Assembly: GCA_035686585.1 (NCBI GenBank) | Contig: DASRZG010000048.1 | Coordinates: forward strand, 1 to 36,410 | DNA: 36,410 bases | Source of the DNA: Phycisphaerae bacterium | GTDB taxonomy: Bacteria; Planctomycetota; Phycisphaerae; SM23-33 | Direction: 5' to 3' | Shown: in pieces, positions 1-36,410 of the stretch | How the letters are laid out: every line of letters begins with the position of its first letter | How positions within the stretch are numbered: the first letter of the stretch is position 1 | Notes under the pieces: generated by a model | Databases searched by the model: none | What the model saw: only the letters and a program-made list of their open reading frames with translations | What the model was told of the DNA's origin: nothing | Position numbers and translations under genes: made by a program

Positions 1-1230
1 GCTGGAAAGGCACCCGTCGGCGTTGGTGTACAGCACGCCGTGGAGCTCGACCGGCCCGGTGCCCAGCGCGCCGGCGCTGTGCAGGTGCAGGCGGGCGCCG
101 TTGGCGACGTAGGCCCCGCCGGCGAAGGAGTTGGCCGCCAGCAGGTCCAATCGGCCCTTCTCGACGCGGAGGCGGCCGGGGCCGGCGATCTGCCCGTAGA
201 AATCCTGCGCCCCGGTGAAGTCGGAGGCGAAGGTGAAGGTGTCCGTGACCGTCAGCGTCCCGCCGGTCCACTCGAAGTCCTGGGTGCCATCGACGCGGAC
301 GTTGGCGATGGTGGGATTGCTGTCCAGCGTCACCACGTCGGTGCCGCCGGAGCCGGTCCGGAACAGGGCCGTGCCGTCGGGCGCGGGCCCGGTCGGCGGC
401 AGCCAGTTGGCCGGTACGCTCCAGTTGCCCGTTCCGCCCTGCCACAGGTACTCCAGCGGGGCGTTGGAGAAGCGGACGGACAGCCTGGCGGGCCCGCGGG
501 CCGCGTTGGTCTCCTCGTGGAAGTACATCTCCCAGTTGGCGGTGGGGCCGTTGGCGCCGTTGGTCAGGAACAGCCCGCGGTTGTTCGGGTTGGTCAGCAG
601 ATCCTGCGTCAGGGCGTAGTCCAGCTCGACGGAGACGTACTGATCGCCGTCGGCCACCGACAGCTCCAGGGGCGCCGCGTTGATGAAGTCGGGCACCAGG
701 TCGTAGAAATCCGTCACCGCCGCCCCGTCGGTGGTCCTCGTCCACGGGATGCTGTTGGCGACGTCGGGCTGGAGGGTCCCGCTCCAGGCCGTCTGGGCGT
801 ACAGGAACGTGCCCGCCAGCGTGCCCTCGGTCCAGTTGAAGTTGGACTGGACGGTGGCGTCGCCCTCGGCCCAGTCGGTGATCGAGCTGAGGGTGTTGAC
901 CTGAACGATGTTGTCCCCGCTGATCGCACCCGTCGGCATGACCGACAGCTCAAAGACGGGGTAGTAGCCGGCCGGGGCGGCCTGCAGATCGATCCAGTCC
1001 TGGATCACCTGCATATCCCAGTCGAACAGGGCGCTGTTCTCGTTCCACTTGGCCCCCCGCCCGTACAGCCTGGCGCCGCCGTTCCAGTACTGCTCGAGGT
1101 AAAAGCCGTTCACATACGTGTCCCTGTCGCAGTCGAACTCCGCGGTGGCGTTCTCGTCGGCCCGAGCGACGGGCGGGACGACCAACGCGCTGGCGAAAAG
1201 CCCCAGCGCAAGGATTCCGATGGTCCTCAT
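1..1230 (-). CDS. secreted repeat protein, 3'-truncated by the window edge (signal peptide; possibly a DNRLRE/CBM96-like N-domain; autotransporter-associated beta-strand-type repeats)
   Basis: This ORF is not in the supplied track because it has no stop inside the window. Hand translation of the reverse complement from ATG 1230..1228 is stop-free down to base 1 (410 codons). It reads MRTIGILALGLFASALVVPPVARA/DENATAEFDCDRDTYVNGFYLEQYWNGG..., which is a signal peptide with an AxA site. Later it reads LWQGGTGNWSVPANW...GPGRLRVEKGRLDLLAANSFAGGAYVANGARLHLHSAGALGTGPVELHG, which looks like the autotransporter-associated beta-strand repeat. Third positions are G/C-rich, as in neighbouring genes. Confidence 0.6.
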   Translation of the reverse strand, partial: MRTIGILALGLFASALVVPPVARADENATAEFDCDRDTYVNGFYLEQYWNGGARLYGRGAKWNENSALFDWDMQVIQDWIDLQAAPAGYYPVFELSVMPTGAISGDNIVQVNTLSSITDWAEGDATVQSNFNWTEGTLAGTFLYAQTAWSGTLQPDVANSIPWTRTTDGAAVTDFYDLVPDFINAAPLELSVADGDQYVSVELDYALTQDLLTNPNNRGLFLTNGANGPTANWEMYFHEETNAARGPARLSVRFSNAPLEYLWQGGTGNWSVPANWLPPTGPAPDGTALFRTGSGGTDVVTLDSNPTIANVRVDGTQDFEWTGGTLTVTDTFTFASDFTGAQDFYGQIAGPGRLRVEKGRLDLLAANSFAGGAYVANGARLHLHSAGALGTGPVELHGVLYTNADGCLSS

Positions 1231-1325
1231 CTTGCTCTCCTTCCCTTTGGCTCCATCTGTGAAGAGATGATCGGTGGGCCCGTTCCCGGCCGCGAAGCAG
1301 GTCGAATGGGCCCCGGATAAGGCAC

Positions 1326-1346
1326 AGAGGCGACCGCGCCGCCTCT
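1326..1346 (-). terminator. short GC hairpin downstream of the GH4 gene (possible terminator)
   Basis: agaggcg (1326-1332) pairs with cgcctct (1340-1346), giving a 7-bp stem and 7-nt loop. It lies between the GH4 stop (1403) and the next gene's start (1230). There is no convincing U-tract on the minus strand. Confidence 0.25.
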
Positions 1347-1402
1347 ATTCTATCCCGGAGTCCCTTTCCGTCAAGTCAGATCAACAGCGTAAGGCGGGCG
1401 GC

Positions 1403-2701
1403 TCAGCCCATCCACGCCAGCAGGTCTTTCTGGGCGTCCCACATTTCGTCGAACATGCGGCGGATCTTGTCGAGGGGCAGCACCGACGCGGTCAGCGGAT
1501 CGAGGGCGACGGCGTGGAAGGCGGCCTCGCGGTCCCTGTCCAGGGCCGCCCGGACGGCCAGCTCCTGCACGGAGACGTTGGAGCGGTTCAGCGCGGCGCA
1601 CTGGGCGGGCAGCTCGCCGACGTGGCAGGGATGGACCCCGGCCGCGTCGATCAGGCAGGGCACCTCCGCGCAGCACCCCTCGGGCAGGTTGGTGATCAGG
1701 CCGTGGTTCATCACGTTGCCGTGGATCCGCGCCGGGACGTTGGTGACCACGGCCTCGATGATGGCGGAGGTGTACTCGTTGGACCGGACCAGCGCGGGCA
1801 CCTCCGGATCGGCCTCGGCGTTGCCGGCGTCACGGGCCCAGGCCCGCCGGCGGGGCTCGGTGGCGGACACCTCGCGCGTGGGTAGGCCGAACTGCTCGCG
1901 CAGCTCGGGCGTGCGGCGGAAATAGGGCAGGTACTCCGAGTTGTGCCGCGTGCTCTCGGTGACGAAGTAGCCGAATTGCCTCATCATCTCGTACCGGACG
2001 GACTCCTTGCGGCGGAGCTCCTCGTCGGCTTCGAACGCCTTCCGGAGGAGCGGGTAGGCGTCCTCGCCGTCGCGGCGGAAGGCCAGCACCCACGCCTGGT
2101 GGTTGATCCCGGCCACGTGGTAGGTGATCTCGCCCGGCTCCAGCCCGGCCCAGCGCGCCATCTGGGCGGTGGTGCCCTGGACGGAATGGCACAGGCCGAC
2201 GTTGCGGACGGAGGAGGCGGCGTGGTGCAGCCAAGTCAGCATGGCCATGGGGTTGGTGTGGTTGAGCATCAGGGCGTCGGGGCAGAGGCGCTCGATGTCG
2301 CGGCAGAACTCCAACTGCACCGGCGCGGTCCGCAGGAAGCGGAACACCCCGCCCGGGCCGATCGTGTCGCCGACGGACTGGTCCACGCCGTAGGAGGCGG
2401 GGATGCGGATGTCGTACTCGTAGGGCTTGCCCCAATAGGCCGCCCCGCCGACCGACACGCTCGTCACGACGAAATCGGCGTCAACGAGCATCTCCGCCCG
2501 GTCGGTCGAGGCCACCAGCTTCGCCGGCAGGTTGTGGGCGTCCATGACGCGCTGGACGTACCGCGCCACGTCCTCAAGCCGCCCGGGGTCGATGTCGCAC
2601 AGGGCGATGGTCGAGTCCGCAAGCGGCTCGCGGCTGAGCACGTCGAGGGAAAGCCGGCTCCCGAACCCGCTGCCGGCGCCGATGATCACGATCTTGGCCA
2701 T
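1403..2701 (-). CDS. glycoside hydrolase family 4 (NAD+/Mn2+-dependent alpha-galactosidase/alpha-glucosidase type)
   Basis: The N-terminal Rossmann motif MAKIVIIGAGSGFGSRL and the GH4-type NVGLCHSVQG motif are both present. I prefer ATG 2701 (GGAG 8 nt upstream) over the track's TTG at 2719. Confidence 0.85.
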   Translation of the reverse strand: MAKIVIIGAGSGFGSRLSLDVLSREPLADSTIALCDIDPGRLEDVARYVQRVMDAHNLPAKLVASTDRAEMLVDADFVVTSVSVGGAAYWGKPYEYDIRIPASYGVDQSVGDTIGPGGVFRFLRTAPVQLEFCRDIERLCPDALMLNHTNPMAMLTWLHHAASSVRNVGLCHSVQGTTAQMARWAGLEPGEITYHVAGINHQAWVLAFRRDGEDAYPLLRKAFEADEELRRKESVRYEMMRQFGYFVTESTRHNSEYLPYFRRTPELREQFGLPTREVSATEPRRRAWARDAGNAEADPEVPALVRSNEYTSAIIEAVVTNVPARIHGNVMNHGLITNLPEGCCAEVPCLIDAAGVHPCHVGELPAQCAALNRSNVSVQELAVRAALDRDREAAFHAVALDPLTASVLPLDKIRRMFDEMWDAQKDLLAWMG

Positions 2702-2800
2702 GGGGGCGACTCCGAACAAGGCATCACGGCTTCATTGAACCATCTCGCCGGCGGCGCGCCCAGGGGGAACCCCGACGCCGTCTGTCCACCCCCGCCGCGG

Positions 2801-4207
2801 CTACCGCCCGATGCACCAGAGATGCTTCATGCCGCGGACGTACATCCGCCTGCCGACGAAAACGGGGCACGCGCGAAACTCTTCCAGCTTGTTGACGGCA
2901 AGCTGGCGGTACTCCCTGCCCGCCGCCAGCACCACCGTCGTGCCCAGCCGGTGGCTGACGTATACGTTCCCGCCCGCCAGCGTGACGCTGGCAAAGACCT
3001 GATCCTCGTCCTTGGGGTCGCCGCCCATCTCCAGCTTCTTCTCGTAGACGACCGTCCCGTCGGCGGCGTCCAGGACGCTCAGGACGCACCGGCGGGTGAC
3101 GGCGTAGATCAGCCCGTCGTGGATCAGCGGCGAGGCGTAGTAGCGGTCCTTGCGGATCGGCTTGCGCCAGAGGACCCTGGGGGCGAGCTCCTCGCCTCCC
3201 TCCTCCGGCAGTTGGATCGCGATGCAGTCGCTATCGCCGGCCCCGACGCTGTAGACCACCCGGCCCTCGGCCACCGGGGCGGCGAACTCGTGGTGGAACA
3301 TCTCGCGCGCCAGCGTCCTGCCGTCGGCGACCCGGATCGCGTCGCCGCCCGGGGAGACGAGCACGGCCGTCCCGCCGACGTTCACGGAAATGGGCGAGCC
3401 GAAGATGTCGTGCCACCGGGACTTCGTTCGCCACAGCTCCCGGCCGGTGGCGGCGTCCAGCCCCGTGGCGTCGACCACGTGCACGATCAGCTTGCCGTCG
3501 GCCAGCAGGGGCGAGTTGCTGTGGCCCGCCCAATCGTGGCGGGGCTTGTCGGTCATCGCGATCCACTTGCGGTTGCCGTCGAGGTCGTAGCAGGCCGTGG
3601 TGCCCAGGCCGGTGTGGACGTAGACGAACCTGCCGTCGCTGACCGGCGTGGGAGTGGAATAGCCCGTCAGCGCGCTGGCTTTGGGCGGGGCGTACTTCGT
3701 CAGCGGCTCCAGCTCCTCGGCCAGCGCGGCTGCCTCCTTCTTCAGGCGGTCGGCCTTGGCCTTGACGGCCGGGTCGTCCGGGGCCTTCTTCCACTCCCGG
3801 TCCGCCTCCGCGGACGCCTTGCGCGCGGCGTTGTATCTCTGCCGGATGGGCTTGGCCCTGGCCAGGTCCTCCTTGACCTTCGCGGCCTCCTCGGGCGAGA
3901 GGTACTGCTCGTAGCCGTTGGGCCTGCGCCACATGACCTCGCCGTCGGAGGCACGGACGCAGATCAGATCGGCCGGCTCGGAGCAGACGAAGATCCGCTC
4001 GCCCACCACGACCGGCGTGGCATTGGACCAGTCGGGCATGGGCGTCTTCCAGACGACGTTCTCCTGGGCCGACCACGTGATCGGCGGGTCGGCGTCGGGG
4101 TATCGGCCCGTCCCGTCCGTCCGCCAGCCCACGACCGGCTGGGCGTGCGCCCAGCAGGCCGCCGCCAGCACCATGCACACGGCCACCGCTGCGTTCGACC
4201 TTCCCAT
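2801..4207 (-). CDS. secreted PQQ-like (BamB-type) beta-propeller repeat protein with a charged helical insert
   Basis: The signal peptide MGRSNAAVAVCMVLAAACWAHAQ starts at ATG 4207; the track ORF starts at GTG 4246. Propeller blades recur with the pattern 'G.(I/V)(F/Y)V......L.(A/C).D..(T/D)G...W' (for example ERIFVCSEPADLICVRASDGEVMW, GRFVYVHTGLGTTACYDLDGNRKW, GKLIVHVVDATGLDAATGRELW, GLIYAVTRRCVLSVLDAADGTVVY). Confidence 0.7.
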   Translation of the reverse strand: MGRSNAAVAVCMVLAAACWAHAQPVVGWRTDGTGRYPDADPPITWSAQENVVWKTPMPDWSNATPVVVGERIFVCSEPADLICVRASDGEVMWRRPNGYEQYLSPEEAAKVKEDLARAKPIRQRYNAARKASAEADREWKKAPDDPAVKAKADRLKKEAAALAEELEPLTKYAPPKASALTGYSTPTPVSDGRFVYVHTGLGTTACYDLDGNRKWIAMTDKPRHDWAGHSNSPLLADGKLIVHVVDATGLDAATGRELWRTKSRWHDIFGSPISVNVGGTAVLVSPGGDAIRVADGRTLAREMFHHEFAAPVAEGRVVYSVGAGDSDCIAIQLPEEGGEELAPRVLWRKPIRKDRYYASPLIHDGLIYAVTRRCVLSVLDAADGTVVYEKKLEMGGDPKDEDQVFASVTLAGGNVYVSHRLGTTVVLAAGREYRQLAVNKLEEFRACPVFVGRRMYVRGMKHLWCIGR

Positions 4208-4286
4208 GGCGCGCCCTCTGTCACCAAGCCGTTCCTGACCGGCCACCTTATCCGCGGCCTCGTGCAGTTCAACCCCCGACGTGCCG

Positions 4287-4583
4287 TCATGTCCCGGCCG
4301 GCCTGCGTCCCAGGAACAGCCGCGCCGTTCCGCCCGCCAGCATCTCCGCCACCGCGCCGGCGAGGGGGGGAAAATCCTCCACCGAGTCCGCCAGGTACCT
4401 CTCGTCGGCCGCCGGGGATAGCGCCGCCACCGCCGCTTCCCGCCACCGCCGATCCAACCCCAGTGATATCAGGTGGTTCAGCCGGTCGTACCGCTCGGCG
4501 ATGCGGTCGAACATCCGCCGGCTCTCGGCCGCCGGGATCAACGCGTCGTCGCCTCGACTCTGTCCGGTCCCGTCCAATCGCAT
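4287..4583 (-). pseudogene. UbiE/MenG-like methyltransferase N-terminal fragment (the methyltransferase core is absent)
   Basis: [28 protein letters not shown] matches the conserved N-terminal box of UbiE/MenG (F..VA..YD.mN...S.G.h..WR). No SAM-binding (V/I)LD.(A/G)GTG motif follows, and the ORF stops only 40-80 nt before the next gene. The ATG is at 4583; the track ORF extends to TTG 4709. Confidence 0.3.
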
Positions 4584-4855
4584 CGCCGGAAACCGCCGGG
4601 CCGCAACCGGTTCGGCCAGGCGCGGCACACCCGCGCCCCACGCCCCCACCGGGGCGGCCACTTCAAATGGGCTCACCTGCTTACGATAATATTCCAGGAG
4701 GTCAGGCAATTTCTTGAAACATTCGAAGTAGTCGTGCGTCTACATTCGCATGGTTTCCTGCCGGTTGCCGCCGTCGCGAGTACCGTCGTATGCTCTGACA
4801 CCGCGCCGCCAGGCACATCGGGGCCTGCTCCGGTTCGCCGGCGGGTGGGGCCGCG

Positions 4856-4878
4856 CGGGAAAAAGGACCTTTTTCCCG
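4856..4878. promoter_or_regulatory. 23-nt perfect palindrome in the divergent intergenic region upstream of the giant gene
   Basis: cgggaaaaagg-a-cctttttcccg was read directly from the sequence. It sits in the ~500-bp lower-GC spacer between the minus-strand UbiE-like ORF and the plus-strand giant gene. No gene ends here, so an operator is more likely than a terminator. Confidence 0.3.
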
Positions 4879-5217
4879 GTTGTTAGTTGGCCGTTCTCGG
4901 TTTACCATATAAGCTTGGCAGGGGGGAACGGAGCCGGGGACCTCGGAGGGTCCCATGCAGTAGACGGACTGCAGTTTTGTGGAGAAACGTTATCGCTCAA
5001 GCACTTACATGGCTGCACGCCGGGCCGGGGGCTGGATAGCCCTCATCCTCTCTGTAAAGGTCTTCCCTGGCAGGCACACTTGAGAAACTTCACACCGTTC
5101 GCTCGAAACTGGAATGTCGCAACGTGGAGCCTGTAACAGCCGGGCGTGAACCCGGAGATTAGCAAGGCAAGTTCAGTTGTCGCTGAAGTCAAGCTAAACC
5201 CAAGTAGGAGGGGAACA

Positions 5218-8200
5218 ATGAGGTCCGACCCTAAAATGGAACACTCGACGAACATGGGCAGCACGGGGCCGCTGTTCGAATCGCTCGAGCAAAGGCTGAT
5301 GCTGACGACGCTGCAAGCGGGAGAGTGGTTCGTCTACAACGGGTCCCAGGACAAGTTCATCCTGGTGACCATGGCCGGCAACCCCGGCAGCAAGGCCGAA
5401 ATCCTCGCTCTGGACCACAAGACCGGGGACGTCAACCTCATGGACATATCGGGCATGATGGGCGGGCCGGGTTGGGGGCCCTCCCCCGTCTTCGGCGGCT
5501 TCAGCGGCCTGGGCAATCTGGACACCATTATCGGCTCCCCGCCGTACCTGGACCAGCAGATCGTTCTGGGTCTGGCGCGCCGCCCGGCCCAGCTGCCGGC
5601 CCAGGAACTGTACTCCTTCGACAACTTCCTGCACCAGCTGTGGGTGGTCGATGCGCTGAACGGCACGCGGGTGCCGGGGTCGAACAGGCTCATCACGGAC
5701 AGCCTCCAGCCATTCTACGGCTACACCATCGACGCGATGACGGTCAATGCGGCCGGCACCATCGTGGCGGCGGGCTTCCTGGTGGACCTGGACCCCATGA
5801 ATCTCCCTCCGCCGCCCGCGGTGGCCGGCCAGTACCTGATCAACATCGACTACGCCACGGGCATGGGCACGATCGTCGACCCGACGGCGCCTCTGGCCGT
5901 GCCCGGCGGGACCGGGCGCGTCACCGACATGGCCTACAGCGGCGGGCAGCTCTACGGCATCGACGGGGCCAACATCTTCACCATCACCGACACCACCGGC
6001 CAGATCGGGCCGCCGCAGACGCTGGTGGACGTGACCAACAACAACGCCCCCATCACCGGCGCCACCGGCCTGGAGTTCTTCAACGGGGCCCTGTACATCT
6101 GCGACGCCAACACGGTGTACACGGTCAATCCCGGCAACGGCAACTGCACGCCGCTGAACGGGAACCTCAGCCAACAGGACATGACCGACCTGGCCAGCGA
6201 CGGGACGGACCTCTACGGCGTGTTCAGCTCTAACGCCACGTCCATCCTGGCGCGGATCGAGACAAACCCGCCCGCCAACGTGGACCCCTTCGCCATCTAC
6301 ATCTCCCAAGCGGACATGACCACCAAGCTGACGTTCACCGAGGTGGGGCGCGTGACGATCAACCAGGTGGTCACGCCGGCGATCCCGCAAATGGTGCCGG
6401 TGGGCCAGGTGGACATCCAGTTGTACCAGGCGTCCCAGCCCCCGTTTATCAGCACCGGGGGTGCCCGGGCCCCGGCCGGCTCCGGCGGCGTGCTGATCGG
6501 CGGGCTTCACATACCCACCCAGGGCCTGCCCAACCGCCACGTGGCGACGGCCATCACCGGCCCGTATGGGGTGGCTACCCCGTTCACGCCGATCGGCGAG
6601 TTCCCGGGCGGCGTGCTTCACGCCGGCATCACGGTCGCCTGCCCCATGGCCACCATTATCGACGGCGACCTGGGACAGAGCGTCTCCGCCCTCGCCGCCG
6701 ACTCGGCGGGGACGTTCTACGCCGTGGACAACACCACCGGCAACCTGATCCAGATTCAGTACACCCCGGAGGTGCCCGCGTCCATCGGCTGGCCGGGCGA
6801 CCCGATGATCCCCCCAATCCCCAGCGCGCCCTGGTCGCCGGACGGCGGGGCCCCGACGATCACCGCCATGGGCGTGCTGACCGACGCCTCCCAGCCGGCA
6901 TGGACGTATGTGAACATCCAGGCGCTGGAGTTCGACGACACGGACACGCTGTACGCGATCGGCATGGTCGTCAGCTCCAACCCGGCCATTCCCGCGCCCA
7001 CCGGTCTGTGGCTGGTGACCATCGACCCGACCACGGGGCTGGTCACGCCGCTGGCCGAACTGGACCCGGAGGTCTCCAAGTACCACGGGATGGTCATCGA
7101 CGCCGGCGGAACCTTCACCGCCATCGGCACCTGGGTGGATCCGGTCACGGCCAAGCCCACCGACAACACGCTGGTGGGGATCGACCCGGTCACCGGGACG
7201 CTCACGCAGATCGGCGAGGTCACCTTCCAAGGCGCGTCCCTGGACCTGATCGAGGGCCTGGAGTACTTCGGCGCGAACCTCTACGCCACGACCGGAACCA
7301 TGCTGTACGTCCTCAGCGGGACCGCCGCCATCCCGTTGGCCGAAACCGGCCTGGACGAGCTGTCGGACCTGGCCGCCACCAGCGTCCTGGGCCCCCAGGG
7401 GCGCTTCCTGTGGTCGGTGACGTATGACGAGGGGTACAACCTGGTCAAGCTGGACCTGCTCCGGCCCGCGCAGGACATGGGCAAGCTGGCGGTGGCGGGG
7501 GTGATCGCCGGCGGCGTCCACGGCAGCGGCAGCATCGACGTCATCGAGACGGGCCTGCTCTGGGGCAACGTGGAGATCCCCTACGACCTGGGGCGCCTGG
7601 TCCTCCACACCGACTTCGCCGCCGGTACCGGGGTCCGCCCCGACAACGCCCTGGTGCGGGTCAACGGCACGCTCGGGGAGCTGGACGTCTACGGCAACTC
7701 GTACGGCAGCGTCTCGGTCGGAGGCAAAGCCAACATCCCCCACTCCGACTCGCACCTGTCGGACCTCAACGTGCCGGTCCCGAGGGACCCCCTCATATCC
7801 CTCGTCGACGTTCCCATCTGGTGGCCGGTTCGCGAGCTGGAGTGGAAACCCCCGGACACCGACCCGCTGCCCGAGACCCAGTGGACCGACTACGCCAACC
7901 TGATGACGGTCGTCAACGACACGCCGGACGACTTCCAGTTCATCTCCAACGAGTTCGGCGAGATCGCCGTCTGGGGCGACCTGGCCGGCCCGGGCAACCA
8001 CAACGACGTCGAGGACTGGTGGGCCATCAGCCTGATGTCCGGGCAGACCGTCCGGATCGACGCCGTCGGCGCGTTAGGCGTCTGGACCGATCCGATCACC
8101 GGGATCTCCGACTCCCCCGGCTGGGTCACCGACCCGCTCGACGCGGCCCCGTTCATGTACAATGGCTTCGCCCTGGATGTCTTTGACGGGACGCTCAACT

Positions 8201-11200
8201 ACCTGGCCTCGGTCGGCTACGAGACCATCGAGGACCACGGGCTCCAGAGCAGGGTCACGTGGCCGTACACGACCGGGTACCAAAGGCACCAGGAGCCGCT
8301 GACCTTCACCGCGCCGGAGGCGGGCATCTACTACGTGCGCGTCTGTGCGAGTACGGCAATCCTTTGGACGGACTTCTGTTACACGCTCTTCATGGATGAC
8401 CTGACCGCGCGGGACAAGCCGGAAGATGACCTGACCACCGCCCTGGGAAAGGCCAACGCCGCCTCCCTGGGCGCCATCCACACGCTGGGCGACTATGATC
8501 CCAGCTACGGCGGCACGGGAACGCGCACCAACATGGACATCGAGGTGACCGGCGGCAGCTTCGGGGCCTTTGAGGTCGCGGGCATTGCCGGCCCCAACGG
8601 GCTCTTCGCGCGCGTCTACGGCCAGGGCAACATGGTCAGCTTCCGGGGCGGTATAATCGACCTGACCCTCCTGCAGGTCGACAACAACATCGGCCTGGTG
8701 GCCTCCACGGCCGGCGGCGCGGGGATAACCGCCGTTGCCGGCGCCGGCTTCGCTGTGGTCAACACCGACGCGTTCATCCAGAACTTCAACTCCGCCGCCG
8801 ACACGTCCGTCGGCCTGTACGCCACGGGCGGCCTGGGCGTGGTCGACGTCGTCGGCTCGGTCTTCAGCGGCAGCGAGTTCGCCATCAACACCGACAACAT
8901 CACCGACCACACGGTCTACTGCGACCTGATCCACGTGGGCGGGGACTGGGGCACCGCGCCCCTAGGATCGAATCCGTACCTGACGCACGGGGAGAATGCC
9001 GACTTCCGGTACGTGGACGTCGAAGGGGACATCTATGTCCGGTGGGGCTCCTACATCGGCCTCATGTCGCCCACGCAGGTCGACGACGGCACGATCTCGA
9101 CGATCGAGGACGACGGCGGCGGACGGGTGGTGCTGACGCCGGGGGCGCAGATCGACCCGGCGACGGGCCTGCCGATGACCGTCACCGACCCGGTCACCGG
9201 CGCGGTGACTCCCGTCCTGACCAGCTACCAGTATTACGTGCTGCCCGTCCAGGGCACCACCGGCGGCGTGCTGTGCCGGGTGGAGGCCACCGGCGATTTC
9301 ACCCTCTCGATCCCCGGCGCCGGCGACGTGGTCGACGTCGTCCACGTCAATCACATGGGCAACGGCCAGTTGAACCTGGGCGGCGTGGGAACCGTCAACG
9401 CCTATTTCGTGGAAGGCACCGGCACCACCAGCGTGATCAACGGGACCAAGGGCGACATCGTCTCCGGCCTGTTCGACACGATCGACACCATCCAGACCGG
9501 CGGCAACATCGGCCGGGCCGTCGGCGACGTCGGGGAGTGGATCCGAGGGCGCGAGCCCACCGCCCCGGCGCCCAATAACCCCCAGATGGGCTGGCTGAAC
9601 CGCACCATCGACGGCATCCACGTCACCGGCGACGTCAACGTCGTCCGCGCCGGCGGCTGGCTGGGCGACGTGTTCGTGGAGGGTCACCTCGACCTGGCCG
9701 TCGCCAACGCGGACAACGTCACCGCGCCCGACTCCTGGGACGGCGTGATCGGCGTCATCGAGGCCGACACCATCGGCACGATCCGCGTCGGCGACGGGCT
9801 CGCCGACGACGGCTCCGGCGACCGGGCCATGGCCGCCATCATCGGCCGGACCAGCATCGACTCCGTCCTCATCGACGGGGCGGGGCACGTCCTGAACGGC
9901 GCCATCCTGACCGGCGGCGCCAACCCCCTGCCGATCGGCACGCCCGCGATCGGCCGGGTCATCGGCACCAACGGCGCCGTCTGCACCTCGCTGATCATGG
10001 CCTGCGACGTCGAGACGTACCAGGTGTACCGCAGCGGCGTGTATCCGTTCACCGGCGGGATCGGCGTCGTCCGGTTCAGCGGCCCCGGGGGGGCCATCCG
10101 GGGTGCGGAGATCGCCGGCCAGTGGATCGACACGGTGGAGACCACCGTCGAGACCGAGGGCATCGACACGTCCTTCATCTCCGCGAACCTGCCGCTTCCG
10201 AACCGCCCGGCCATCACGCAGATCCTGGCCGGCGGCCCGGGCATGCACCGGTCCGTCCTGAGCACCAACGGCGGCCGGTTCGGCGCGATCCGAGGCATCG
10301 GGCCCAATGCCGACCTCACCATCAACTACATCCGGTCCACCGACGGGCTGGACGAGCTCAAGGCCCGCGACATCGTCCAGAACACCATCTTGATCCCGCT
10401 GCAGATCGACCGGTTCATCGCCACGCGGGAGATCGTCGGCAACTACAACGTGTACGTGGGCTCCATCGGCACCCTGTCCACCGGCGCGGACTTCGCGGGC
10501 AACTACTTCAGCATCGCCGCCAACCTGAACCGGGCGGTCATCGGCGGGCACTACGACCACTCCGTGCTGGATCTGCAGGGCCCGACCACCACGCAACTGG
10601 GCGTGCTGGACGTGATGGGCAACATCTCCGGGGAGATCCGGTCCACCGGGCGGATCGGACAGATCATCTCCCGGATGGGCATGATCTCCGCAAACATCAC
10701 CACAATGGACGACGCCGTCCAGGCGGACATCGGTTCGATCACGACCCGCAACGGGTTCACCGGCGAGTTGAGGGTCGAGGGCAGCGTGGGCCGGTTCACC
10801 AGCTACGCGACGCTGGGGACGAACCCGATGCTGCTTCCGGACATGGTCCCGCTGCAGTTCAAGATCGCCGTCGACCTGGACGTGCTGGAGGTGAAGGGCG
10901 TCAAGAACGGCCCGGCCTTGGACCTGTTCACCTCCCTGTATGTCGGCGGCAACGTCGGCAAGATCGACATCGACGGGTCGTTGTACGCGGACGTGCAGGT
11001 CAACGGCAACCTCGGACGCCTGGTCCTCGACGGGGACATGGGCGGCCAGTTCGTGCTCGTGGCGCCGACGATCCTGGGCGACGTGACGGTCCTCGGAACC
11101 ATCGGCGGCCTGTCCCTCGTCGACGGCGCCAACCTGGTCGGCGACCTGACCTCCGGCGGGTCGATCGGCAAGATCAAGCTGACCGACAAGGCCGCGAACC

Positions 11201-14200
11201 CCGCCAGGGGCAACATCCTCGGCGTCATCCGGTCGCTCCACGGATCGATCGGGTCGGTCACGCTGACCAACGGTGTCCTGGGCGGCCTGGAAGCCGCCAC
11301 CAGCATCGGCAAGGTCATCCTCAAGGGCACCGCGGGCGACCCGGCCGCCATCACCGGCGACCTCATCGCCAACGGCGGCGGGATCGGATCCCTGACGATC
11401 GTCAACGGCAACCTGGACGCTAACGTCCGCGCCCTGGCGGGCGCGATCGGCAAGCTGTCCATCACCGGCGGCAACGTGGTCGCGGGCAACGTCGTCTACT
11501 CGTCCCGCGGGATCGGCTCGCTGGCGATCAAGGGCGGCAACCTCGACGCCGACGTGACGACCGACGGCAGCCTGATGAAGTTCTCGGTGGCCGGCGACGT
11601 CAACGGGCAGGTGTCCGCGGCCGGCAAGGTCGAGAACGTCAGCATCCTGGGCGACCTGAACGGCGGCCTGTGGGCCGGGACGGGCATCAAGAGCGTCAAC
11701 ATCCGCGGCCACATGACCGGCGCGACGATCGGCAGCATGTTCGACATGGACCGGATCAGCGTGTCCGGGAACGTCACGAACTCGCAGATCATCGGCGGGT
11801 ACGACCCGGCCACCGGCAAGGTCCGCGGCGCCGACCTGAAGACCCTCAGCGTCGGCGGCAACTGGACGGCGTCGGTGGTGGCCCTGGGCGTCGACCCGGT
11901 CGACGGCAGCTTCTTCACGCTGGGCGACAACGTCGCGGCCCCGGGCGTCAGCAGCCTGGGCGTGATGAGCGTCGGGGGCATCGCCAGCCCGGCGGGCAGC
12001 CTGATCCTGGCGGACACCTGCTTCGGCGTGGTGCCCGTCCCGCTGCTGGGCGTGGCGTCGACCGTGGACGGCCCGACGCCGCCCCTCAGCGCCGACCCCG
12101 CCCACCGCTTCCAGGCGGGCCGGTACGTCGCCGCCGACGGGCTGATCATCACCTACAACGGCAACGGGCAGGGCAGCTACGATCCCGCCACCGGGCAGGT
12201 CGTCCTGCAGGGCGCCGGCGCGGGGCACAGCCTGACGCTGGACATGCCCGGCGCCGCCAAGACCATCCACGTCACCGGCGACGACGACCTGGGCCTGAGC
12301 AGCCTGACGTTCCGCAACAACGCGATCACCGGCGATATGACCATCCAGGGCGACATCGGCAAGTTCGCCACGGGCGCCGTGGCCGACGGGTCCCACTGGC
12401 AGCTCTGGGACGGGGCCAAGTCCGTCGCCACCGGCGGCCTGAACGGCGTGGACGTGGTGGCCGGGGCCATCGGATCGTGGAAGCTGGCGGGCAACTTCGA
12501 TCGCCTCGCGGGCGACGAGGGCCTGACGGCCTACATGATCGGCAAGATGGACATCGCCGGCAACCTGACCGCCTCGATCGCCACGATCATCAACGGCATC
12601 GGATCGCTGAACGTTCGCGGCAACATCACCGGCGGCAAGATGGCCCTGGGCGAAGAGCAGATCGTCACCGCCGGGGGCATCGGCAGGCTGTCGGCCAACT
12701 CCATCATCGCCGACCCCAGCGCCGGCCAGGCGGTCCTGTCCGTCAACCCCGCCACCGGCGGGATCCACGTCCTGTCCGGCGACCTGGGCTCGCTGACCAG
12801 CAACGGCGACGTCAACGCCAACATCACCGTCGACAACGGCGGCATCGGCCAGTTCAGCATTCGCAACGGCACCTACGGCAACATGGTCACGGACACGGCC
12901 GTTCGAAGCCTGACCGGCATCGGCCGGTTCAACGTCCGCGGCGGCAACCTGTACGGCATCGTCAGCACCGACGGGCCGCTGGGCAGCCTGAGCGTATCCG
13001 ACAAGGGGCAAGGCACGCTGTTCGGGCGTGTCCGGGCGGGCGACGGCATCGGTTCGGCCCAGATGGACCTGATGATCAACGCCTTGCTGTCCTCGGCCAC
13101 CGACGTTGGGCGCGTCAGCATCCGCGGCGACATGACCAGCAGCACCATCGTCGCCGGGATCGACCCGTCCGACGCCGGCTTCGACCCCGCCCACGGCGTC
13201 GAGGCGGCGAACGTCCAGTTTGACGGGCGCACCACGCTCCCCTGGCGGACCCCTCTGAACACCGACATCCTCGGCGGCGGCGACGTCAACCAGGTCAACA
13301 TCGGCGGCAACATGATCGCCTCCGCCATCTCCGCCGGCGTGGGCGCCGGGGCCAACGGCTGGTTCGGCACCTGGGACGATCAGGTCCGCGGCACGGGCCT
13401 GGTCAAGCGGGTCAAGGTCAGGGGCTCGATCACCGGAACGGTAGACCCCACCGAGCACTACGGCCTCTTCGCCGCCAGCGGCATGCCGGTCTACACGGCC
13501 AACCCGACGACCGTCACGGGCAACGTCACCATCGGCACCCAGTCCCGAGGCGTGGGAAGCCCGCAGATCAACAACGTGCAGGTGCTGACCGACCGGATCG
13601 TCATCTACTTCGCGCACGACATCGACTTCGGCACGATCACCACCGGCTTGCTGCATCCGAGCCGGCCGTCCACCCTGAACCTGGTGGTCTCCCACAACAG
13701 CCTGTTCGGGCCCACCGAGTCCGACGATTTCAGCATCACCGATCTCCAGCCGCATGCGCTCAGCTATGACGACCTGACCCACACGCTGACGATCCGACTG
13801 CTGGGCAAGACCTTCGTGAGCCTCAACAAGGGCACCAATTACCTGCTGACCCTGGACGGCTCGGTGGTGAGCGACCGCCGCGGCAACCTGGTGGACGGCG
13901 AGTACAACACCGCGTTCCCGACCGGCGACGGCATGGCCGGAGGCGACTTCCTCTACCGGTTCATCCACGGCGACGCCGGAGACACGGCCGCCACGGCCAT
14001 CGACCTCACCGGCGGCGTGCCGATCCTGAAGCCCAACAAGGTCCTGGACCTCCGCGGCAGGATCGGCGACAACGACCCCCGGCCCGCCAATTCCGACGTG
14101 GACGTGTACAGCGTCGAGGTCCACATGGGCGACATCCTGTACTACGAGACCTCGTGGGGCATTGCCCTCGACGACGGAGGCGGCGGCATCCTCGTGACGT

Positions 14201-15429
14201 CCCTGAGCACCATGGGGCATCGGGCCACCGCCGACGGCGTGGTGATGATCAGCGTCAGCGGCAGCCCCGGCCCCTACACCCTGAGCGTGTTGGTCTTCAA
14301 CGACGGCAACACCAACTTCACCTTCGACGACGCCACCCAGACCGCCACGCCGGTGATCTGGAAGGGCGACACAGCGGTGCTGGGCCCCAACGACAAGCCC
14401 GAGGACGCCATCACGGCCGACATCATCGCCCCGGACGACTACGACATCTACGAATTGGGGTTCCTGCCGGCCTTCACCGAGATCCATCTGGGCCTGGACA
14501 CCAGGCGCATCGGCAGCCCGATGGAGGGCAAGATGGCCGTGTTCAATTCCAACGGCGACATGATCGGGAACATCACCTCGCCGTACTACGACCTGGAAGG
14601 CCACTTCCCCGACGGCAAGCTCGACCCCTCCGTCACCCTTCGGCAGACCGCGCTGACGCCCGCGGCCGACACGTACTACGTCGCCATCGCGGGCGGGTGG
14701 CACCAAGCAGGCAGCTTCCAGCAGACAGACCAGGGCAAGTACCGCCTGACGATCACCCAGTCGCAGGGTCAGGCCCCGGTGTTCCGGCACCAGTTGGTCT
14801 ACCTCAACTTCGACGGCGGCGTGGCCGAGTACCTGATCGACGCCTTCGGCGCCACGTATGCGGGAATCCCCACGGAGACCTACCAGTCGCCGCTGTCGGC
14901 GGATCTCTTCGGCTATGACGCCGCCCAGACCCAGGAGCTGATCAACGGCATCGTCGCGACCGTCGAGGAAAACTACGCCGCCTTCGGCAACATCTCCTTC
15001 ACCACCGTCAAGCCCATGGGCGGGCAGTACTCCACCGTCTTCGTCGGCAGCAACCTGTCGCCGGACGGAATGACGGGCGGGATCGCCGACGGCATCAACA
15101 CCAACAACAGCGACCTGAGCGACATGGTCGTGGTGTTCGGCGCCGAATTTGCCTGGGCCTTCGGGCAGCCCTTCGGCAACACCCTCGACGAGGTGGCCGT
15201 GGTCCTCGGCAACGTGGCCTCGCATGAGCTCGGCCATATCCTCGGGCTGAACCACGTCAACAACAGCACGACCTTGCCCGACACCTGGATCATGAGCTAC
15301 GCACACCTGCCGCACATGAACACCGATGACATGGTCTTCACCACGCACGAGCACTTGATGTCCGACGCCAACGTGGAATTCCTGATCGGCTACCAGAACA
15401 GCGTCGCCTCGCTGTGGTCCATCGCGTAG
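5218..15429 (+). CDS. giant (~3,403 aa) extracellular modular protein: N-terminal LExRxxL box, propeller-like repeats, PPC-type domains, long beta-helix-like repeat array, Ig-like domain, C-terminal metzincin metalloprotease module
   Basis: A single open frame runs 5146..15429. I prefer ATG 5218 because AGGAGG (5206-5211) lies 6 nt upstream. The zinc motif HELGHILGLNH is at 15223..15255, with a Met-turn-like WIMSY downstream. PPC-like signatures are DVEDWWAISLMSGQTVRID...AGIYYVRV, DVDVYSVEVHMGDILYYE and DYDIYELGFLP...ADTYYVAIAG. About 30 G-x-IG-x-L-x-I-x-G-N/D-L units can be seen. A hairpin terminator follows the stop. Confidence 0.9.
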   Translation: MRSDPKMEHSTNMGSTGPLFESLEQRLMLTTLQAGEWFVYNGSQDKFILVTMAGNPGSKAEILALDHKTGDVNLMDISGMMGGPGWGPSPVFGGFSGLGNLDTIIGSPPYLDQQIVLGLARRPAQLPAQELYSFDNFLHQLWVVDALNGTRVPGSNRLITDSLQPFYGYTIDAMTVNAAGTIVAAGFLVDLDPMNLPPPPAVAGQYLINIDYATGMGTIVDPTAPLAVPGGTGRVTDMAYSGGQLYGIDGANIFTITDTTGQIGPPQTLVDVTNNNAPITGATGLEFFNGALYICDANTVYTVNPGNGNCTPLNGNLSQQDMTDLASDGTDLYGVFSSNATSILARIETNPPANVDPFAIYISQADMTTKLTFTEVGRVTINQVVTPAIPQMVPVGQVDIQLYQASQPPFISTGGARAPAGSGGVLIGGLHIPTQGLPNRHVATAITGPYGVATPFTPIGEFPGGVLHAGITVACPMATIIDGDLGQSVSALAADSAGTFYAVDNTTGNLIQIQYTPEVPASIGWPGDPMIPPIPSAPWSPDGGAPTITAMGVLTDASQPAWTYVNIQALEFDDTDTLYAIGMVVSSNPAIPAPTGLWLVTIDPTTGLVTPLAELDPEVSKYHGMVIDAGGTFTAIGTWVDPVTAKPTDNTLVGIDPVTGTLTQIGEVTFQGASLDLIEGLEYFGANLYATTGTMLYVLSGTAAIPLAETGLDELSDLAATSVLGPQGRFLWSVTYDEGYNLVKLDLLRPAQDMGKLAVAGVIAGGVHGSGSIDVIETGLLWGNVEIPYDLGRLVLHTDFAAGTGVRPDNALVRVNGTLGELDVYGNSYGSVSVGGKANIPHSDSHLSDLNVPVPRDPLISLVDVPIWWPVRELEWKPPDTDPLPETQWTDYANLMTVVNDTPDDFQFISNEFGEIAVWGDLAGPGNHNDVEDWWAISLMSGQTVRIDAVGALGVWTDPITGISDSPGWVTDPLDAAPFMYNGFALDVFDGTLNYLASVGYETIEDHGLQSRVTWPYTTGYQRHQEPLTFTAPEAGIYYVRVCASTAILWTDFCYTLFMDDLTARDKPEDDLTTALGKANAASLGAIHTLGDYDPSYGGTGTRTNMDIEVTGGSFGAFEVAGIAGPNGLFARVYGQGNMVSFRGGIIDLTLLQVDNNIGLVASTAGGAGITAVAGAGFAVVNTDAFIQNFNSAADTSVGLYATGGLGVVDVVGSVFSGSEFAINTDNITDHTVYCDLIHVGGDWGTAPLGSNPYLTHGENADFRYVDVEGDIYVRWGSYIGLMSPTQVDDGTISTIEDDGGGRVVLTPGAQIDPATGLPMTVTDPVTGAVTPVLTSYQYYVLPVQGTTGGVLCRVEATGDFTLSIPGAGDVVDVVHVNHMGNGQLNLGGVGTVNAYFVEGTGTTSVINGTKGDIVSGLFDTIDTIQTGGNIGRAVGDVGEWIRGREPTAPAPNNPQMGWLNRTIDGIHVTGDVNVVRAGGWLGDVFVEGHLDLAVANADNVTAPDSWDGVIGVIEADTIGTIRVGDGLADDGSGDRAMAAIIGRTSIDSVLIDGAGHVLNGAILTGGANPLPIGTPAIGRVIGTNGAVCTSLIMACDVETYQVYRSGVYPFTGGIGVVRFSGPGGAIRGAEIAGQWIDTVETTVETEGIDTSFISANLPLPNRPAITQILAGGPGMHRSVLSTNGGRFGAIRGIGPNADLTINYIRSTDGLDELKARDIVQNTILIPLQIDRFIATREIVGNYNVYVGSIGTLSTGADFAGNYFSIAANLNRAVIGGHYDHSVLDLQGPTTTQLGVLDVMGNISGEIRSTGRIGQIISRMGMISANITTMDDAVQADIGSITTRNGFTGELRVEGSVGRFTSYATLGTNPMLLPDMVPLQFKIAVDLDVLEVKGVKNGPALDLFTSLYVGGNVGKIDIDGSLYADVQVNGNLGRLVLDGDMGGQFVLVAPTILGDVTVLGTIGGLSLVDGANLVGDLTSGGSIGKIKLTDKAANPARGNILGVIRSLHGSIGSVTLTNGVLGGLEAATSIGKVILKGTAGDPAAITGDLIANGGGIGSLTIVNGNLDANVRALAGAIGKLSITGGNVVAGNVVYSSRGIGSLAIKGGNLDADVTTDGSLMKFSVAGDVNGQVSAAGKVENVSILGDLNGGLWAGTGIKSVNIRGHMTGATIGSMFDMDRISVSGNVTNSQIIGGYDPATGKVRGADLKTLSVGGNWTASVVALGVDPVDGSFFTLGDNVAAPGVSSLGVMSVGGIASPAGSLILADTCFGVVPVPLLGVASTVDGPTPPLSADPAHRFQAGRYVAADGLIITYNGNGQGSYDPATGQVVLQGAGAGHSLTLDMPGAAKTIHVTGDDDLGLSSLTFRNNAITGDMTIQGDIGKFATGAVADGSHWQLWDGAKSVATGGLNGVDVVAGAIGSWKLAGNFDRLAGDEGLTAYMIGKMDIAGNLTASIATIINGIGSLNVRGNITGGKMALGEEQIVTAGGIGRLSANSIIADPSAGQAVLSVNPATGGIHVLSGDLGSLTSNGDVNANITVDNGGIGQFSIRNGTYGNMVTDTAVRSLTGIGRFNVRGGNLYGIVSTDGPLGSLSVSDKGQGTLFGRVRAGDGIGSAQMDLMINALLSSATDVGRVSIRGDMTSSTIVAGIDPSDAGFDPAHGVEAANVQFDGRTTLPWRTPLNTDILGGGDVNQVNIGGNMIASAISAGVGAGANGWFGTWDDQVRGTGLVKRVKVRGSITGTVDPTEHYGLFAASGMPVYTANPTTVTGNVTIGTQSRGVGSPQINNVQVLTDRIVIYFAHDIDFGTITTGLLHPSRPSTLNLVVSHNSLFGPTESDDFSITDLQPHALSYDDLTHTLTIRLLGKTFVSLNKGTNYLLTLDGSVVSDRRGNLVDGEYNTAFPTGDGMAGGDFLYRFIHGDAGDTAATAIDLTGGVPILKPNKVLDLRGRIGDNDPRPANSDVDVYSVEVHMGDILYYETSWGIALDDGGGGILVTSLSTMGHRATADGVVMISVSGSPGPYTLSVLVFNDGNTNFTFDDATQTATPVIWKGDTAVLGPNDKPEDAITADIIAPDDYDIYELGFLPAFTEIHLGLDTRRIGSPMEGKMAVFNSNGDMIGNITSPYYDLEGHFPDGKLDPSVTLRQTALTPAADTYYVAIAGGWHQAGSFQQTDQGKYRLTITQSQGQAPVFRHQLVYLNFDGGVAEYLIDAFGATYAGIPTETYQSPLSADLFGYDAAQTQELINGIVATVEENYAAFGNISFTTVKPMGGQYSTVFVGSNLSPDGMTGGIADGINTNNSDLSDMVVVFGAEFAWAFGQPFGNTLDEVAVVLGNVASHELGHILGLNHVNNSTTLPDTWIMSYAHLPHMNTDDMVFTTHEHLMSDANVEFLIGYQNSVASLWSIA

Positions 15430-15456
15430 CCGACACGACGGCCGGCAGGATTTGAG

Positions 15457-15495
15457 ACGGCCCGGGCGCCTTCGCAAAGGAGGCGCCCGGGCCGT
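15457..15495 (+). terminator. intrinsic-terminator-like hairpin after the giant gene
   Basis: acggcccgggcgcc (15457-15470) pairs perfectly with ggcgcccgggccgt (15482-15495), giving a 14-bp stem and 11-nt loop. It is followed by tcgctttc, a weak T-run, and lies 28 nt after the stop codon. Confidence 0.6.
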
Positions 15496-15639
15496 TCGCT
15501 TTCACCCCGACGGGACAGGGGTGGCTGCGGCGCCCCCGGAAGGCTCCCTCCCCCGCCACGTGCCCGCCCAAGACGCTGGCAAACCTCCCCCGCCTGCGCG
15601 ATGATGCTCCATCCAGGCAACGGACAACAGGAGCGCCGC

Positions 15640-18045
15640 ATGGCACGCTACGGACACTTCGACGACGACCGCCGCGAATACGTCATCACCCACCCGCTGC
15701 TGCCCCAGCCGTGGCACAACTACATGCGCAACGGCGAATACACCGGCCTGCTGACCCACACCGGCGGGGGGACGTCGTTCTGGAAGGAGCCGCTCCACCA
15801 CCGCCTGCTGAGGTACAAGTTCCACCTGACGCCCTATGACCGCCCGGGGCGGTACGTCTACATCCGCGACCAGGCCACCGGCAAGTACTGGTCCGCCACC
15901 TGGGCGCCCGTCCAGACGCCGCTGCGGCGCACCAGGTTCGAATGCCGCGTGGGCCTGGGCTACAACCGCATCACCACCCGCCACGCCGGCATCGAGGCCG
16001 AGATGCTCTACTTCGTCCCGCCGGCCGACGCGCTGGAGGTCTGGCAGCTCACCCTGACCAACCGCTCCAGCCGCCGGCGGAGGCTGCGGACCTTCTCCTA
16101 CGCCGAGTGGGCGGTGTGGGGGTTTATGCGCGACCTGCTCAACATCGACAACGCCGCCACGTGCAGCCGCTACCGCTACGAGGACGGCGTGTTCTGGCAC
16201 GAGACGCCCGACGACGTCGGCACGACGGTCGGCACGGCCACCTGGGTGTTCCCGGTGGGCTACTTCACCTCCAACGCCAAACCCGTCGGCTACGACGGCA
16301 GCCGGGACCACTTCCTGGGCCCCTGCCGCGACGAGAGCCGGCCCATCGCCGTCGAGACGGGCAAACCCTCCAACATCTGCGCCAACGGCCTGTACCCGCT
16401 CGGCGGCCTGGCCCACGACTGGGACCTGGCCCCCGGGGCCTCGCGGACCATCGTCTACCAGCTCGGCGCCGCCGACACCCGCCGGCCGCTCCGCCGGCGG
16501 ATCGCCAGGTACCGCGACCCCAAGACCGTCCAGGCCGCCTTCGCCAAACTCGCCCGCCGGTGGGACGAGCGACTGTCCGCCTTCCAGGCCCGCACGCCCG
16601 ACGGGCGGTTCGACACGGTCGTCAACACCTGGGCGCCGTACCAGGTGATCAACTTCATCTCCTCCGGCGTGGGCGTCTCGCCGGTGAGCTGGGGCGGCGG
16701 CGGCAGCATGGGCTTCCGCGACAACGGCCAGGCCGTGCTGTCGGCGGCCGTGCTGGACGCGCCGCTGGCGCGCCGGACCATCTGCACCCTCTCCCACGTG
16801 CAGCACCGCGACGGCACGCTGACCAAGAACTTCGCCCCGCCGAACTGGGACGGGGAGAGCGGCTTTCTCGACAACCAGGCGTGGTACCCCATCTTCGTCA
16901 ACGCCTACCTGAAGGAGACGGGCGAGATGGGCCTGCTGGAGGAGCAGTTCCCCTTCGTCCAGGCCTGCCCCGGCTGCGCCAGCGGCCCAGGGGGCGGCAT
17001 GCGGACGCTGCTGGACAAGATGGTGATCGCGATGGACGTCCTCTGGGCCCGCCGGGGCCCGCGCGGCCTGCCCGCGACCGGCCACGCCGACTGGAACGAC
17101 TGCCTCAACCCCCGCGACAAGAGCTCCGAGAGCGTCTTCAACGCCATGCTCTTCTGCGCCGGCTGCCGGGACCTGGAGGAGATTTTTGGCCAACTGGGCC
17201 GGGCGAGGGAGGCCCGGACGTGGGCGGGGCGCCGCAGGAAGATGGTCGCCGCCATCGAGGCCCACGCCTGGGACGGGGCGTGGTATCGCCGGATGTTCCT
17301 CGCCGACACGGGGCGGGTGCTGGGCAGCAGGAAGTCGGGCAAGTGGGGCCGGATCTTCCTCGAGCCGCAGGCCCTCGCCGGTTGGTGCGCCGCCGCCGAC
17401 CCGGTGCGGGCCCGCAGGGCGATGGACAGCGCCCGCCGCATCCTGGGCACGCCCTTCGGGCTGCGGATCCTCGACCCGCCCTGCCCGGCTTTCGATCCGC
17501 AGGTGGGCAGCCTGGGCATCCTGAACATGGGGTTCAAGGAGAACGGGGCGGTCTACAGCCACGTCAACGCCTGGTGCGTCTGCACCGAGGCCGCCCTGGG
17601 CCGGGGCGACCTGGCCTTCGAGACCTTCATGAACTTCCAGCCCATCATGCAGAACGACCGGGCGGAGGTCCGGGAGATCGAGCCGTACGCCCTCAGCGCC
17701 CAGGTCCAGGCCGCCCCCTTCCGCCAGCCCGGCCGCGGCAGGAACCCGTGGATCACCGGCTCGATCACCTGGTGCTGGGTGGCGGCGACGCAGTACATCC
17801 TGGGCATCCGCGCCGACTACGAGGGGCTGCGGATCGACCCGTGCATCCCCCGCCGCTGGGACGGCTTCACCGCCACCCGCCGCTTCCGCGGCGGCGTCTA
17901 CGAGATCACCGTCCGCAACCCCCACCGCCTGTGCAAGGGCGTCAGCCGCCTGCGGGTCAACGGCGAAGAGGTCCAAGGCTGCACCGCCCCCCTGCCGAAA
18001 CGGAAAGGCCAACGCATCCGCGTCGAGGCCGTGCTGGAGGCGTGA
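15640..18045 (+). CDS. GH94-type glycan phosphorylase (cellobiose/chitobiose/cellodextrin phosphorylase family)
   Basis: The N-terminus MARYGHFDDDRREYVITHPLLPQPWHNYM matches the conserved start of cellobiose phosphorylases (M.yG.FDD..rEYvIt.P.tP.PW.NY). The ~800-aa length is typical for the family. ATG 15640 has AGGAG 6 nt upstream; the track ORF starts at 15601. Confidence 0.8.
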   Translation: MARYGHFDDDRREYVITHPLLPQPWHNYMRNGEYTGLLTHTGGGTSFWKEPLHHRLLRYKFHLTPYDRPGRYVYIRDQATGKYWSATWAPVQTPLRRTRFECRVGLGYNRITTRHAGIEAEMLYFVPPADALEVWQLTLTNRSSRRRRLRTFSYAEWAVWGFMRDLLNIDNAATCSRYRYEDGVFWHETPDDVGTTVGTATWVFPVGYFTSNAKPVGYDGSRDHFLGPCRDESRPIAVETGKPSNICANGLYPLGGLAHDWDLAPGASRTIVYQLGAADTRRPLRRRIARYRDPKTVQAAFAKLARRWDERLSAFQARTPDGRFDTVVNTWAPYQVINFISSGVGVSPVSWGGGGSMGFRDNGQAVLSAAVLDAPLARRTICTLSHVQHRDGTLTKNFAPPNWDGESGFLDNQAWYPIFVNAYLKETGEMGLLEEQFPFVQACPGCASGPGGGMRTLLDKMVIAMDVLWARRGPRGLPATGHADWNDCLNPRDKSSESVFNAMLFCAGCRDLEEIFGQLGRAREARTWAGRRRKMVAAIEAHAWDGAWYRRMFLADTGRVLGSRKSGKWGRIFLEPQALAGWCAAADPVRARRAMDSARRILGTPFGLRILDPPCPAFDPQVGSLGILNMGFKENGAVYSHVNAWCVCTEAALGRGDLAFETFMNFQPIMQNDRAEVREIEPYALSAQVQAAPFRQPGRGRNPWITGSITWCWVAATQYILGIRADYEGLRIDPCIPRRWDGFTATRRFRGGVYEITVRNPHRLCKGVSRLRVNGEEVQGCTAPLPKRKGQRIRVEAVLEA

Positions 18046-18060
18046 AGGCCGGGTGGCACA

Positions 18061-18108
18061 CTCAAGCGCAGTGATCCGCGTGATGTCTCGCGGATCGCGG
18101 AGCTTGAG
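18061..18108 (+). terminator. two-tier hairpin just after the GH94 stop
   Basis: The outer stem is ctcaagc (18061-67) with gcttgag (18102-08). The inner stem is gatccgcg (18073-80) with cgcggatc (18089-96), with an 8-nt loop. There is no T-run. Confidence 0.4.
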
Positions 18109-18153
18109 GGTGGGAAAGATGGCTGGCCCTGCCCGGGCGCCCCCCCTTCCCTC

Positions 18154-18183
18154 ACCCTCAAGCCAAACGACGGCTTGAGGGTG
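18154..18183 (-). terminator. 12-bp hairpin overlapping the stop of the last dcw-cluster gene
   Basis: caccctcaagcc (18154-65) pairs with ggcttgagggtg (18172-83); the loop is aaacga. The stop codon of the 18158..18895 ORF lies inside the stem. There is no U-tract on the minus strand. Confidence 0.35.
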
Positions 18184-18895
18184 CCACCCGGGACGTCCCA
18201 TCCCGCTTCCCGACGACCGCCGCCAGCAGGGCGGCGACCAGGCCGACGGCGGGCCAGGCGAGCCAGGACCACCCCGGGCCGGGCAGCCAGGTGGCGGACG
18301 GCCGGGCCAGGCGGAACGCCCGCAGCACGGGGCTCAGGTCGGCCAGCCACGCCCAGCCGGGCGGGGAGTCGGCCAGCTCGGCTAGAAGATAGCAGGCGGC
18401 GGTCGTTCCGACCACCCCGATCACCGCGGCCAGCGCGGCCACACAGGCGGCGGCCCCGCCGGCCTGGAACAGCAGCCCCAGCCCCCACGCCGCCAGGGCG
18501 ACAGTGGTCAGGTGGGCCACCGACCGGATCACGTCGCCCGCGGCCGCATTGGACAGCCAGGCGGCGGTCACGTACAGGGGGACGGAGGCGACGAGCACCA
18601 GGGCGTACTCCCCGATCGTCTCGGCGAGGTACCGCCACAGCGCCCGGCCCGCCCTCGGCGCCAGCAACAGCGGGCAGAAGGCCAGGACGAACCCCGCCTG
18701 TGCGGCCAGCAGGACCGACAGCGCCGGCGGGGCGGGCATGGCCCGGCTGACGTGGGAGGGCAGGAACCACTCGGGGAACGACCCGGCGATCAGCGCCGCC
18801 AGGGACACCAGCAGCAGCGCCCAGTCCGCGCCCCGCCACAGCGGCGCAGGCCTGGCCGGCACGGCGTCCGGGTCATCTCTCGGGGTAGGTGACAT
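18158..18895 (-). CDS. polytopic membrane protein of unknown function (about 6 predicted TM helices), the last gene of the dcw operon
   Basis: Hydrophobic stretches include WALLLVSLAALIAGSF, LSVLLAAQAGFVLAFCPLLLA, YALVLVASVPLYVTAAWL, TTVALAAWGLGLLF, ACVAALAAVIGVVGTTAACYLLA and WLAWPAVGLVAALLAAVV. ATG 18895 overlaps the ftsQ-like stop (18873) by 23 nt, which suggests translational coupling. I recognised no family motif. Confidence 0.6.
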   Translation of the reverse strand: MSPTPRDDPDAVPARPAPLWRGADWALLLVSLAALIAGSFPEWFLPSHVSRAMPAPPALSVLLAAQAGFVLAFCPLLLAPRAGRALWRYLAETIGEYALVLVASVPLYVTAAWLSNAAAGDVIRSVAHLTTVALAAWGLGLLFQAGGAAACVAALAAVIGVVGTTAACYLLAELADSPPGWAWLADLSPVLRAFRLARPSATWLPGPGWSWLAWPAVGLVAALLAAVVGKRDGTSRVAPSSRRLA

Positions 18896-19820
18896 GGAGC
18901 TCGTCGAAGCGGAGGTCCAGGCTCGCGGCGGACGGGCCCGTCAGCCGCCGCCCGTTCTGCTGGTAGTACTGGTCGAGGTAGGCCATCCTCCGCTCGAGGC
19001 TGACGGCATAGTCGTCGCCGACGGGCAGCCGGCCGAAGATGATCTCGCACTTCGGCCCCCACCCCATCTGGGCGTCCACGGTGATCTCCGGCTTCCGCGG
19101 ATCCCTCCTGCCGTCGTGGTTCTGCACGTCGATGACGGTGATCTCGTCGACGTAGGGCTTGCTCCAGAACAGTTTGAGCACCTTCAGCCCGTCGGCGAGG
19201 TCGGAGGCCTCCCACACCTGGCCCGCGGCCGGGGGCTCCCCGGCGACGTTGTGGATCTGCTTGAAGGCCGCCACGTCCAGCAGGACGCCGTCGATCGTCG
19301 GCAGGACCACGCCGTCGATCGTGACGGGAATGAGCTGCATCGCCGGCTTGGCGGAGGAGCGAACGAGCGCCCGCGGCCTGTGGTACTGGGCATACACGGC
19401 CACGTCGCCGGTGGGACCCCGCACCACCCGGTCGACCTGGGCGATCCAGGGGTTGGCCGTCGCCTTAGCCCACACGTCGCGGGCGATGCCCTCCTCGAAG
19501 ACCGAGCGGGGATTGCCTTTGCCATCGAAACCGGCCGGCTGAATCTCGGAGGTGATCACGTACGTCAGCTCCCGCGGCATCCAGTCCGGCCTGTTGGCCA
19601 GCCGGATCCGCGCCAGGCGTTCCCGGCACGCCGGCGAGGCGTGAAGCCGGGCCTTCTGGCCGTACAGGGCGGCGAGCAGGGCGATTCCGATCGCGCCCGC
19701 CACGGCCGCTCGGACGATCCTCAGCGACAGCCCCCGCCCGTTCGAATCCGTCGAGCGGCGCCTGGGAGGCTTCTCGGGCGTCTGGGGCTCTTTGCCGTTT
19801 TTGGAGGTCTTCCTGGCCAC
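18873..19820 (-). CDS. ftsQ: FtsQ-like bitopic cell-division protein (assigned by position and architecture)
   Basis: It lies immediately downstream of ddl, the canonical ftsQ position. It has a basic N-tail (MARKTSKNGKEPQTPEKPPRRR), a single TM helix (IVRAAVAGAIGIALLAALYG) and a ~250-aa extracytoplasmic domain. The start is GTG. I could not verify a diagnostic sequence motif by eye. Confidence 0.5.
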   Translation of the reverse strand: MARKTSKNGKEPQTPEKPPRRRSTDSNGRGLSLRIVRAAVAGAIGIALLAALYGQKARLHASPACRERLARIRLANRPDWMPRELTYVITSEIQPAGFDGKGNPRSVFEEGIARDVWAKATANPWIAQVDRVVRGPTGDVAVYAQYHRPRALVRSSAKPAMQLIPVTIDGVVLPTIDGVLLDVAAFKQIHNVAGEPPAAGQVWEASDLADGLKVLKLFWSKPYVDEITVIDVQNHDGRRDPRKPEITVDAQMGWGPKCEIIFGRLPVGDDYAVSLERRMAYLDQYYQQNGRRLTGPSAASLDLRFDELHVTYPER

Positions 19821-19827
19821 GTCCGTG

Positions 19828-20808
19828 TCACCTCCCGGCCCGGTGCAGGGCCATCCGCACGAGGCGGTCGCACAATGTCGGGAAGTCCACCCCGGCCGCG
19901 GCGGCGGCCTTGGGGACCAGCGAGTGGCTGGTGAAGCCGGGGATGGTGTTGGTCTCCAGCACCCACGGCGTTCCGTCGGAGGTGAGGAGGAAGTCCGTCC
20001 GGCTCAGGTCGCGGCAGCCCAGGGCGGCGTGGGCCTTGGAGCCCGCCTCGCTGACGCACCGGGCCACGTCCGCCGGCAGGTCGGCGGGGACGATGTACTC
20101 GGTCGCGTCGTCGATGTACTTGGCCTGGTAGTCGTAGAATTCCCGTTCCGGGCGGATCTCGACGACGGGCAGGGCGCGGTCGCCGAGCACGCCGACGGTC
20201 AGCTCCCGCCCGGCGATGAAGCACTCGACCATCACCCGCCCGTACCGGTGGAGCAGGTCGGCGACGGCGGCGTCCCGGGCGGGCAGGTCGTGGGCGATGG
20301 TGATGTCCACGCTCGAGCCGGAGTCGACGGGCTTGACCACGCAGGGGGGGCTGAACCGGCGCAGGGACGCCCGCCAGTGATCGGCCGACTCGTCGGCCTC
20401 GACGACCGTCCAGTCGGGCGTCAGCAGCCCGGCCCGCTGATAGACGCGCTTGGCGTCGTTCTTGTCCATCGCCATCGCCGAGGCGTCCGGGCCCGAGCCG
20501 ACGTACGGCAGCCGCCGCCGCTCGCAGAGCCGCTGGACCTGCCCGTCCTCGCCAAACGGCCCGTGCAGGGCGATGAAGACCACGTCCACGCCCTCGCGGT
20601 CGAGGGCGGAGGTGTCGGCGGGGGTGATGTCGAGGGACTGGACGGCGTGCCCGGCCCGCACCAGCGCCTCGGCCACCGCGGCGCCGGAGGCGAGGCTCAC
20701 CTCGCGCTCGCTGCCGGGCCCGCCGGTCAGGACCGTGATCTCCAGCGGTCTGACCGCCGATCCGGCCGCCGCCGACGCCGCCCCGTCAACCGCCGTCCGT
20801 CCGTCCAT
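19828..20808 (-). CDS. ddl: D-alanine--D-alanine ligase
   Basis: LTGGPGSEREVSLASG and FIALHGPFGEDGQVQRLCERRRLPYVGSG are the typical Ddl N-domain motifs. An ATP-grasp C-terminus (VLETNTIPGFT) is present. The position between murB and ftsQ also fits. Confidence 0.9.
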   Translation of the reverse strand: MDGRTAVDGAASAAAGSAVRPLEITVLTGGPGSEREVSLASGAAVAEALVRAGHAVQSLDITPADTSALDREGVDVVFIALHGPFGEDGQVQRLCERRRLPYVGSGPDASAMAMDKNDAKRVYQRAGLLTPDWTVVEADESADHWRASLRRFSPPCVVKPVDSGSSVDITIAHDLPARDAAVADLLHRYGRVMVECFIAGRELTVGVLGDRALPVVEIRPEREFYDYQAKYIDDATEYIVPADLPADVARCVSEAGSKAHAALGCRDLSRTDFLLTSDGTPWVLETNTIPGFTSHSLVPKAAAAAGVDFPTLCDRLVRMALHRAGR

Positions 20809-20811
20809 GGC

Positions 20812-21690
20812 TCACCACACTTCGAGTTCCAGCTCCAGGTAGATCTCGTTCCGCTTGTAGACGGCCTCGCGAATCTCGTTGATCAGCTTCAGCACGTCCG
20901 ACGCGCGGGCGTTCGTGTCGGCGACGATGAAGTTGGCGTGCTTCTGGGAGACCTTCGCCCCGCCGATGGTCTTGCCCTTCAGGCCCGCCTTGTCGATCAG
21001 CGCCCCGGCCGAGACGCCGCGGGGGTTCTTGAACACGCACCCGGCGTTGCCGTGACCGAGGGGCTGGGTGTTCTTCTTGTAGATCCAGATCTGCTTGACC
21101 TGGTTGAGGATTCGGTGCGGGTCGTCCTCAGCCGCCCGGAGCTCGGCGTCGAGGATGACCTTGGCGGCGATGTTGGTGGAGCGGTAGCCGAAGGCCAGCT
21201 CGCCGCGCATGCGGGTGAAGGGCACGCCGTCGACGTCCATCAGCGTGACCGACTCGATCACGTTGCCGATGTCGCCGAACGCCCCGCCGGCGTTCATCCG
21301 GATCGCCCCGCCGACGGTGCCGGGGATGCCCGTCAGGCACTCCAGCCCGCTGACGCCGTCGCGGACGCAGCGCAGCACCAGCTTGCTCAGGTCGGCGGCG
21401 GCGCCGGCCTTGATCCGTTCCGGGCCCATCTCCACCCGGCCGAACTCCTCCCCCGCCAGCTTGATCACCGCCCCGAGGACGCCCGAGTCGTCCACCAGCA
21501 GGTTCGCCCCGCCCCCCAGGACGTGCACGGGCACCTCGTTGTCCTGGCAGCGGCGGAGGACCTCCGCGAGCTGCTCGATACTCGTCGGCTCGATGAGGTA
21601 CTGCGCCGGCCCGCCGATGCCCAGCCAGGTGTACGGGGCCAGGGGGACATCCCGCTTAACGATCTGTTCCAAGTCTTCGAACAATGTCAT
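20812..21690 (-). CDS. murB: UDP-N-acetylenolpyruvoylglucosamine reductase
   Basis: YTWLGIGGPAQYLIEP is the FAD-binding N-terminus, and NAGCVFKNP is the MurB signature. The gene overlaps the murC 3' end by 35 nt. Confidence 0.9.
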   Translation of the reverse strand: MTLFEDLEQIVKRDVPLAPYTWLGIGGPAQYLIEPTSIEQLAEVLRRCQDNEVPVHVLGGGANLLVDDSGVLGAVIKLAGEEFGRVEMGPERIKAGAAADLSKLVLRCVRDGVSGLECLTGIPGTVGGAIRMNAGGAFGDIGNVIESVTLMDVDGVPFTRMRGELAFGYRSTNIAAKVILDAELRAAEDDPHRILNQVKQIWIYKKNTQPLGHGNAGCVFKNPRGVSAGALIDKAGLKGKTIGGAKVSQKHANFIVADTNARASDVLKLINEIREAVYKRNEIYLELELEVW

Positions 21691-23098
21691 CGGCGACTTC
21701 CCAGATGTTTCCCGCGCCCATCGTGACCACCAGGTCGCCCGGCGTCAACGCCCCGGACAGGTGCTCGACGATGTCGGCGAATTCTTTCAGGTACACCGCC
21801 CTGCCGCCGCCCAGCCCGATCTGGGCGACCAGGTCGGCGGAGCTGATGTGGTCCCGCTCGCGCTCGCTGTCGCGGACGAAGTAGATGTCCGGCACGATCA
21901 CCTCGTCGGCCATGCTGAAGCTGCGGGCGAAGTCCTTCAGCAGGAACCGCGTCCGCGAATGCTGATGCGGCTGGAAGACGCACCACAGCCGCCGCGGGCG
22001 GTACTGGTCGCGGATCGCCCGCAGCGTCGCCTGGATCTCGGTGGGGTGGTGGGCGTAGTCGTCCAGGACGGTGATCCCGCCCGGCTGGCCCTTCAGCGTC
22101 ATCCGCCGGTGGGCGCCCTCGTACCCGCCCAGCCCGGCGGCGATCTGATCGCCCGTCAGGCCCGCGTGATGCAGCAGGGCCGCCGCCGCCAGGGCGTTGT
22201 ACACCTGGTGCAGCCCCGCCAGCTTCAGCTCCGCCCGGCAGAACTCCCTGCCGTCCAGCAGCACGTCGAAGGCGTATCGGCCTTGGCGGCTGTTGAGATT
22301 GGCCGCCAGCCACCGGCTGCGTGGGCTCAGGCCGAACGTCTGCACCTCGCAGGCGGGCTCGCGGACGGCCTTGATCGCCTCCCGGTCGTCGCCGTTGACC
22401 ACCAGCACCCCGTGCGGGGGCACCTTGGCCGCGAACGCCCGGAACGCCTCCACGATCGCCTCCAGGTCCTGGAAGCAGTCCAAGTGGTCGTCGTCGATGT
22501 TCAGGATCGCCGCCAGCGTCGGCTGGAGGTTCAGGAACGACCGGTCGTACTCGCACGCCTCCACCACGAAGTGCGGGCCCTCCCCCACCCCGCTGGGACC
22601 GCCCAACTGCCCCACCGTCGCGCCCACCACGTACGACGGGCTCTTGCCCGCCGACACCAGCGAATACGCCACCATGCCCGTCGTCGTGCTCTTGCCGTGC
22701 GTCCCGGCCACCGCCACGCCGCAGCGGTCGCTCATCAGCCTCCCCAGCATCTGGCTGTACTTGAGCACCTCGCAGCCCCGCGCCCGCGCGGCCAGCAGCT
22801 CCGGGTTCGATTCGTGAATGGCGGCCGAATGCACCACCAGGTCAAGCTGGTCCGGGAGATTCTCCGCCTGCTGGCCGACGTGAACGCGGGCGCCGGCCTC
22901 GGTGAGCCGGCCCAGGGCGGCCGAGGGGACGCTGTCCGAGCCGCTGATCACCGCCCCCCGGCCGATCAGCAGCTCCGCCAACGCCCGCATCCCGCAGCCG
23001 CCGATGCCGATCAGATGCACCGGCCGCCCGGCGTACGCGCAGCCGGCGCCGCCCACCTTGACGGATTGACCTTCCTCCCTGACCATCGGTTCGCCCAT
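21656..23098 (-). CDS. murC: UDP-N-acetylmuramate--L-alanine ligase
   Basis: HLIGIGGCGMRALAELL and the P-loop VAVAGTHGKSTTT are present. I prefer ATG 23098 (GGAGG 7 nt upstream) over the track's TTG at 23125. Confidence 0.9.
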   Translation of the reverse strand: MGEPMVREEGQSVKVGGAGCAYAGRPVHLIGIGGCGMRALAELLIGRGAVISGSDSVPSAALGRLTEAGARVHVGQQAENLPDQLDLVVHSAAIHESNPELLAARARGCEVLKYSQMLGRLMSDRCGVAVAGTHGKSTTTGMVAYSLVSAGKSPSYVVGATVGQLGGPSGVGEGPHFVVEACEYDRSFLNLQPTLAAILNIDDDHLDCFQDLEAIVEAFRAFAAKVPPHGVLVVNGDDREAIKAVREPACEVQTFGLSPRSRWLAANLNSRQGRYAFDVLLDGREFCRAELKLAGLHQVYNALAAAALLHHAGLTGDQIAAGLGGYEGAHRRMTLKGQPGGITVLDDYAHHPTEIQATLRAIRDQYRPRRLWCVFQPHQHSRTRFLLKDFARSFSMADEVIVPDIYFVRDSERERDHISSADLVAQIGLGGGRAVYLKEFADIVEHLSGALTPGDLVVTMGAGNIWEVADDIVRRLGTDR

Positions 23099-23220
23099 GG
23101 TATGACCTCCGTCGACAACAGTCAAACGCTGTCGCGGACGGGAAAAGGGAACTCCATTATTCTTATCGCCCGACGCGGGCGAATCCCTTTACCCGGACCG
23201 GGGCGAACCGGGAACCGGAA

Positions 23221-23282
23221 CGTTTAGCGGTCGTCGGTACGACGACCTCCAAGAAGGCGGTCGTTCCGACCGCCGCTAAACG
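23221..23282 (-). promoter_or_regulatory. long imperfect hairpin in the 195-220 nt murG-murC spacer
   Basis: cgtttagcgg (23221-30) pairs perfectly with ccgctaaacg (23273-82), and the inner stems are imperfect. The flanking sequence 23130-23220 is visibly less GC-rich (ggaaaagggaactccattattcttatcg). Confidence 0.3.
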
Positions 23283-23320
23283 ATGACCGGTACGCACGCG
23301 GTCGAATTCCTCGGGGCGCG

Positions 23321-24427
23321 TCATGGTCCCGCCATCCACCGCGCGATCTCCGCGGCGGCGTCCGCCCGCACCCTCCCGGCGGCCGCTTGCGACATCGCCT
23401 CCAACCTCGACGGATCGGCCATGATCGCCAGCAGGGACGCCCGCAGCAACACGGCGTTGGCGGCGGGGTCGGTCCGGTCCTCGACCACCTCGACCGCCCC
23501 GGCCTCGGCGGCCTCGGCCACGTTCAGGTACTGCTGGCGGTCGCGGTGGTAGGGATACGGCATGACCACCGCCGGGGTGCCGGTGGCGGCCAGCTCGCCG
23601 GCCGTCGACGCCCCGCCCCGGCACAGGGCCAGGTCGGCGGCGGCGAAGGCCAGGTCCATCCGGTCGCAGAAGCCCACCACGGCATGGCCGATGGCGGCGC
23701 CGGCCCATTGCTCCCGGACCTCGTCGAGCTTCTCGGGCCCGGCCACGTGCAGCACCTGCCACGAATCGGCCAGGGAACCCAGGTCCGCGGTCAGCGCGGC
23801 GACCGCCCGGTTGACGTTGGCGGCCCCTTGGCTTCCGGCCATGACCAGCAGCGTCCGGCGGTCGGCCCGCAGGCCAAAGGCCGCCCGGGCCTCGGACGGA
23901 TCTCCCGCCAGCAACTCCCGCCGGACCAGCGGACCGACGACGCGGACCTTTTTGGCACACTTGCCGTACGCTTGCGCGGTCCGGGCGTATTGGGCGAAGA
24001 TAACAAGTACCTTACGCGCCAGCAGGCGGTTGGCGATGCCGGGCACGGCGTCGATGCTGAGCAGGGCGGTGCGGATGCCCGCGCGGGCGGCGCGGACGGT
24101 CACGGGGGCGGCGGCGAATCCGCCAAGTCCCAGCACGGCCGCGGGTTGCAGGTCGCGCAGGAGGTCGCGGGCCAGCCGCCGCGACGCCCGCCAGGACCGC
24201 CCGAACCGCCACCACCCCGCCGGCCCCCGCGGCATGGGGCGGACGGGCTGGGCAACGATCGCATACGGATGCGGCGACAGCACCCGCCGGTCGATGGCCC
24301 GATCCGAGCAGGCGAAGACGACCCGCGCATCCGGCCGCAGCGCGGTCAGCTCCTCCGCCACCGCCACCGCCGGGCACAGGTGCCCGCCCGTCCCCCCGCC
24401 CGCAAAGATGTACACCGGTCCACTCAT
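23321..24427 (-). CDS. murG: undecaprenyl-PP-MurNAc-pentapeptide UDP-GlcNAc transferase
   Basis: The N-terminal IFAGGGTGGHLCPAVAVAEEL is the MurG G-loop. The position between ftsW and murC also fits. Confidence 0.9.
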   Translation of the reverse strand: MSGPVYIFAGGGTGGHLCPAVAVAEELTALRPDARVVFACSDRAIDRRVLSPHPYAIVAQPVRPMPRGPAGWWRFGRSWRASRRLARDLLRDLQPAAVLGLGGFAAAPVTVRAARAGIRTALLSIDAVPGIANRLLARKVLVIFAQYARTAQAYGKCAKKVRVVGPLVRRELLAGDPSEARAAFGLRADRRTLLVMAGSQGAANVNRAVAALTADLGSLADSWQVLHVAGPEKLDEVREQWAGAAIGHAVVGFCDRMDLAFAAADLALCRGGASTAGELAATGTPAVVMPYPYHRDRQQYLNVAEAAEAGAVEVVEDRTDPAANAVLLRASLLAIMADPSRLEAMSQAAAGRVRADAAAEIARWMAGP

Positions 24428-24520
24428 GCCGCCGTTCCTGTCTCACCGCGGAGGACGCGGAGGACGCGGAGGTTTTGCTTTGGTCCGTTTCTCCTCTGCG
24501 ATCTCCGCGCCCTCAGCGGT

Positions 24521-25732
24521 TTATTCGGAGATCGGTAGGTCCGCCGGGCGCCGGGCGGTCACGGAGACGATCATCGCCGCCGCCGCGGCCATGGCCAGCA
24601 GGCCGGATCCGCCGGCGGAGATAAACGGCAGCGAGATGCCCGTCGGCGGCAGCCACTTGACGTTGACGGCGATGTGCATCGCCGCCTGCAGGCCGATCAG
24701 GAACCCCAGCCCGCCCGCCAGCAGAGACCCGAAGCGGTCCGGCGACCGCATCACCGCCCGGCGGACCAGCCACAGCCAGATCAGCAGCAGCCCGATCACC
24801 AGCACCACGCCCATCACGCCCAGCTCCTCGCACAGGGGCGAAAAGATGAAGTCGGTGCTGTCCTCGGGCAGGTAATCGTACTTGGCCACGCCGCGCCCCA
24901 GCCCGGCCGGGTCCGCCCCGGAGGCGATCGAGATCAGCGCCTGCCGCGGCTGGTAGGAGGCCGGACGGGTGCTGGTCAGGGGCTCGGCGAGGGCGAGCAT
25001 CCGTTCCCACCGATGCGGCGTGCGAAAGACGAACAGGTAGAACGCCGCCGCCCCCCCGCCGGCCGGCAGCCAGAAGTGATGCAGCGGCACGCCCGCCATC
25101 CACATCAGCGCCGCCGCCGCCAGGGCGATGATCACGGCCGTGCCGAAGTCCTGCGTCACCACCAGCCCGCAGGCCACCCCCACCAGGGCGATCGCCGGCA
25201 GGAACGTCCGCCGGAAGGAGCGGATCTCAGGCCCGCGCCGCGACAGAAAGACCGCCAGGGCGATCAGCACCGCGAACTTCAGCACCTCCGAGGGCTGGAA
25301 ACCCACCGGCCCGTACCGCAGCCACCGCAGGCGCCCGCCGACCGCCTGCCCCAGGACCAGGACGCACACGGCGCCGGCCAGTGCCACGGCCAGCAGGCCC
25401 CAGGTCAGCCACAGGCGGCGATTGAAGACGGTGTAGTCCAGGCGCCACAGCGTCAGCAGGATGACCGCGGCCGCGGCGGCGAAGATCCCCTGCCGGATGT
25501 CGCGCCGGTAGTACCAGCTTACCGTCCGGGGCGGCTTTTCGGCAGCGGGAGCGGCAGCGGCGCCGTCGGCCTGGGTCTGCGAGGGAGGGCGCCTGTCGCC
25601 GCCGACCGTCGAGGCCACCATCACCACGCCCAGCGCGATCAGCGAGAGCGCCACCAGGATCAGCGCCTGCCCGGTGGGGTTGCGCCCCAGGGGCACGCGC
25701 CGGAGCCGTCCGCCGTCCATGGCGTTGTCCAT
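24521..25732 (-). CDS. ftsW: SEDS-family peptidoglycan glycosyltransferase FtsW
   Basis: It is a polytopic membrane protein. The conserved SEDS C-terminal region is present (PEDSTDFIFSPLCEELGVMGV..., GISLPFISAGGSGLL). The position upstream of murG fits. GAGGA lies 7 nt upstream of ATG 25732. Confidence 0.85.
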   Translation of the reverse strand: MDNAMDGGRLRRVPLGRNPTGQALILVALSLIALGVVMVASTVGGDRRPPSQTQADGAAAAPAAEKPPRTVSWYYRRDIRQGIFAAAAAVILLTLWRLDYTVFNRRLWLTWGLLAVALAGAVCVLVLGQAVGGRLRWLRYGPVGFQPSEVLKFAVLIALAVFLSRRGPEIRSFRRTFLPAIALVGVACGLVVTQDFGTAVIIALAAAALMWMAGVPLHHFWLPAGGGAAAFYLFVFRTPHRWERMLALAEPLTSTRPASYQPRQALISIASGADPAGLGRGVAKYDYLPEDSTDFIFSPLCEELGVMGVVLVIGLLLIWLWLVRRAVMRSPDRFGSLLAGGLGFLIGLQAAMHIAVNVKWLPPTGISLPFISAGGSGLLAMAAAAAMIVSVTARRPADLPISE

Positions 25733-25775
25733 GCATTCATCCTCAGTTTCAGCCTGTCATCCCGGGGGGCGGGAA

Positions 25776-25879
25776 AACACGAATTACACGGATTACAGCG
25801 AATTACACGAAACGAATGATGTTGTTTCTCAACAAATGCTGTCTTCGTGTAATTCGTCTTAATTCGTGCAATTCGTGTT
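25776..25879. repeat. AT-rich imperfect inverted repeat (36-nt arms, 32-nt centre); each arm is built from three ~10-nt GAATTACACG-like direct repeats
   Basis: The left arm is aacacgaattacacggattacagcgaattacacgaa (25776-25811). The right arm is ttcgtgtaattcgtcttaattcgtgcaattcgtgtt (25844-25879). By hand alignment 31 of 36 positions are complementary. The element lies between the mraY stop (25908) and the ftsW start (25732). Confidence 0.75.
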
Positions 25880-25907
25880 CCCAGGCCATCCGAACCAACA
25901 GCGCGCA

Positions 25908-27341
25908 TCAGCGCAGCGTCAGCGTCGCCACCGCCACCGCGGCGAACATCAGTCCCAGCAGCCAGAACCGCACCACCACCTTCGACTCGGCCCATCCGAG
26001 CAGGTGGAAGTGATGGTGGATCGGCGAGCAGCGGAAGATCCTCTGCCCGCCGGTCATCTTGAAGCAGCCCACCTGGAGGATCACGCTGACCGCCTCCATC
26101 ACGAAGATGCCCCCGGCGATCAGCAGCATCATCTCCTGGCGGGTGACCACGGCCACGTACCCGATCAGCCCCCCCAGCGGCAGCGACCCGGTGTCGCCCA
26201 TGAACACCTGCGCCGGCAGGCAGTTGAACCACAGGAACCCCAGGCACGCCCCGATCATGGCCGCGCACAGCACGGTCAGCTCGGCCGAGGAGGGAACGAA
26301 CGGCAGGTGGAACTGGCACGCCCACTGCGCCACGCCCGTTACCCACGTCAGCAGAAGGAACACCGCCGCCACGATCAGCATGCACCCCCCCGCCAGCCCG
26401 TCCATGCCGTCGGTGAGGTTCACCGCGTTGGACGAGCCGACCATCACCAGCACCGTCACGATCACGAACGCCGCCACCGGCAGCGCGAACGGGCCCGCGT
26501 CGATCGGCAGGAAGAAGTACTGCATCGCGCTGCCCTGCCCGCGGGCGAGCATCTCCTTGAGGTTCGCCCCGATCGGCCAGTCCGCGTCCGGCCAGAAGCA
26601 ACTGTGCTTGCCGTGATGGTGGATGAAGAACGACAGCAGCACCGCCAGGGCGATCTGGAAGAGGACCTTCTGGTAGCTCCTGAGCCCGTCTCGCGTGGGC
26701 TTGGCGTCGGCGCCGGCGGCACGCGCCAGCCGGGCGGCACGCAGCTTCAGCCAGTCGTCCACCGCGCCCAGCCCGGCCAGCCAGATCACCACCATGAAGG
26801 CCATGCGGACGTAGAAGTTGACCATGTCGGCGAACAGGTACGTGGCCACCAGGATCGCCAGGACGATCAGGATCCCGCCCATGGTGGGCGTGGCGGACTT
26901 GTGTCGGGTCAGCTCGTTCAGCTCGGCATGGTCGAACTCGGGGCGGTCTCCCAGCTTCATCCGGACCAGCCAGCGGATCGTCCGCGGGCTCAGCATCGCC
27001 ACCACCAGGAAGCTCGTCACGGCGGCGCACACCATCCGCAGCGTCAGCTTCTGCCCCCCGAACAGGGGCCAGATCGACCACCGCACCAGCAGCACGGCCC
27101 CCAGGGCGCCCAGGGCCCAGGCGGCGGCGGTGGCGGGTTTTCTCCAACGGACCGGCCAGGGGGTCGTCCGCGGGCTCAGCAGCAGCCCCATCAGGATGCT
27201 CGTCACCGCAGCGCACACGCTCGGCGGCAGCTTCTGCCCCCCGAACAGGGGCCAGATCGACCACCGCACCAGCAGCACGGCCGCCAGGGCGCCCAGGGCC
27301 CAGGCGGCGGCGGTGGCGAGTTTTCTCCAACGGTTCAGCAC
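25908..27341 (-). CDS. mraY: phospho-N-acetylmuramoyl-pentapeptide transferase, with a duplicated N-terminal membrane segment
   Basis: ATPTMGGILIV, NAVNLTDGMDGLAGG, VFMGDTGSLPLGGL and PIHHHF are MraY signatures. I place the start at GTG 27341, which overlaps the murF stop (GTGCTGA). The track ORF extends to 27941, but that stretch lies inside murF and I reject it. Confidence 0.85.
   Translation of the reverse strand: MLNRWRKLATAAAWALGALAAVLLVRWSIWPLFGGQKLPPSVCAAVTSILMGLLLSPRTTPWPVRWRKPATAAAWALGALGAVLLVRWSIWPLFGGQKLTLRMVCAAVTSFLVVAMLSPRTIRWLVRMKLGDRPEFDHAELNELTRHKSATPTMGGILIVLAILVATYLFADMVNFYVRMAFMVVIWLAGLGAVDDWLKLRAARLARAAGADAKPTRDGLRSYQKVLFQIALAVLLSFFIHHHGKHSCFWPDADWPIGANLKEMLARGQGSAMQYFFLPIDAGPFALPVAAFVIVTVLVMVGSSNAVNLTDGMDGLAGGCMLIVAAVFLLLTWVTGVAQWACQFHLPFVPSSAELTVLCAAMIGACLGFLWFNCLPAQVFMGDTGSLPLGGLIGYVAVVTRQEMMLLIAGGIFVMEAVSVILQVGCFKMTGGQRIFRCSPIHHHFHLLGWAESKVVVRFWLLGLMFAAVAVATLTLR
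26979..27333. repeat. tandem direct duplication (2 copies, period 183-186 nt) inside the mraY 5' coding region
   Basis: The copies are 26979-27150 and 27165-27333. The 106-nt cores (27045-27150 and 27228-27333) match at 104 of 106 positions by hand alignment. The remaining ~65 nt of each copy is much more diverged and carries a 3-nt indel. Confidence 0.85.
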
Positions 27342-28744
27342 GTCCGCTCCTCGACGGCGGCGCCGTCGAACGCCGCTCGAATGGGCTCCACGAGCCGCTC
27401 CATCGCCATGCCGCGCGAGCCCTTCAGCAGGACGACGTCCCCGCCGGCCAGCAGCGCCGGCAGGGCGCCGCGGGCGGCCTCGACCGACGCGATCCGCTCC
27501 GTGCGGACCGTCCCGGCCTCGGCGGCGCCGGCGGCGAGGAGCCCGCCCAGCTCTCCCACGCCCACCACCACGTCCAGCGGGGTCCGCGCCAAGTCGCGCC
27601 CGGCCTGGAAGTGAAGCCGCTCGCTGTCCGGGCCCAGCTCCAGCATGTCGCCGGCGACGAGCACCTTCCGCCGCCCGGCGAAGGACGCCAGCGACTCGGC
27701 CGCCGCCGCCAGCGAGGCGGGGTTGGCGTTGTAGGCGTCGTTGATGATGGTGACGCTGCCGGCGTGGATCGGCTCCAGGCGCATGCCCGCGCCGGCGAAG
27801 TCGGCCAGGGCGGCGGCGGCTTCGTCGACGCCGAACCCGAACCGCTGCGCCACGGCCATCGCGGCCAGGGCGTTCAGGGCGTTGTGCCGCCCGGGCGCGG
27901 GCAGGGCCGTGCGGGTCCGCCCGTTGACCTCCAACCGGCACCCGCCGGGCGCCGGCTCATAGGCGGTCAGACGCAGGTGGGCGTCGCCGGCGGCGCCGAA
28001 GCGGATCAGGCTCACGCCGCCGTACGCCCGCAGCGCCCGGGCCAGCTCGGGGCTGTCCGCCCAGACGACCGCGGCGCCGTTGGGCACAAGAGCGCCCAGC
28101 AGCGACGCCTTCTCGATCGCCACGTGCTCCAGGTCGATCAGCTTCTCCAGGTGGGCCGGGCCCACCGAGGTGATCACCGCCACGTTCGGGCGGGCGATCC
28201 GCGCCAGCGAGGCGATCTCGCCCGGGGCGTTGGAGCCCAGCTCGCAGATGACGTAGTCGTCGTCCGGCGCCACCTCAAACAGCGTCAGCGGCACGCCGAC
28301 GGCGTTGTTGTAGCTTCCGGGGCTCGCCCGGCCCCGGAGGCGGCGCGACAGGATGTGATCGATCATCCGCTTGACCGTGGTCTTGCCGTTGGAGCCGGTC
28401 ACCGCCACCACGGTCGCGGCCATCTGGCCGCGGCAGTGGCTCGCCAGCTCGCCCAGCGCCTCGGTCGTGTCCGCCACGCCGATCACCCCCCCGGCGAACC
28501 GCTTCAGCAAGTCCTGCTCCAGCGGGCTCTTCAGGTTTACCACGGCCGCGACGCAGCCGCCGGCGGCGGCGGCCGCCAGGAAATCGTGCCCGTCGAAGGA
28601 ATCGCCCTTCAGCGCGACGAACAGGCTCCCGCCCCGGACGCGCCGGGAATCGGTGCAGACTCCCTCCACGGTCACGGTCCGGGCGGGCCAGCGCCACCGG
28701 CCCCGCACCGCCAGTCGGATCTCTTCCGGGACGAGCTTCCTCAT
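27335..28744 (-). CDS. murF: UDP-N-acetylmuramoyl-tripeptide--D-alanyl-D-alanine ligase
   Basis: The Mur ligase P-loop VAVTGSNGKTT is present. The length (469 aa) and the position between murE and mraY also fit. Confidence 0.9.
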   Translation of the reverse strand: MRKLVPEEIRLAVRGRWRWPARTVTVEGVCTDSRRVRGGSLFVALKGDSFDGHDFLAAAAAGGCVAAVVNLKSPLEQDLLKRFAGGVIGVADTTEALGELASHCRGQMAATVVAVTGSNGKTTVKRMIDHILSRRLRGRASPGSYNNAVGVPLTLFEVAPDDDYVICELGSNAPGEIASLARIARPNVAVITSVGPAHLEKLIDLEHVAIEKASLLGALVPNGAAVVWADSPELARALRAYGGVSLIRFGAAGDAHLRLTAYEPAPGGCRLEVNGRTRTALPAPGRHNALNALAAMAVAQRFGFGVDEAAAALADFAGAGMRLEPIHAGSVTIINDAYNANPASLAAAAESLASFAGRRKVLVAGDMLELGPDSERLHFQAGRDLARTPLDVVVGVGELGGLLAAGAAEAGTVRTERIASVEAARGALPALLAGGDVVLLKGSRGMAMERLVEPIRAAFDGAAVEERTC

Positions 28745-28759
28745 GGTCCCTTTTCTATC

Positions 28760-30337
28760 TCAACTTCGCCTCTGGCGCAAGAGTTCTTCGGCCGTTTCCC
28801 GATCGTCGAAGTGCACCCGCCGGCTGCCGAGGATCTGGTAGTCCTCGTGTCCCTTGCCGGCGATCAGGACGACGTCGCCGCGCTCGGCCTCCTCCAGCGC
28901 CATCGCGATCGCCGCCCGCCGGTCCGGCTCGACGGCCACCTTCGGCATCACCTGCGGGTCGAACCCGCTGAGGATCTCGTCGATGATGGCGTCGGGGTCC
29001 TCGGATCGCGGGTTGTCGGAGGTCACGATCACCCGGTCCGCCCCCGCCCCCGCCACCCGGGCCATGACCGGACGCTTGGTCCGGTCCCGGTCGCCCCCGC
29101 AGCCGAAGACCAGGATCAGCCTGCCCGCCGCCTTGACCGGCGCCAGCGCCTCCAGCACGTTGGCCAGGGCGTCGTCGGTGTGCGCGTAGTCCACCAGGAC
29201 GGCGAACGGCGCGTCGCCGCCGACGCGCTGGAGCCGGCCCGGAACGGCGGCCTCTTCGGCGAGGGCGGCCGCGGACGCTTCCACGTCCACGCCCACCGCG
29301 GTCGCGGCCGCGATCGCCGCCAGGCAGTTGTAGACGTTGTGCCGGCCGATCAGCGGCGTCGTCACCGGCGTCTGCCGCTCGCCGAACCGGACCACGAACC
29401 GGCTTCCGTCCACGCCCGTCGCGGTCATCCGCGCGGACATCTGCGCCTCGCCCGACAGGCCGTACCACAGCACGGCGGCCTCGATCCCCTCGGCCATCAG
29501 GCCGGCGCGGGCGTCGTCGCGGTTGAGCACGGCCGTGGCGGACGGGGCGAGCGAGGCGAACAGTCGCCGCTTGGCGGCGGCGTATTCGTCGAATGTATGG
29601 TGGTAGTCCAGGTGGTCGCGGGTGAGGTTGGTGAACACGCCCACGGCGAAGTCGATGCCGTCGGCGCGATGCTGGTCGAGGGCGTGGGAGGAGACCTCCA
29701 TGACCGCGTGGGTCGCCCCGGCGGCGACGGCCTCGGCCATCAGCTCGGCCAGCTCGACCGGGCTGGGGGTGGTCGTGGAGGCGGGCACCGACCGGGCGAT
29801 GGTGTCGTAGGCGACGGTGCCCAGCATCGCCGGCGCGGCCCCGGCCGCACGGAGGATGTGCCGCAGCAGGTAGGCGAAGGTGGTCTTGCCGTTGGTGCCC
29901 GTCACGGCGACGGTGGTCAGGCGCCGCGCGGGCCAGCCGCAGATCGCCTGCGCCAGAGGCCCGACCGCCCGGCGGGTGTCTCCGACGACGGCATGGGGGA
30001 TGTTGGGGGGCACGGCCGTGGGATCTTCGCACACCACGGCCGAGGCCCCCGCCGCCACGGCATGGGCAATATAGGCGTGGCCGTCGGTCGCCGTGCCCCG
30101 AACGGCCACAAAGCAGTCACCTGCCTGCGCCCGGCGCGAGTCCAGGATGACCCGACGGACGTCCGCATCGCCCACGACGACCGGCCCGCCGGCATCGCCG
30201 GGGCCTTGCGGCAGGGCTTCGGTGCACAATCGCGTCAGTCGCATCCTCGTTCGCCGGCACCACAGGAGGGTAGATATCGCCGCCCGGGTTAGCGACACTC
30301 CAAGTGCCGCCAGAGCCCGGGCCGACGCTGGGATCAT
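28760..30337 (-). CDS. murE: UDP-N-acetylmuramoyl-L-alanyl-D-glutamate--2,6-diaminopimelate ligase
   Basis: The P-loop VAVTGTNGKTT is present. TSDNPRSEDP contains the DNPR motif associated with meso-DAP specificity. ATG 30337 lies 3 nt after the ftsI stop. An alternative internal ATG at 30244 (MRLTRLC...) is possible. Confidence 0.9.
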   Translation of the reverse strand: MIPASARALAALGVSLTRAAISTLLWCRRTRMRLTRLCTEALPQGPGDAGGPVVVGDADVRRVILDSRRAQAGDCFVAVRGTATDGHAYIAHAVAAGASAVVCEDPTAVPPNIPHAVVGDTRRAVGPLAQAICGWPARRLTTVAVTGTNGKTTFAYLLRHILRAAGAAPAMLGTVAYDTIARSVPASTTTPSPVELAELMAEAVAAGATHAVMEVSSHALDQHRADGIDFAVGVFTNLTRDHLDYHHTFDEYAAAKRRLFASLAPSATAVLNRDDARAGLMAEGIEAAVLWYGLSGEAQMSARMTATGVDGSRFVVRFGERQTPVTTPLIGRHNVYNCLAAIAAATAVGVDVEASAAALAEEAAVPGRLQRVGGDAPFAVLVDYAHTDDALANVLEALAPVKAAGRLILVFGCGGDRDRTKRPVMARVAGAGADRVIVTSDNPRSEDPDAIIDEILSGFDPQVMPKVAVEPDRRAAIAMALEEAERGDVVLIAGKGHEDYQILGSRRVHFDDRETAEELLRQRRS

Positions 30338-30340
30338 ATC

Positions 30341-32143
30341 TCAATCCGCCGCCCTTCCGCCAGAGGCACTGGCCACCGTCAGGAACCGGTCGGTCGGCAC
30401 GTCCAGGTACGCCAGGGACCGCCCCAGCACGTCGCGGACCACCGGGGCGGCGACGGAGCCGCCGGTGTACCCCTTGGCGTAGTCCGGCCAATACACCGAG
30501 ACCACGCAGACCAGCCGGGGCCGACTGACCGGGGCGCCCCCCACGAACGTGGCGGTGTACGCCCGCTCCGGGTAGCCCGTCCGCGTGCCGATCTGGGCGG
30601 TGCCGGTCTTGCCGAACACCTGCCAACGGTCCAGGCGGGCCTTCTTGCCCGTGCCCCGCTCGACGACCTGCACCAGCACGTCCCGGCGGAACTGCTCGGC
30701 CACCGCCTCGCTCAGCACCCGCCGGACGGGCTGGGGACCGCCGCGGTGGCTCTCCGTCCCGTCGGCGTCGACGACGCGGTCGACGATCCACGGCTTCATC
30801 AGCACCCCGCCGTTGGCGATGGCGCCGAACGCCGTCGCCAACTGGAGGGCGGTCACGGAGATCGGCCCCTGCCCGAAGGGCATCCGCCGGGTGGCGTACG
30901 ACGTCCACCGCGCCGCCGGCACCAGCGCGCCGGGGCATTCGCCGGGCAGGTCCACGCCCGTCCGCGACCCGAACCCGAACGCCCACCCCACCCGGTACAG
31001 CGAGGCGTTGCCCAGGCGCTCCCCCAGCTTGGCCATGCCGATGTTGCTGGAGTGGACCACGATCTCCCGCAGCGGGATCGTCCCGAAGTGCTCGCCCGGG
31101 AAGTCCCGGATCGTCCCGCCCCGGTAGGCGTGGTACAGGCCGTTGTGGCAGAAGAACTCCGTCCGCAGCGTCGCCTCGCCCATCTCGACGGCCCCGCAGG
31201 CGATGAAGGGCTTGAAAGAGCTTCCCGGCTCGTACGGGTCGGTCAGGGCGCGGTTGCGGACGTGGTCGCGATGCTCCCGGCGATAGGCGGGGTCGTCGAA
31301 CCGGCTCGGGTCGTAGCCGGGGGCCGAGCCGATCGCCAGCAGCGCGCCCGTCTGCGGGTCCATGACCACGCCCATCACGCTCTTGGCTTCGTACTGCCGG
31401 GCGGCCTCGGCCATGGCCTCTTCCAGGTAGCCCTGGATGACCACGTCCAGCGTCAGCAGCACGTGCTGGCCGTCGCGCGGGGGCCGGTACGACGTGACCT
31501 GGGCGTACTTGCCCCTGCGGGCGGCGTCGGTCCGCAGTTCCTTCATGCCGGGGGCGGCCCGCAGCCACCCGTCGGCCTGGAACTCCACGCCCGCCCCGCC
31601 GACGCCGTCCAGCCGCCGGTAGCCCACCACCTGGGCCGCCAGGGGCCCGTGGGGGTACCGGCGCCGCCACTCGTGGGTGACGCGGACGGCCGGCATCCGC
31701 AACTCCTCGACGGAGCGGACCTGGGCGTCGGAGACCTCCCGCGAAAGCCAGGCGAACCGCTCGAACCGGTTGCGAACCAGCGTCTCGTAGATGCCCGACG
31801 AGGGCACGCCGAGCGCCTCGCCCACCTTGTCGGCGGCGGCGACGAAGTTCTCCTCGCCCAGCAGGGCGGGATCGGCGTAGATGCTGCGGACCTGGCGCGA
31901 CCCGGCCAGCAGGACGAACCCGTCGCGGTCGCGGGCGAGGATGTTGCCCGTCTTGGCGGGCAGCTCGATCCGGCTCCGCTGCTGCCGCGCCGCCGTTTCG
32001 CCCAGGGCGTCGCCCCGGGCGACCTGGATCCACACCACCCGGCCCGCCAGCGCCGCCAGCGCGCCCGCCAGCAGGACGAAGGCGACGGTGAATCGCCACC
32101 GGGATGTCGGGGAATCACTCACAGGCGCTCCCATCTCCCGCAC
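30341..32143 (-). CDS. ftsI: class B penicillin-binding protein / peptidoglycan D,D-transpeptidase FtsI
   Basis: There is an N-terminal TM helix (FTVAFVLLAGALAALAG). The three transpeptidase motifs are present: SxxK (GSSFKPF), SxN (HSSNIG) and KTG (GKTGTAQ). The start is GTG 32143 or ATG 32134. Confidence 0.9.
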   Translation of the reverse strand: MREMGAPVSDSPTSRWRFTVAFVLLAGALAALAGRVVWIQVARGDALGETAARQQRSRIELPAKTGNILARDRDGFVLLAGSRQVRSIYADPALLGEENFVAAADKVGEALGVPSSGIYETLVRNRFERFAWLSREVSDAQVRSVEELRMPAVRVTHEWRRRYPHGPLAAQVVGYRRLDGVGGAGVEFQADGWLRAAPGMKELRTDAARRGKYAQVTSYRPPRDGQHVLLTLDVVIQGYLEEAMAEAARQYEAKSVMGVVMDPQTGALLAIGSAPGYDPSRFDDPAYRREHRDHVRNRALTDPYEPGSSFKPFIACGAVEMGEATLRTEFFCHNGLYHAYRGGTIRDFPGEHFGTIPLREIVVHSSNIGMAKLGERLGNASLYRVGWAFGFGSRTGVDLPGECPGALVPAARWTSYATRRMPFGQGPISVTALQLATAFGAIANGGVLMKPWIVDRVVDADGTESHRGGPQPVRRVLSEAVAEQFRRDVLVQVVERGTGKKARLDRWQVFGKTGTAQIGTRTGYPERAYTATFVGGAPVSRPRLVCVVSVYWPDYAKGYTGGSVAAPVVRDVLGRSLAYLDVPTDRFLTVASASGGRAAD

Positions 32144-32161
32144 GCCGGGCCCCGGGTGCGG

Positions 32162-32431
32162 TCAGTTGTTCCTGGCCAGATACTGCCGTCGCGGCTCGGC
32201 CTCCGGCGCGGCCAACTCCAGCGCCCACGCCGGCTCATCGGCGCCGATCGAGTCGGGCCGCATCGGGGCCTCCAGCTCGATCTGCTGCGCCCACAGCTGG
32301 CGCCGCACCTTCAGCCTCTCGGCCTCCAGGCGGTACGTCTCGGCCGCCGAGGCGTCTTGCGCCCGGCGCAACTGGACCACCCCCACGCCCATCGCCGTCA
32401 GGAACAGGATGACACAAACGGTTCGAAACAT
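32162..32431 (-). CDS. ftsL: FtsL-like small bitopic protein (TM helix plus coiled coil)
   Basis: The protein is 89 aa. It has an N-terminal TM helix (VCVILFLTAMGVGVV) followed by a heptad-like helix (ETYRLEAERLKVRRQLWAQQIELE). It lies immediately upstream of ftsI. The call rests on position and architecture only. Confidence 0.5.
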   Translation of the reverse strand: MFRTVCVILFLTAMGVGVVQLRRAQDASAAETYRLEAERLKVRRQLWAQQIELEAPMRPDSIGADEPAWALELAAPEAEPRRQYLARNN

Positions 32432-32446
32432 GCCGGGGGCCTTCGG

Positions 32447-33262
32447 CTATTGGGGGATTCGCAGTCTCAGCCCGATCGCCAGGACGTCGGGGTCGGCAAT
32501 CCGGTCGCGGTTGGCCTCGTAGAGCCGCCGGACGGAGGCGACGCTGTCGCTGCCCATCTGCCGGCGCGCGATGTCGGTCAGCCTGTCGCCCTGTCGGACC
32601 TCGTACCACCGGGACGAGCCGAAGCGGCTGCGAAGCTCCGCCAGGGTCGCCTCGGTGTAGGTCCGATCGGGCGTCCGCGTCGCCGGCGCCGCGGGGGCGG
32701 CCCCCGTCGCCCGCCCCGGCGCCGCGTCGGACGGCAGGGGCGGGATGATCAGCTCCTGCCCCAACTTCAGCGAGTTCTCGTCGGCGAGCCGGTCGCGGTT
32801 GGCCTCGAAGATCAGCTTGTACTTGCCCTGGTTCTGCCGCCCGTAGAGCTTGCGCGCGATCACGATCAGCGAATCGCCCGCGACGGCCGTGTAGGTCTGA
32901 GGCCGCGGGGCCGGCGCGGGGCCGGTCGGGTCGGCTGCCGGCACGCGCGCCGCCAGCGGCACCGGCGGCGGCAGCATGCGGTCGGTCGTATGCCCGGGCA
33001 GGTCGGCTCTCTCCACCGCCGCGCGATGGCCCGGGCCGGGGGCCGGCGCGAGGGGGCGCCGGCGCGCCAGGAACGGGTCCTGGATTCCCACCATCCGCGA
33101 GGCCGCGATCTCCGGCGCGGGCCGCACGGGCCCGCTGGCCACGGCGGGCGGCCTCGACGGGGACCCCTCCGACAGCCTCAGGGTCCGGTCGCCCAGGACC
33201 AGCCCGAACAGGAAGATGAAGACCAGGCCCACCAGCAATACGATTCGAACATCGCGCGTCAT
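32447..33262 (-). CDS. bitopic membrane protein with a Pro/Ala-rich linker and two C-terminal LysM peptidoglycan-binding domains
   Basis: The TM helix is IVLLVGLVFIFLFGLVLG. LysM-1 is YTAVAGDSLIVIARKLYG...IFEANRDRLADENSLKLGQELIIP. LysM-2 is YEVRQGDRLTDIARRQMG...LYEANRDRIADPDVLAIGLRLRIP. Confidence 0.8.
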   Translation of the reverse strand: MTRDVRIVLLVGLVFIFLFGLVLGDRTLRLSEGSPSRPPAVASGPVRPAPEIAASRMVGIQDPFLARRRPLAPAPGPGHRAAVERADLPGHTTDRMLPPPVPLAARVPAADPTGPAPAPRPQTYTAVAGDSLIVIARKLYGRQNQGKYKLIFEANRDRLADENSLKLGQELIIPPLPSDAAPGRATGAAPAAPATRTPDRTYTEATLAELRSRFGSSRWYEVRQGDRLTDIARRQMGSDSVASVRRLYEANRDRIADPDVLAIGLRLRIPQ

Positions 33263-33317
33263 CGTTCCAAGCTCCGTCCCAGTCCGCCGCGGGGCGCGTT
33301 GGCGGCCCGCGCGGCGA

Positions 33318-34211
33318 CTATCGAATTCGTTCCATCACGCGGAGTTTTGCCGATCGGCTCGGCGGGTTCCTGTCGGTCTCGGCCGCCCCGGGCCGAAGCG
33401 GCTTGGGCGTCAGCGACCGAAAGGACCCGCTTTCGACGGCGGAGGCGAACGACCGCTTCACCAGCCGGTCTTCCAGGGAGTGGAAGCTGATCACCGCCGC
33501 CCTGCCGCCGACGCCCAACAGGCCCGGAACACGCTCCAGAAGGGCCGAAAGGTTCTCCAGCTCCCGGTTCACGCGAATCCGCAACGCCTGGAACGTCCGC
33601 GTGGCCGGGTGGATGCGCCACCGCCCGCGTGCGGGGGGATAGGCCCTCATCACGATCCCGGCCAGCCGCACCGTCGTGTCGATCGGGCCTTCCCGCCGCC
33701 CGCGCACGATCGCCCGGGCGATCCGCCGGCTGAAGCGATCCTCGCCAAGCCGGCGGATCAAATCGGCGAGCTCCTTCTCGCCCAGCGTGTTGACCAGCTC
33801 CGCCGCGGTGGGCCCTTCCCGCCCCATCCGCATGTCGAGGGGGCCATCGGCCTGGAAGCTGAAGCCCCGCGACGGGTCGTCCAACTGGGTCGACGCCACG
33901 CCCAGGTCGGCCAGGATCGCGTCCACCCGCTCCACTCCCGCCTCCGCCAGCACGTCGTCGACGTCCGCGAAGTTCGCCGCGAACAGCCGGACGCGCCCGC
34001 CGAAGCGAGCCAATCGCTCTTTGGTTTTCAACAGATTCGACTCGTCGAGGTCGATGCCAATCAGCACCGCCCCTTCGCCGGCCGCTTCCAGCAGCGACTC
34101 GGCGTGCCCTCCCAACCCGACCGTGCAGTCCAGCAGCGTCCGGGTTCCCTCCACGACAAGCAACTCGGTCACTTCCTTCCGCAGTACAGGAAAATGGCCG
34201 GCATCATCCAT
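33318..34211 (-). CDS. rsmH: 16S rRNA (cytosine1402-N4)-methyltransferase
   Basis: HFPVLRKEV...LLDCTVGLGGHAESLL and ISFHSLEDRLVK are RsmH/MraW signatures. The position after mraZ also fits. Confidence 0.9.
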   Translation of the reverse strand: MDDAGHFPVLRKEVTELLVVEGTRTLLDCTVGLGGHAESLLEAAGEGAVLIGIDLDESNLLKTKERLARFGGRVRLFAANFADVDDVLAEAGVERVDAILADLGVASTQLDDPSRGFSFQADGPLDMRMGREGPTAAELVNTLGEKELADLIRRLGEDRFSRRIARAIVRGRREGPIDTTVRLAGIVMRAYPPARGRWRIHPATRTFQALRIRVNRELENLSALLERVPGLLGVGGRAAVISFHSLEDRLVKRSFASAVESGSFRSLTPKPLRPGAAETDRNPPSRSAKLRVMERIR

Positions 34212-34221
34212 GATGCCGGCC

Positions 34222-34461
34222 TCATACCGTCACGGCCGTCCCGTTCAGCAAAACCTGAACGTGCTCGGAGAAGCTCACCCGGCCATACTCGTCTCCCAGG
34301 GCCTGAACCCGCGCCAGACGCCTCGCGAGTACGATCAGGCGCTGCCGGAGCCCTTCCTCGCATTTCGATCCTGCGCCGCGGCACTGGAGTTCGGCGAAAA
34401 CCTGGCGAAGACATCCTTGTCCGTCGCTGGAGCCGCCCTGGGGCCGCCGGGAATCGAGCAT
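34222..34461 (-). CDS. hypothetical small protein (79 aa) in the mraZ-rsmH spacer
   Basis: ATG 34461 is preceded by GAAAGGA. The ORF ends 10 nt before the rsmH start. Third-position G/C content is moderately high. I recognised no motif. The track ORF (to 34617) would overlap mraZ. Confidence 0.3.
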   Translation of the reverse strand: MLDSRRPQGGSSDGQGCLRQVFAELQCRGAGSKCEEGLRQRLIVLARRLARVQALGDEYGRVSFSEHVQVLLNGTAVTV

Positions 34462-34555
34462 GCCAAATCCTTTCGAGTCGGGTGAACTCGACGATATGCC
34501 TCGCCGGCGCCCGTAAAGCCATCCGTGTCGCGCCGGCGCTTCCTGTCTTCGGTTG

Positions 34556-35035
34556 TCAGTCCTGCTCCTCGTGGCCGCCCTCGGCTTCGTCGCCCGCGTC
34601 CAGCAGATCGTCGCCATACGTCGGCAACCGGCCGGCCACGTGCTGCTCCCACTCCTGCCGGGGCCAGATCTCGATGTGGTCGCCCTTGCCCACCAGCGTC
34701 ACGTCCTCGGCAATCACCGCACGGGCACGCGACTTCTCCGGCAGCACCACACGCCCCTGCGCGTCGGGCTTCACCACCCGCGCCAGGGCGAACAGCAGAT
34801 CCAGCTTCCGCGCCCGCCGAGACGGGAACGGGTTGCCCCGAAGCCTCTGAAGCCTCTGAAGCATCGACCGGTAATACTCGTCCGGGTACAGCCACAAATG
34901 ACGATCCGGCCCCAGCGTCAGGTAAAAACCCTCCCCGTCCGTGGCCGGGTTCATCTGCTCCCGAAGCGGCGACTGGATCGCGAGGCGATTCTTCGTGTCA
35001 ATCGTCTGATCGAATTCGCCGACGAATACCGCCAT
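34556..35035 (-). CDS. mraZ: transcriptional regulator MraZ
   Basis: It has two MraZ/SpoVT-AbrB half-domains with the D-x-K/Q-x-R-L/V box (FDQTIDTKNRLAI and KPDAQGRVVLP). It is the first gene of the dcw cluster. Confidence 0.9.
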   Translation of the reverse strand: MAVFVGEFDQTIDTKNRLAIQSPLREQMNPATDGEGFYLTLGPDRHLWLYPDEYYRSMLQRLQRLRGNPFPSRRARKLDLLFALARVVKPDAQGRVVLPEKSRARAVIAEDVTLVGKGDHIEIWPRQEWEQHVAGRLPTYGDDLLDAGDEAEGGHEEQD

Positions 35036-35086
35036 CTGAAAGGTCCAAGTAGCCGTTTGTTGGGATCAGGTTACTTATCATAGGGA

Positions 35087-35115
35087 AATGTAGTGAAAGG
35101 AAGGGAAAATGGCAA
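35087..35115 (-). promoter_or_regulatory. candidate sigma70-like promoter for mraZ/dcw
   Basis: On the minus strand TTGCCA (35115-35110) is separated by 17 nt from TACATT (35092-35087). It sits in the only AT-rich stretch upstream of mraZ, and the implied leader is about 45 nt. Promoter consensus for this lineage is uncertain. Confidence 0.25.
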
Positions 35116-35322
35116 GGGGTAAAAAGTGAAAAAAACGCCGAACCTGTTTCCACAACCCCCTTCATACCCGTCCTATAGGGTATTCCCAGGCGTGGGCACC
35201 CCATATCTTGGGGCCGACGGCGGAGAAGAATTTTTCCATGGACCGTCTGCGTTCCCCTTCTGCAACCCGGTCTCGGCGGACGCGCCGCGGGCGCGGCTTG
35301 CGCCCTTCCGGGTGTGGAGAAC

Positions 35323-35388
35323 AGCAACGACGCCGAACGGCAAGCCGACTGCCGGGATTGGCTTGGCCGTTCGGCGTCGTTGCTTTTC
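35323..35388 (+). terminator. strong terminator-like hairpin plus T-run inside the leader of the nucleotidyltransferase gene
   Basis: agcaacgacgccgaacggcaagcc (35323-46) pairs with ggcttggccgttcggcgtcgttgct (35360-84). That is 24 bp with one bulged G and a 13-nt loop, followed by tttc. It lies 75 nt upstream of ATG 35459. Confidence 0.5.
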
Positions 35389-35458
35389 AAACTCGCGCTG
35401 CGCACCGGACAAAACGGGACTGGAAATCCCCCCCGCGGACGGCTACATTCCCCGGACC

Positions 35459-36316
35459 ATGAGTGCGAAACTCCAGACGACCAAAGCGATGATCCTCGCC
35501 CGGGGCCTCGGCACGCGGATGCAGAAGCAGGTGGGCGGGCTGGAGCTGGACAACAGGACCGCCCAGCTCGCCGACCAGGGCGCCAAGGGCCTGATCCCGA
35601 TCGGCAGGCCGTTCCTGGACCACACGCTCCAGGCCCTGATGGACGCGGGGCTGCGCGACTTCTGCCTGATCGTCCCGCCCGGCGCGTCGGCGATCCGCCG
35701 GTACTACCAGGCCGTCAGCGACCGCCTGGGCGAGGCGGAGATCTGCTTCGCGGTCCAGGATGAGCCCCTCGGCACGGCCCATGCCGTGCTGCCGGGGAAG
35801 GACTGGGCCGCCGGCGAGCCGTTCTGCGTGTTCAACTCCGACAACTTTTACTACCCCACCGCCGCAGCGGCGCTGGCGTCGGCGACCCCGCCCGCGAGCA
35901 TCGCCTTCGAGCGCGACGCCCTGATCGCCGGCAGCAACATCCCCGCCGAGCGGATCTGCCGGTTCGCGGCCATGGACATCGACGACGCCGGCAACCTCCG
36001 CCGCCTCATCGAGAAGCCCGCCAATCCGGAGCAGTACGCACGGGACGGCAAGCTGTACGTCTCCATGAACTGCTTCCTGTTCACCAAGGAGATCTTCACC
36101 GCCTGCGCGTCGATCGAGATGAACCCCGACCGCAAGGAGTACGAGCTGCCCTCCGCCGTGCAGTACACCATCGACCGGATGGGGCAGACCTACCGGGCCG
36201 TGCCCGTCGCCGAAGGCGTGCTGGACCTGACGGGCCGGGCGGACATCGAGCCCGTCCGCCGCATGCTCGCCGGGCACGAGGTGCGGTTCTGGGCGCCCGA
36301 CCACCTGGAGATGTGA
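35459..36316 (+). CDS. sugar-phosphate nucleotidyltransferase (NTP_transferase family)
   Basis: The G-x-G-T-R motif is present in KAMILARGLGTRM. It is followed by KGLIPIGRPFLDHTLQALMDAGLRDFCLIV, which is typical of sugar-1-phosphate nucleotidyltransferases. The track ORF starts at 35126, but its first 111 codons have no coding character. Confidence 0.8.
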   Translation: MSAKLQTTKAMILARGLGTRMQKQVGGLELDNRTAQLADQGAKGLIPIGRPFLDHTLQALMDAGLRDFCLIVPPGASAIRRYYQAVSDRLGEAEICFAVQDEPLGTAHAVLPGKDWAAGEPFCVFNSDNFYYPTAAAALASATPPASIAFERDALIAGSNIPAERICRFAAMDIDDAGNLRRLIEKPANPEQYARDGKLYVSMNCFLFTKEIFTACASIEMNPDRKEYELPSAVQYTIDRMGQTYRAVPVAEGVLDLTGRADIEPVRRMLAGHEVRFWAPDHLEM

Positions 36317-36319
36317 CCC

Positions 36320-36410
36320 ATGCCCACCCTCGGCGAGCTGCTCGGCCACGACGACGCCCTGACCGCCCAATCGGCGTCCCTGCTGGCGAAGGCATTCGGC
36401 GCCGCGGCCG
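36320..36410 (+). CDS. 5' end of an ORF truncated by the window edge (possibly a GHMP-type sugar kinase; weak)
   Basis: ATG 36320 lies 4 nt after the previous stop and reads MPTLGELLGHDDALTAQSASLLAKAFGAAA. The '...F...FG' pattern resembles galactokinase-like N-termini. Only 30 codons are visible. Confidence 0.25.
   Translation, partial: MPTLGELLGHDDALTAQSASLLAKAFGAAA

Follow-up and report, generated by a model that had tools for sequence, protein, structure and literature searches.

A conserved family of giant Planctomycetota proteins with an N-terminal LEPR-XLL-type motif and a C-terminal metzincin signature

In Hbp, EspP and IgA1P a protease head is carried on a beta-helical stalk, and in the M26, ZmpB and ZmpC proteases the catalytic domain lies toward the C-terminus, with cell attachment near the N-terminus. 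The Planctomycetota are rich in giant genes with a LEPR-XLL-type N-terminal motif, and a function is known for almost none of them. This motif (PF07595, Studholme 2004) is a putative export signal which is present in eight of the ten longest proteins of Tuwongella immobilis; of 20 detected carriers, eight appeared in no fraction other than the SDS-soluble one (S3), a common site of outer-membrane proteins (PMC8567305).

The gene described here lies in a window of 36,410 nucleotides (the whole stretch of DNA that was analysed) from a Phycisphaerae bacterium (contig DASRZG010000048.1). Its product is considered, with moderate confidence, to be a giant protein of uncultured Planctomycetota that is exported to the cell surface (or released from it) and has a distal metzincin, one of a conserved and unnamed "LEPR-XLL ... 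metzincin" family.

The gene and its relatives

5206..5211, + strand: Shine-Dalgarno sequence AGGAGG, 6 nt upstream of the ATG, read from the sequence
5218..15429, + strand: coding sequence of 3,403 aa in a single frame, GC3 0.94, with the metagenome homologue L014 aligned over aa 1-3403 in one HSP
15453..15498, + strand: GC-rich stem-loop, from folding energy and the list of predicted pairs

The ORF runs on the + strand from an ATG at 5218 to a TAG at 15427-15429 in one frame of 3,403 codons, and by composition its product has a mass of 353 kDa, a pI of 4.3 and 10 Cys (0.3%). Its position-specific GC of 0.61/0.47/0.94 fits that of real genes of this window of approximately 70% GC. An earlier, sequence-only reading of this DNA had described one uninterrupted 10.2-kb gene with a good Shine-Dalgarno sequence, and both descriptions were borne out. 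The same reading had placed a 14-bp hairpin after the stop; the hairpin is there, and it is longer, with 20 predicted pairs of which 16 are contiguous. Folding of positions 15425-15520 (96 nt) gave −54.2 kcal/mol (z = −4.48), with none of 200 shuffles as stable, and the structure is followed by a weak U-tract only. It is probably a terminator or an RNA-stabilising hairpin.

Homologues were searched for with three pieces of the protein. A single-protein query of genome and metagenome contig collections returned no relative, and alignment-based queries did find relatives. L014 showed 41% identity over the full length, and P0009-P0019 were collinear with the protein at 31-42% identity (BLAST). 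Besides L014, at least ten proteins of 3,000-4,100 aa combine the N-terminal motif with a collinear body and a metzincin at the C-terminus. The alignment of L014 over residues 1-3403, together with the collinearity of at least ten other proteins of this size, argues that the gene is not a chimera. Repeat-driven misassembly is also unlikely, since self-comparison of the gene found no DNA self-repeat of more than 20 nt and matches among the protein's own segments were at most 35% identical (chunked BLAST). BLAST of the whole protein against itself returned the identity HSP and nothing else. The 10.2-kb gene is real and intact.

An artefact of assembly, or a gene in decay that is not expressed as a single polypeptide, is very improbable. 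Such a reading would draw on the broken frames of three close relatives (L016 changes frame three times, and in both L001 and L002 the break falls at a point matching aa ~2495-2552) and on the lack of an assembly-quality figure for the window. It is opposed by a frame open over 10.2 kb at 70% GC with a GC3 of 0.94 throughout, by start-to-stop collinearity with homologues from independent assemblies, by the lack of internal DNA repeats able to mislead an assembler, and by P0003, which keeps the start site and the N-terminal motif.

At E <1e-30, at least 16 representatives were found across Phycisphaerae and Pirellulales MAGs, and giant ORFs with a terminal metzincin were also present in Sedimentisphaerales, Phycisphaerales/Phycisphaeraceae and Pirellulales MAGs. 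The nearest matches came from Planctomycetota MAGs and marine sediment, and all family members are annotated as "hypothetical". Both L014 and P0009-P0019 begin with a basic N-terminus followed by (F/L)E.LE.R.LLTT, and all of these homologues except P0014 carry a C-terminal FLIGYQN element plus about seven residues. The order of modules given by the sequence-only reading was confirmed. Its description of that order as unusual did not hold, as the end-to-end match of L014 and the collinear giants make it the normal order for the family. The check for orthologues that it had proposed was answered by the same proteins, and downstream genes were found to differ between loci. Judged on sequence, the architecture is that of a conserved, unnamed family of uncultured Planctomycetota, probably within the recognised class of LEPR-XLL giant surface proteins, a class in which membership is defined by the motif alone. 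It had been unable to name a characterised protein with this combination of modules, and none was found in Pfam, NCBIfam, PDB sequences or the literature searched.

Modules of the protein and the putative stalk

5272..5310, + strand: LEPR-XLL-type motif LFESLEQRLMLTT, aa 19-31, a sub-cut-off match to NF012209 conserved in homologues
5515..6267, + strand: propeller-like module 1, aa ~100-350, from hhalign against module 2 and motif instances
6268..6672, + strand: non-repeat insert, aa 351-485, conserved in the family alignment and unlike either propeller module (hhalign)
6673..7482, + strand: propeller-like module 2, aa ~486-755, from hhalign and Tachylectin/DUF6923 matches of homologues
7483..7902, + strand: first solenoid-type repeats, aa 756-895, from hhalign and the repeat HMM
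7915..8352, + strand: PPC-like module 1, aa ~900-1045, from Pfam PPC at 22.1 bits and hhalign
8515..13488, + strand: long Gly-rich degenerate repeat region, aa ~1100-2757, from the repeat HMM and mutual homology; putative beta-solenoid
13561..13950, + strand: Big_5-like Ig module with DGEYNTAFPTGDGMAGGDF at its end, aa 2782-2911, a sub-cut-off match to Pfam Big_5
13969..14298, + strand: PPC-like module 2, aa 2918-3027, from hhalign against module 3
14299..14763, + strand: PPC-like module 3, aa 3028-3182, which directly precedes the metzincin in homologues of ~400 aa as well
14791..15426, + strand: metzincin catalytic domain, aa ~3192-3403, from the M10 match, zinc motif and Met-turn; the family-typical C-terminal EFLIGYQNSVASLWSIA lies at 15376-15426

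All seven modules of the sequence-only reading were recovered, most of them at the level of profiles, and all Pfam and NCBIfam assignments in this protein are under or barely at cut-off. The N-terminal LExRxxL box of that reading, LFESLEQRLMLTT, corresponds below the model's cut-off to the known planctomycete LEPR-XLL/PF07595 motif, a putative export or sorting signal with the signature ...LExLE(P)RxLL(A/S/T) in the first ~40 residues, and the alignment places it at the equivalent position in every homologue. The LEPR-XLL model NF012209 gave 13.3 bits at aa 19-29 (E 0.048; cut-off 17) and 11.8-16.6 bits in six relatives, several of them with the canonical LEPRxLLTT, and the Pfam scan did not report PF07595 in this protein even at E ≤10. 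Host group and size correspond to those of LEPR-XLL proteins, the nearest homologues being from Planctomycetota MAGs and the protein being a Cys-poor one of 3,403 aa and pI 4.3. Hydropathy analysis showed neither a classical signal peptide nor a transmembrane segment, with a top 12-residue value of 0.97 in the first 60 aa; these two absences, the low pI and the 0.3% Cys suggest an extracellular protein. Following the literature on this motif, it would export the 353-kDa acidic polypeptide by the planctomycete pathway which handles most giant envelope proteins.

Other routes to the surface were considered and rejected. A type V autotransporter does not fit a protein with no Sec signal peptide, a metzincin as its C-terminus and no autotransporter Pfam match or beta-barrel translocator. 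A type I-secreted RTX adhesin was rejected as GG.G.D occurs nowhere in the protein, and the LPXTG and PEP-CTERM readings as their defining features were absent from the motif search and Pfam scan.

The sequence-only reading had proposed about 700 aa of propeller-like repeats after the motif. The LY(A/G)(I/V)...ID..TG recurrence is present; the region is made up of two homologous modules of ~250 aa (hhalign 99.9%, E 5e-34) and the insert between them, and the propeller fold is predicted from profiles. Tachylectin/DUF6923 propellers have about five blade repeats per module of ~230 aa. Repeats of ~55 aa are indicated by hhalign matches of both modules to themselves at shifts of ~55 and ~110 residues; for module 1 these reached 96.9% at the ~55-aa shift and a weak 25.7% at ~110 aa. 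The Pfam scan gave no Tachylectin or DUF6923 match in this protein itself. Such matches were found within the N-terminal repeat region of P0017 (DUF6923, 58.6 bits; Tachylectin, 38.5 bits), P0016 (Tachylectin, 36.8 bits), and P0006 and P0007 (DUF6923, 31 and 37 bits), with those in P0006 and P0017 (Tachylectin) lying roughly opposite propeller module 2 by BLAST collinearity. Profile searches of the propeller region against the PDB gave a single weak match (2p4o, E = 0.08), and the AlphaFold model of aa 1-1050, built from a 2-3-sequence alignment, was unusable (mean pLDDT ~32-33). It is suggested that the two tachylectin/DUF6923-like modules bind a ligand near the N-terminus, probably a glycan.

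Beyond the propellers, a repeat HMM detected 28 degenerate G.IG.L.I.G.L units at aa 479-2736, 27 of them from aa 755 onward. The segments aa 756-895, 1100-1500, 1790-2250 and 2340-2757 were found by hhalign to be mutually homologous with register shifts, with the first matching later stalk segments at 97% and 90% and containing repeat-HMM matches at aa 755-836. Autocorrelation of hydrophobic residues and Gly gave weak periodicity (z ≤3.9), so that the solenoid call comes from profile self-similarity and not from a clean period. AlphaFold of aa 2516-3403 (2-3-sequence alignment; mean pLDDT ~32-33) was usable for aa 2516-2645, which were predicted as all-beta at a pLDDT of ~70-78, and a Foldseek search of the model against the PDB gave no match below E = 0.4. 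Profile searches of the stalk against the PDB returned marginal matches to plant LRR, MpAFP and phage J proteins, with weak bactofilin matches also among the stalk searches, and the MpAFP beta-helix 3p4g was the top neighbour in both Foldseek and profile searches, although non-significant. Of the beta-helix-like repeats of ~1,600 aa previously proposed, the repeats are thus present, and a beta-solenoid stalk is a plausible form for this Gly-rich region. Approximately 1,800 residues of such a solenoid, with one PPC-like module inserted, could serve as a spacer tens of nm long.

That inserted module had been placed at about 7990-8350 as a PPC-type domain. Pfam PPC does match at aa 932-1042, with 22.1 bits against a cut-off of 25.9, and homologues score 18.5-20.9 bits at this position. 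The two further PPC-type domains claimed near the C-terminus have no Pfam match of their own and were supported by hhalign, which gave 95.4% (E 1.8e-8) for module 2 against module 3 and 96.6% for module 1 against module 3, with controls below 1%. On these profile comparisons, homology extends across all three PPC-like modules. In relatives, the equivalents of module 3 match Pfam PPC in 4 of 60, and at 42 bits in P0040. Between the stalk and modules 2 and 3, the Ig-like module with its terminal box was likewise recovered, as a Big_5-like (PF13205) match at aa 2782-2902 (22.1 bits, cut-off 23.6, E 2.7e-4, profile positions 12-105 of 105); the box itself occupies aa 2893-2911 and is kept in P0001 and P0002.

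The C-terminal metzincin and its possible roles

As the sequence-only reading had stated, the protein ends in a metzincin module. Its zinc motif HELGHILGLNH (aa 3336-3346; 15223-15255) is the only HExxH of the protein and is followed by the Met-turn WIMSY (aa 3357-3361; 15286-15300). Peptidase_M10 (PF00413) was the best Pfam model for the C-terminal domain, with 20.3 bits on the whole protein (cut-off 24), rising to 25.1 bits when the domain was scanned by itself, and covering profile positions 89-137 of 159 alone, and all 60 relatives in alignment A3 match it. Within A3, H271, E272, H275, G278 and H281 of the zinc motif are invariant, and the Met of the Met-turn (M289), which aligns with that of MMPs, is nearly so across the 60 relatives. 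The C-terminus thus carries an intact metzincin signature, as predicted from these motifs. For the catalytic fold of metzincins, a five-stranded sheet with three helices, the model of aa 2516-3403 gave a pLDDT of only 20-30 over this domain. No Cys-switch propeptide (PRCGxPD) occurs in the whole protein, which has no Cys beyond aa 2268.

Module 3 and the metzincin also occur as a cassette in hundreds of stand-alone proteins of ~400 aa, in which the PPC-like module precedes the metzincin and the consensus N-terminal GC resembles a lipoprotein lipobox; on this account the cassette looks like a self-sufficient secreted enzyme unit. The C-terminal EFLIGYQN...IA tail was considered as a sorting signal and rejected, since the stand-alone proteases end in (F/I)P(I/L)G.Q(D/N)...LL. 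This shared end element suggests that the tail is part of the catalytic domain.

Almost all family members keep HExxHxxGxxH and the Met-turn. Substitutions at the zinc site were found in the P0014 cluster (Asn for the third His) and in P0156 (HQLGH), which together with the frame breaks in three close relatives suggests that the protease, or the whole gene, may be dispensable.

PPC (PF04151) domains are classically pre-peptidase modules which are removed on maturation, and with three PPC-like modules the protein could be mainly an adhesin or a structural envelope fibre, whose metzincin works in cis, or on envelope proteins nearby (maturation, shedding or release of the fibre), and not on external food substrates. 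Lectin-like propellers and a Big_5 Ig-like module would suit adhesion, the zinc-site substitutions in a few relatives suggest that catalysis is at times dispensable, and Omnitrophota giants carry peptidase domains whose proposed target is the very protein that bears them (bioRxiv 10.1101/2023.11.21.568195). However, the hundreds of stand-alone PPC-like and metzincin proteins, some with a lipoprotein-like GC, point to a free-standing hydrolytic function, and neither a cleavage motif nor a site of autoprocessing came to light; this explanation is judged to be unlikely.

More improbable still is a role as a weapon aimed at other cells, in which a giant protein of a polymorphic-toxin-like or predation-related kind delivers its metallopeptidase on contact as a toxic or lytic effector. 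On long repeat proteins, including those of planctomycetes, toxin domains of the metallopeptidase type have been described at the C-terminus (Tox-MPTase1-5 and some PVC-metallopeptidase domains; PMC3482391), and giants of the Omnitrophota, a PVC relative, with hydrolase and peptidase domains have been implicated in predation (bioRxiv 10.1101/2023.11.21.568195). The giant gene also diverges much faster than its neighbour, with 44-63% identity to L016 against 90% for the GH4 gene, but this is equally expected of any exposed surface protein. Here every family member ends in the same domain rather than in a polymorphic one, and the Pfam scan returned neither RHS nor filamentous-haemagglutinin repeats, nor a releasing peptidase such as HINT. 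The neighbouring genes are metabolic (GH4, and GH94 downstream), those downstream at other loci are HEAT-repeat, PAS/response-regulator and YdbH-like genes, and among the neighbours at the compared loci, which differ from one another, no linked secretion, anchoring or immunity gene was found. The contact-dependent action suggested by the sequence-only reading was therefore left without support by the constant C-terminal domain and the lack of a conserved, immunity-like downstream gene. A polymorphic toxin system (PMC3482391) was rejected on the same constant domain, the unrelated downstream genes and the lack of RHS, FilH and HINT matches.

Under the favoured reading of an exported giant surface protein, the distal end holds the Big_5 Ig-like module, two PPC-like modules and the metzincin, and the metzincin would cleave proteins away from the N-terminal end, an activity predicted from the motifs. 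The likeliest purpose would be the breakdown, in sediment, of proteinaceous polymers or other surfaces, with the cell taking up the products. The anatomy agrees with a protease held at the distal tip of a rigid stalk; its tethering and its substrate are presumed. A more specific proposal, which we regard as unlikely, is an appendage of a previously unrecognised type, attached through LEPR-XLL, with lectin-like propellers at the base of a ~40-nm solenoid arm and a working metzincin at the tip digesting particulate protein or the surfaces of other cells at a distance.

Display of the protease at a distance from the cell would make the protein relevant to the way in which planctomycetes of sediments gain access to particulate protein; otherwise, this is a well-documented but ordinary giant planctomycete surface protein. 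As both a metzincin output and a lectin-like propeller input are recognisable, it is one of few such giants open to a concrete biochemical test. Should the appendage proposal be true, a family conserved end to end yet fast-evolving could be a tractable handle on the LEPR-XLL export and anchoring machinery.

Comparison with known systems

The catalytic domain is closest to the matrixins (M10: MMPs, karilysin) and fragilysin, with which the zinc helix and Met-turn align in PDB searches (E 5e-7 to 4e-5). It differs from them in lacking the Cys-switch and in the extent of the match, which is confined to ~23-50 residues around the zinc site; outside these, the ~210-aa domain has matches in an unnamed family alone. 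A further difference is the Tyr after the Met-turn (IMSY), as in astacins and serralysins.

In overall form, the SPATE and IgA1-protease type autotransporters (type Va) are alike in displaying a protease at the end of an elongated solenoid which projects from the surface, the beta-helix being presumed here. In this protein the polarity is reversed, the protease being at the C-terminus, the enzyme is a metzincin and not a serine protease, and the stalk is about four times longer. The streptococcal M26 IgA1 metalloproteases, ZmpB and ZmpC share large size, zinc-dependent proteolysis and accessory beta-rich domains (PMC7695701, PMC9637739). They are gluzincin-like and have a Gram-positive LPXTG anchor, whereas this protein is a metzincin without LPXTG, and there is no sequence similarity. 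Giant adhesins and multi-enzyme giants, namely the Marinomonas MpIBP RTX adhesin and the archaeovorin- and dockerin-type proteins of the Omnitrophota, are similarly very long extracellular fibres with binding and/or hydrolytic modules (PMC3492233; bioRxiv 10.1101/2023.11.21.568195). Unlike these, the protein has no RTX nonapeptides, type I signal, near-identical tandem Ig repeats, or transmembrane or SecA-like regions, and the Omnitrophota giants are much larger.

Compared with the LEPR-XLL/PF07595 giant envelope proteins, whose N-terminal motif is also written RRLxxExLExRxLLA, the motif here is LEQRLML, with Gln for Pro and a score under the NCBIfam cut-off, and no described member is ordered propeller - PPC - solenoid - Big_5 - PPC - PPC - metzincin. 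The likeness to this class lies in the planctomycete host, the giant size, the motif within the first ~30 residues after a hydrophilic or basic stretch, the lack of a classical signal peptide, and the acidic, Cys-poor, multi-domain body.

The giant gene and its surroundings

The window has a GC content of ~70% and its longest ORF, the giant gene, runs on the + strand from an ATG at 5218 to a TAG at 15427–15429 (3,403 codons), with AGGAGG at 5206–5211, 6 nt before the start codon. GC content by codon position is 0.61/0.47/0.94, a pattern common to all convincing genes of the window. A stem-loop was found 3′ of the stop (15453–15498), with the region 15425–15520 folding at −54 kcal/mol (z = −4.5; 0 of 200 shuffles folded as well). 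The single intact frame with a good SD and a hairpin after the stop, as described in the sequence-only reading, was thus borne out. Tandem repeats of note and DNA self-matches of >20 nt were searched for in the giant gene and none were found, and internal self-matches of the protein are weak (≤35% identity), so the gene holds nothing that would drive repeat misassembly. Its neighbours are as follows:

1403–2719, opposite strand to the giant gene: GH4 glycosidase, upstream
2801–4246, − strand: PQQ/BamB-like beta-propeller gene, between the GH4 gene and the methyltransferase remnant
4287–4709, − strand: UbiE-like methyltransferase remnant (140 aa), adjoining the giant gene
Downstream of the giant gene: GH94 phosphorylase
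18873–35035, − strand: division and cell-wall cluster, further downstream

The metagenome contig L016 (3582–11857) is syntenic with window 1–15429 and its GH4 is 90% identical to that of the window, which points to a close relative as its source. It has the same upstream GH4 and methyltransferase genes; the beta-propeller gene is absent at that place, and the 140-aa remnant matches two separate parts of an intact 226-aa L016 gene. Window 2801–4709 looks like a local rearrangement in a divergent promoter region. The ~500-bp intergenic region between the divergent remnant and the giant gene (4710–5217) contains terminator-like hairpins on the + strand at 4856–4878 and 4956–4973, with the sole sigma-70-like match (4662–4690) lying just upstream, within the remnant ORF. 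In the loci of distant family members the window's neighbours do not recur and the downstream genes are all different, and synteny gave no secretion, anchoring or immunity partner to propose for the giant gene.

It should also be noted that an ORF truncated by the left end of the window (2–1344, − strand) encodes a signal peptide, a ~230-aa DUF and then GGTGNWS..NW-type repeats. In L014, a 37-kb metagenome contig, the ~230-aa domain recurs in two tandem proteins (700–1533 and 1997–2830) encoded immediately 5′ of the giant gene; one of them translates with a C-terminal PEP-CTERM signal, which in the other is a Pfam match (PF07589, 29.4 bits). The domain occurs once more upstream in L016 (38% identity). 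The proteins sharing this domain may form a loosely linked family of exported partners.

The division and cell-wall cluster comprises mraZ, mraW, a LysM protein at the place of ftsL, ftsI, murE, murF, mraY (25911–27332), ftsW, murG, murC, murB and ddl, with no murD found between mraY and ftsW. Because ddl is followed by two ORFs lacking Pfam support (one has a sub-threshold ABC2_membrane match) and then by the GH94 gene, no ftsA or ftsZ was seen in this interval, consistent with a planctomycete lacking FtsZ.

Homologues and frame integrity

Word-indexed searches returned only a handful of partial metagenome fragments, ~60–77% identical to the giant protein: P0001 (JGI sample), P0002 (marine sediment), and P0003 and P0004 (one Planctomycetota MAG). 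P0003 starts at the same Met and shares M..DPK..GS.GP.FE.LE.RLMLTT with the giant protein. HMMER, run exhaustively with the C-terminal 654 residues as query, detected 450 proteins at E < 1e-3, 16 of them at E < 1e-30. Eleven of these (P0009–P0019; 2,104–4,082 aa, 10 exceeding 3,000 aa) align collinearly with almost all of the giant protein at 31–42% identity, and L014 encodes a 3,377-aa homologue aligning in a single HSP to residues 1–3403 (41% identity). All full-length members examined have a hydrophilic or basic N-terminal stretch followed by (F/L)E.LE.R.LLTT, and all but one end in FLIGYQN and then ~7 residues. Since full-length members share the collinear body and both termini, the giant ORF is not chimeric, nor is it an isolated fusion. 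This collinearity and the lack of DNA self-matches of >20 nt speak against an assembly artefact.

All named family members are annotated "hypothetical protein" and are from Planctomycetota. Among GTDB representative genomes, giant ORFs with the same terminal protease were found in Sedimentisphaerales, Phycisphaerales/Phycisphaeraceae, Pirellulales and an unclassified Planctomycetota MAG. The suggestion that no characterised protein has this combination holds in that a literature search found no paper describing the architecture or the family; the family is, however, already present, unnamed, in public databases.

The giant gene of L016 is 44% identical to that of the window over aa 14–1416 and 59–63% over aa 1505–2776, against 90% for GH4; the giant gene is therefore evolving at a much higher rate than this neighbour. 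The L016 giant gene switches frame three times, near L016 ~7940, ~8120 and ~10750. Inspection of the first two junctions placed both outside homopolymers, one being a ~60-nt deletion about one repeat unit long. Decay of the gene in that population or assembly errors in the contig may explain the frame switches. In two ~60% identical metagenome relatives, L001 (~2468–2470) and L002 (2152–2258), the frame is lost at a shared stalk position (window ~12700–12870, aa ~2495–2552). In L002 a stop is followed by ~56 nt of lower-GC non-homologous sequence and a new ATG (MKLGFVSAILPDIHV...), and in L001 one 37-aa repeat unit is missing, out of frame. This break could reflect an indel hotspot, genuine division into two genes or faulty assembly; the frame continues through the equivalent position in L014 and in the other full-length giants. 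That the window's own gene is an artefact or a dead gene is very improbable.

Domain architecture of the giant protein

The N-terminal LExRxxL box that had been noticed lies at aa 19–31 (LFESLEQRLMLTT) and is probably a planctomycete LEPR-XLL-type motif, with a sub-threshold match to NCBIfam NF012209 ("LEPR-XLL domain-containing protein"; 13.3 bits, cut-off 17); the relatives tested scored 11.8–16.6 bits. In the first 60 residues no classical hydrophobic signal peptide or transmembrane-like segment was found. The RRLxxExLExRxLLA consensus (Pfam PF07595; Studholme et al. 2004) is a putative planctomycete-specific export signal carried by eight of the ten longest proteins of Tuwongella immobilis (PMC8567305). 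Twenty motif-bearing proteins were detected in that organism; for eight of them recovery was confined to S3, the SDS-soluble fraction that commonly contained outer-membrane proteins. The LEPR-XLL giants of T. immobilis include trypsin-domain examples (PMC8567305). By motif and phylum, the giant protein would belong with the LEPR-XLL/PF07595 giants, with a sub-threshold motif score.

The recurring LY(A/G)(I/V)...ID..TG pattern of the N-terminal repeat region proved real and resolves into two homologous modules, aa 100–350 and aa 486–755 (hhalign 99.9%, E 5e-34), using profiles of orthologous columns cut from a six-sequence family alignment. Both self-match at a ~55-residue shift (~96–97%); a ~110-residue shift is clear in the second module only (88–93%, against 8–26% in the first). 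Neither module showed similarity by hhalign to the intervening 135-aa insert. In this region homologues reach Pfam thresholds for DUF6923 (31.4, 37 and 58.6 bits) and Tachylectin (36.8 and 38.5 bits). As Tachylectin-2 is a five-bladed propeller lectin of ~230 residues, the best reading is that the modules represent two five-bladed lectin-like propellers.

For the stalk, an iterated HMM detected 28 degenerate ~21-residue G.IG.L.I.G.L units, 27 of them within aa 755–2736, and segments 756–895, 1100–1500, 1790–2250 and 2340–2757 are mutually homologous in several registers. The AlphaFold model is confident only at aa 2516–2645 (pLDDT 70–78), where it is all-beta. Of the beta-helix-like repeats proposed here, the repeats themselves stand, while the structural and profile neighbours (MpAFP beta-helix, tailspikes, bactofilin and plant LRRs), all solenoids, are all sub-significant. 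With ~1,800 residues, and ~21 residues and 4.8 Å per coil, the stalk would span ~40 nm.

Three PPC-type domains had been proposed. Module 1 (aa ~900–1045) scores 22.1 bits against PF04151 (cut-off 25.9), with homologues similar at the same place, and modules 2 (aa 2918–3027) and 3 (aa 3028–3182) had no match in the Pfam search. The three are linked by hhalign (module 1 with 3, 96.6%; module 2 with 3, 95.4%; Ig-module controls, 0.0–0.2%). The Ig-like module, which terminates in the conserved box DGEYNTAFPTGDGMAGGDF, matches Big_5 over aa 2782–2902 just below threshold (22.1 bits, cut-off 23.6).

The metzincin module predicted at the extreme C-terminus has its catalytic motifs intact, with HELGHILGLNH (aa 3336–3346), the sole HExxH of the protein, followed by WIMSY (aa 3357–3361). 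Peptidase_M10 is the best model (25.1 bits, isolated domain) and matches all 60 sequences in an alignment of this C-terminus with 59 relatives. Similarity of the family profile to MMPs, karilysin and fragilysin is confined to the zinc helix and Met-turn, and a search of the giant protein for a Cys-switch found none. The protease is probably a metzincin whose zinc helix resembles that of matrixins, and should not be filed as an M10A matrixin. The PPC-like and metzincin cassette also occurs as hundreds of ~350–450-aa proteins; in the consensus of 59 aligned examples, a GC close to the N-terminus looks like a lipoprotein lipobox. The conserved C-terminal tail was considered as a sorting signal and rejected; as these small proteins end in the same element, (F/I)P(I/L)G.Q(D/N)...LL, it is taken as part of the catalytic domain.

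Substitutions were seen at the zinc site in P0014, P0157 and P0158, of one 4,068-aa cluster (HELAHVLGLQN, third zinc-ligand His to Asn), and in P0156, of the P0012 cluster (HQLGH, catalytic Glu to Gln), so the distal end of the family appears not to be uniformly catalytic. P0011 has three additional Golvesin_C matches C-terminal of the protease.

Proposed role and known systems

The gene is intact and conserved, and its acidic, Cys-poor, multi-domain product carries the N-terminal motif of a planctomycete class of giant envelope proteins and intact metzincin motifs at its extreme C-terminus. An exported stalked protease is the slightly favoured reading: the protein would leave the cell by the LEPR-XLL route, the propellers would bind a ligand, probably a glycan, the solenoid would serve as an elongated spacer, and proteolysis would take place outside the cell at the distal end. 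The same propellers and solenoid could instead form a mainly adhesive or structural fibre, with the protease acting in cis or on envelope proteins, which is rather unlikely. Nothing observed supports the contact-dependent machine suggested earlier, and an antagonistic or predatory effector is quite improbable, as the C-terminus is constant and there is no immunity gene, RHS/FilH repeats or releasing peptidase. That the exported stalked protease forms a distinct cell-anchored proteolytic appendage is unlikely; if true, it could expose the LEPR-XLL export machinery.

In SPATE and IgA1-protease autotransporters a protease is carried on a beta-helical stalk. The working principle would be alike, with a putative solenoid here, but the giant protein lacks both features defining those systems and its polarity is opposite. 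Streptococcal M26 metalloproteases are likewise large (PMC7695701, PMC9637739), but the giant protein has no sequence similarity to solved M26 structures and no M26 anchoring features. It also recalls the giant enzyme-bearing proteins of Omnitrophota (bioRxiv 10.1101/2023.11.21.568195), whose anchoring features it lacks. Giant surface proteins of the LEPR-XLL type, bearing a variety of enzymatic or adhesive domains, are already a recognised phenomenon, and the protein described here is a solid, testable example that would not surprise a planctomycete specialist.

What the first reader, a model, noticed from the sequence alone, without database searches (positions are those of the whole stretch)
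18158..19820. dcw operon ends after ftsQ with a translationally coupled polytopic membrane protein instead of ftsA-ftsZ
Downstream of ddl and the ftsQ-like gene, the canonical ftsA and ftsZ are absent. Instead a 245-aa protein with about 6 TM helices overlaps the ftsQ-like stop by 23 nt. The operon then meets a convergent GH94 gene with hairpins in between. FtsZ-less division with retained FtsW, FtsI and FtsQ is established for Planctomycetes, so the absence itself is expected if the taxonomic inference is right. The tightly coupled, unrecognisable membrane protein in the ftsA/ftsZ slot is a candidate lineage-specific divisome component.
Basis: partly seen in the sequence, partly recalled or inferred. 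Interest (0 to 1): 0.6.

Follow-up and report, generated by a model that had tools for sequence, protein, structure and literature searches.

The report
FtsQ-coupled unknown membrane protein ending dcw
In this soil planctomycete the cell-wall/division operon ends with a divergent ftsQ and then an overlapping gene for a six-helix membrane protein of an undescribed family; the pair is conserved across related genomes, which makes the protein a credible but untested partner of FtsQ in bacteria that divide without FtsZ.

Summary
On the minus strand the dcw cluster runs mraZ-rsmH-LysM-ftsL-like-ftsI-murE-murF-mraY-ftsW-murG-murC-murB-ddl. It then has a 315-aa gene (18873-19820) and a 245-aa gene (18158-18895) that overlap by 23 nt. 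Hairpins and a convergent GH94 gene follow.

The 315-aa protein matches no Pfam or NCBIfam model. Its AlphaFold model (pLDDT 81) matches only FtsQ structures (E about 1e-7), so it is a divergent FtsQ.

The 245-aa protein ("X") has six TM helices and a predicted N-in/C-in topology. It belongs to no known family: the weak ABC-2 hit occurs in 1 of 104 relatives. X founds a family of about 180 clusters (50% identity).

In 31 of 35 distinct related loci, down to about 25% identity, X sits directly after the divergent ftsQ. In most the genes overlap by 14-29 nt, and the ATG often lies in ftsQ's conserved C-terminal His-Val codons. One divergent subclade carries X elsewhere.

No ftsA or ftsZ lies in the window, and no FtsZ in 375 kb of window plus related loci. 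Genome-wide absence could not be tested.

Best reading: X is an FtsQ-associated membrane subunit of an FtsZ-independent septal peptidoglycan machine. This rests on gene context only.

The parts
18158..18895 (-). Gene X: 245-aa, 6-TM inner-membrane protein of an undescribed family; terminal gene of the dcw operon
   Evidence: ORF. GC3 0.92. Six TM helices. Family of about 180 clusters at 50% identity. No Pfam, NCBIfam or PDB relative.
18873..19820 (-). Divergent ftsQ: basic cytoplasmic tail, one TM (about residues 33-61), POTRA domain plus beta domain
   Evidence: AF2 pLDDT 81, pTM 0.71. The top 8 PDB fold matches are all FtsQ, E 9e-8 to 4e-6, prob 1.0. No Pfam or NCBIfam hit. Sits after ddl in all relatives.
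18873..18895 (-). 23-nt overlap of ftsQ 3' end and gene X 5' end; the ATG of X is embedded in the His-Val codons of FtsQ's conserved RFDELHV motif
   Evidence: Sequence. Where a single ATG start could be placed, it overlaps ftsQ by 17-29 nt in 8 related loci, and a GTG overlaps by 14 nt in L022; in L006, L011 and L019, as in the window, it sits in the same His codon. Gene-caller overlaps of 17 nt in L001 and L017.
18153..18183 (.). Perfect 12-bp inverted repeat (CACCCTCAAGCC / GGCTTGAGGGTG) spanning the stop codon of X
18057..18112 (.). 27-nt-arm inverted repeat in the 112-nt spacer between the convergent genes; likely a bidirectional terminator or REP-like element
   Evidence: fold z = -5.5; motif CACCCTCAAGC occurs four times locally
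15601..18045 (+). Convergent GH94 glycoside phosphorylase gene; marks the end of the operon
   Evidence: Pfam Glyco_hydro_94 E 1.7e-78 and GH94 supersandwich domain E 1.9e-68
19828..35035 (-). Upstream dcw genes. mraZ 34556-35035; rsmH 33318-34211; LysM protein 32447-33262; FtsL-like 89-aa ORF 32162-32431; ftsI 30341-32143; murE 28760-30337; murF 27335-28744; mraY about 25908-27332; ftsW 24521-25732; murG 23321-24427; murC 21656-23125; murB 20812-21690; ddl 19828-20808. No murD.
   Evidence: Pfam scans; translations

Best explanation
Gene X encodes the founding member of an undescribed family of 6-TM inner-membrane proteins. So far the family is seen only in contigs labelled Planctomycetota or unlabelled. 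X is the last gene of the dcw operon. It is probably made together with a highly divergent FtsQ through overlapping stop and start codons (translational coupling).

The most likely role is a membrane-embedded partner of FtsQ. FtsQ would sit alongside the FtsL-like protein, FtsW and FtsI encoded upstream. X would help assemble, anchor or regulate the septal peptidoglycan-synthesis complex in a lineage that has lost FtsZ, FtsA and FtsB.

Shown here:
- The gene is real and conserved.
- It has six TM helices.
- It belongs to no known family.
- Its upstream neighbour is a structural FtsQ.
- The pair, and in most loci the overlap, is conserved over deep divergence.

Inferred:
- Co-translation.
- N-in/C-in topology, with the conserved residues facing the periplasm.
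- Physical interaction with FtsQ.
- Any role in division.
For: - Synteny: ddl -> FtsQ-like -> X in all 15 close loci, where X is 31-54% identical.
- Deeper sampling: the same pair in four further subclades sampled down to about 25% identity (L019, L020, L022, L023).
- Metagenome loci: the pair in 18 of 19 additional loci of the largest subclade.
- Downstream genes differ (TPR, RnfD, His_Phos_1, MotA/ExbB). The conserved unit therefore ends at X.
- The ATG of X lies 14-29 nt inside ftsQ in most loci. In the window and in L006, L011 and L019 it sits within the codons of FtsQ's conserved terminal motif.
- X evolves about as fast as FtsQ (31-54% versus 28-47% identity) and much faster than Ddl or MurB (58-80%) in the same loci.
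- FtsQ identity: the top 8 fold matches are all FtsQ, E about 1e-7, prob 1.0.
- Family-wide conserved residues cluster on the predicted periplasmic side, where FtsQ's domains lie: G38, P41, P57, D116, D121, R124, P189, P205, P207, W209.
- No ftsA or ftsZ among the window's ORFs scanned against Pfam. No FtsZ signature or phmmer hit in 375 kb of window plus related loci. The literature says Planctomycetes lack FtsZ and that Phycisphaerae and Planctomycetales also lack FtsA and FtsB (PMC6952346, PMC12283558).
- A metatranscriptome contig, 100% identical, lies inside X at 18551-18697. This is weak evidence.
Against: - There is no experimental or structural evidence of an FtsQ-X interaction.
- The AF2 model of X is poor (pLDDT 65.5), so fold comparison is uninformative.
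- One divergent subclade (P0169, P0130; L014-L016) has X away from dcw, after an M16 peptidase and a 114-aa 3-TM protein.
- Three further cases (L021, L027, P0124) lack a detectable upstream FtsQ. All three have little upstream sequence.
- In P. limnophila, ftsQ and most dcw genes are dispensable (PMC10632474). A dcw location does not prove a division role in this phylum.
- Operon-terminal genes can be passengers.
Confidence: 0.5

Rival explanations
1. X is a small transporter or flippase-like permease, for example an ABC-2-like permease or a carrier of lipid-linked peptidoglycan precursors. It would be encoded in dcw because it serves wall synthesis, not because it binds FtsQ.
For: - Six TM helices and a size of about 230-250 aa.
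- Conserved polar residues inside the membrane: Q66, E96, Y169.
- A sub-threshold Pfam ABC2_membrane hit, E 0.003.
- The two best TM-scores in the PDB fold search are the ABC-2 permeases KpsM (0.33) and Wzm (0.32).
- murD is missing from the cluster, and no murJ was found among the window ORFs scanned.
Against: - The ABC2_membrane hit appears in only 1 of 104 family members.
- Family profiles find no ABC-2 permease or other membrane transporter in PDB sequences.
- The fold matches are not significant (E 0.28 and 4.8), and the model is poor.
- No ATPase gene is adjacent in any locus.
- No Amj, MurJ or DedA-type family match.
Confidence: 0.17
2. X has a general membrane function unrelated to division or wall synthesis. 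It rides at the 3' end of the dcw operon for expression reasons.
For: - A subclade has X in a non-dcw context.
- dcw genes are dispensable in P. limnophila (PMC10632474).
- X is always the last gene, the position most tolerant of passengers.
Against: - The pairing with ftsQ persists to about 25% identity and across 49-74% GC, while everything downstream changes.
- The start codon is built into ftsQ's coding sequence in most loci. A passenger would not be expected to be kept this way over such distances.
Confidence: 0.25
3. The 245-aa ORF is a chance open frame in high-GC DNA and not a gene.
For: At 74% GC, long ORFs occur in several frames over this region.
Against: - GC3 is 0.92 in this frame and 0.61-0.66 in the rival frames.
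- 151 homologous cluster representatives with E<=1e-10, of matching length.
- Homologues occur in genomes from 49% to 74% GC.
Confidence: 0.01

Closest known systems
FtsQ/DivIB (E. coli FtsQ, PDB 2vh1, 6h9o, 8hhf), for the upstream gene
   Same: - Bitopic N-in membrane protein with a periplasmic POTRA domain plus beta domain.
- Encoded right after ddl in the dcw cluster.
- Fold match E about 1e-7, TM-score normalised to target 0.5-0.6.
   Different: - Too divergent for the Pfam or NCBIfam models; 12-15% identity to solved FtsQ structures.
- Its usual partner FtsB is reported lost in this part of the phylum (PMC12283558).
- It is followed by X instead of ftsA-ftsZ.
Lineage-specific divisome membrane proteins encoded in or near dcw clusters in other phyla, such as actinobacterial CrgA and YlmG/YggT-type proteins downstream of ftsZ (recalled from general knowledge, not tested here)
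   Same: Small polytopic membrane proteins with restricted phyletic range. They are implicated in division mainly through dcw linkage and interaction with core divisome proteins.
   Different: - No sequence relationship was detected.
- X has six TM helices and is coupled to ftsQ, not to ftsZ.
- X occurs in an FtsZ-less lineage.
ABC-2 type permeases (KpsM, Wzm; Pfam PF01061)
   Same: About 250 aa with six TM helices. They give the highest, but non-significant, fold scores and one sub-threshold Pfam hit.
   Different: - The hit is not reproduced in the family: 1 of 104 members.
- No partner ATPase gene is present.
- No profile-level match to ABC-2 permeases of known structure.
Chlamydial FtsZ-less divisome (FtsK, MreB/RodZ, divergent FtsQ and FtsL; PMC4643143, PMC11975371)
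   Same: An FtsZ-less PVC lineage that keeps very divergent FtsQ and FtsL homologues which standard annotation misses.
   Different: None of the searched papers reports a homologue of X there. The chlamydial organiser proposed is FtsK, not a 6-TM protein.

Membership tests
FtsQ/DivIB (upstream gene 18873-19820) | Sequence match to the Pfam POTRA_1/FtsQ models or the NCBIfam FtsQ models | tested here: not met
   No family at E<=0.1 (Pfam) or E<=1 (NCBIfam) for the window protein. None in 9 relatives. A profile search against PDB sequences gave nothing.
FtsQ/DivIB (upstream gene 18873-19820) | Fold: POTRA (beta-alpha-alpha-beta-beta) followed by the FtsQ beta domain | tested here: met
   AF2 model pLDDT 81. 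The eight best PDB matches are all FtsQ, E 9e-8 to 4e-6, prob 1.0, about 250 aligned columns. BamA/Omp85 POTRA domains come next.
FtsQ/DivIB (upstream gene 18873-19820) | Bitopic topology with a short cytoplasmic N-terminus and a single TM | tested here: met
   Basic disordered residues 1-31, then helix 33-61, in the model and in the alignment.
FtsQ/DivIB (upstream gene 18873-19820) | Position in the dcw cluster immediately after ddl | tested here: met
   Window, close related loci, L022 and the metagenome loci long enough to include ddl.
FtsQ/DivIB (upstream gene 18873-19820) | Binds FtsB/FtsL and localises to the septum | not testable with these tools
   Needs experiments or multimer modelling. 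An FtsL-like 89-aa ORF exists at 32162-32431.
ABC-2 type permease (gene X) | Pfam PF01061 at or above the gathering score, reproducible among homologues | tested here: not met
   17.5 bits against a cut-off of 26.9. Matched in 1 of 8 and 1 of 104 family members.
ABC-2 type permease (gene X) | Adjacent ABC ATPase gene | tested here: not met
   None next to X in the window or in any locus with called genes.
ABC-2 type permease (gene X) | Fold similarity to KpsM, Wzm or TarG | tested here: inconclusive
   Best hit is KpsM, E 0.28, TM 0.33. The model is poor at pLDDT 65.5.
Known polytopic division or wall proteins (SEDS FtsW/RodA, FtsX, MurJ, Amj, MreD, DedA, PAP2, CDP-alcohol transferases) (gene X) | Any Pfam or NCBIfam match, in the query or recurrent among homologues | tested here: not met
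   No such family among hits at E<=1 for 104 members. PDB profile searches were empty.
dcw operon membership (gene X) | Same strand, no intergenic gap or promoter, conserved synteny with dcw genes | tested here: met
   23-nt overlap with ftsQ. No sigma-70-like promoter in 17800-20000. Pair conserved in 31 of 35 distinct related loci. Co-transcription itself was not shown.

The most novel reading that the evidence does not exclude
X is the missing organiser or anchor of the FtsZ-independent divisome in peptidoglycan-containing Planctomycetota. On this reading it is a 6-TM protein that binds the periplasmic part of FtsQ, taking the place of FtsB and/or the FtsA-type membrane tether. It would nucleate or activate the FtsW-FtsI septal synthase.
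Probability: 0.15. Interest if true: 0.85.

Novelty: new variant of a known kind. Interest (0 to 1): 0.55.

Why it matters
How planctomycetes divide without FtsZ is an acknowledged open question. PMC6952346 asks whether 'a different main protein' drives division in Phycisphaerae and anammox bacteria. A protein family with no known relatives is locked to ftsQ by an overlapping start codon across deep divergence. That gives a concrete, testable candidate to delete, localise and test for binding to FtsQ, FtsL, FtsW and FtsI.

The finding also shows that the ftsQ of these organisms escapes standard annotation models. This affects presence/absence tables of division genes.

If X turns out to be a passenger or a transporter, the result is a new but ordinary membrane protein family.

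Tried and rejected
- **ABC-2 permease.** The lone Pfam hit is not reproduced in the family. Treated as chance.
- **Profile searches against PDB sequences.** Profiles from 8 and from 104 sequences gave nothing relevant.
- **Foldseek of the X model against PDB.** No hit with E<=0.001. The model is too poor to interpret.
- **Internal 3+3 TM repeat.** Tested with hhalign, N half against C half. None found.
- **NCBIfam scan of 104 members.** No recurrent family.
- **Broad locus scans.** The search for related loci with the broad alignments A4 and A5 failed because no stretch was conserved enough. The narrower A6 worked.
- **Cluster-member look-up for names or taxonomy.** Gave only 'Planctomycetota bacterium', so class-level placement is unresolved. 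MAG labels say Planctomycetales or Planctomycetaceae. No class-level evidence was obtained.
- **Literature.** Four full-text searches and six papers read found no description of a conserved membrane protein after ftsQ in Planctomycetes.
- **FtsZ search.** No hit. This covers only the fragments held, not whole genomes.

Full report
**What is there.**

The minus strand of the window carries a compact dcw cluster:

| Gene | Coordinates |
|---|---|
| mraZ | 34556-35035 |
| rsmH | 33318-34211 |
| bitopic LysM protein | 32447-33262 |
| 89-aa FtsL-like ORF (TM plus coiled coil) | 32162-32431 |
| ftsI | 30341-32143 |
| murE | 28760-30337 |
| murF | 27335-28744 |
| mraY | about 25908-27332 |
| ftsW | 24521-25732 |
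| murG | 23321-24427 |
| murC | 21656-23125 |
| murB | 20812-21690 |
| ddl | 19828-20808 |

Seven nucleotides after ddl a 315-aa ORF starts (18873-19820). A 245-aa ORF (18158-18895) follows. Its ATG lies 23 nt inside the 315-aa gene.

The operon then meets a convergent GH94 gene (15601-18045, Pfam E 1.7e-78). The spacer is 112 nt. A perfect 12-bp stem spans the stop codon of the 245-aa gene, and a 27-nt-arm inverted repeat sits in the spacer. The folding z-score is -5.5.

**The genes are real.**

GC3 is 0.92 in the called frame of the 245-aa ORF. It is 0.61-0.66 in the overlapping alternative ORFs.

A profile search of 1.84 billion cluster representatives finds 180 proteins at E<=1e-3 and 151 at E<=1e-10. 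Nearly all are 210-280 aa. Their loci range from 49% to 74% GC.

A soil metatranscriptome contig lies inside the gene at 100% identity. This is weak evidence of expression.

**The upstream gene is a divergent FtsQ.**

It matches no Pfam or NCBIfam model, and neither do its relatives. A profile of nine relatives finds nothing in PDB sequences.

Its AlphaFold model is good (pLDDT 81, pTM 0.71). It shows a disordered basic N-terminus, one TM helix, a POTRA-like beta-alpha-alpha-beta-beta unit and a second beta domain.

The eight best PDB fold matches are all FtsQ (E 9e-8 to 4e-6, probability 1.0). POTRA domains of BamA/Omp85 come next.

With its position after ddl, this meets the structural and positional definition of FtsQ. 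It fails the sequence-model definition.

**The 245-aa protein (X) belongs to no described family.**

- The only notable Pfam hit is ABC2_membrane (E 0.003, below the gathering score). It recurs in 1 of 8 and 1 of 104 homologues, so it is chance.
- NCBIfam gives nothing recurrent.
- Profiles of 8 or 104 sequences find no relative in PDB sequences.
- The AlphaFold model, made from only eight sequences, is poor (pLDDT 65.5).
- Its fold search has no hit with E<=0.001. The best hits are two ABC-2 permeases at TM about 0.33.
- There is no internal 3+3 repeat.
- No neighbouring ATPase gene appears in any locus.

**Topology and conserved residues of X.**

Family-averaged hydropathy gives six TM segments: 26-40, 58-78, 94-114, 124-143, 151-170 and 210-227.

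The arginine-rich 79-92 loop and the C-terminal tail suggest an N-in/C-in topology.

On that topology the most conserved residues lie at the periplasmic face: G38, P41, P57, L59, D116, D121, R124, P189, P205, P207 and W209. A few lie inside the membrane: Q66, P75, E96, P106, P165 and Y169. This topology is an inference.

**Conservation of the pair.**

- All 15 close loci (X 31-54% identical) have ddl -> FtsQ-like -> X.
- Sampling other branches of the family finds the FtsQ-like gene directly upstream in L019, L020, L022 (with murG-murC-murB-ddl) and L023.
- The pair is also present in 18 of 19 further metagenome loci.
- After removing duplicates, 31 of 35 related loci with DNA show the pair.
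- Genes downstream of X differ from locus to locus, so the conserved unit ends at X.
- In most loci the ATG of X lies 14-29 nt inside ftsQ.
- In the window and in L006, L011 and L019 the ATG is made of the His codon (CAT) plus the next G of FtsQ's conserved terminal motif RFD(E)LHV.
- A few branches have gaps of 4-123 nt instead.
- X and FtsQ diverge at similar, fast rates (31-54% and 28-47% identity). Ddl and MurB in the same loci are 58-80% identical.

**Exceptions.**

One divergent subclade (P0169, P0130; L014-L016; about 28% identity; 49-53% GC) has X after an M16 peptidase and a 114-aa three-TM protein. A GT1-like protein follows X there.

L021, L027 and P0124 have too little upstream sequence to decide.

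**ftsA and ftsZ.**

Neither is in the window. No FtsZ signature or phmmer hit occurs in 375 kb of window plus 42 loci.

The source genome cannot be searched here.

Related MAG records are labelled Planctomycetota, Planctomycetales or Planctomycetaceae. Published work states that ftsZ is absent from all Planctomycetes genomes (PMC6952346). It also states that Phycisphaerae and Planctomycetales have lost ftsZ, ftsA and ftsB while keeping the rest of dcw (PMC12283558).

The absence is therefore expected and not new.

**Interpretation.**

The deep, start-codon-level coupling of X to ftsQ argues for a shared function and probably matched synthesis. The likeliest reading is that X is an FtsQ-associated membrane subunit of the septal peptidoglycan machine (confidence about 0.5).

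The rival readings are:

- a wall-related small transporter (about 0.17);
- an unrelated passenger at the operon end (about 0.25);
- a spurious ORF (about 0.01).

Two points call for caution. In P. limnophila, ftsQ and most dcw genes are dispensable (PMC10632474). One X subclade is unlinked from dcw.

**Novelty.**

Four full-text literature searches found no description of this family or of an ftsQ-coupled membrane protein in Planctomycetes.

Lineage-specific dcw-encoded membrane proteins are a known kind of thing. This one has no detectable relatives and sits in an FtsZ-less lineage, so I rate it a new variant of a known kind. It has moderate-to-good interest as a testable lead.

Noticed in passing
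window 26962-27333: A 183-bp tandem duplication (2.0 copies, 90% match) sits at the 5' end of mraY. It duplicates about 61 aa that include the first TM segment (WRK..AWALGAL..LVRWSIWPLFGGQKL).
   Followed up: partly
window 25732-27335; also L001, L004, L005, L009-L013: murD is missing between mraY and ftsW in this dcw cluster and in the relatives whose loci span that interval. It must be encoded elsewhere or replaced.
   Followed up: partly
window 32162-32431 (-) and 32447-33262 (-): The slot between rsmH and ftsI holds two genes. One is a bitopic protein with two LysM domains. The other is an 89-aa ORF with an N-terminal TM and a coiled-coil-like stretch; it looks like a divergent FtsL/FtsB but has no Pfam hit.
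   Followed up: partly
window 5146-15429 (+): A giant 3427-aa ORF whose only Pfam signal is a weak C-terminal Matrixin-like (zinc metalloprotease HExxH) hit. Probably a giant secreted or surface protein.
   Followed up: no
window 18057-18183: The 11-mer CACCCTCAAGC occurs four times, in both orientations, within 130 nt at the operon end. It forms nested hairpins and is found nowhere else in the window except one 1-mismatch copy at 15003. It may be a REP-like element or a terminator.
   Followed up: partly
L014:9652-9996 and L016:801-1145: In the subclade where X is not next to ftsQ, a 114-aa three-TM protein (PQ-loop/SemiSWEET-like by eye, no Pfam hit) precedes it. A roughly 580-aa GT1-like protein follows it, and an M16 peptidase lies upstream.
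   Followed up: partly
window 40-1320 (+): A 426-aa ORF with no Pfam match even at E 0.5. Whether it is coding was not checked.
   Followed up: no
window 18862-18895: A gene caller in the public collection started X at a GTG 11 codons downstream (234 aa, P0001). That start removes the overlap with ftsQ. The conserved N-terminus in relatives favours the upstream ATG.
   Followed up: yes

Follow-up and report, generated by a model that had tools for sequence, protein, structure and literature searches.

The stretch of DNA analysed here (the window, 36,410 nt from a Phycisphaerae bacterium) carries a dcw cluster with the gene order ftsI-murE-murF-mraY-ftsW-murG-murC-murB-ddl, without murD. The genes on either side of the element under study are both encoded on the minus strand. 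The operon-upstream gene, mraY (25908-27332), matches Glycos_transf_4 and MraY_sig1; its stop codon lies at 25908 and its start codon is approximate. Upstream of the MraY core the open frame exceeds the usual 360 aa by about 110 aa, and relatives align to the 474-aa frame only from residue 84-94 or so. The operon-downstream gene, ftsW (24521-25732, FTSW_RODA_SPOVE), starts with an ATG at 25732, and a GAGGA ribosome-binding site is found between the element and this ATG. The spacer between the two genes is occupied by a palindromic element of about 142 nt (25754-25895), which comes as close as 12 nt to the mraY stop and 21 nt to the ftsW ATG. Its limits are set by a family HMM built from 12 copies (nhmmer score 125, E 2.9e-36).

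The earlier note had described positions 25776-25879 as an AT-rich inverted repeat with 36-nt arms of three subrepeats each, 31 of 36 positions complementary, around a 32-nt centre with a palindrome of its own, and every detail of this anatomy was borne out. Counted from the arm sequences, 31 of the 36 positions of the arm at 25776-25811 are complementary to the arm at 25844-25879. Each arm is composed of three direct units of 9-10 nt with start-to-start distances of 9 and 10 nt. Arm 1 (plus strand, ftsW-proximal) shows the units CGAATTACA, CGGATTACAG and CGAATTACACGAA and belongs to a 'beta' flavour with TTACAG in the middle unit. Arm 2, which reads AACACGAATTGCACGAATTAAGACGAATTACACGAA on the minus strand, belongs to an 'alpha' flavour with TTAAGA in the middle unit; transcription of the dcw cluster reaches this arm first on leaving mraY. 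The centre (25812-25843) contains the small palindrome ttgtt-tctc-aacaa at 25822-25835, and most copies of the family have a TGTTGTT(T)/AACAAC motif in their centre. The G+C content of the element is 0.42-0.48, compared with about 0.70-0.75 on either side and 69% in the genome. Outside the AT-rich part the palindrome continues in a G+C-rich extension, CCCGGGGGGCGGGAAA (25754-25775), which pairs with the outer extension on the mraY side, CCCAGGCCATCCGAAC (25880-25895). Taken as a longer inverted repeat, the arms reach 49 nt each (25763-25811 and 25844-25892) with 78% complementarity. Copies of the same genome conserve the extension weakly (pattern CACGGGG-N6-GGAG), and those of other genera do not.

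The statement that the motif does not recur elsewhere in the window also held: with up to one mismatch, CGAATTACACG was found four times in the window, every time within the element, where 0.24 matches were expected. As for the long hairpin proposed for the transcript, the RNA of the spacer is predicted to fold with -72.1 kcal/mol (z = -6.1), better than all 200 shuffled sequences. When Rfam was searched at a permissive threshold only sub-threshold matches to microRNA precursors were obtained (best 31.5 bits, gathering score 200), and these point to nothing more specific than a long hairpin. No terminator- or promoter-like site was detected at the element; a single terminator-like site (25915-25902) coincides with the mraY stop codon and lies outside it. 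The element is not an assembly artefact, because three independent assemblies with identical FtsW (ENA, JGI and Logan) carry it in identical form; one of the contigs ends inside an arm. An element of this kind is polar, in that one arm has a TTAAGA middle unit and the other TTACRG in the window copy and 15 others. Among copies with both arms typed, the TTAAGA arm came first along the flanking transcription at seven distinct loci and second at one, which suggests an orientation bias relative to flanking transcription, although the cases are too few.

The position between mraY and ftsW is exactly the canonical place of murD, and the earlier note had considered that the element might be the scar or footprint of the event which removed murD from the dcw cluster. 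The genomic context leaves virtually no probability for this. Eight relatives compared across family, order and class, and 27 further genera belonging to the family, all have ftsW immediately after mraY; most of these spacers are short and free of the element, many measuring only 10-50 nt. Because mraY and ftsW are adjacent without murD in all of the approximately 35 relatives checked, the relocation of murD is ancestral and unrelated to the element. Related genomes encode murD elsewhere, away from murE, murF and murC, in 24 of 25 cases (TIGR01087 above cut-off). In the present metagenome-assembled genome (MAG), which is 78% complete, no murD was found above this cut-off, and the gene likely lies in the missing 22%. 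Moreover, relatives with an FtsW identity of 63-64% have empty spacers of 47-53 nt, so the arrival of the element came long after the departure of murD.

The element does not stand alone. Its genome, a 4.77-Mb MAG of 674 contigs, contained 107 BLAST matches to it. The core 11-mer motif, with up to one mismatch, matched 186 times, compared with 16 matches for a reversed control. The family HMM identified 48 merged loci, all of them intergenic and many at contig ends, or 39 loci once arms not more than 450 nt apart were joined. They include about 20 full palindromes of approximately 140 nt as well as solo arms. Copies are typically located 0-60 nt from each neighbouring gene, and the orientation classes of the neighbours equal the genome background. 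Full copies were also present in three related genera (G016, G017 and G009). The element thus belongs to a generic dispersed family, and the idea of a locus-specific device, for which the earlier note had itself named a genome-wide search as the check, fails on the 48 HMM loci and 186 motif matches. Seven arm pairs were split by a cargo of 200-540 nt, which consisted of other, nested repeat families. A long autonomous copy was not found in the genome, the larger inserts between split arms being nested repeats of other families. There was no excess of flanking direct repeats that could represent a target-site duplication at offsets of 0-44 and k = 2-8, and the mode of insertion has thus left no recognisable mark.

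Further dispersed repeats were noticed in the same genome. A second architecture, built on the subrepeat of the element itself, combines GTCCACGAATTnCACGAATTnCACGAA with a purine-rich spacer, GAAGAAGCAGCAG, in three to seven tandem units with a period of about 55-60 nt, often followed by the inverted array (C296:1900-2350, C561:380-1000, C659:3700-3930, C239:7220-7500, C519:6030-6260, C586:1-220 and C423:12980-13280). The same purine-rich spacers flank the GxxExxY genes, described below, on contigs C567 and C401. Two other hairpins of the window, at 23221-23282 in the murG-murC spacer and at 35319-35388, belong to dispersed families as well (38 and 22 BLAST loci, respectively).

The history of the mraY-ftsW site could be followed in relatives. 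The nearest non-identical one (FtsW identity 78%) has an element of the same type, termed type A, between mraY and ftsW; its orientation is unchanged, and a different repeat is nested in its centre. Since the site is filled in this relative and empty in the relatives with 63-64% FtsW identity, the insertion is old: a short spacer received the element before this genome and the nearest relative diverged. The relatives with empty spacers are too distant for the exact boundaries of the insertion, or a duplication, to be read from them. Two sequences of the nearest relative with identical FtsW (L293:1153-1500 and L294:1095-1500) differ by 58 nt within the repeat nested in the centre, so that a further repeat is still polymorphic here for its presence or absence. 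Between the orthologous copies the arms are identical at 80 of 92 positions (87%) and the flanks at 46 of 68 (68%; Fisher p 0.006). For comparison, codon positions 1, 2 and 3 of ftsW are 84%, 88% and 71% identical to the same relative. Because arm identity exceeds flank identity, the arms must have been either constrained or homogenised.

The conservation acts on the sequence of the arms and not on their base pairing. In 13 copies from the genome of the window none of 30 predicted pairs showed a compensatory change, and the covariation term was +0.73. Arms within one copy are 79% alike, compared with 82% between copies, and the differences between the orthologs fall at the variable motif positions of the family and leave pairing unpreserved. 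These observations bear on the main functional idea of the earlier note, an RNA element specific to this locus or domesticated by the dcw operon, whose predicted hairpin would serve as an RNase III or other processing site, a stabiliser or an attenuator and would set the ratio of mraY to ftsW. Such a role could hold in addition to a mobile origin, and it would agree with the very stable predicted fold (-72 kcal/mol, z -6.1) and with the retention of the copy, its arms better conserved than its flanks, since before the split from the nearest relative. We nevertheless consider it distinctly unlikely. About 40 other copies lie in unrelated spacers, the predicted pairs lack compensatory change, the arms resemble those of other copies more than their own partners, and neither a terminator nor a promoter is recognisable at the element.

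A further point in favour of such a role is the occupancy of the same spacer in other genera. By eye, subrepeat palindromes of at least five arm types were seen in the mraY-ftsW spacer of 8 of 30 genera of the family. Under a strict rule for subrepeat palindromes the count was 4 of 30, against a baseline of 4.2% in the genome of the window (P 0.036), a statistic that is only moderate as the rule under-calls obvious cases such as G014. The occupied spacers are those of G049 (L261), G014 (L265), G015 (L270), G062 (L276), G073 (L280), G001 (L284), G046 (L288) and G002 (L066), with subrepeats such as CACGAAG, CAATTG, CATTAGACA, CACAGAG, GGGAACMGG and GCAGAGA. The spacer element of G002 matches the arms around the only GxxExxY gene of that genome. 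Those of G014 and G015 are themselves members of dispersed families. The mraY-ftsW spacer is either unusually permissive or a preferred site, and this is the sole locus-specific oddity; the occupancy across genera keeps a co-option of the element alive at low probability.

A partner gene for the element emerged from a wider comparison. One exact terminus, GAACACGAATTNCACGRATT, occurred in at least 117 stretches of GTDB genomes, compared with roughly nine expected by chance (our own estimate, based on uniform base composition). Most matches came from Bacteroidota and the others from Phycisphaerae, Planctomycetaceae, Nitrospirota and Acidobacteriota, and the architecture of inverted arms was shared. 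All-against-all clustering of every open reading frame within 3 kb yielded a single recurrent family, which was present at 12 loci and mostly 2-230 nt from an arm. It encodes the 125-aa GxxExxY protein (TIGR04256, E 1.5e-44; PF13366, PDDEXK_3, E 6e-44). In two Bacteroidota loci (L153 and L231) the gene lies between inverted arms, and in two more (L234 and L169) it adjoins CACGAATT arms. Next to the gene of L231 there is a deletion derivative which has kept its ends and lost the open reading frame, and which is a miniature in the making. The link was also found in G016, a genus of the same family as our organism: at C14:49713-50249 a GxxExxY open reading frame is bracketed by arms that match the family HMM (E 2.7e-8 and 1.8e-8), with the termini GAGAACACGAATTACAC and GTGTTCTC.

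The association is not restricted to this arm type. When the GxxExxY genes of the present genome and six relatives were considered together, 17 of 18 had flanking inverted arms with tandem subrepeats of 8-10 nt at an arm score of at least 34, a value reached by only 1.8-2.6% of random genes from the present genome. The arm types comprised CACGAATTN, CRCAGAGNN, CGCGAACNN, CACGAAGGN, GGGATTACN and GATGCAGGG. On a tree of the GxxExxY proteins the arm types were clustered, requiring 7 changes compared with a mean of 16.2 after shuffling, and none of 200 shuffles matched this value. It follows that gene and arms travel as a unit. This co-inheritance shows such a unit and not an action of the protein on the arms. 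On the same tree the type-A protein from the planctomycete is placed apart from those of Bacteroidota.

The genome of the window encodes three GxxExxY genes (hmmsearch against a six-frame translation), which have arms of types B, C and F. None with type-A arms was found in the assembled 78% of the genome (674 contigs), which does not prove that the gene is absent. Gene-less loci numbered 41 for type A, 36 for B, 21 for C, 20 for F and 6 for D; as types B, C and F have one gene each, gene-less copies exceed gene-bearing ones by about 20-40 to 1. In the protein itself the residues D68, E78 and K80 are invariant, and so is the G..E..Y motif. Its AlphaFold model (pLDDT 93) has its best structural matches in the PDB in Cas4, lambda exonuclease, RecE and a homing endonuclease, and the protein is confidently modelled as a minimal PD-(D/E)XK nuclease. 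A search of the PDB by sequence gave no match, and PADLOC and PHROGs returned only weak matches to the nuclease core. In the literature we found no functional study of GxxExxY, and PF13366 has been given as 'Unknown' (PMC3424549).

Taken with the arms recognised by the family HMM around GxxExxY genes of relatives, these data make it probable that the element of the window derives from a palindrome-bounded GxxExxY cassette, as a non-autonomous miniature without the gene. By such a cassette we mean a unit of about 0.5 kb in which the gene for the 125-aa protein (TIGR04256/PF13366) is placed between two inverted arms whose tandem subrepeats measure 9-10 nt, in this case CACGAATTN; the definition is a working one, and we found no published description of such a cassette. 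Elements of this class should have two inverted arms with two to four tandem subrepeats of 8-10 nt each, and the window element has three units per arm with 31 of 36 positions complementary. The same arm family should bracket a GxxExxY gene somewhere, as it does at G016:C14:49713-50249. Gene-less intergenic copies should far outnumber those with a gene, and none of the 48 loci defined by the HMM, or of the 41 defined by the strict motif, contains one. Both filled orthologous sites (here and in the relative with 78% FtsW identity) and empty ones (at 63-64%) exist. A cognate gene with the same arm type was not found in the same genome, where the three genes of the 78% complete MAG do not include type A. 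The centre of the window element occupies the position at which gene-bearing relatives have the GxxExxY open reading frame and the nearest relative has its nested repeat.

A model of how such elements spread can be outlined from this architecture. The nuclease would recognise the phased subrepeats, of which each arm has three at intervals of about one helical turn; indeed, a protein-binding array, as the earlier note suggested for the six similarly phased sites, remains the best interpretation of their arrangement, with binding being the presumed function. Cleavage at or near the element would then allow host repair or recombination to copy the unit, and gene-less copies would depend on the enzyme acting in trans, in the way proposed for REPINs and their RAYTs. 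At the mraY-ftsW junction the element would be co-transcribed within the dcw operon and tolerated, and its predicted long hairpin may affect mRNA processing. We infer this nuclease-driven mobility from the association of gene and arms. Gene conversion among copies or a host function could also account for the conserved arms of the orthologous copy. The element is no scar of murD loss, nor probably a dedicated regulator of the dcw cluster.

Other candidates for a binding protein were considered. MraZ has as its operator direct repeats of the TGGGN type, which lie ahead of mraZ in the promoter region of the dcw cluster. The repeat unit CGAATTACA does not resemble TGGGN and the site between mraY and ftsW is far from the 5' end of the operon, so a link with MraZ, which the earlier note had named as the local regulator to try, is unlikely. 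Possible resemblances to DnaA boxes (TTATCCACA), parS half-sites and integron attC sites were considered and dropped. Any single host factor would be an unfit partner, because at least five arm families with unrelated subrepeats exist in the same genome and each is tied to its own GxxExxY lineage.

The elements might also owe their spread to a transposase. One such possibility is a repeat of the REPIN or TIR type that is moved by a Y1 transposase (RAYT/TIRYT, IS200-like). The doublet-hairpin architecture and the intergenic spread without target-site duplication resemble REPINs and TIRtrons (PMC3116915, PMC3733652), and genes of this kind are present: 20 Y1_Tnp genes above cut-off were detected in this genome (for example C7:4472-4723, C250:5820-6032, C478:5859-6203 and C232:9127-9414) and 32 in four relatives. 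Several of them are flanked by other high-copy repeats with 26-158 loci each, such as the palindrome GGGTGCCACGGGCTGCTTGCAGCCCGTG, so that REP/RAYT-type systems coexist with GxxExxY-type families. The element family, however, was absent from all 40 Y1_Tnp loci inspected together with flanks of 1.5 kb; this genome contributed 10 of them and G015, G016, G017 and G009 the other 30. Its arms are arrays of direct repeats and not self-complementary REPs, they lack GTAG or CGTC tags, and GxxExxY was the only open reading frame found between arms of the family. A Y1 enzyme as the driving force is therefore highly improbable. Much the same low probability attaches to a classical MITE, that is an internally deleted IS whose DDE transposase would bind subterminal repeats as in IS21, Tn7 and Mu. 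Terminal inverted repeats with several internal sites are what such an element would show; in addition conservation across genera is strongest at the termini, GAGAACACGAATT, and copies with variable cargo exist. But the cargo consists of nested repeats, no open reading frame of transposase size was present between the arms at the inspected loci, and a target-site duplication was not found at any symmetric offset (k = 2-8). A transposase-bearing element with the same termini was not seen among the copies of this genome, 20 loci of relatives and at least 117 GTDB loci, and the unsupervised clustering of neighbouring genes produced no transposase family. A GxxExxY cassette as the parent of the miniature remains the reading we prefer.

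Among known systems the closest parallel to this cassette family is provided by REPIN-RAYT and the REPtrons and TIRtrons (Bertels & Rainey 2011, PMC3116915; Di Nocera et al. 2013, PMC3733652). In both cases many short intergenic hairpin doublets occur without target duplication, the repeat also brackets one or a few genes of the enzyme, a single genome can house several repeat families with an enzyme lineage of their own, and copies persist for long at orthologous sites. The differences are that the bracketed gene encodes a 125-aa PD-(D/E)XK nuclease (GxxExxY) and not an HUH/Y1 transposase, that the arms consist of tandem 9-10-nt direct repeats where REPs are self-complementary and tagged by GTAG or CGTC, and that no Y1 gene at the 40 loci examined was flanked by the element family. 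With bacterial MITEs (Correia/NEMIS, ERIC, RUP and Nezha) the elements share the size of 100-150 nt, the absence of coding capacity, terminal inverted repeats and a dispersed location between genes; both are often co-transcribed as hairpins inside operons and break short-read assemblies. Unlike MITEs, they show neither a target-site duplication nor a parent IS with a DDE transposase, and the gene-bearing form encodes only a small nuclease. A small open reading frame between long stem-forming inverted repeats is also typical of the intervening sequences in 23S rRNA of Coxiella and Leptospira, which, where they contain the reading frame, are regarded as selfish and move by unknown means (PMC4990558). 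These, however, reside in rRNA helices and not between protein-coding genes, they encode the four-helix bundle S23p instead of a PD-(D/E)XK protein, and for the present elements an excision by RNase III would be hypothetical. Finally, phased short direct repeats at each end in inverted orientation are found at the ends of Tn7, Mu and IS21 and, as iterons, on plasmids, and are a hallmark of multimeric protein binding. The repeat unit of those systems measures about 19-22 nt compared with 9-10 nt here, and the present family lacks a transposase or Rep gene and reaches dozens of copies per genome.

A more far-reaching version would be that GxxExxY nucleases and their palindromes form an undescribed class of repeat-plus-enzyme mobile elements in many phyla and that the mraY-ftsW copy has possibly been co-opted for the division operon. 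It appears conceivable because the arms seem to have been constrained in sequence since before a genus-level split and because the spacer is occupied by different arm families in about a quarter of the related genera. A co-opted copy may, for instance, act as an insulator bound by the nuclease or another protein, or as a processing site, and thereby uncouple the expression of mraY from that of ftsW. We regard the combination as rather unlikely.

For the locus itself the main message is negative, as the palindrome tells nothing about the relocation of murD. The wider meaning lies in the repeats and their enzyme. Repeats of this kind explain many contig breaks of MAGs and many of the hairpins in essential operons that look regulatory. 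PF13366/TIGR04256 is a large family without assigned function, and through the link with the palindromes a DNA substrate, open to experimental test, can be predicted for each member. The data suggest a second partnership of enzyme and repeat, independent of RAYTs, which would shape the intergenic DNA of Planctomycetota, Bacteroidota and other phyla.

Follow-up and report, generated by a model that had tools for sequence, protein, structure and literature searches.

An in-frame tandem duplication of the N-terminal helix pair of MraY in an uncultured Phycisphaerae population

The essential enzyme MraY is a strongly conserved antibiotic target built on a fixed plan of 10 helices. In the stretch of DNA analyzed here (the window, 36,410 nucleotides), which comes from an uncultured soil planctomycete of the Phycisphaerae (Planctomycetota), mraY begins with two adjacent units that are nearly identical over one part and strongly diverged over the rest. 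This locus raises the question of whether the repeat is genuine, whether both units are translated, and what history produced so sharp a boundary of identity. The initial annotation had proposed an in-frame tandem duplication of the first MraY helix pair, and this proposal is supported by orthologues, by the same junction in other assemblies and by the predicted helices. The repeat at the 5′ end of this mraY is real and specific to the lineage: the first 61 codons after the start have been duplicated in tandem and in frame.

A two-unit mraY gene

The two-unit allele lies on the reverse strand at 25908–27341 and comprises 477 codons plus a stop, beginning with GTG; the frame from GTG 27341 reproduces the 477-residue length given initially, and the peptides quoted with it are exact. 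The protein is a member of the MraY family, and its variant N-terminal architecture does not exclude it from membership. Pfam Glycos_transf_4 (PF00953) matches at 6e-30 (104.7 bits, cut-off 27), MraY_sig1 (PF10555) scores 20.7 bits against a cut-off of 20.1, and phmmer aligns the protein to E. coli MraY (8g01) at 5e-71, with TM1 of the downstream unit aligning from E. coli residue 21. The DDxxK, NxxNxTDGxDG and PxHHH catalytic motifs are present, and D195, D196, K199, N305, N308, D311, D314 and H442–444 are invariant in a 38-sequence alignment. An AF2 model of the full protein (mean pLDDT 84, pTM 0.84) matches 8TLU in Foldseek at E 7e-22, with target-normalised TM-scores of 0.86–0.93 to MraY structures. 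The gene occupies its place in a dcw cluster of order murE-murF-mraY-ftsW-murG, in which the usual murD slot holds no murD. The upstream neighbor, murF (27335–28744, reverse strand), encodes 469 residues with Mur_ligase N, M and C domains by Pfam. An exact look-up of the 477-residue protein returned no record.

The upstream copy, unit 1 (27150–27332, reverse strand), spans 61 codons and encodes a first helix, TM0 (RWRKLATAAAWALGALAAVLLVRWSIWPLFGGQKL), followed by a diverged second helix, TM1′ (PPSVCAAVTSILMGLLLSPRTTPWPV). Unit 2, the downstream copy (26964–27149, reverse strand), spans 62 codons and encodes TM0 followed by the canonical TM1 (TLRMVCAAVTSFLVVAMLSPRTIRWLV). The repeat thus extends over 26964–27333; the extent of 26979–27333 proposed earlier had its presence right and its limits wrong. 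Both units begin with a 106-nt core on the reverse strand, at 27228–27333 in copy 1 (markers CTC and GCG) and at 27045–27150 in copy 2 (markers CCC and GGG). Recomputed pairwise comparison gives the same 104/106 identity as first noted, with a longest identical stretch of 55 nt. After the core, the remaining ~78 nt of the units differ by 15 bases and one codon. The unit lengths of 183 and 186 nt are multiples of three, and none of the observed mraY alleles contains a stop.

A repeat search of the window recovers a 110-nt direct repeat at 97% identity (27041–27150 versus 27224–27333) and, next to it, an 81-nt repeat that is 81% identical with a 3-nt offset (26962–27042 versus 27148–27228). TRF reports a period of 183 with 2.0 copies, 90% matches and a score of 614, the sole large tandem repeat in the window, and the repeat is far beyond chance. 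The duplication junction, ...CCGGT-CCG-TTGGAG (27148–27152, reverse strand), carries a 3-nt CCG microhomology, the original 5′ context being GAA-CCG-TTGG and the 3′ context GGT-CCG-GATG. A genome search found no further copies of the unit, so a dispersed or mobile repeat was rejected. Rfam covariance models over 26700–27600 gave no match at E ≤ 1, and a known structured RNA was likewise rejected.

Orthologues, start site and topology

Alignment with MraY from relatives shows that the single unit is the form shared outside this population. The two nearest species (P0002 and P0003) encode 417-residue MraY proteins with one unit, colinear from the shared GTG/murF overlap, and a single unit also occurs in G014 and G015. 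At least 17 other relatives in the family or order lack any TM0, and the nearest species together with 40 relatives carry one unit or none. A word search with residues 1–140 across 5.8 billion proteins returned three other proteins, all single-unit, and no second lineage with the duplication. The nearest-species proteins, including those on the JGI metagenome contigs L021 and L025, share 87–88% identity with the window's protein, a 7-nt overlap between the GTG start and the murF stop, and the TM0+TM1 unit. They differ in having one unit only, and their TM0 has diverged by ~25% from the TM0 of the window, where the two copies are distinguished from each other by only 2/35 residues. The typical MraY length of about 360 residues cited in the initial annotation does not apply to these nearest orthologues, which reach 417 because the clade already has an extra N-terminal helix.

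The start region (27339–27352, reverse strand) contains a Shine-Dalgarno-like hexamer, GAGGAG, a 5-nt spacer and GTG. As first observed, the GTG of the upstream copy (27341–27339) overlaps the murF stop TGA (27337–27335) within GTGCTGA, and the two nearest species share a GAGG(A/T)GCGGACGTGCTGA arrangement at the mraY start. Translation would begin at this conserved GTG and run through both units to yield the 477-residue MraY.

An alternative is that translation starts internally, at ATG 27035 or GTG 27095 or 27086, leaving the upstream unit or units as an untranslated or irrelevant leader repeat. The earlier statement that no in-frame start lies at the copy boundary holds for the boundary itself but not for the inside of unit 2, where these three codons lie. 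A start at ATG 27035 would give an enzyme of 375 residues and 10 helices, resembling the majority of Phycisphaerae MraY; TM0 is absent from most relatives, which begin ~10–15 residues ahead of TM1, and unit 1 has low confidence in AF2. None of the three codons, however, has a Shine-Dalgarno-like sequence at a suitable distance, and a protein begun at 27035 would lack the KLTLR cap that is conserved on TM1. The GAGGAG-N5-GTG arrangement is kept at the murF stop in the nearest species, whose annotated proteins start there, and ribosomes starting from 27341 must traverse unit 1. Unit 1 also stays open and in frame despite 15 substitutions, its sole indel being one whole codon. An internal start is accordingly very unlikely. 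A GGAG inside TGGAGAAAA was rejected as an internal ribosome-binding site, there being no start codon within the next 20 nt. Peptides diagnostic of the upstream unit are TTPWPVR, which is tryptic and falls within residues 1–102, and LATAAAWALGALAAVLLVR.

The unit is a helical hairpin, made up of an extra, clade-specific N-terminal TM0 followed by the canonical MraY TM1. Hydropathy analysis gives four peaks over residues 1–125, in line with the earlier claim of two hydrophobic helices per unit. AF2 places helices at residues 67–94 and 99–127 in unit 2, a confident helical hairpin on the MraY core (10-residue block means of 86–97 over residues 71–120). For unit 1 it places helices at 2–33 and 40–54 with low confidence (pLDDT 46–67), which makes membrane insertion of the extra hairpin a prediction. 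Three helices (2–33, 40–54 and 67–94) are predicted ahead of TM1, in contrast to the ten-helix design with its N-terminus outside. Lysine and arginine number 3 in the N-terminal tail and 4 in the inter-unit loop at residues 56–70, against 1 and 2 in the putative outer loops, so that the segments rich in K/R fall on the side predicted to be cytoplasmic; on sequence grounds, the three K/R residues of the N-tail predict an N-in orientation. The duplicated hairpin should preserve core topology in this model because it enters and exits on the cytoplasmic side.

Alleles in the population and divergence between the copies

Other assemblies were fetched with murF as an anchor, through an exact-product look-up. 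The same junction occurs in four of their contigs, L043 (ERZ27256827), L047 (ERZ27256834), L051 (ERZ27256828) and L053 (JGI Ga0307378), which are 99.7–99.95% identical to the window and each carry SNPs of their own, such as ACC>ACA at 27129. The ENA, JGI and Logan assemblies may share the same or sister samples, which limits their independence. The source metagenomes comprise JGI 3300031539, 3300031565 and 3300031566, ENA ERZ27256827, ERZ27256828 and ERZ27256834, and SRR8554511/SRR8554512. At contig level, the two-unit form is found in the window, L047, L051 and L053. In L044, from the same assembly as the two-unit L047, murF is joined to one core (CTC, GCG) and then to the canonical TM1, a one-unit allele with 1 mismatch to the window in 4517 nt. 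A metagenome scan with a 36-nt core pattern returned one contig, L026, which has the same join of core (CTC and GCG) to canonical TM1 and is compatible with one unit. L043 has a hybrid second unit (CCC, GCG) with PPS-type sequence after it, and a three-unit reading of this contig rests on its final 8 nt. The diagnostic SNPs are therefore shuffled between contigs, with GCG on unit 2 in L043 and CTC plus GCG on the canonical TM1 in L044 and L026. The one-unit and hybrid joins are both seen at the ends of contigs, where few reads or library chimeras are possible in principle. The downstream contig of ERZ27256827, reached via MurC, begins in murG.

The alleles can be told apart by their signatures: CCGGTC directly followed by CGTTGGAG for two units; the murF end, one core and ACGCTGCGGATG for one unit; and the junction, a core and then CCGCCGAGC for three. 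On this contig-level basis, the mraY locus appears to be polymorphic and not misassembled. The suggestion that reads supporting only one copy would refute the duplication needs rewording, since one-unit contigs (L044, with L026 compatible) exist beside two-unit contigs.

The second unit could instead have been created by the assembler, by looping through a repeat or joining strain variants. The MAG is fragmented (674 contigs, 78% complete), and all other assemblies break off within ~200 nt of the repeat. Strain variants, however, make bubbles in an assembly graph and not in-frame tandem joins, and neither the genome nor the protein databases contain another source of the PPS-type sequence. The junction and the PPS-type helix recur in four other contigs from the same population, built at k=141 or by JGI, each with its own SNPs. 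The assembly artefact that the initial annotation wished to see excluded is thus extremely improbable.

Divergence between the copies is one-sided. All 12 of the 12 amino-acid changes and the codon deletion sit in the second helix of the upstream copy, and across this region the downstream copy has the sequence of the orthologues, its TM1 matching P0002 at every amino acid and differing from P0003 at one residue. Both outgroups agree with copy 2 wherever a difference is nonsynonymous, and the changes are therefore derived in copy 1. TM1′ has gained four prolines and lost two arginines at the two helix ends, and its five core changes are to hydrophobic or small residues. All five falling in this class would occur by chance about 1 time in 6 (a rough estimate), and this is not counted as evidence. 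A diversity-generating (DGR) pair of variable and template repeats, with the canonical TM1 as template, was rejected: the substitutions affect all four bases alike and are not adenine-specific.

Within the core, synonymous changes number 0 at 30 sites and nonsynonymous changes 2 at 75. The second part of the unit has a dS of 0.14, which represents only 3 changes at ~23 synonymous sites, and a dN of 0.26, plus the codon deletion. Comparison between species gives the opposite pattern, with TM0 at dS 0.38 and dN 0.25, and TM1 at dS 0.09 and dN 0. The synonymous deficit in the core is marginal, ~4 changes being expected at equal dS against 0 seen (P ~0.014, Poisson estimate).

The sharp boundary had been attributed initially to recent duplication, to gene conversion of one part or to divergence of the other under selection. 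The data favor a combined account in which the 106-nt part underwent gene conversion or unequal recombination and the second helix diverged in the upstream copy alone, and the boundary is read as recombination between units with a spare TM1 freed from constraint. A different reading is that the core is 98% identical because the duplication is very young, and that TM1′ then diverged adaptively: a perfect second TM1 would be harmful by competing for the position that the genuine TM1 takes in the fold, selection would have rapidly fixed the helix-end prolines and core substitutions, and the ancestor would survive as the one-unit allele. The new prolines and lost arginines at the helix ends, with core changes that stay hydrophobic or small, fit this account, as do one-unit contigs in a near-identical background (1 mismatch in 4.5 kb) and a dN/dS of ~1.8 in the diverged part with all changes upstream, although a ratio above 1 is not significant at 15 changes. 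Three synonymous changes at ~23 sites in that part, against 0 at 30 in the core, are nevertheless unexpected for a unit that is young throughout, and a burst of 15 substitutions is hard to obtain against a background divergence of 0.02–0.3%. Recombination is directly evident from the shuffling of core markers and accounts for the boundary with no need of selection. Rapid adaptive divergence after a very young duplication is accordingly unlikely.

Proposed history and comparison with known systems

The overall explanation considered probable is that a clade-specific hairpin was duplicated in frame in an uncultured Phycisphaerae population, with copies that still recombine and a hairpin that is near-neutral. 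The duplication would have arisen on the 3-nt CCG microhomology and would place two extra membrane helices ahead of a normal MraY enzyme. The downstream TM1 appears to have been kept under strong, orthologue-type constraint, and the spare upstream TM1′ may have lost constraint or been selected to diverge, acquiring its amino-acid changes and codon deletion while keeping a hydrophobic core. The TM0-coding parts would stay 98% identical because they are still recombining, by gene conversion or unequal crossover, and the same recombination could be the source of the one-unit alleles, and perhaps of three-unit alleles, found together in the population.

As an appendage, the extra hairpin is most likely tolerated and close to neutral. 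It is quite unlikely, by comparison, that unit number (1, 2 or 3) is a recombination-driven switch kept in the population for changing MraY behavior. If true, the switch might act on dimerisation, on the binding of partners in a divisome that lacks FtsZ, or on sensitivity to MraY inhibitors or phage lysis proteins, and selection would be the reason why the two-unit allele persists although deletion between its 106-nt direct repeats is easy.

A small Phycisphaerae clade thus carries an added N-terminal MraY helix, and one population shows a young helix-pair duplication whose copies are still exchanging sequence and in which the spare copy of a helix that is normally invariant is drifting. The locus suggests that MraY tolerates N-terminal membrane appendages, and it offers a rare view, caught in the act, of how polytopic membrane proteins gain helix pairs with topology unbroken. 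It represents no new enzyme, pathway or system; it is a small evolutionary curiosity whose practical consequence is small unless the hairpin is functional.

A literature search for MraY with a tandem duplication or N-terminal extension found nothing relevant. Canonical MraY, the phospho-MurNAc-pentapeptide translocase (E. coli 8G01/8TLU, Aquifex aeolicus 4J72), shares with this protein PF00953, the MraY signature, the DDxxK, NLTDGxDG and HHH motifs, the fold as predicted here and the post-murF position in dcw. Solved MraYs reportedly have 10 helices with the N-terminus outside. The clade adds TM0, for a predicted 11 helices, and the two-unit allele adds the TM0–TM1′ hairpin too, for a predicted 13 helices and 477 residues against 360–417.

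Variable intragenic tandem repeats in E. coli tolA (PMC3477136) and Legionella (PMC2639597) are in-frame repeats whose unit number varies within a population through recombination or slippage between units, a pattern that the mraY contigs appear to share. The mraY unit differs in being long (183 nt), with only 1–2 units (perhaps 3) seen, and in encoding a whole transmembrane hairpin of an essential enzyme rather than a soluble linker or surface repeat. The helix-pair duplication model of membrane-protein growth shares with this locus an even helix number that keeps the remaining topology, after which one copy diverges. Known examples of that model are ancient and inferred from weak internal symmetry, whereas the mraY case is young, still recombining, and adds its helices outside the catalytic fold.

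The tandem repeat in mraY

The gene at 27341..25908 (minus strand) encodes a 477-aa protein that is MraY by all sequence and fold criteria. It matches Pfam Glycos_transf_4 and MraY signature 1, as well as E. coli MraY 8G01 (5e-71), and an alignment of 38 sequences shows no variation in its catalytic DDxxK, NLTDGMDG, and HHH motifs. Target-normalised TM-scores between the AF2 model (pLDDT 84, pTM 0.84) and MraY structures are 0.86-0.93. The gene lies between murF (5') and ftsW (3'), and the window is one entire contig of a MAG (674 contigs, 78% complete). Between the mraY stop (25908) and the ftsW start (25732), an AT-rich, palindromic spacer segment (25771-25814) is hypervariable between strains: over 5.5 kb, contig L026 differs from the window by 14 SNPs and one indel, and six of these SNPs plus the indel fall in this segment.

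The N-terminus, MLN-[RWRKLATAAAWALGALAAVLLVRWSIWPLFGGQKL-PPSVCAAVTSILMGLLLSPRTTPWPV]-[RWRKPATAAAWALGALGAVLLVRWSIWPLFGGQKL-TLRMVCAAVTSFLVVAMLSPRTIRWLV]-RMKLGDRPEFDH..., bears out the tandem duplication proposed in the initial annotation, whose quoted peptides match the translation exactly. A repeat search recovers a direct repeat of 110 nt (97% identity; 27041-27150 versus 27224-27333) and, next to it, one of 81 nt (81% identity; 26962-27042 versus 27148-27228); their start-to-start spacings of 183 and 186 nt indicate one 3-nt indel. Tandem Repeats Finder reports the same feature (period 183, 2.0 copies, score 614) as the sole large tandem repeat of the 36-kb window. Unit 1 spans 27332-27150 and unit 2 spans 27149-26964, so the lower end of the interval first assigned, 26979-27333, extends to 26964. 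Recomputed identity of the core, the first 106 nt of each unit, is again 104/106, and the longest stretch without a mismatch is 55 nt. The junction (...GGT-CCG-TTGGAG) contains a 3-nt microhomology, CCG, that recurs in each parental context: GAA-CCG-TTGG, where the gene begins, and GGT-CCG-GATG, following the canonical first helix, TM1.

Recurrence and variation in other assemblies

Other assemblies of the same population were fetched by exact-product look-ups of the neighbours MurF, FtsW, MurG, and MurC, yielding contigs 99.7-99.95% identical to the window. Four contain both the junction and the PPS-type second helix of unit 1 (TM1'), making it very unlikely that the two-unit repeat is an assembly artefact. 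L047 (ERZ27256834, a 27-kb contig) begins 5 nt before the GTG and spans both units; L043 (ERZ27256827) extends from murF across unit 1 and the junction; and L051 (ERZ27256828) and L053 (JGI Ga0307378) each begin within TM1' and continue through the junction into unit 2. Each contig has private SNPs, such as ACC>ACA at 27129, and is thus not a copy of the window contig, and nothing else in the genome could have supplied the PPS-type sequence. One caveat is that the ENA, JGI, and Logan assemblies may derive from shared or sister samples. Every other assembly breaks within about 200 nt of the repeat, which is attributed to sparse 141-mers where lower-k graphs branch. Contigs L045 (ENA) and L046 (JGI) share their exact end point (...AACCGTTGGAG), which lies 7 nt past the start of L026.

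A one-unit allele is also present at the contig level. L044, from the same assembly as the two-unit L047, passes from murF through one core (markers CTC and GCG) directly to canonical TM1, with 1 mismatch to the window in 4517 nt. L026 (Ga0307380), which begins 2 nt inside the repeat, has the same core-to-TM1 join. In L043, the unit after the junction is a hybrid, combining the unit-2 marker CCC with the unit-1 marker GCG and a private AGG, and it ends in 8 nt of PPS-type sequence (CCGCCGAG), which include three diagnostic bases. This single contig end tentatively fits a three-unit allele arising by unequal crossover, or a conversion variant. The private change, T>A at L043:4599 (window 27146; sample ERZ27256827), turns the Trp codon of the second unit's RWRK motif into an Arg codon (TGG>AGG). 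Contigs differ in how they combine the two diagnostic core SNPs, and such shuffling is the mark that exchange between the cores leaves.

Origin and divergence of the units

The mraY gene is present in 40 of the 40 relatives searched, and its duplication is absent from all 40. In an alignment with orthologues, as the initial annotation had suggested, the nearest species, P0002 and P0003 (JGI metagenomes; 417 aa, 87-88% identical), have exactly one unit each and share with the window the GTG start, the 7-nt murF overlap, and a GAGG(A/T)G-N5 Shine-Dalgarno-like motif. Their second helix reads TLRMVCAAVTSFLVVA(M/L)LSPRTIRWLV; that of the window's downstream copy equals the P0002 sequence and differs from P0003 at one residue. 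The relatives G014 and G015 also have one unit each. The first helix is missing altogether from at least 17 further relatives in the family or order, which start V/M-I-Y/Q... about 10-15 residues N-terminal of LILRM, and E. coli MraY, whose residue 21 aligns with query residue 98, matches them. The unit therefore corresponds to a clade-specific extra helix, TM0, plus canonical TM1. TM0 with its K/R-rich tail occurs only in a small clade (L002, L005, P0002-P0004) as opposed to other Phycisphaerae (L003-L020), where most relatives begin some 10-15 residues ahead of TM1; this distribution predicts an 11-helix, N-in MraY subfamily. One contig of the P0002 species splits murF into two ORFs of 293 and 149 aa (L022:1723-3007), and L021 has a single 470-aa gene; the split is probably a frameshift or assembly error.

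Nei-Gojobori rates differ sharply across the unit. Between the copies, the core has dS 0 (0/30 sites) and dN 0.027 (2/75), versus dS 0.144 (3/22.8), dN 0.257 (12/55.2), and one codon deletion in the second part. Between the window and P0002, dS and dN are 0.38 and 0.25 in TM0, and 0.09 and 0 in TM1. Thus TM0, normally fast-evolving, is nearly identical between copies, and TM1, normally frozen, is heavily altered in one of them. Because copy 2 matches both outgroups at every nonsynonymous site, all protein change lies in the upstream TM1'. At the dS of the second part, about four synonymous core differences are expected and none is seen (P about 0.014, a Poisson estimate). Combined with the marker shuffling, the deficit favours cores kept alike by gene conversion, an explanation initially offered for the sharp boundary, or by unequal crossover. 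TM1' would have been either released from constraint or, as was also offered initially, pushed to diverge by selection; with 15 changes, its dN/dS of about 1.8 falls short of significance. Changes at both ends of the helix (T>P, L>P, R>S, and deletion of M; I>T, R>P, and L>P) introduce four prolines and eliminate two arginines, and the five changes in the helix core stay hydrophobic or small. Canonical TM1 DNA is near-invariant among the three species even at synonymous positions (window 26964-27044; L021:3112-3195; L025:1046-1129), with dS 0.09 versus 0.38 in adjoining TM0 codons, which may reflect codon or RNA-level constraint, or merely few sites.

Translation, predicted topology, and known systems

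The GTG at 27341 overlaps the murF stop (TGA, 27337-27335) within GTGCTGA, as annotated, and is preceded at 5 nt by GAGGAG, an arrangement kept in the nearest species. No Shine-Dalgarno-like sequence precedes the internal in-frame GTG/ATG codons (27095, 27086, and 27035), and a start at 27035 would cost the conserved TM1 cap. Initiation at 27341 means that ribosomes must traverse unit 1, which is still open, its only indel being a whole codon. From these features, we infer that the 477-aa product is made.

Residues 1-125 contain four hydropathy peaks, whose 15-residue cores score like genuine TM1 and TM3 on an approximate Hessa-type scale that serves as a rough guide only. The N-tail contains 3 K+R residues and the inter-unit loop 4, and the two GGQKL loops, both short, contain 1 and 2, a distribution that fits N-in hairpins. 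In the AF2 model, unit 2 forms a hairpin of helices 67-94 and 99-127, with a block-mean pLDDT of 86-97 for residues 71-120, and unit 1 has helices 2-33 and 40-54 at low confidence (pLDDT 46-67). The predicted N-in hairpin would leave the orientation of the catalytic core unchanged, in agreement with the earlier proposal that the duplication preserves MraY topology.

Canonical MraY reportedly has a 10-helix, N-out architecture, to which a clade-specific TM0 and, in the window's allele, one further hairpin are predicted to be added. A literature search found no report of such a duplicated MraY, and a protein database search found no second lineage with the duplication. Its significance is modest and would rise only if unit number matters for MraY function. 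The repeat belongs to the same class of phenomenon as variable intragenic tandem repeats (e.g., tolA, PMC3477136), and the duplication fits the general model in which membrane proteins grow by duplicating helix pairs. What sets it apart is a long unit encoding an entire hairpin of an essential enzyme.
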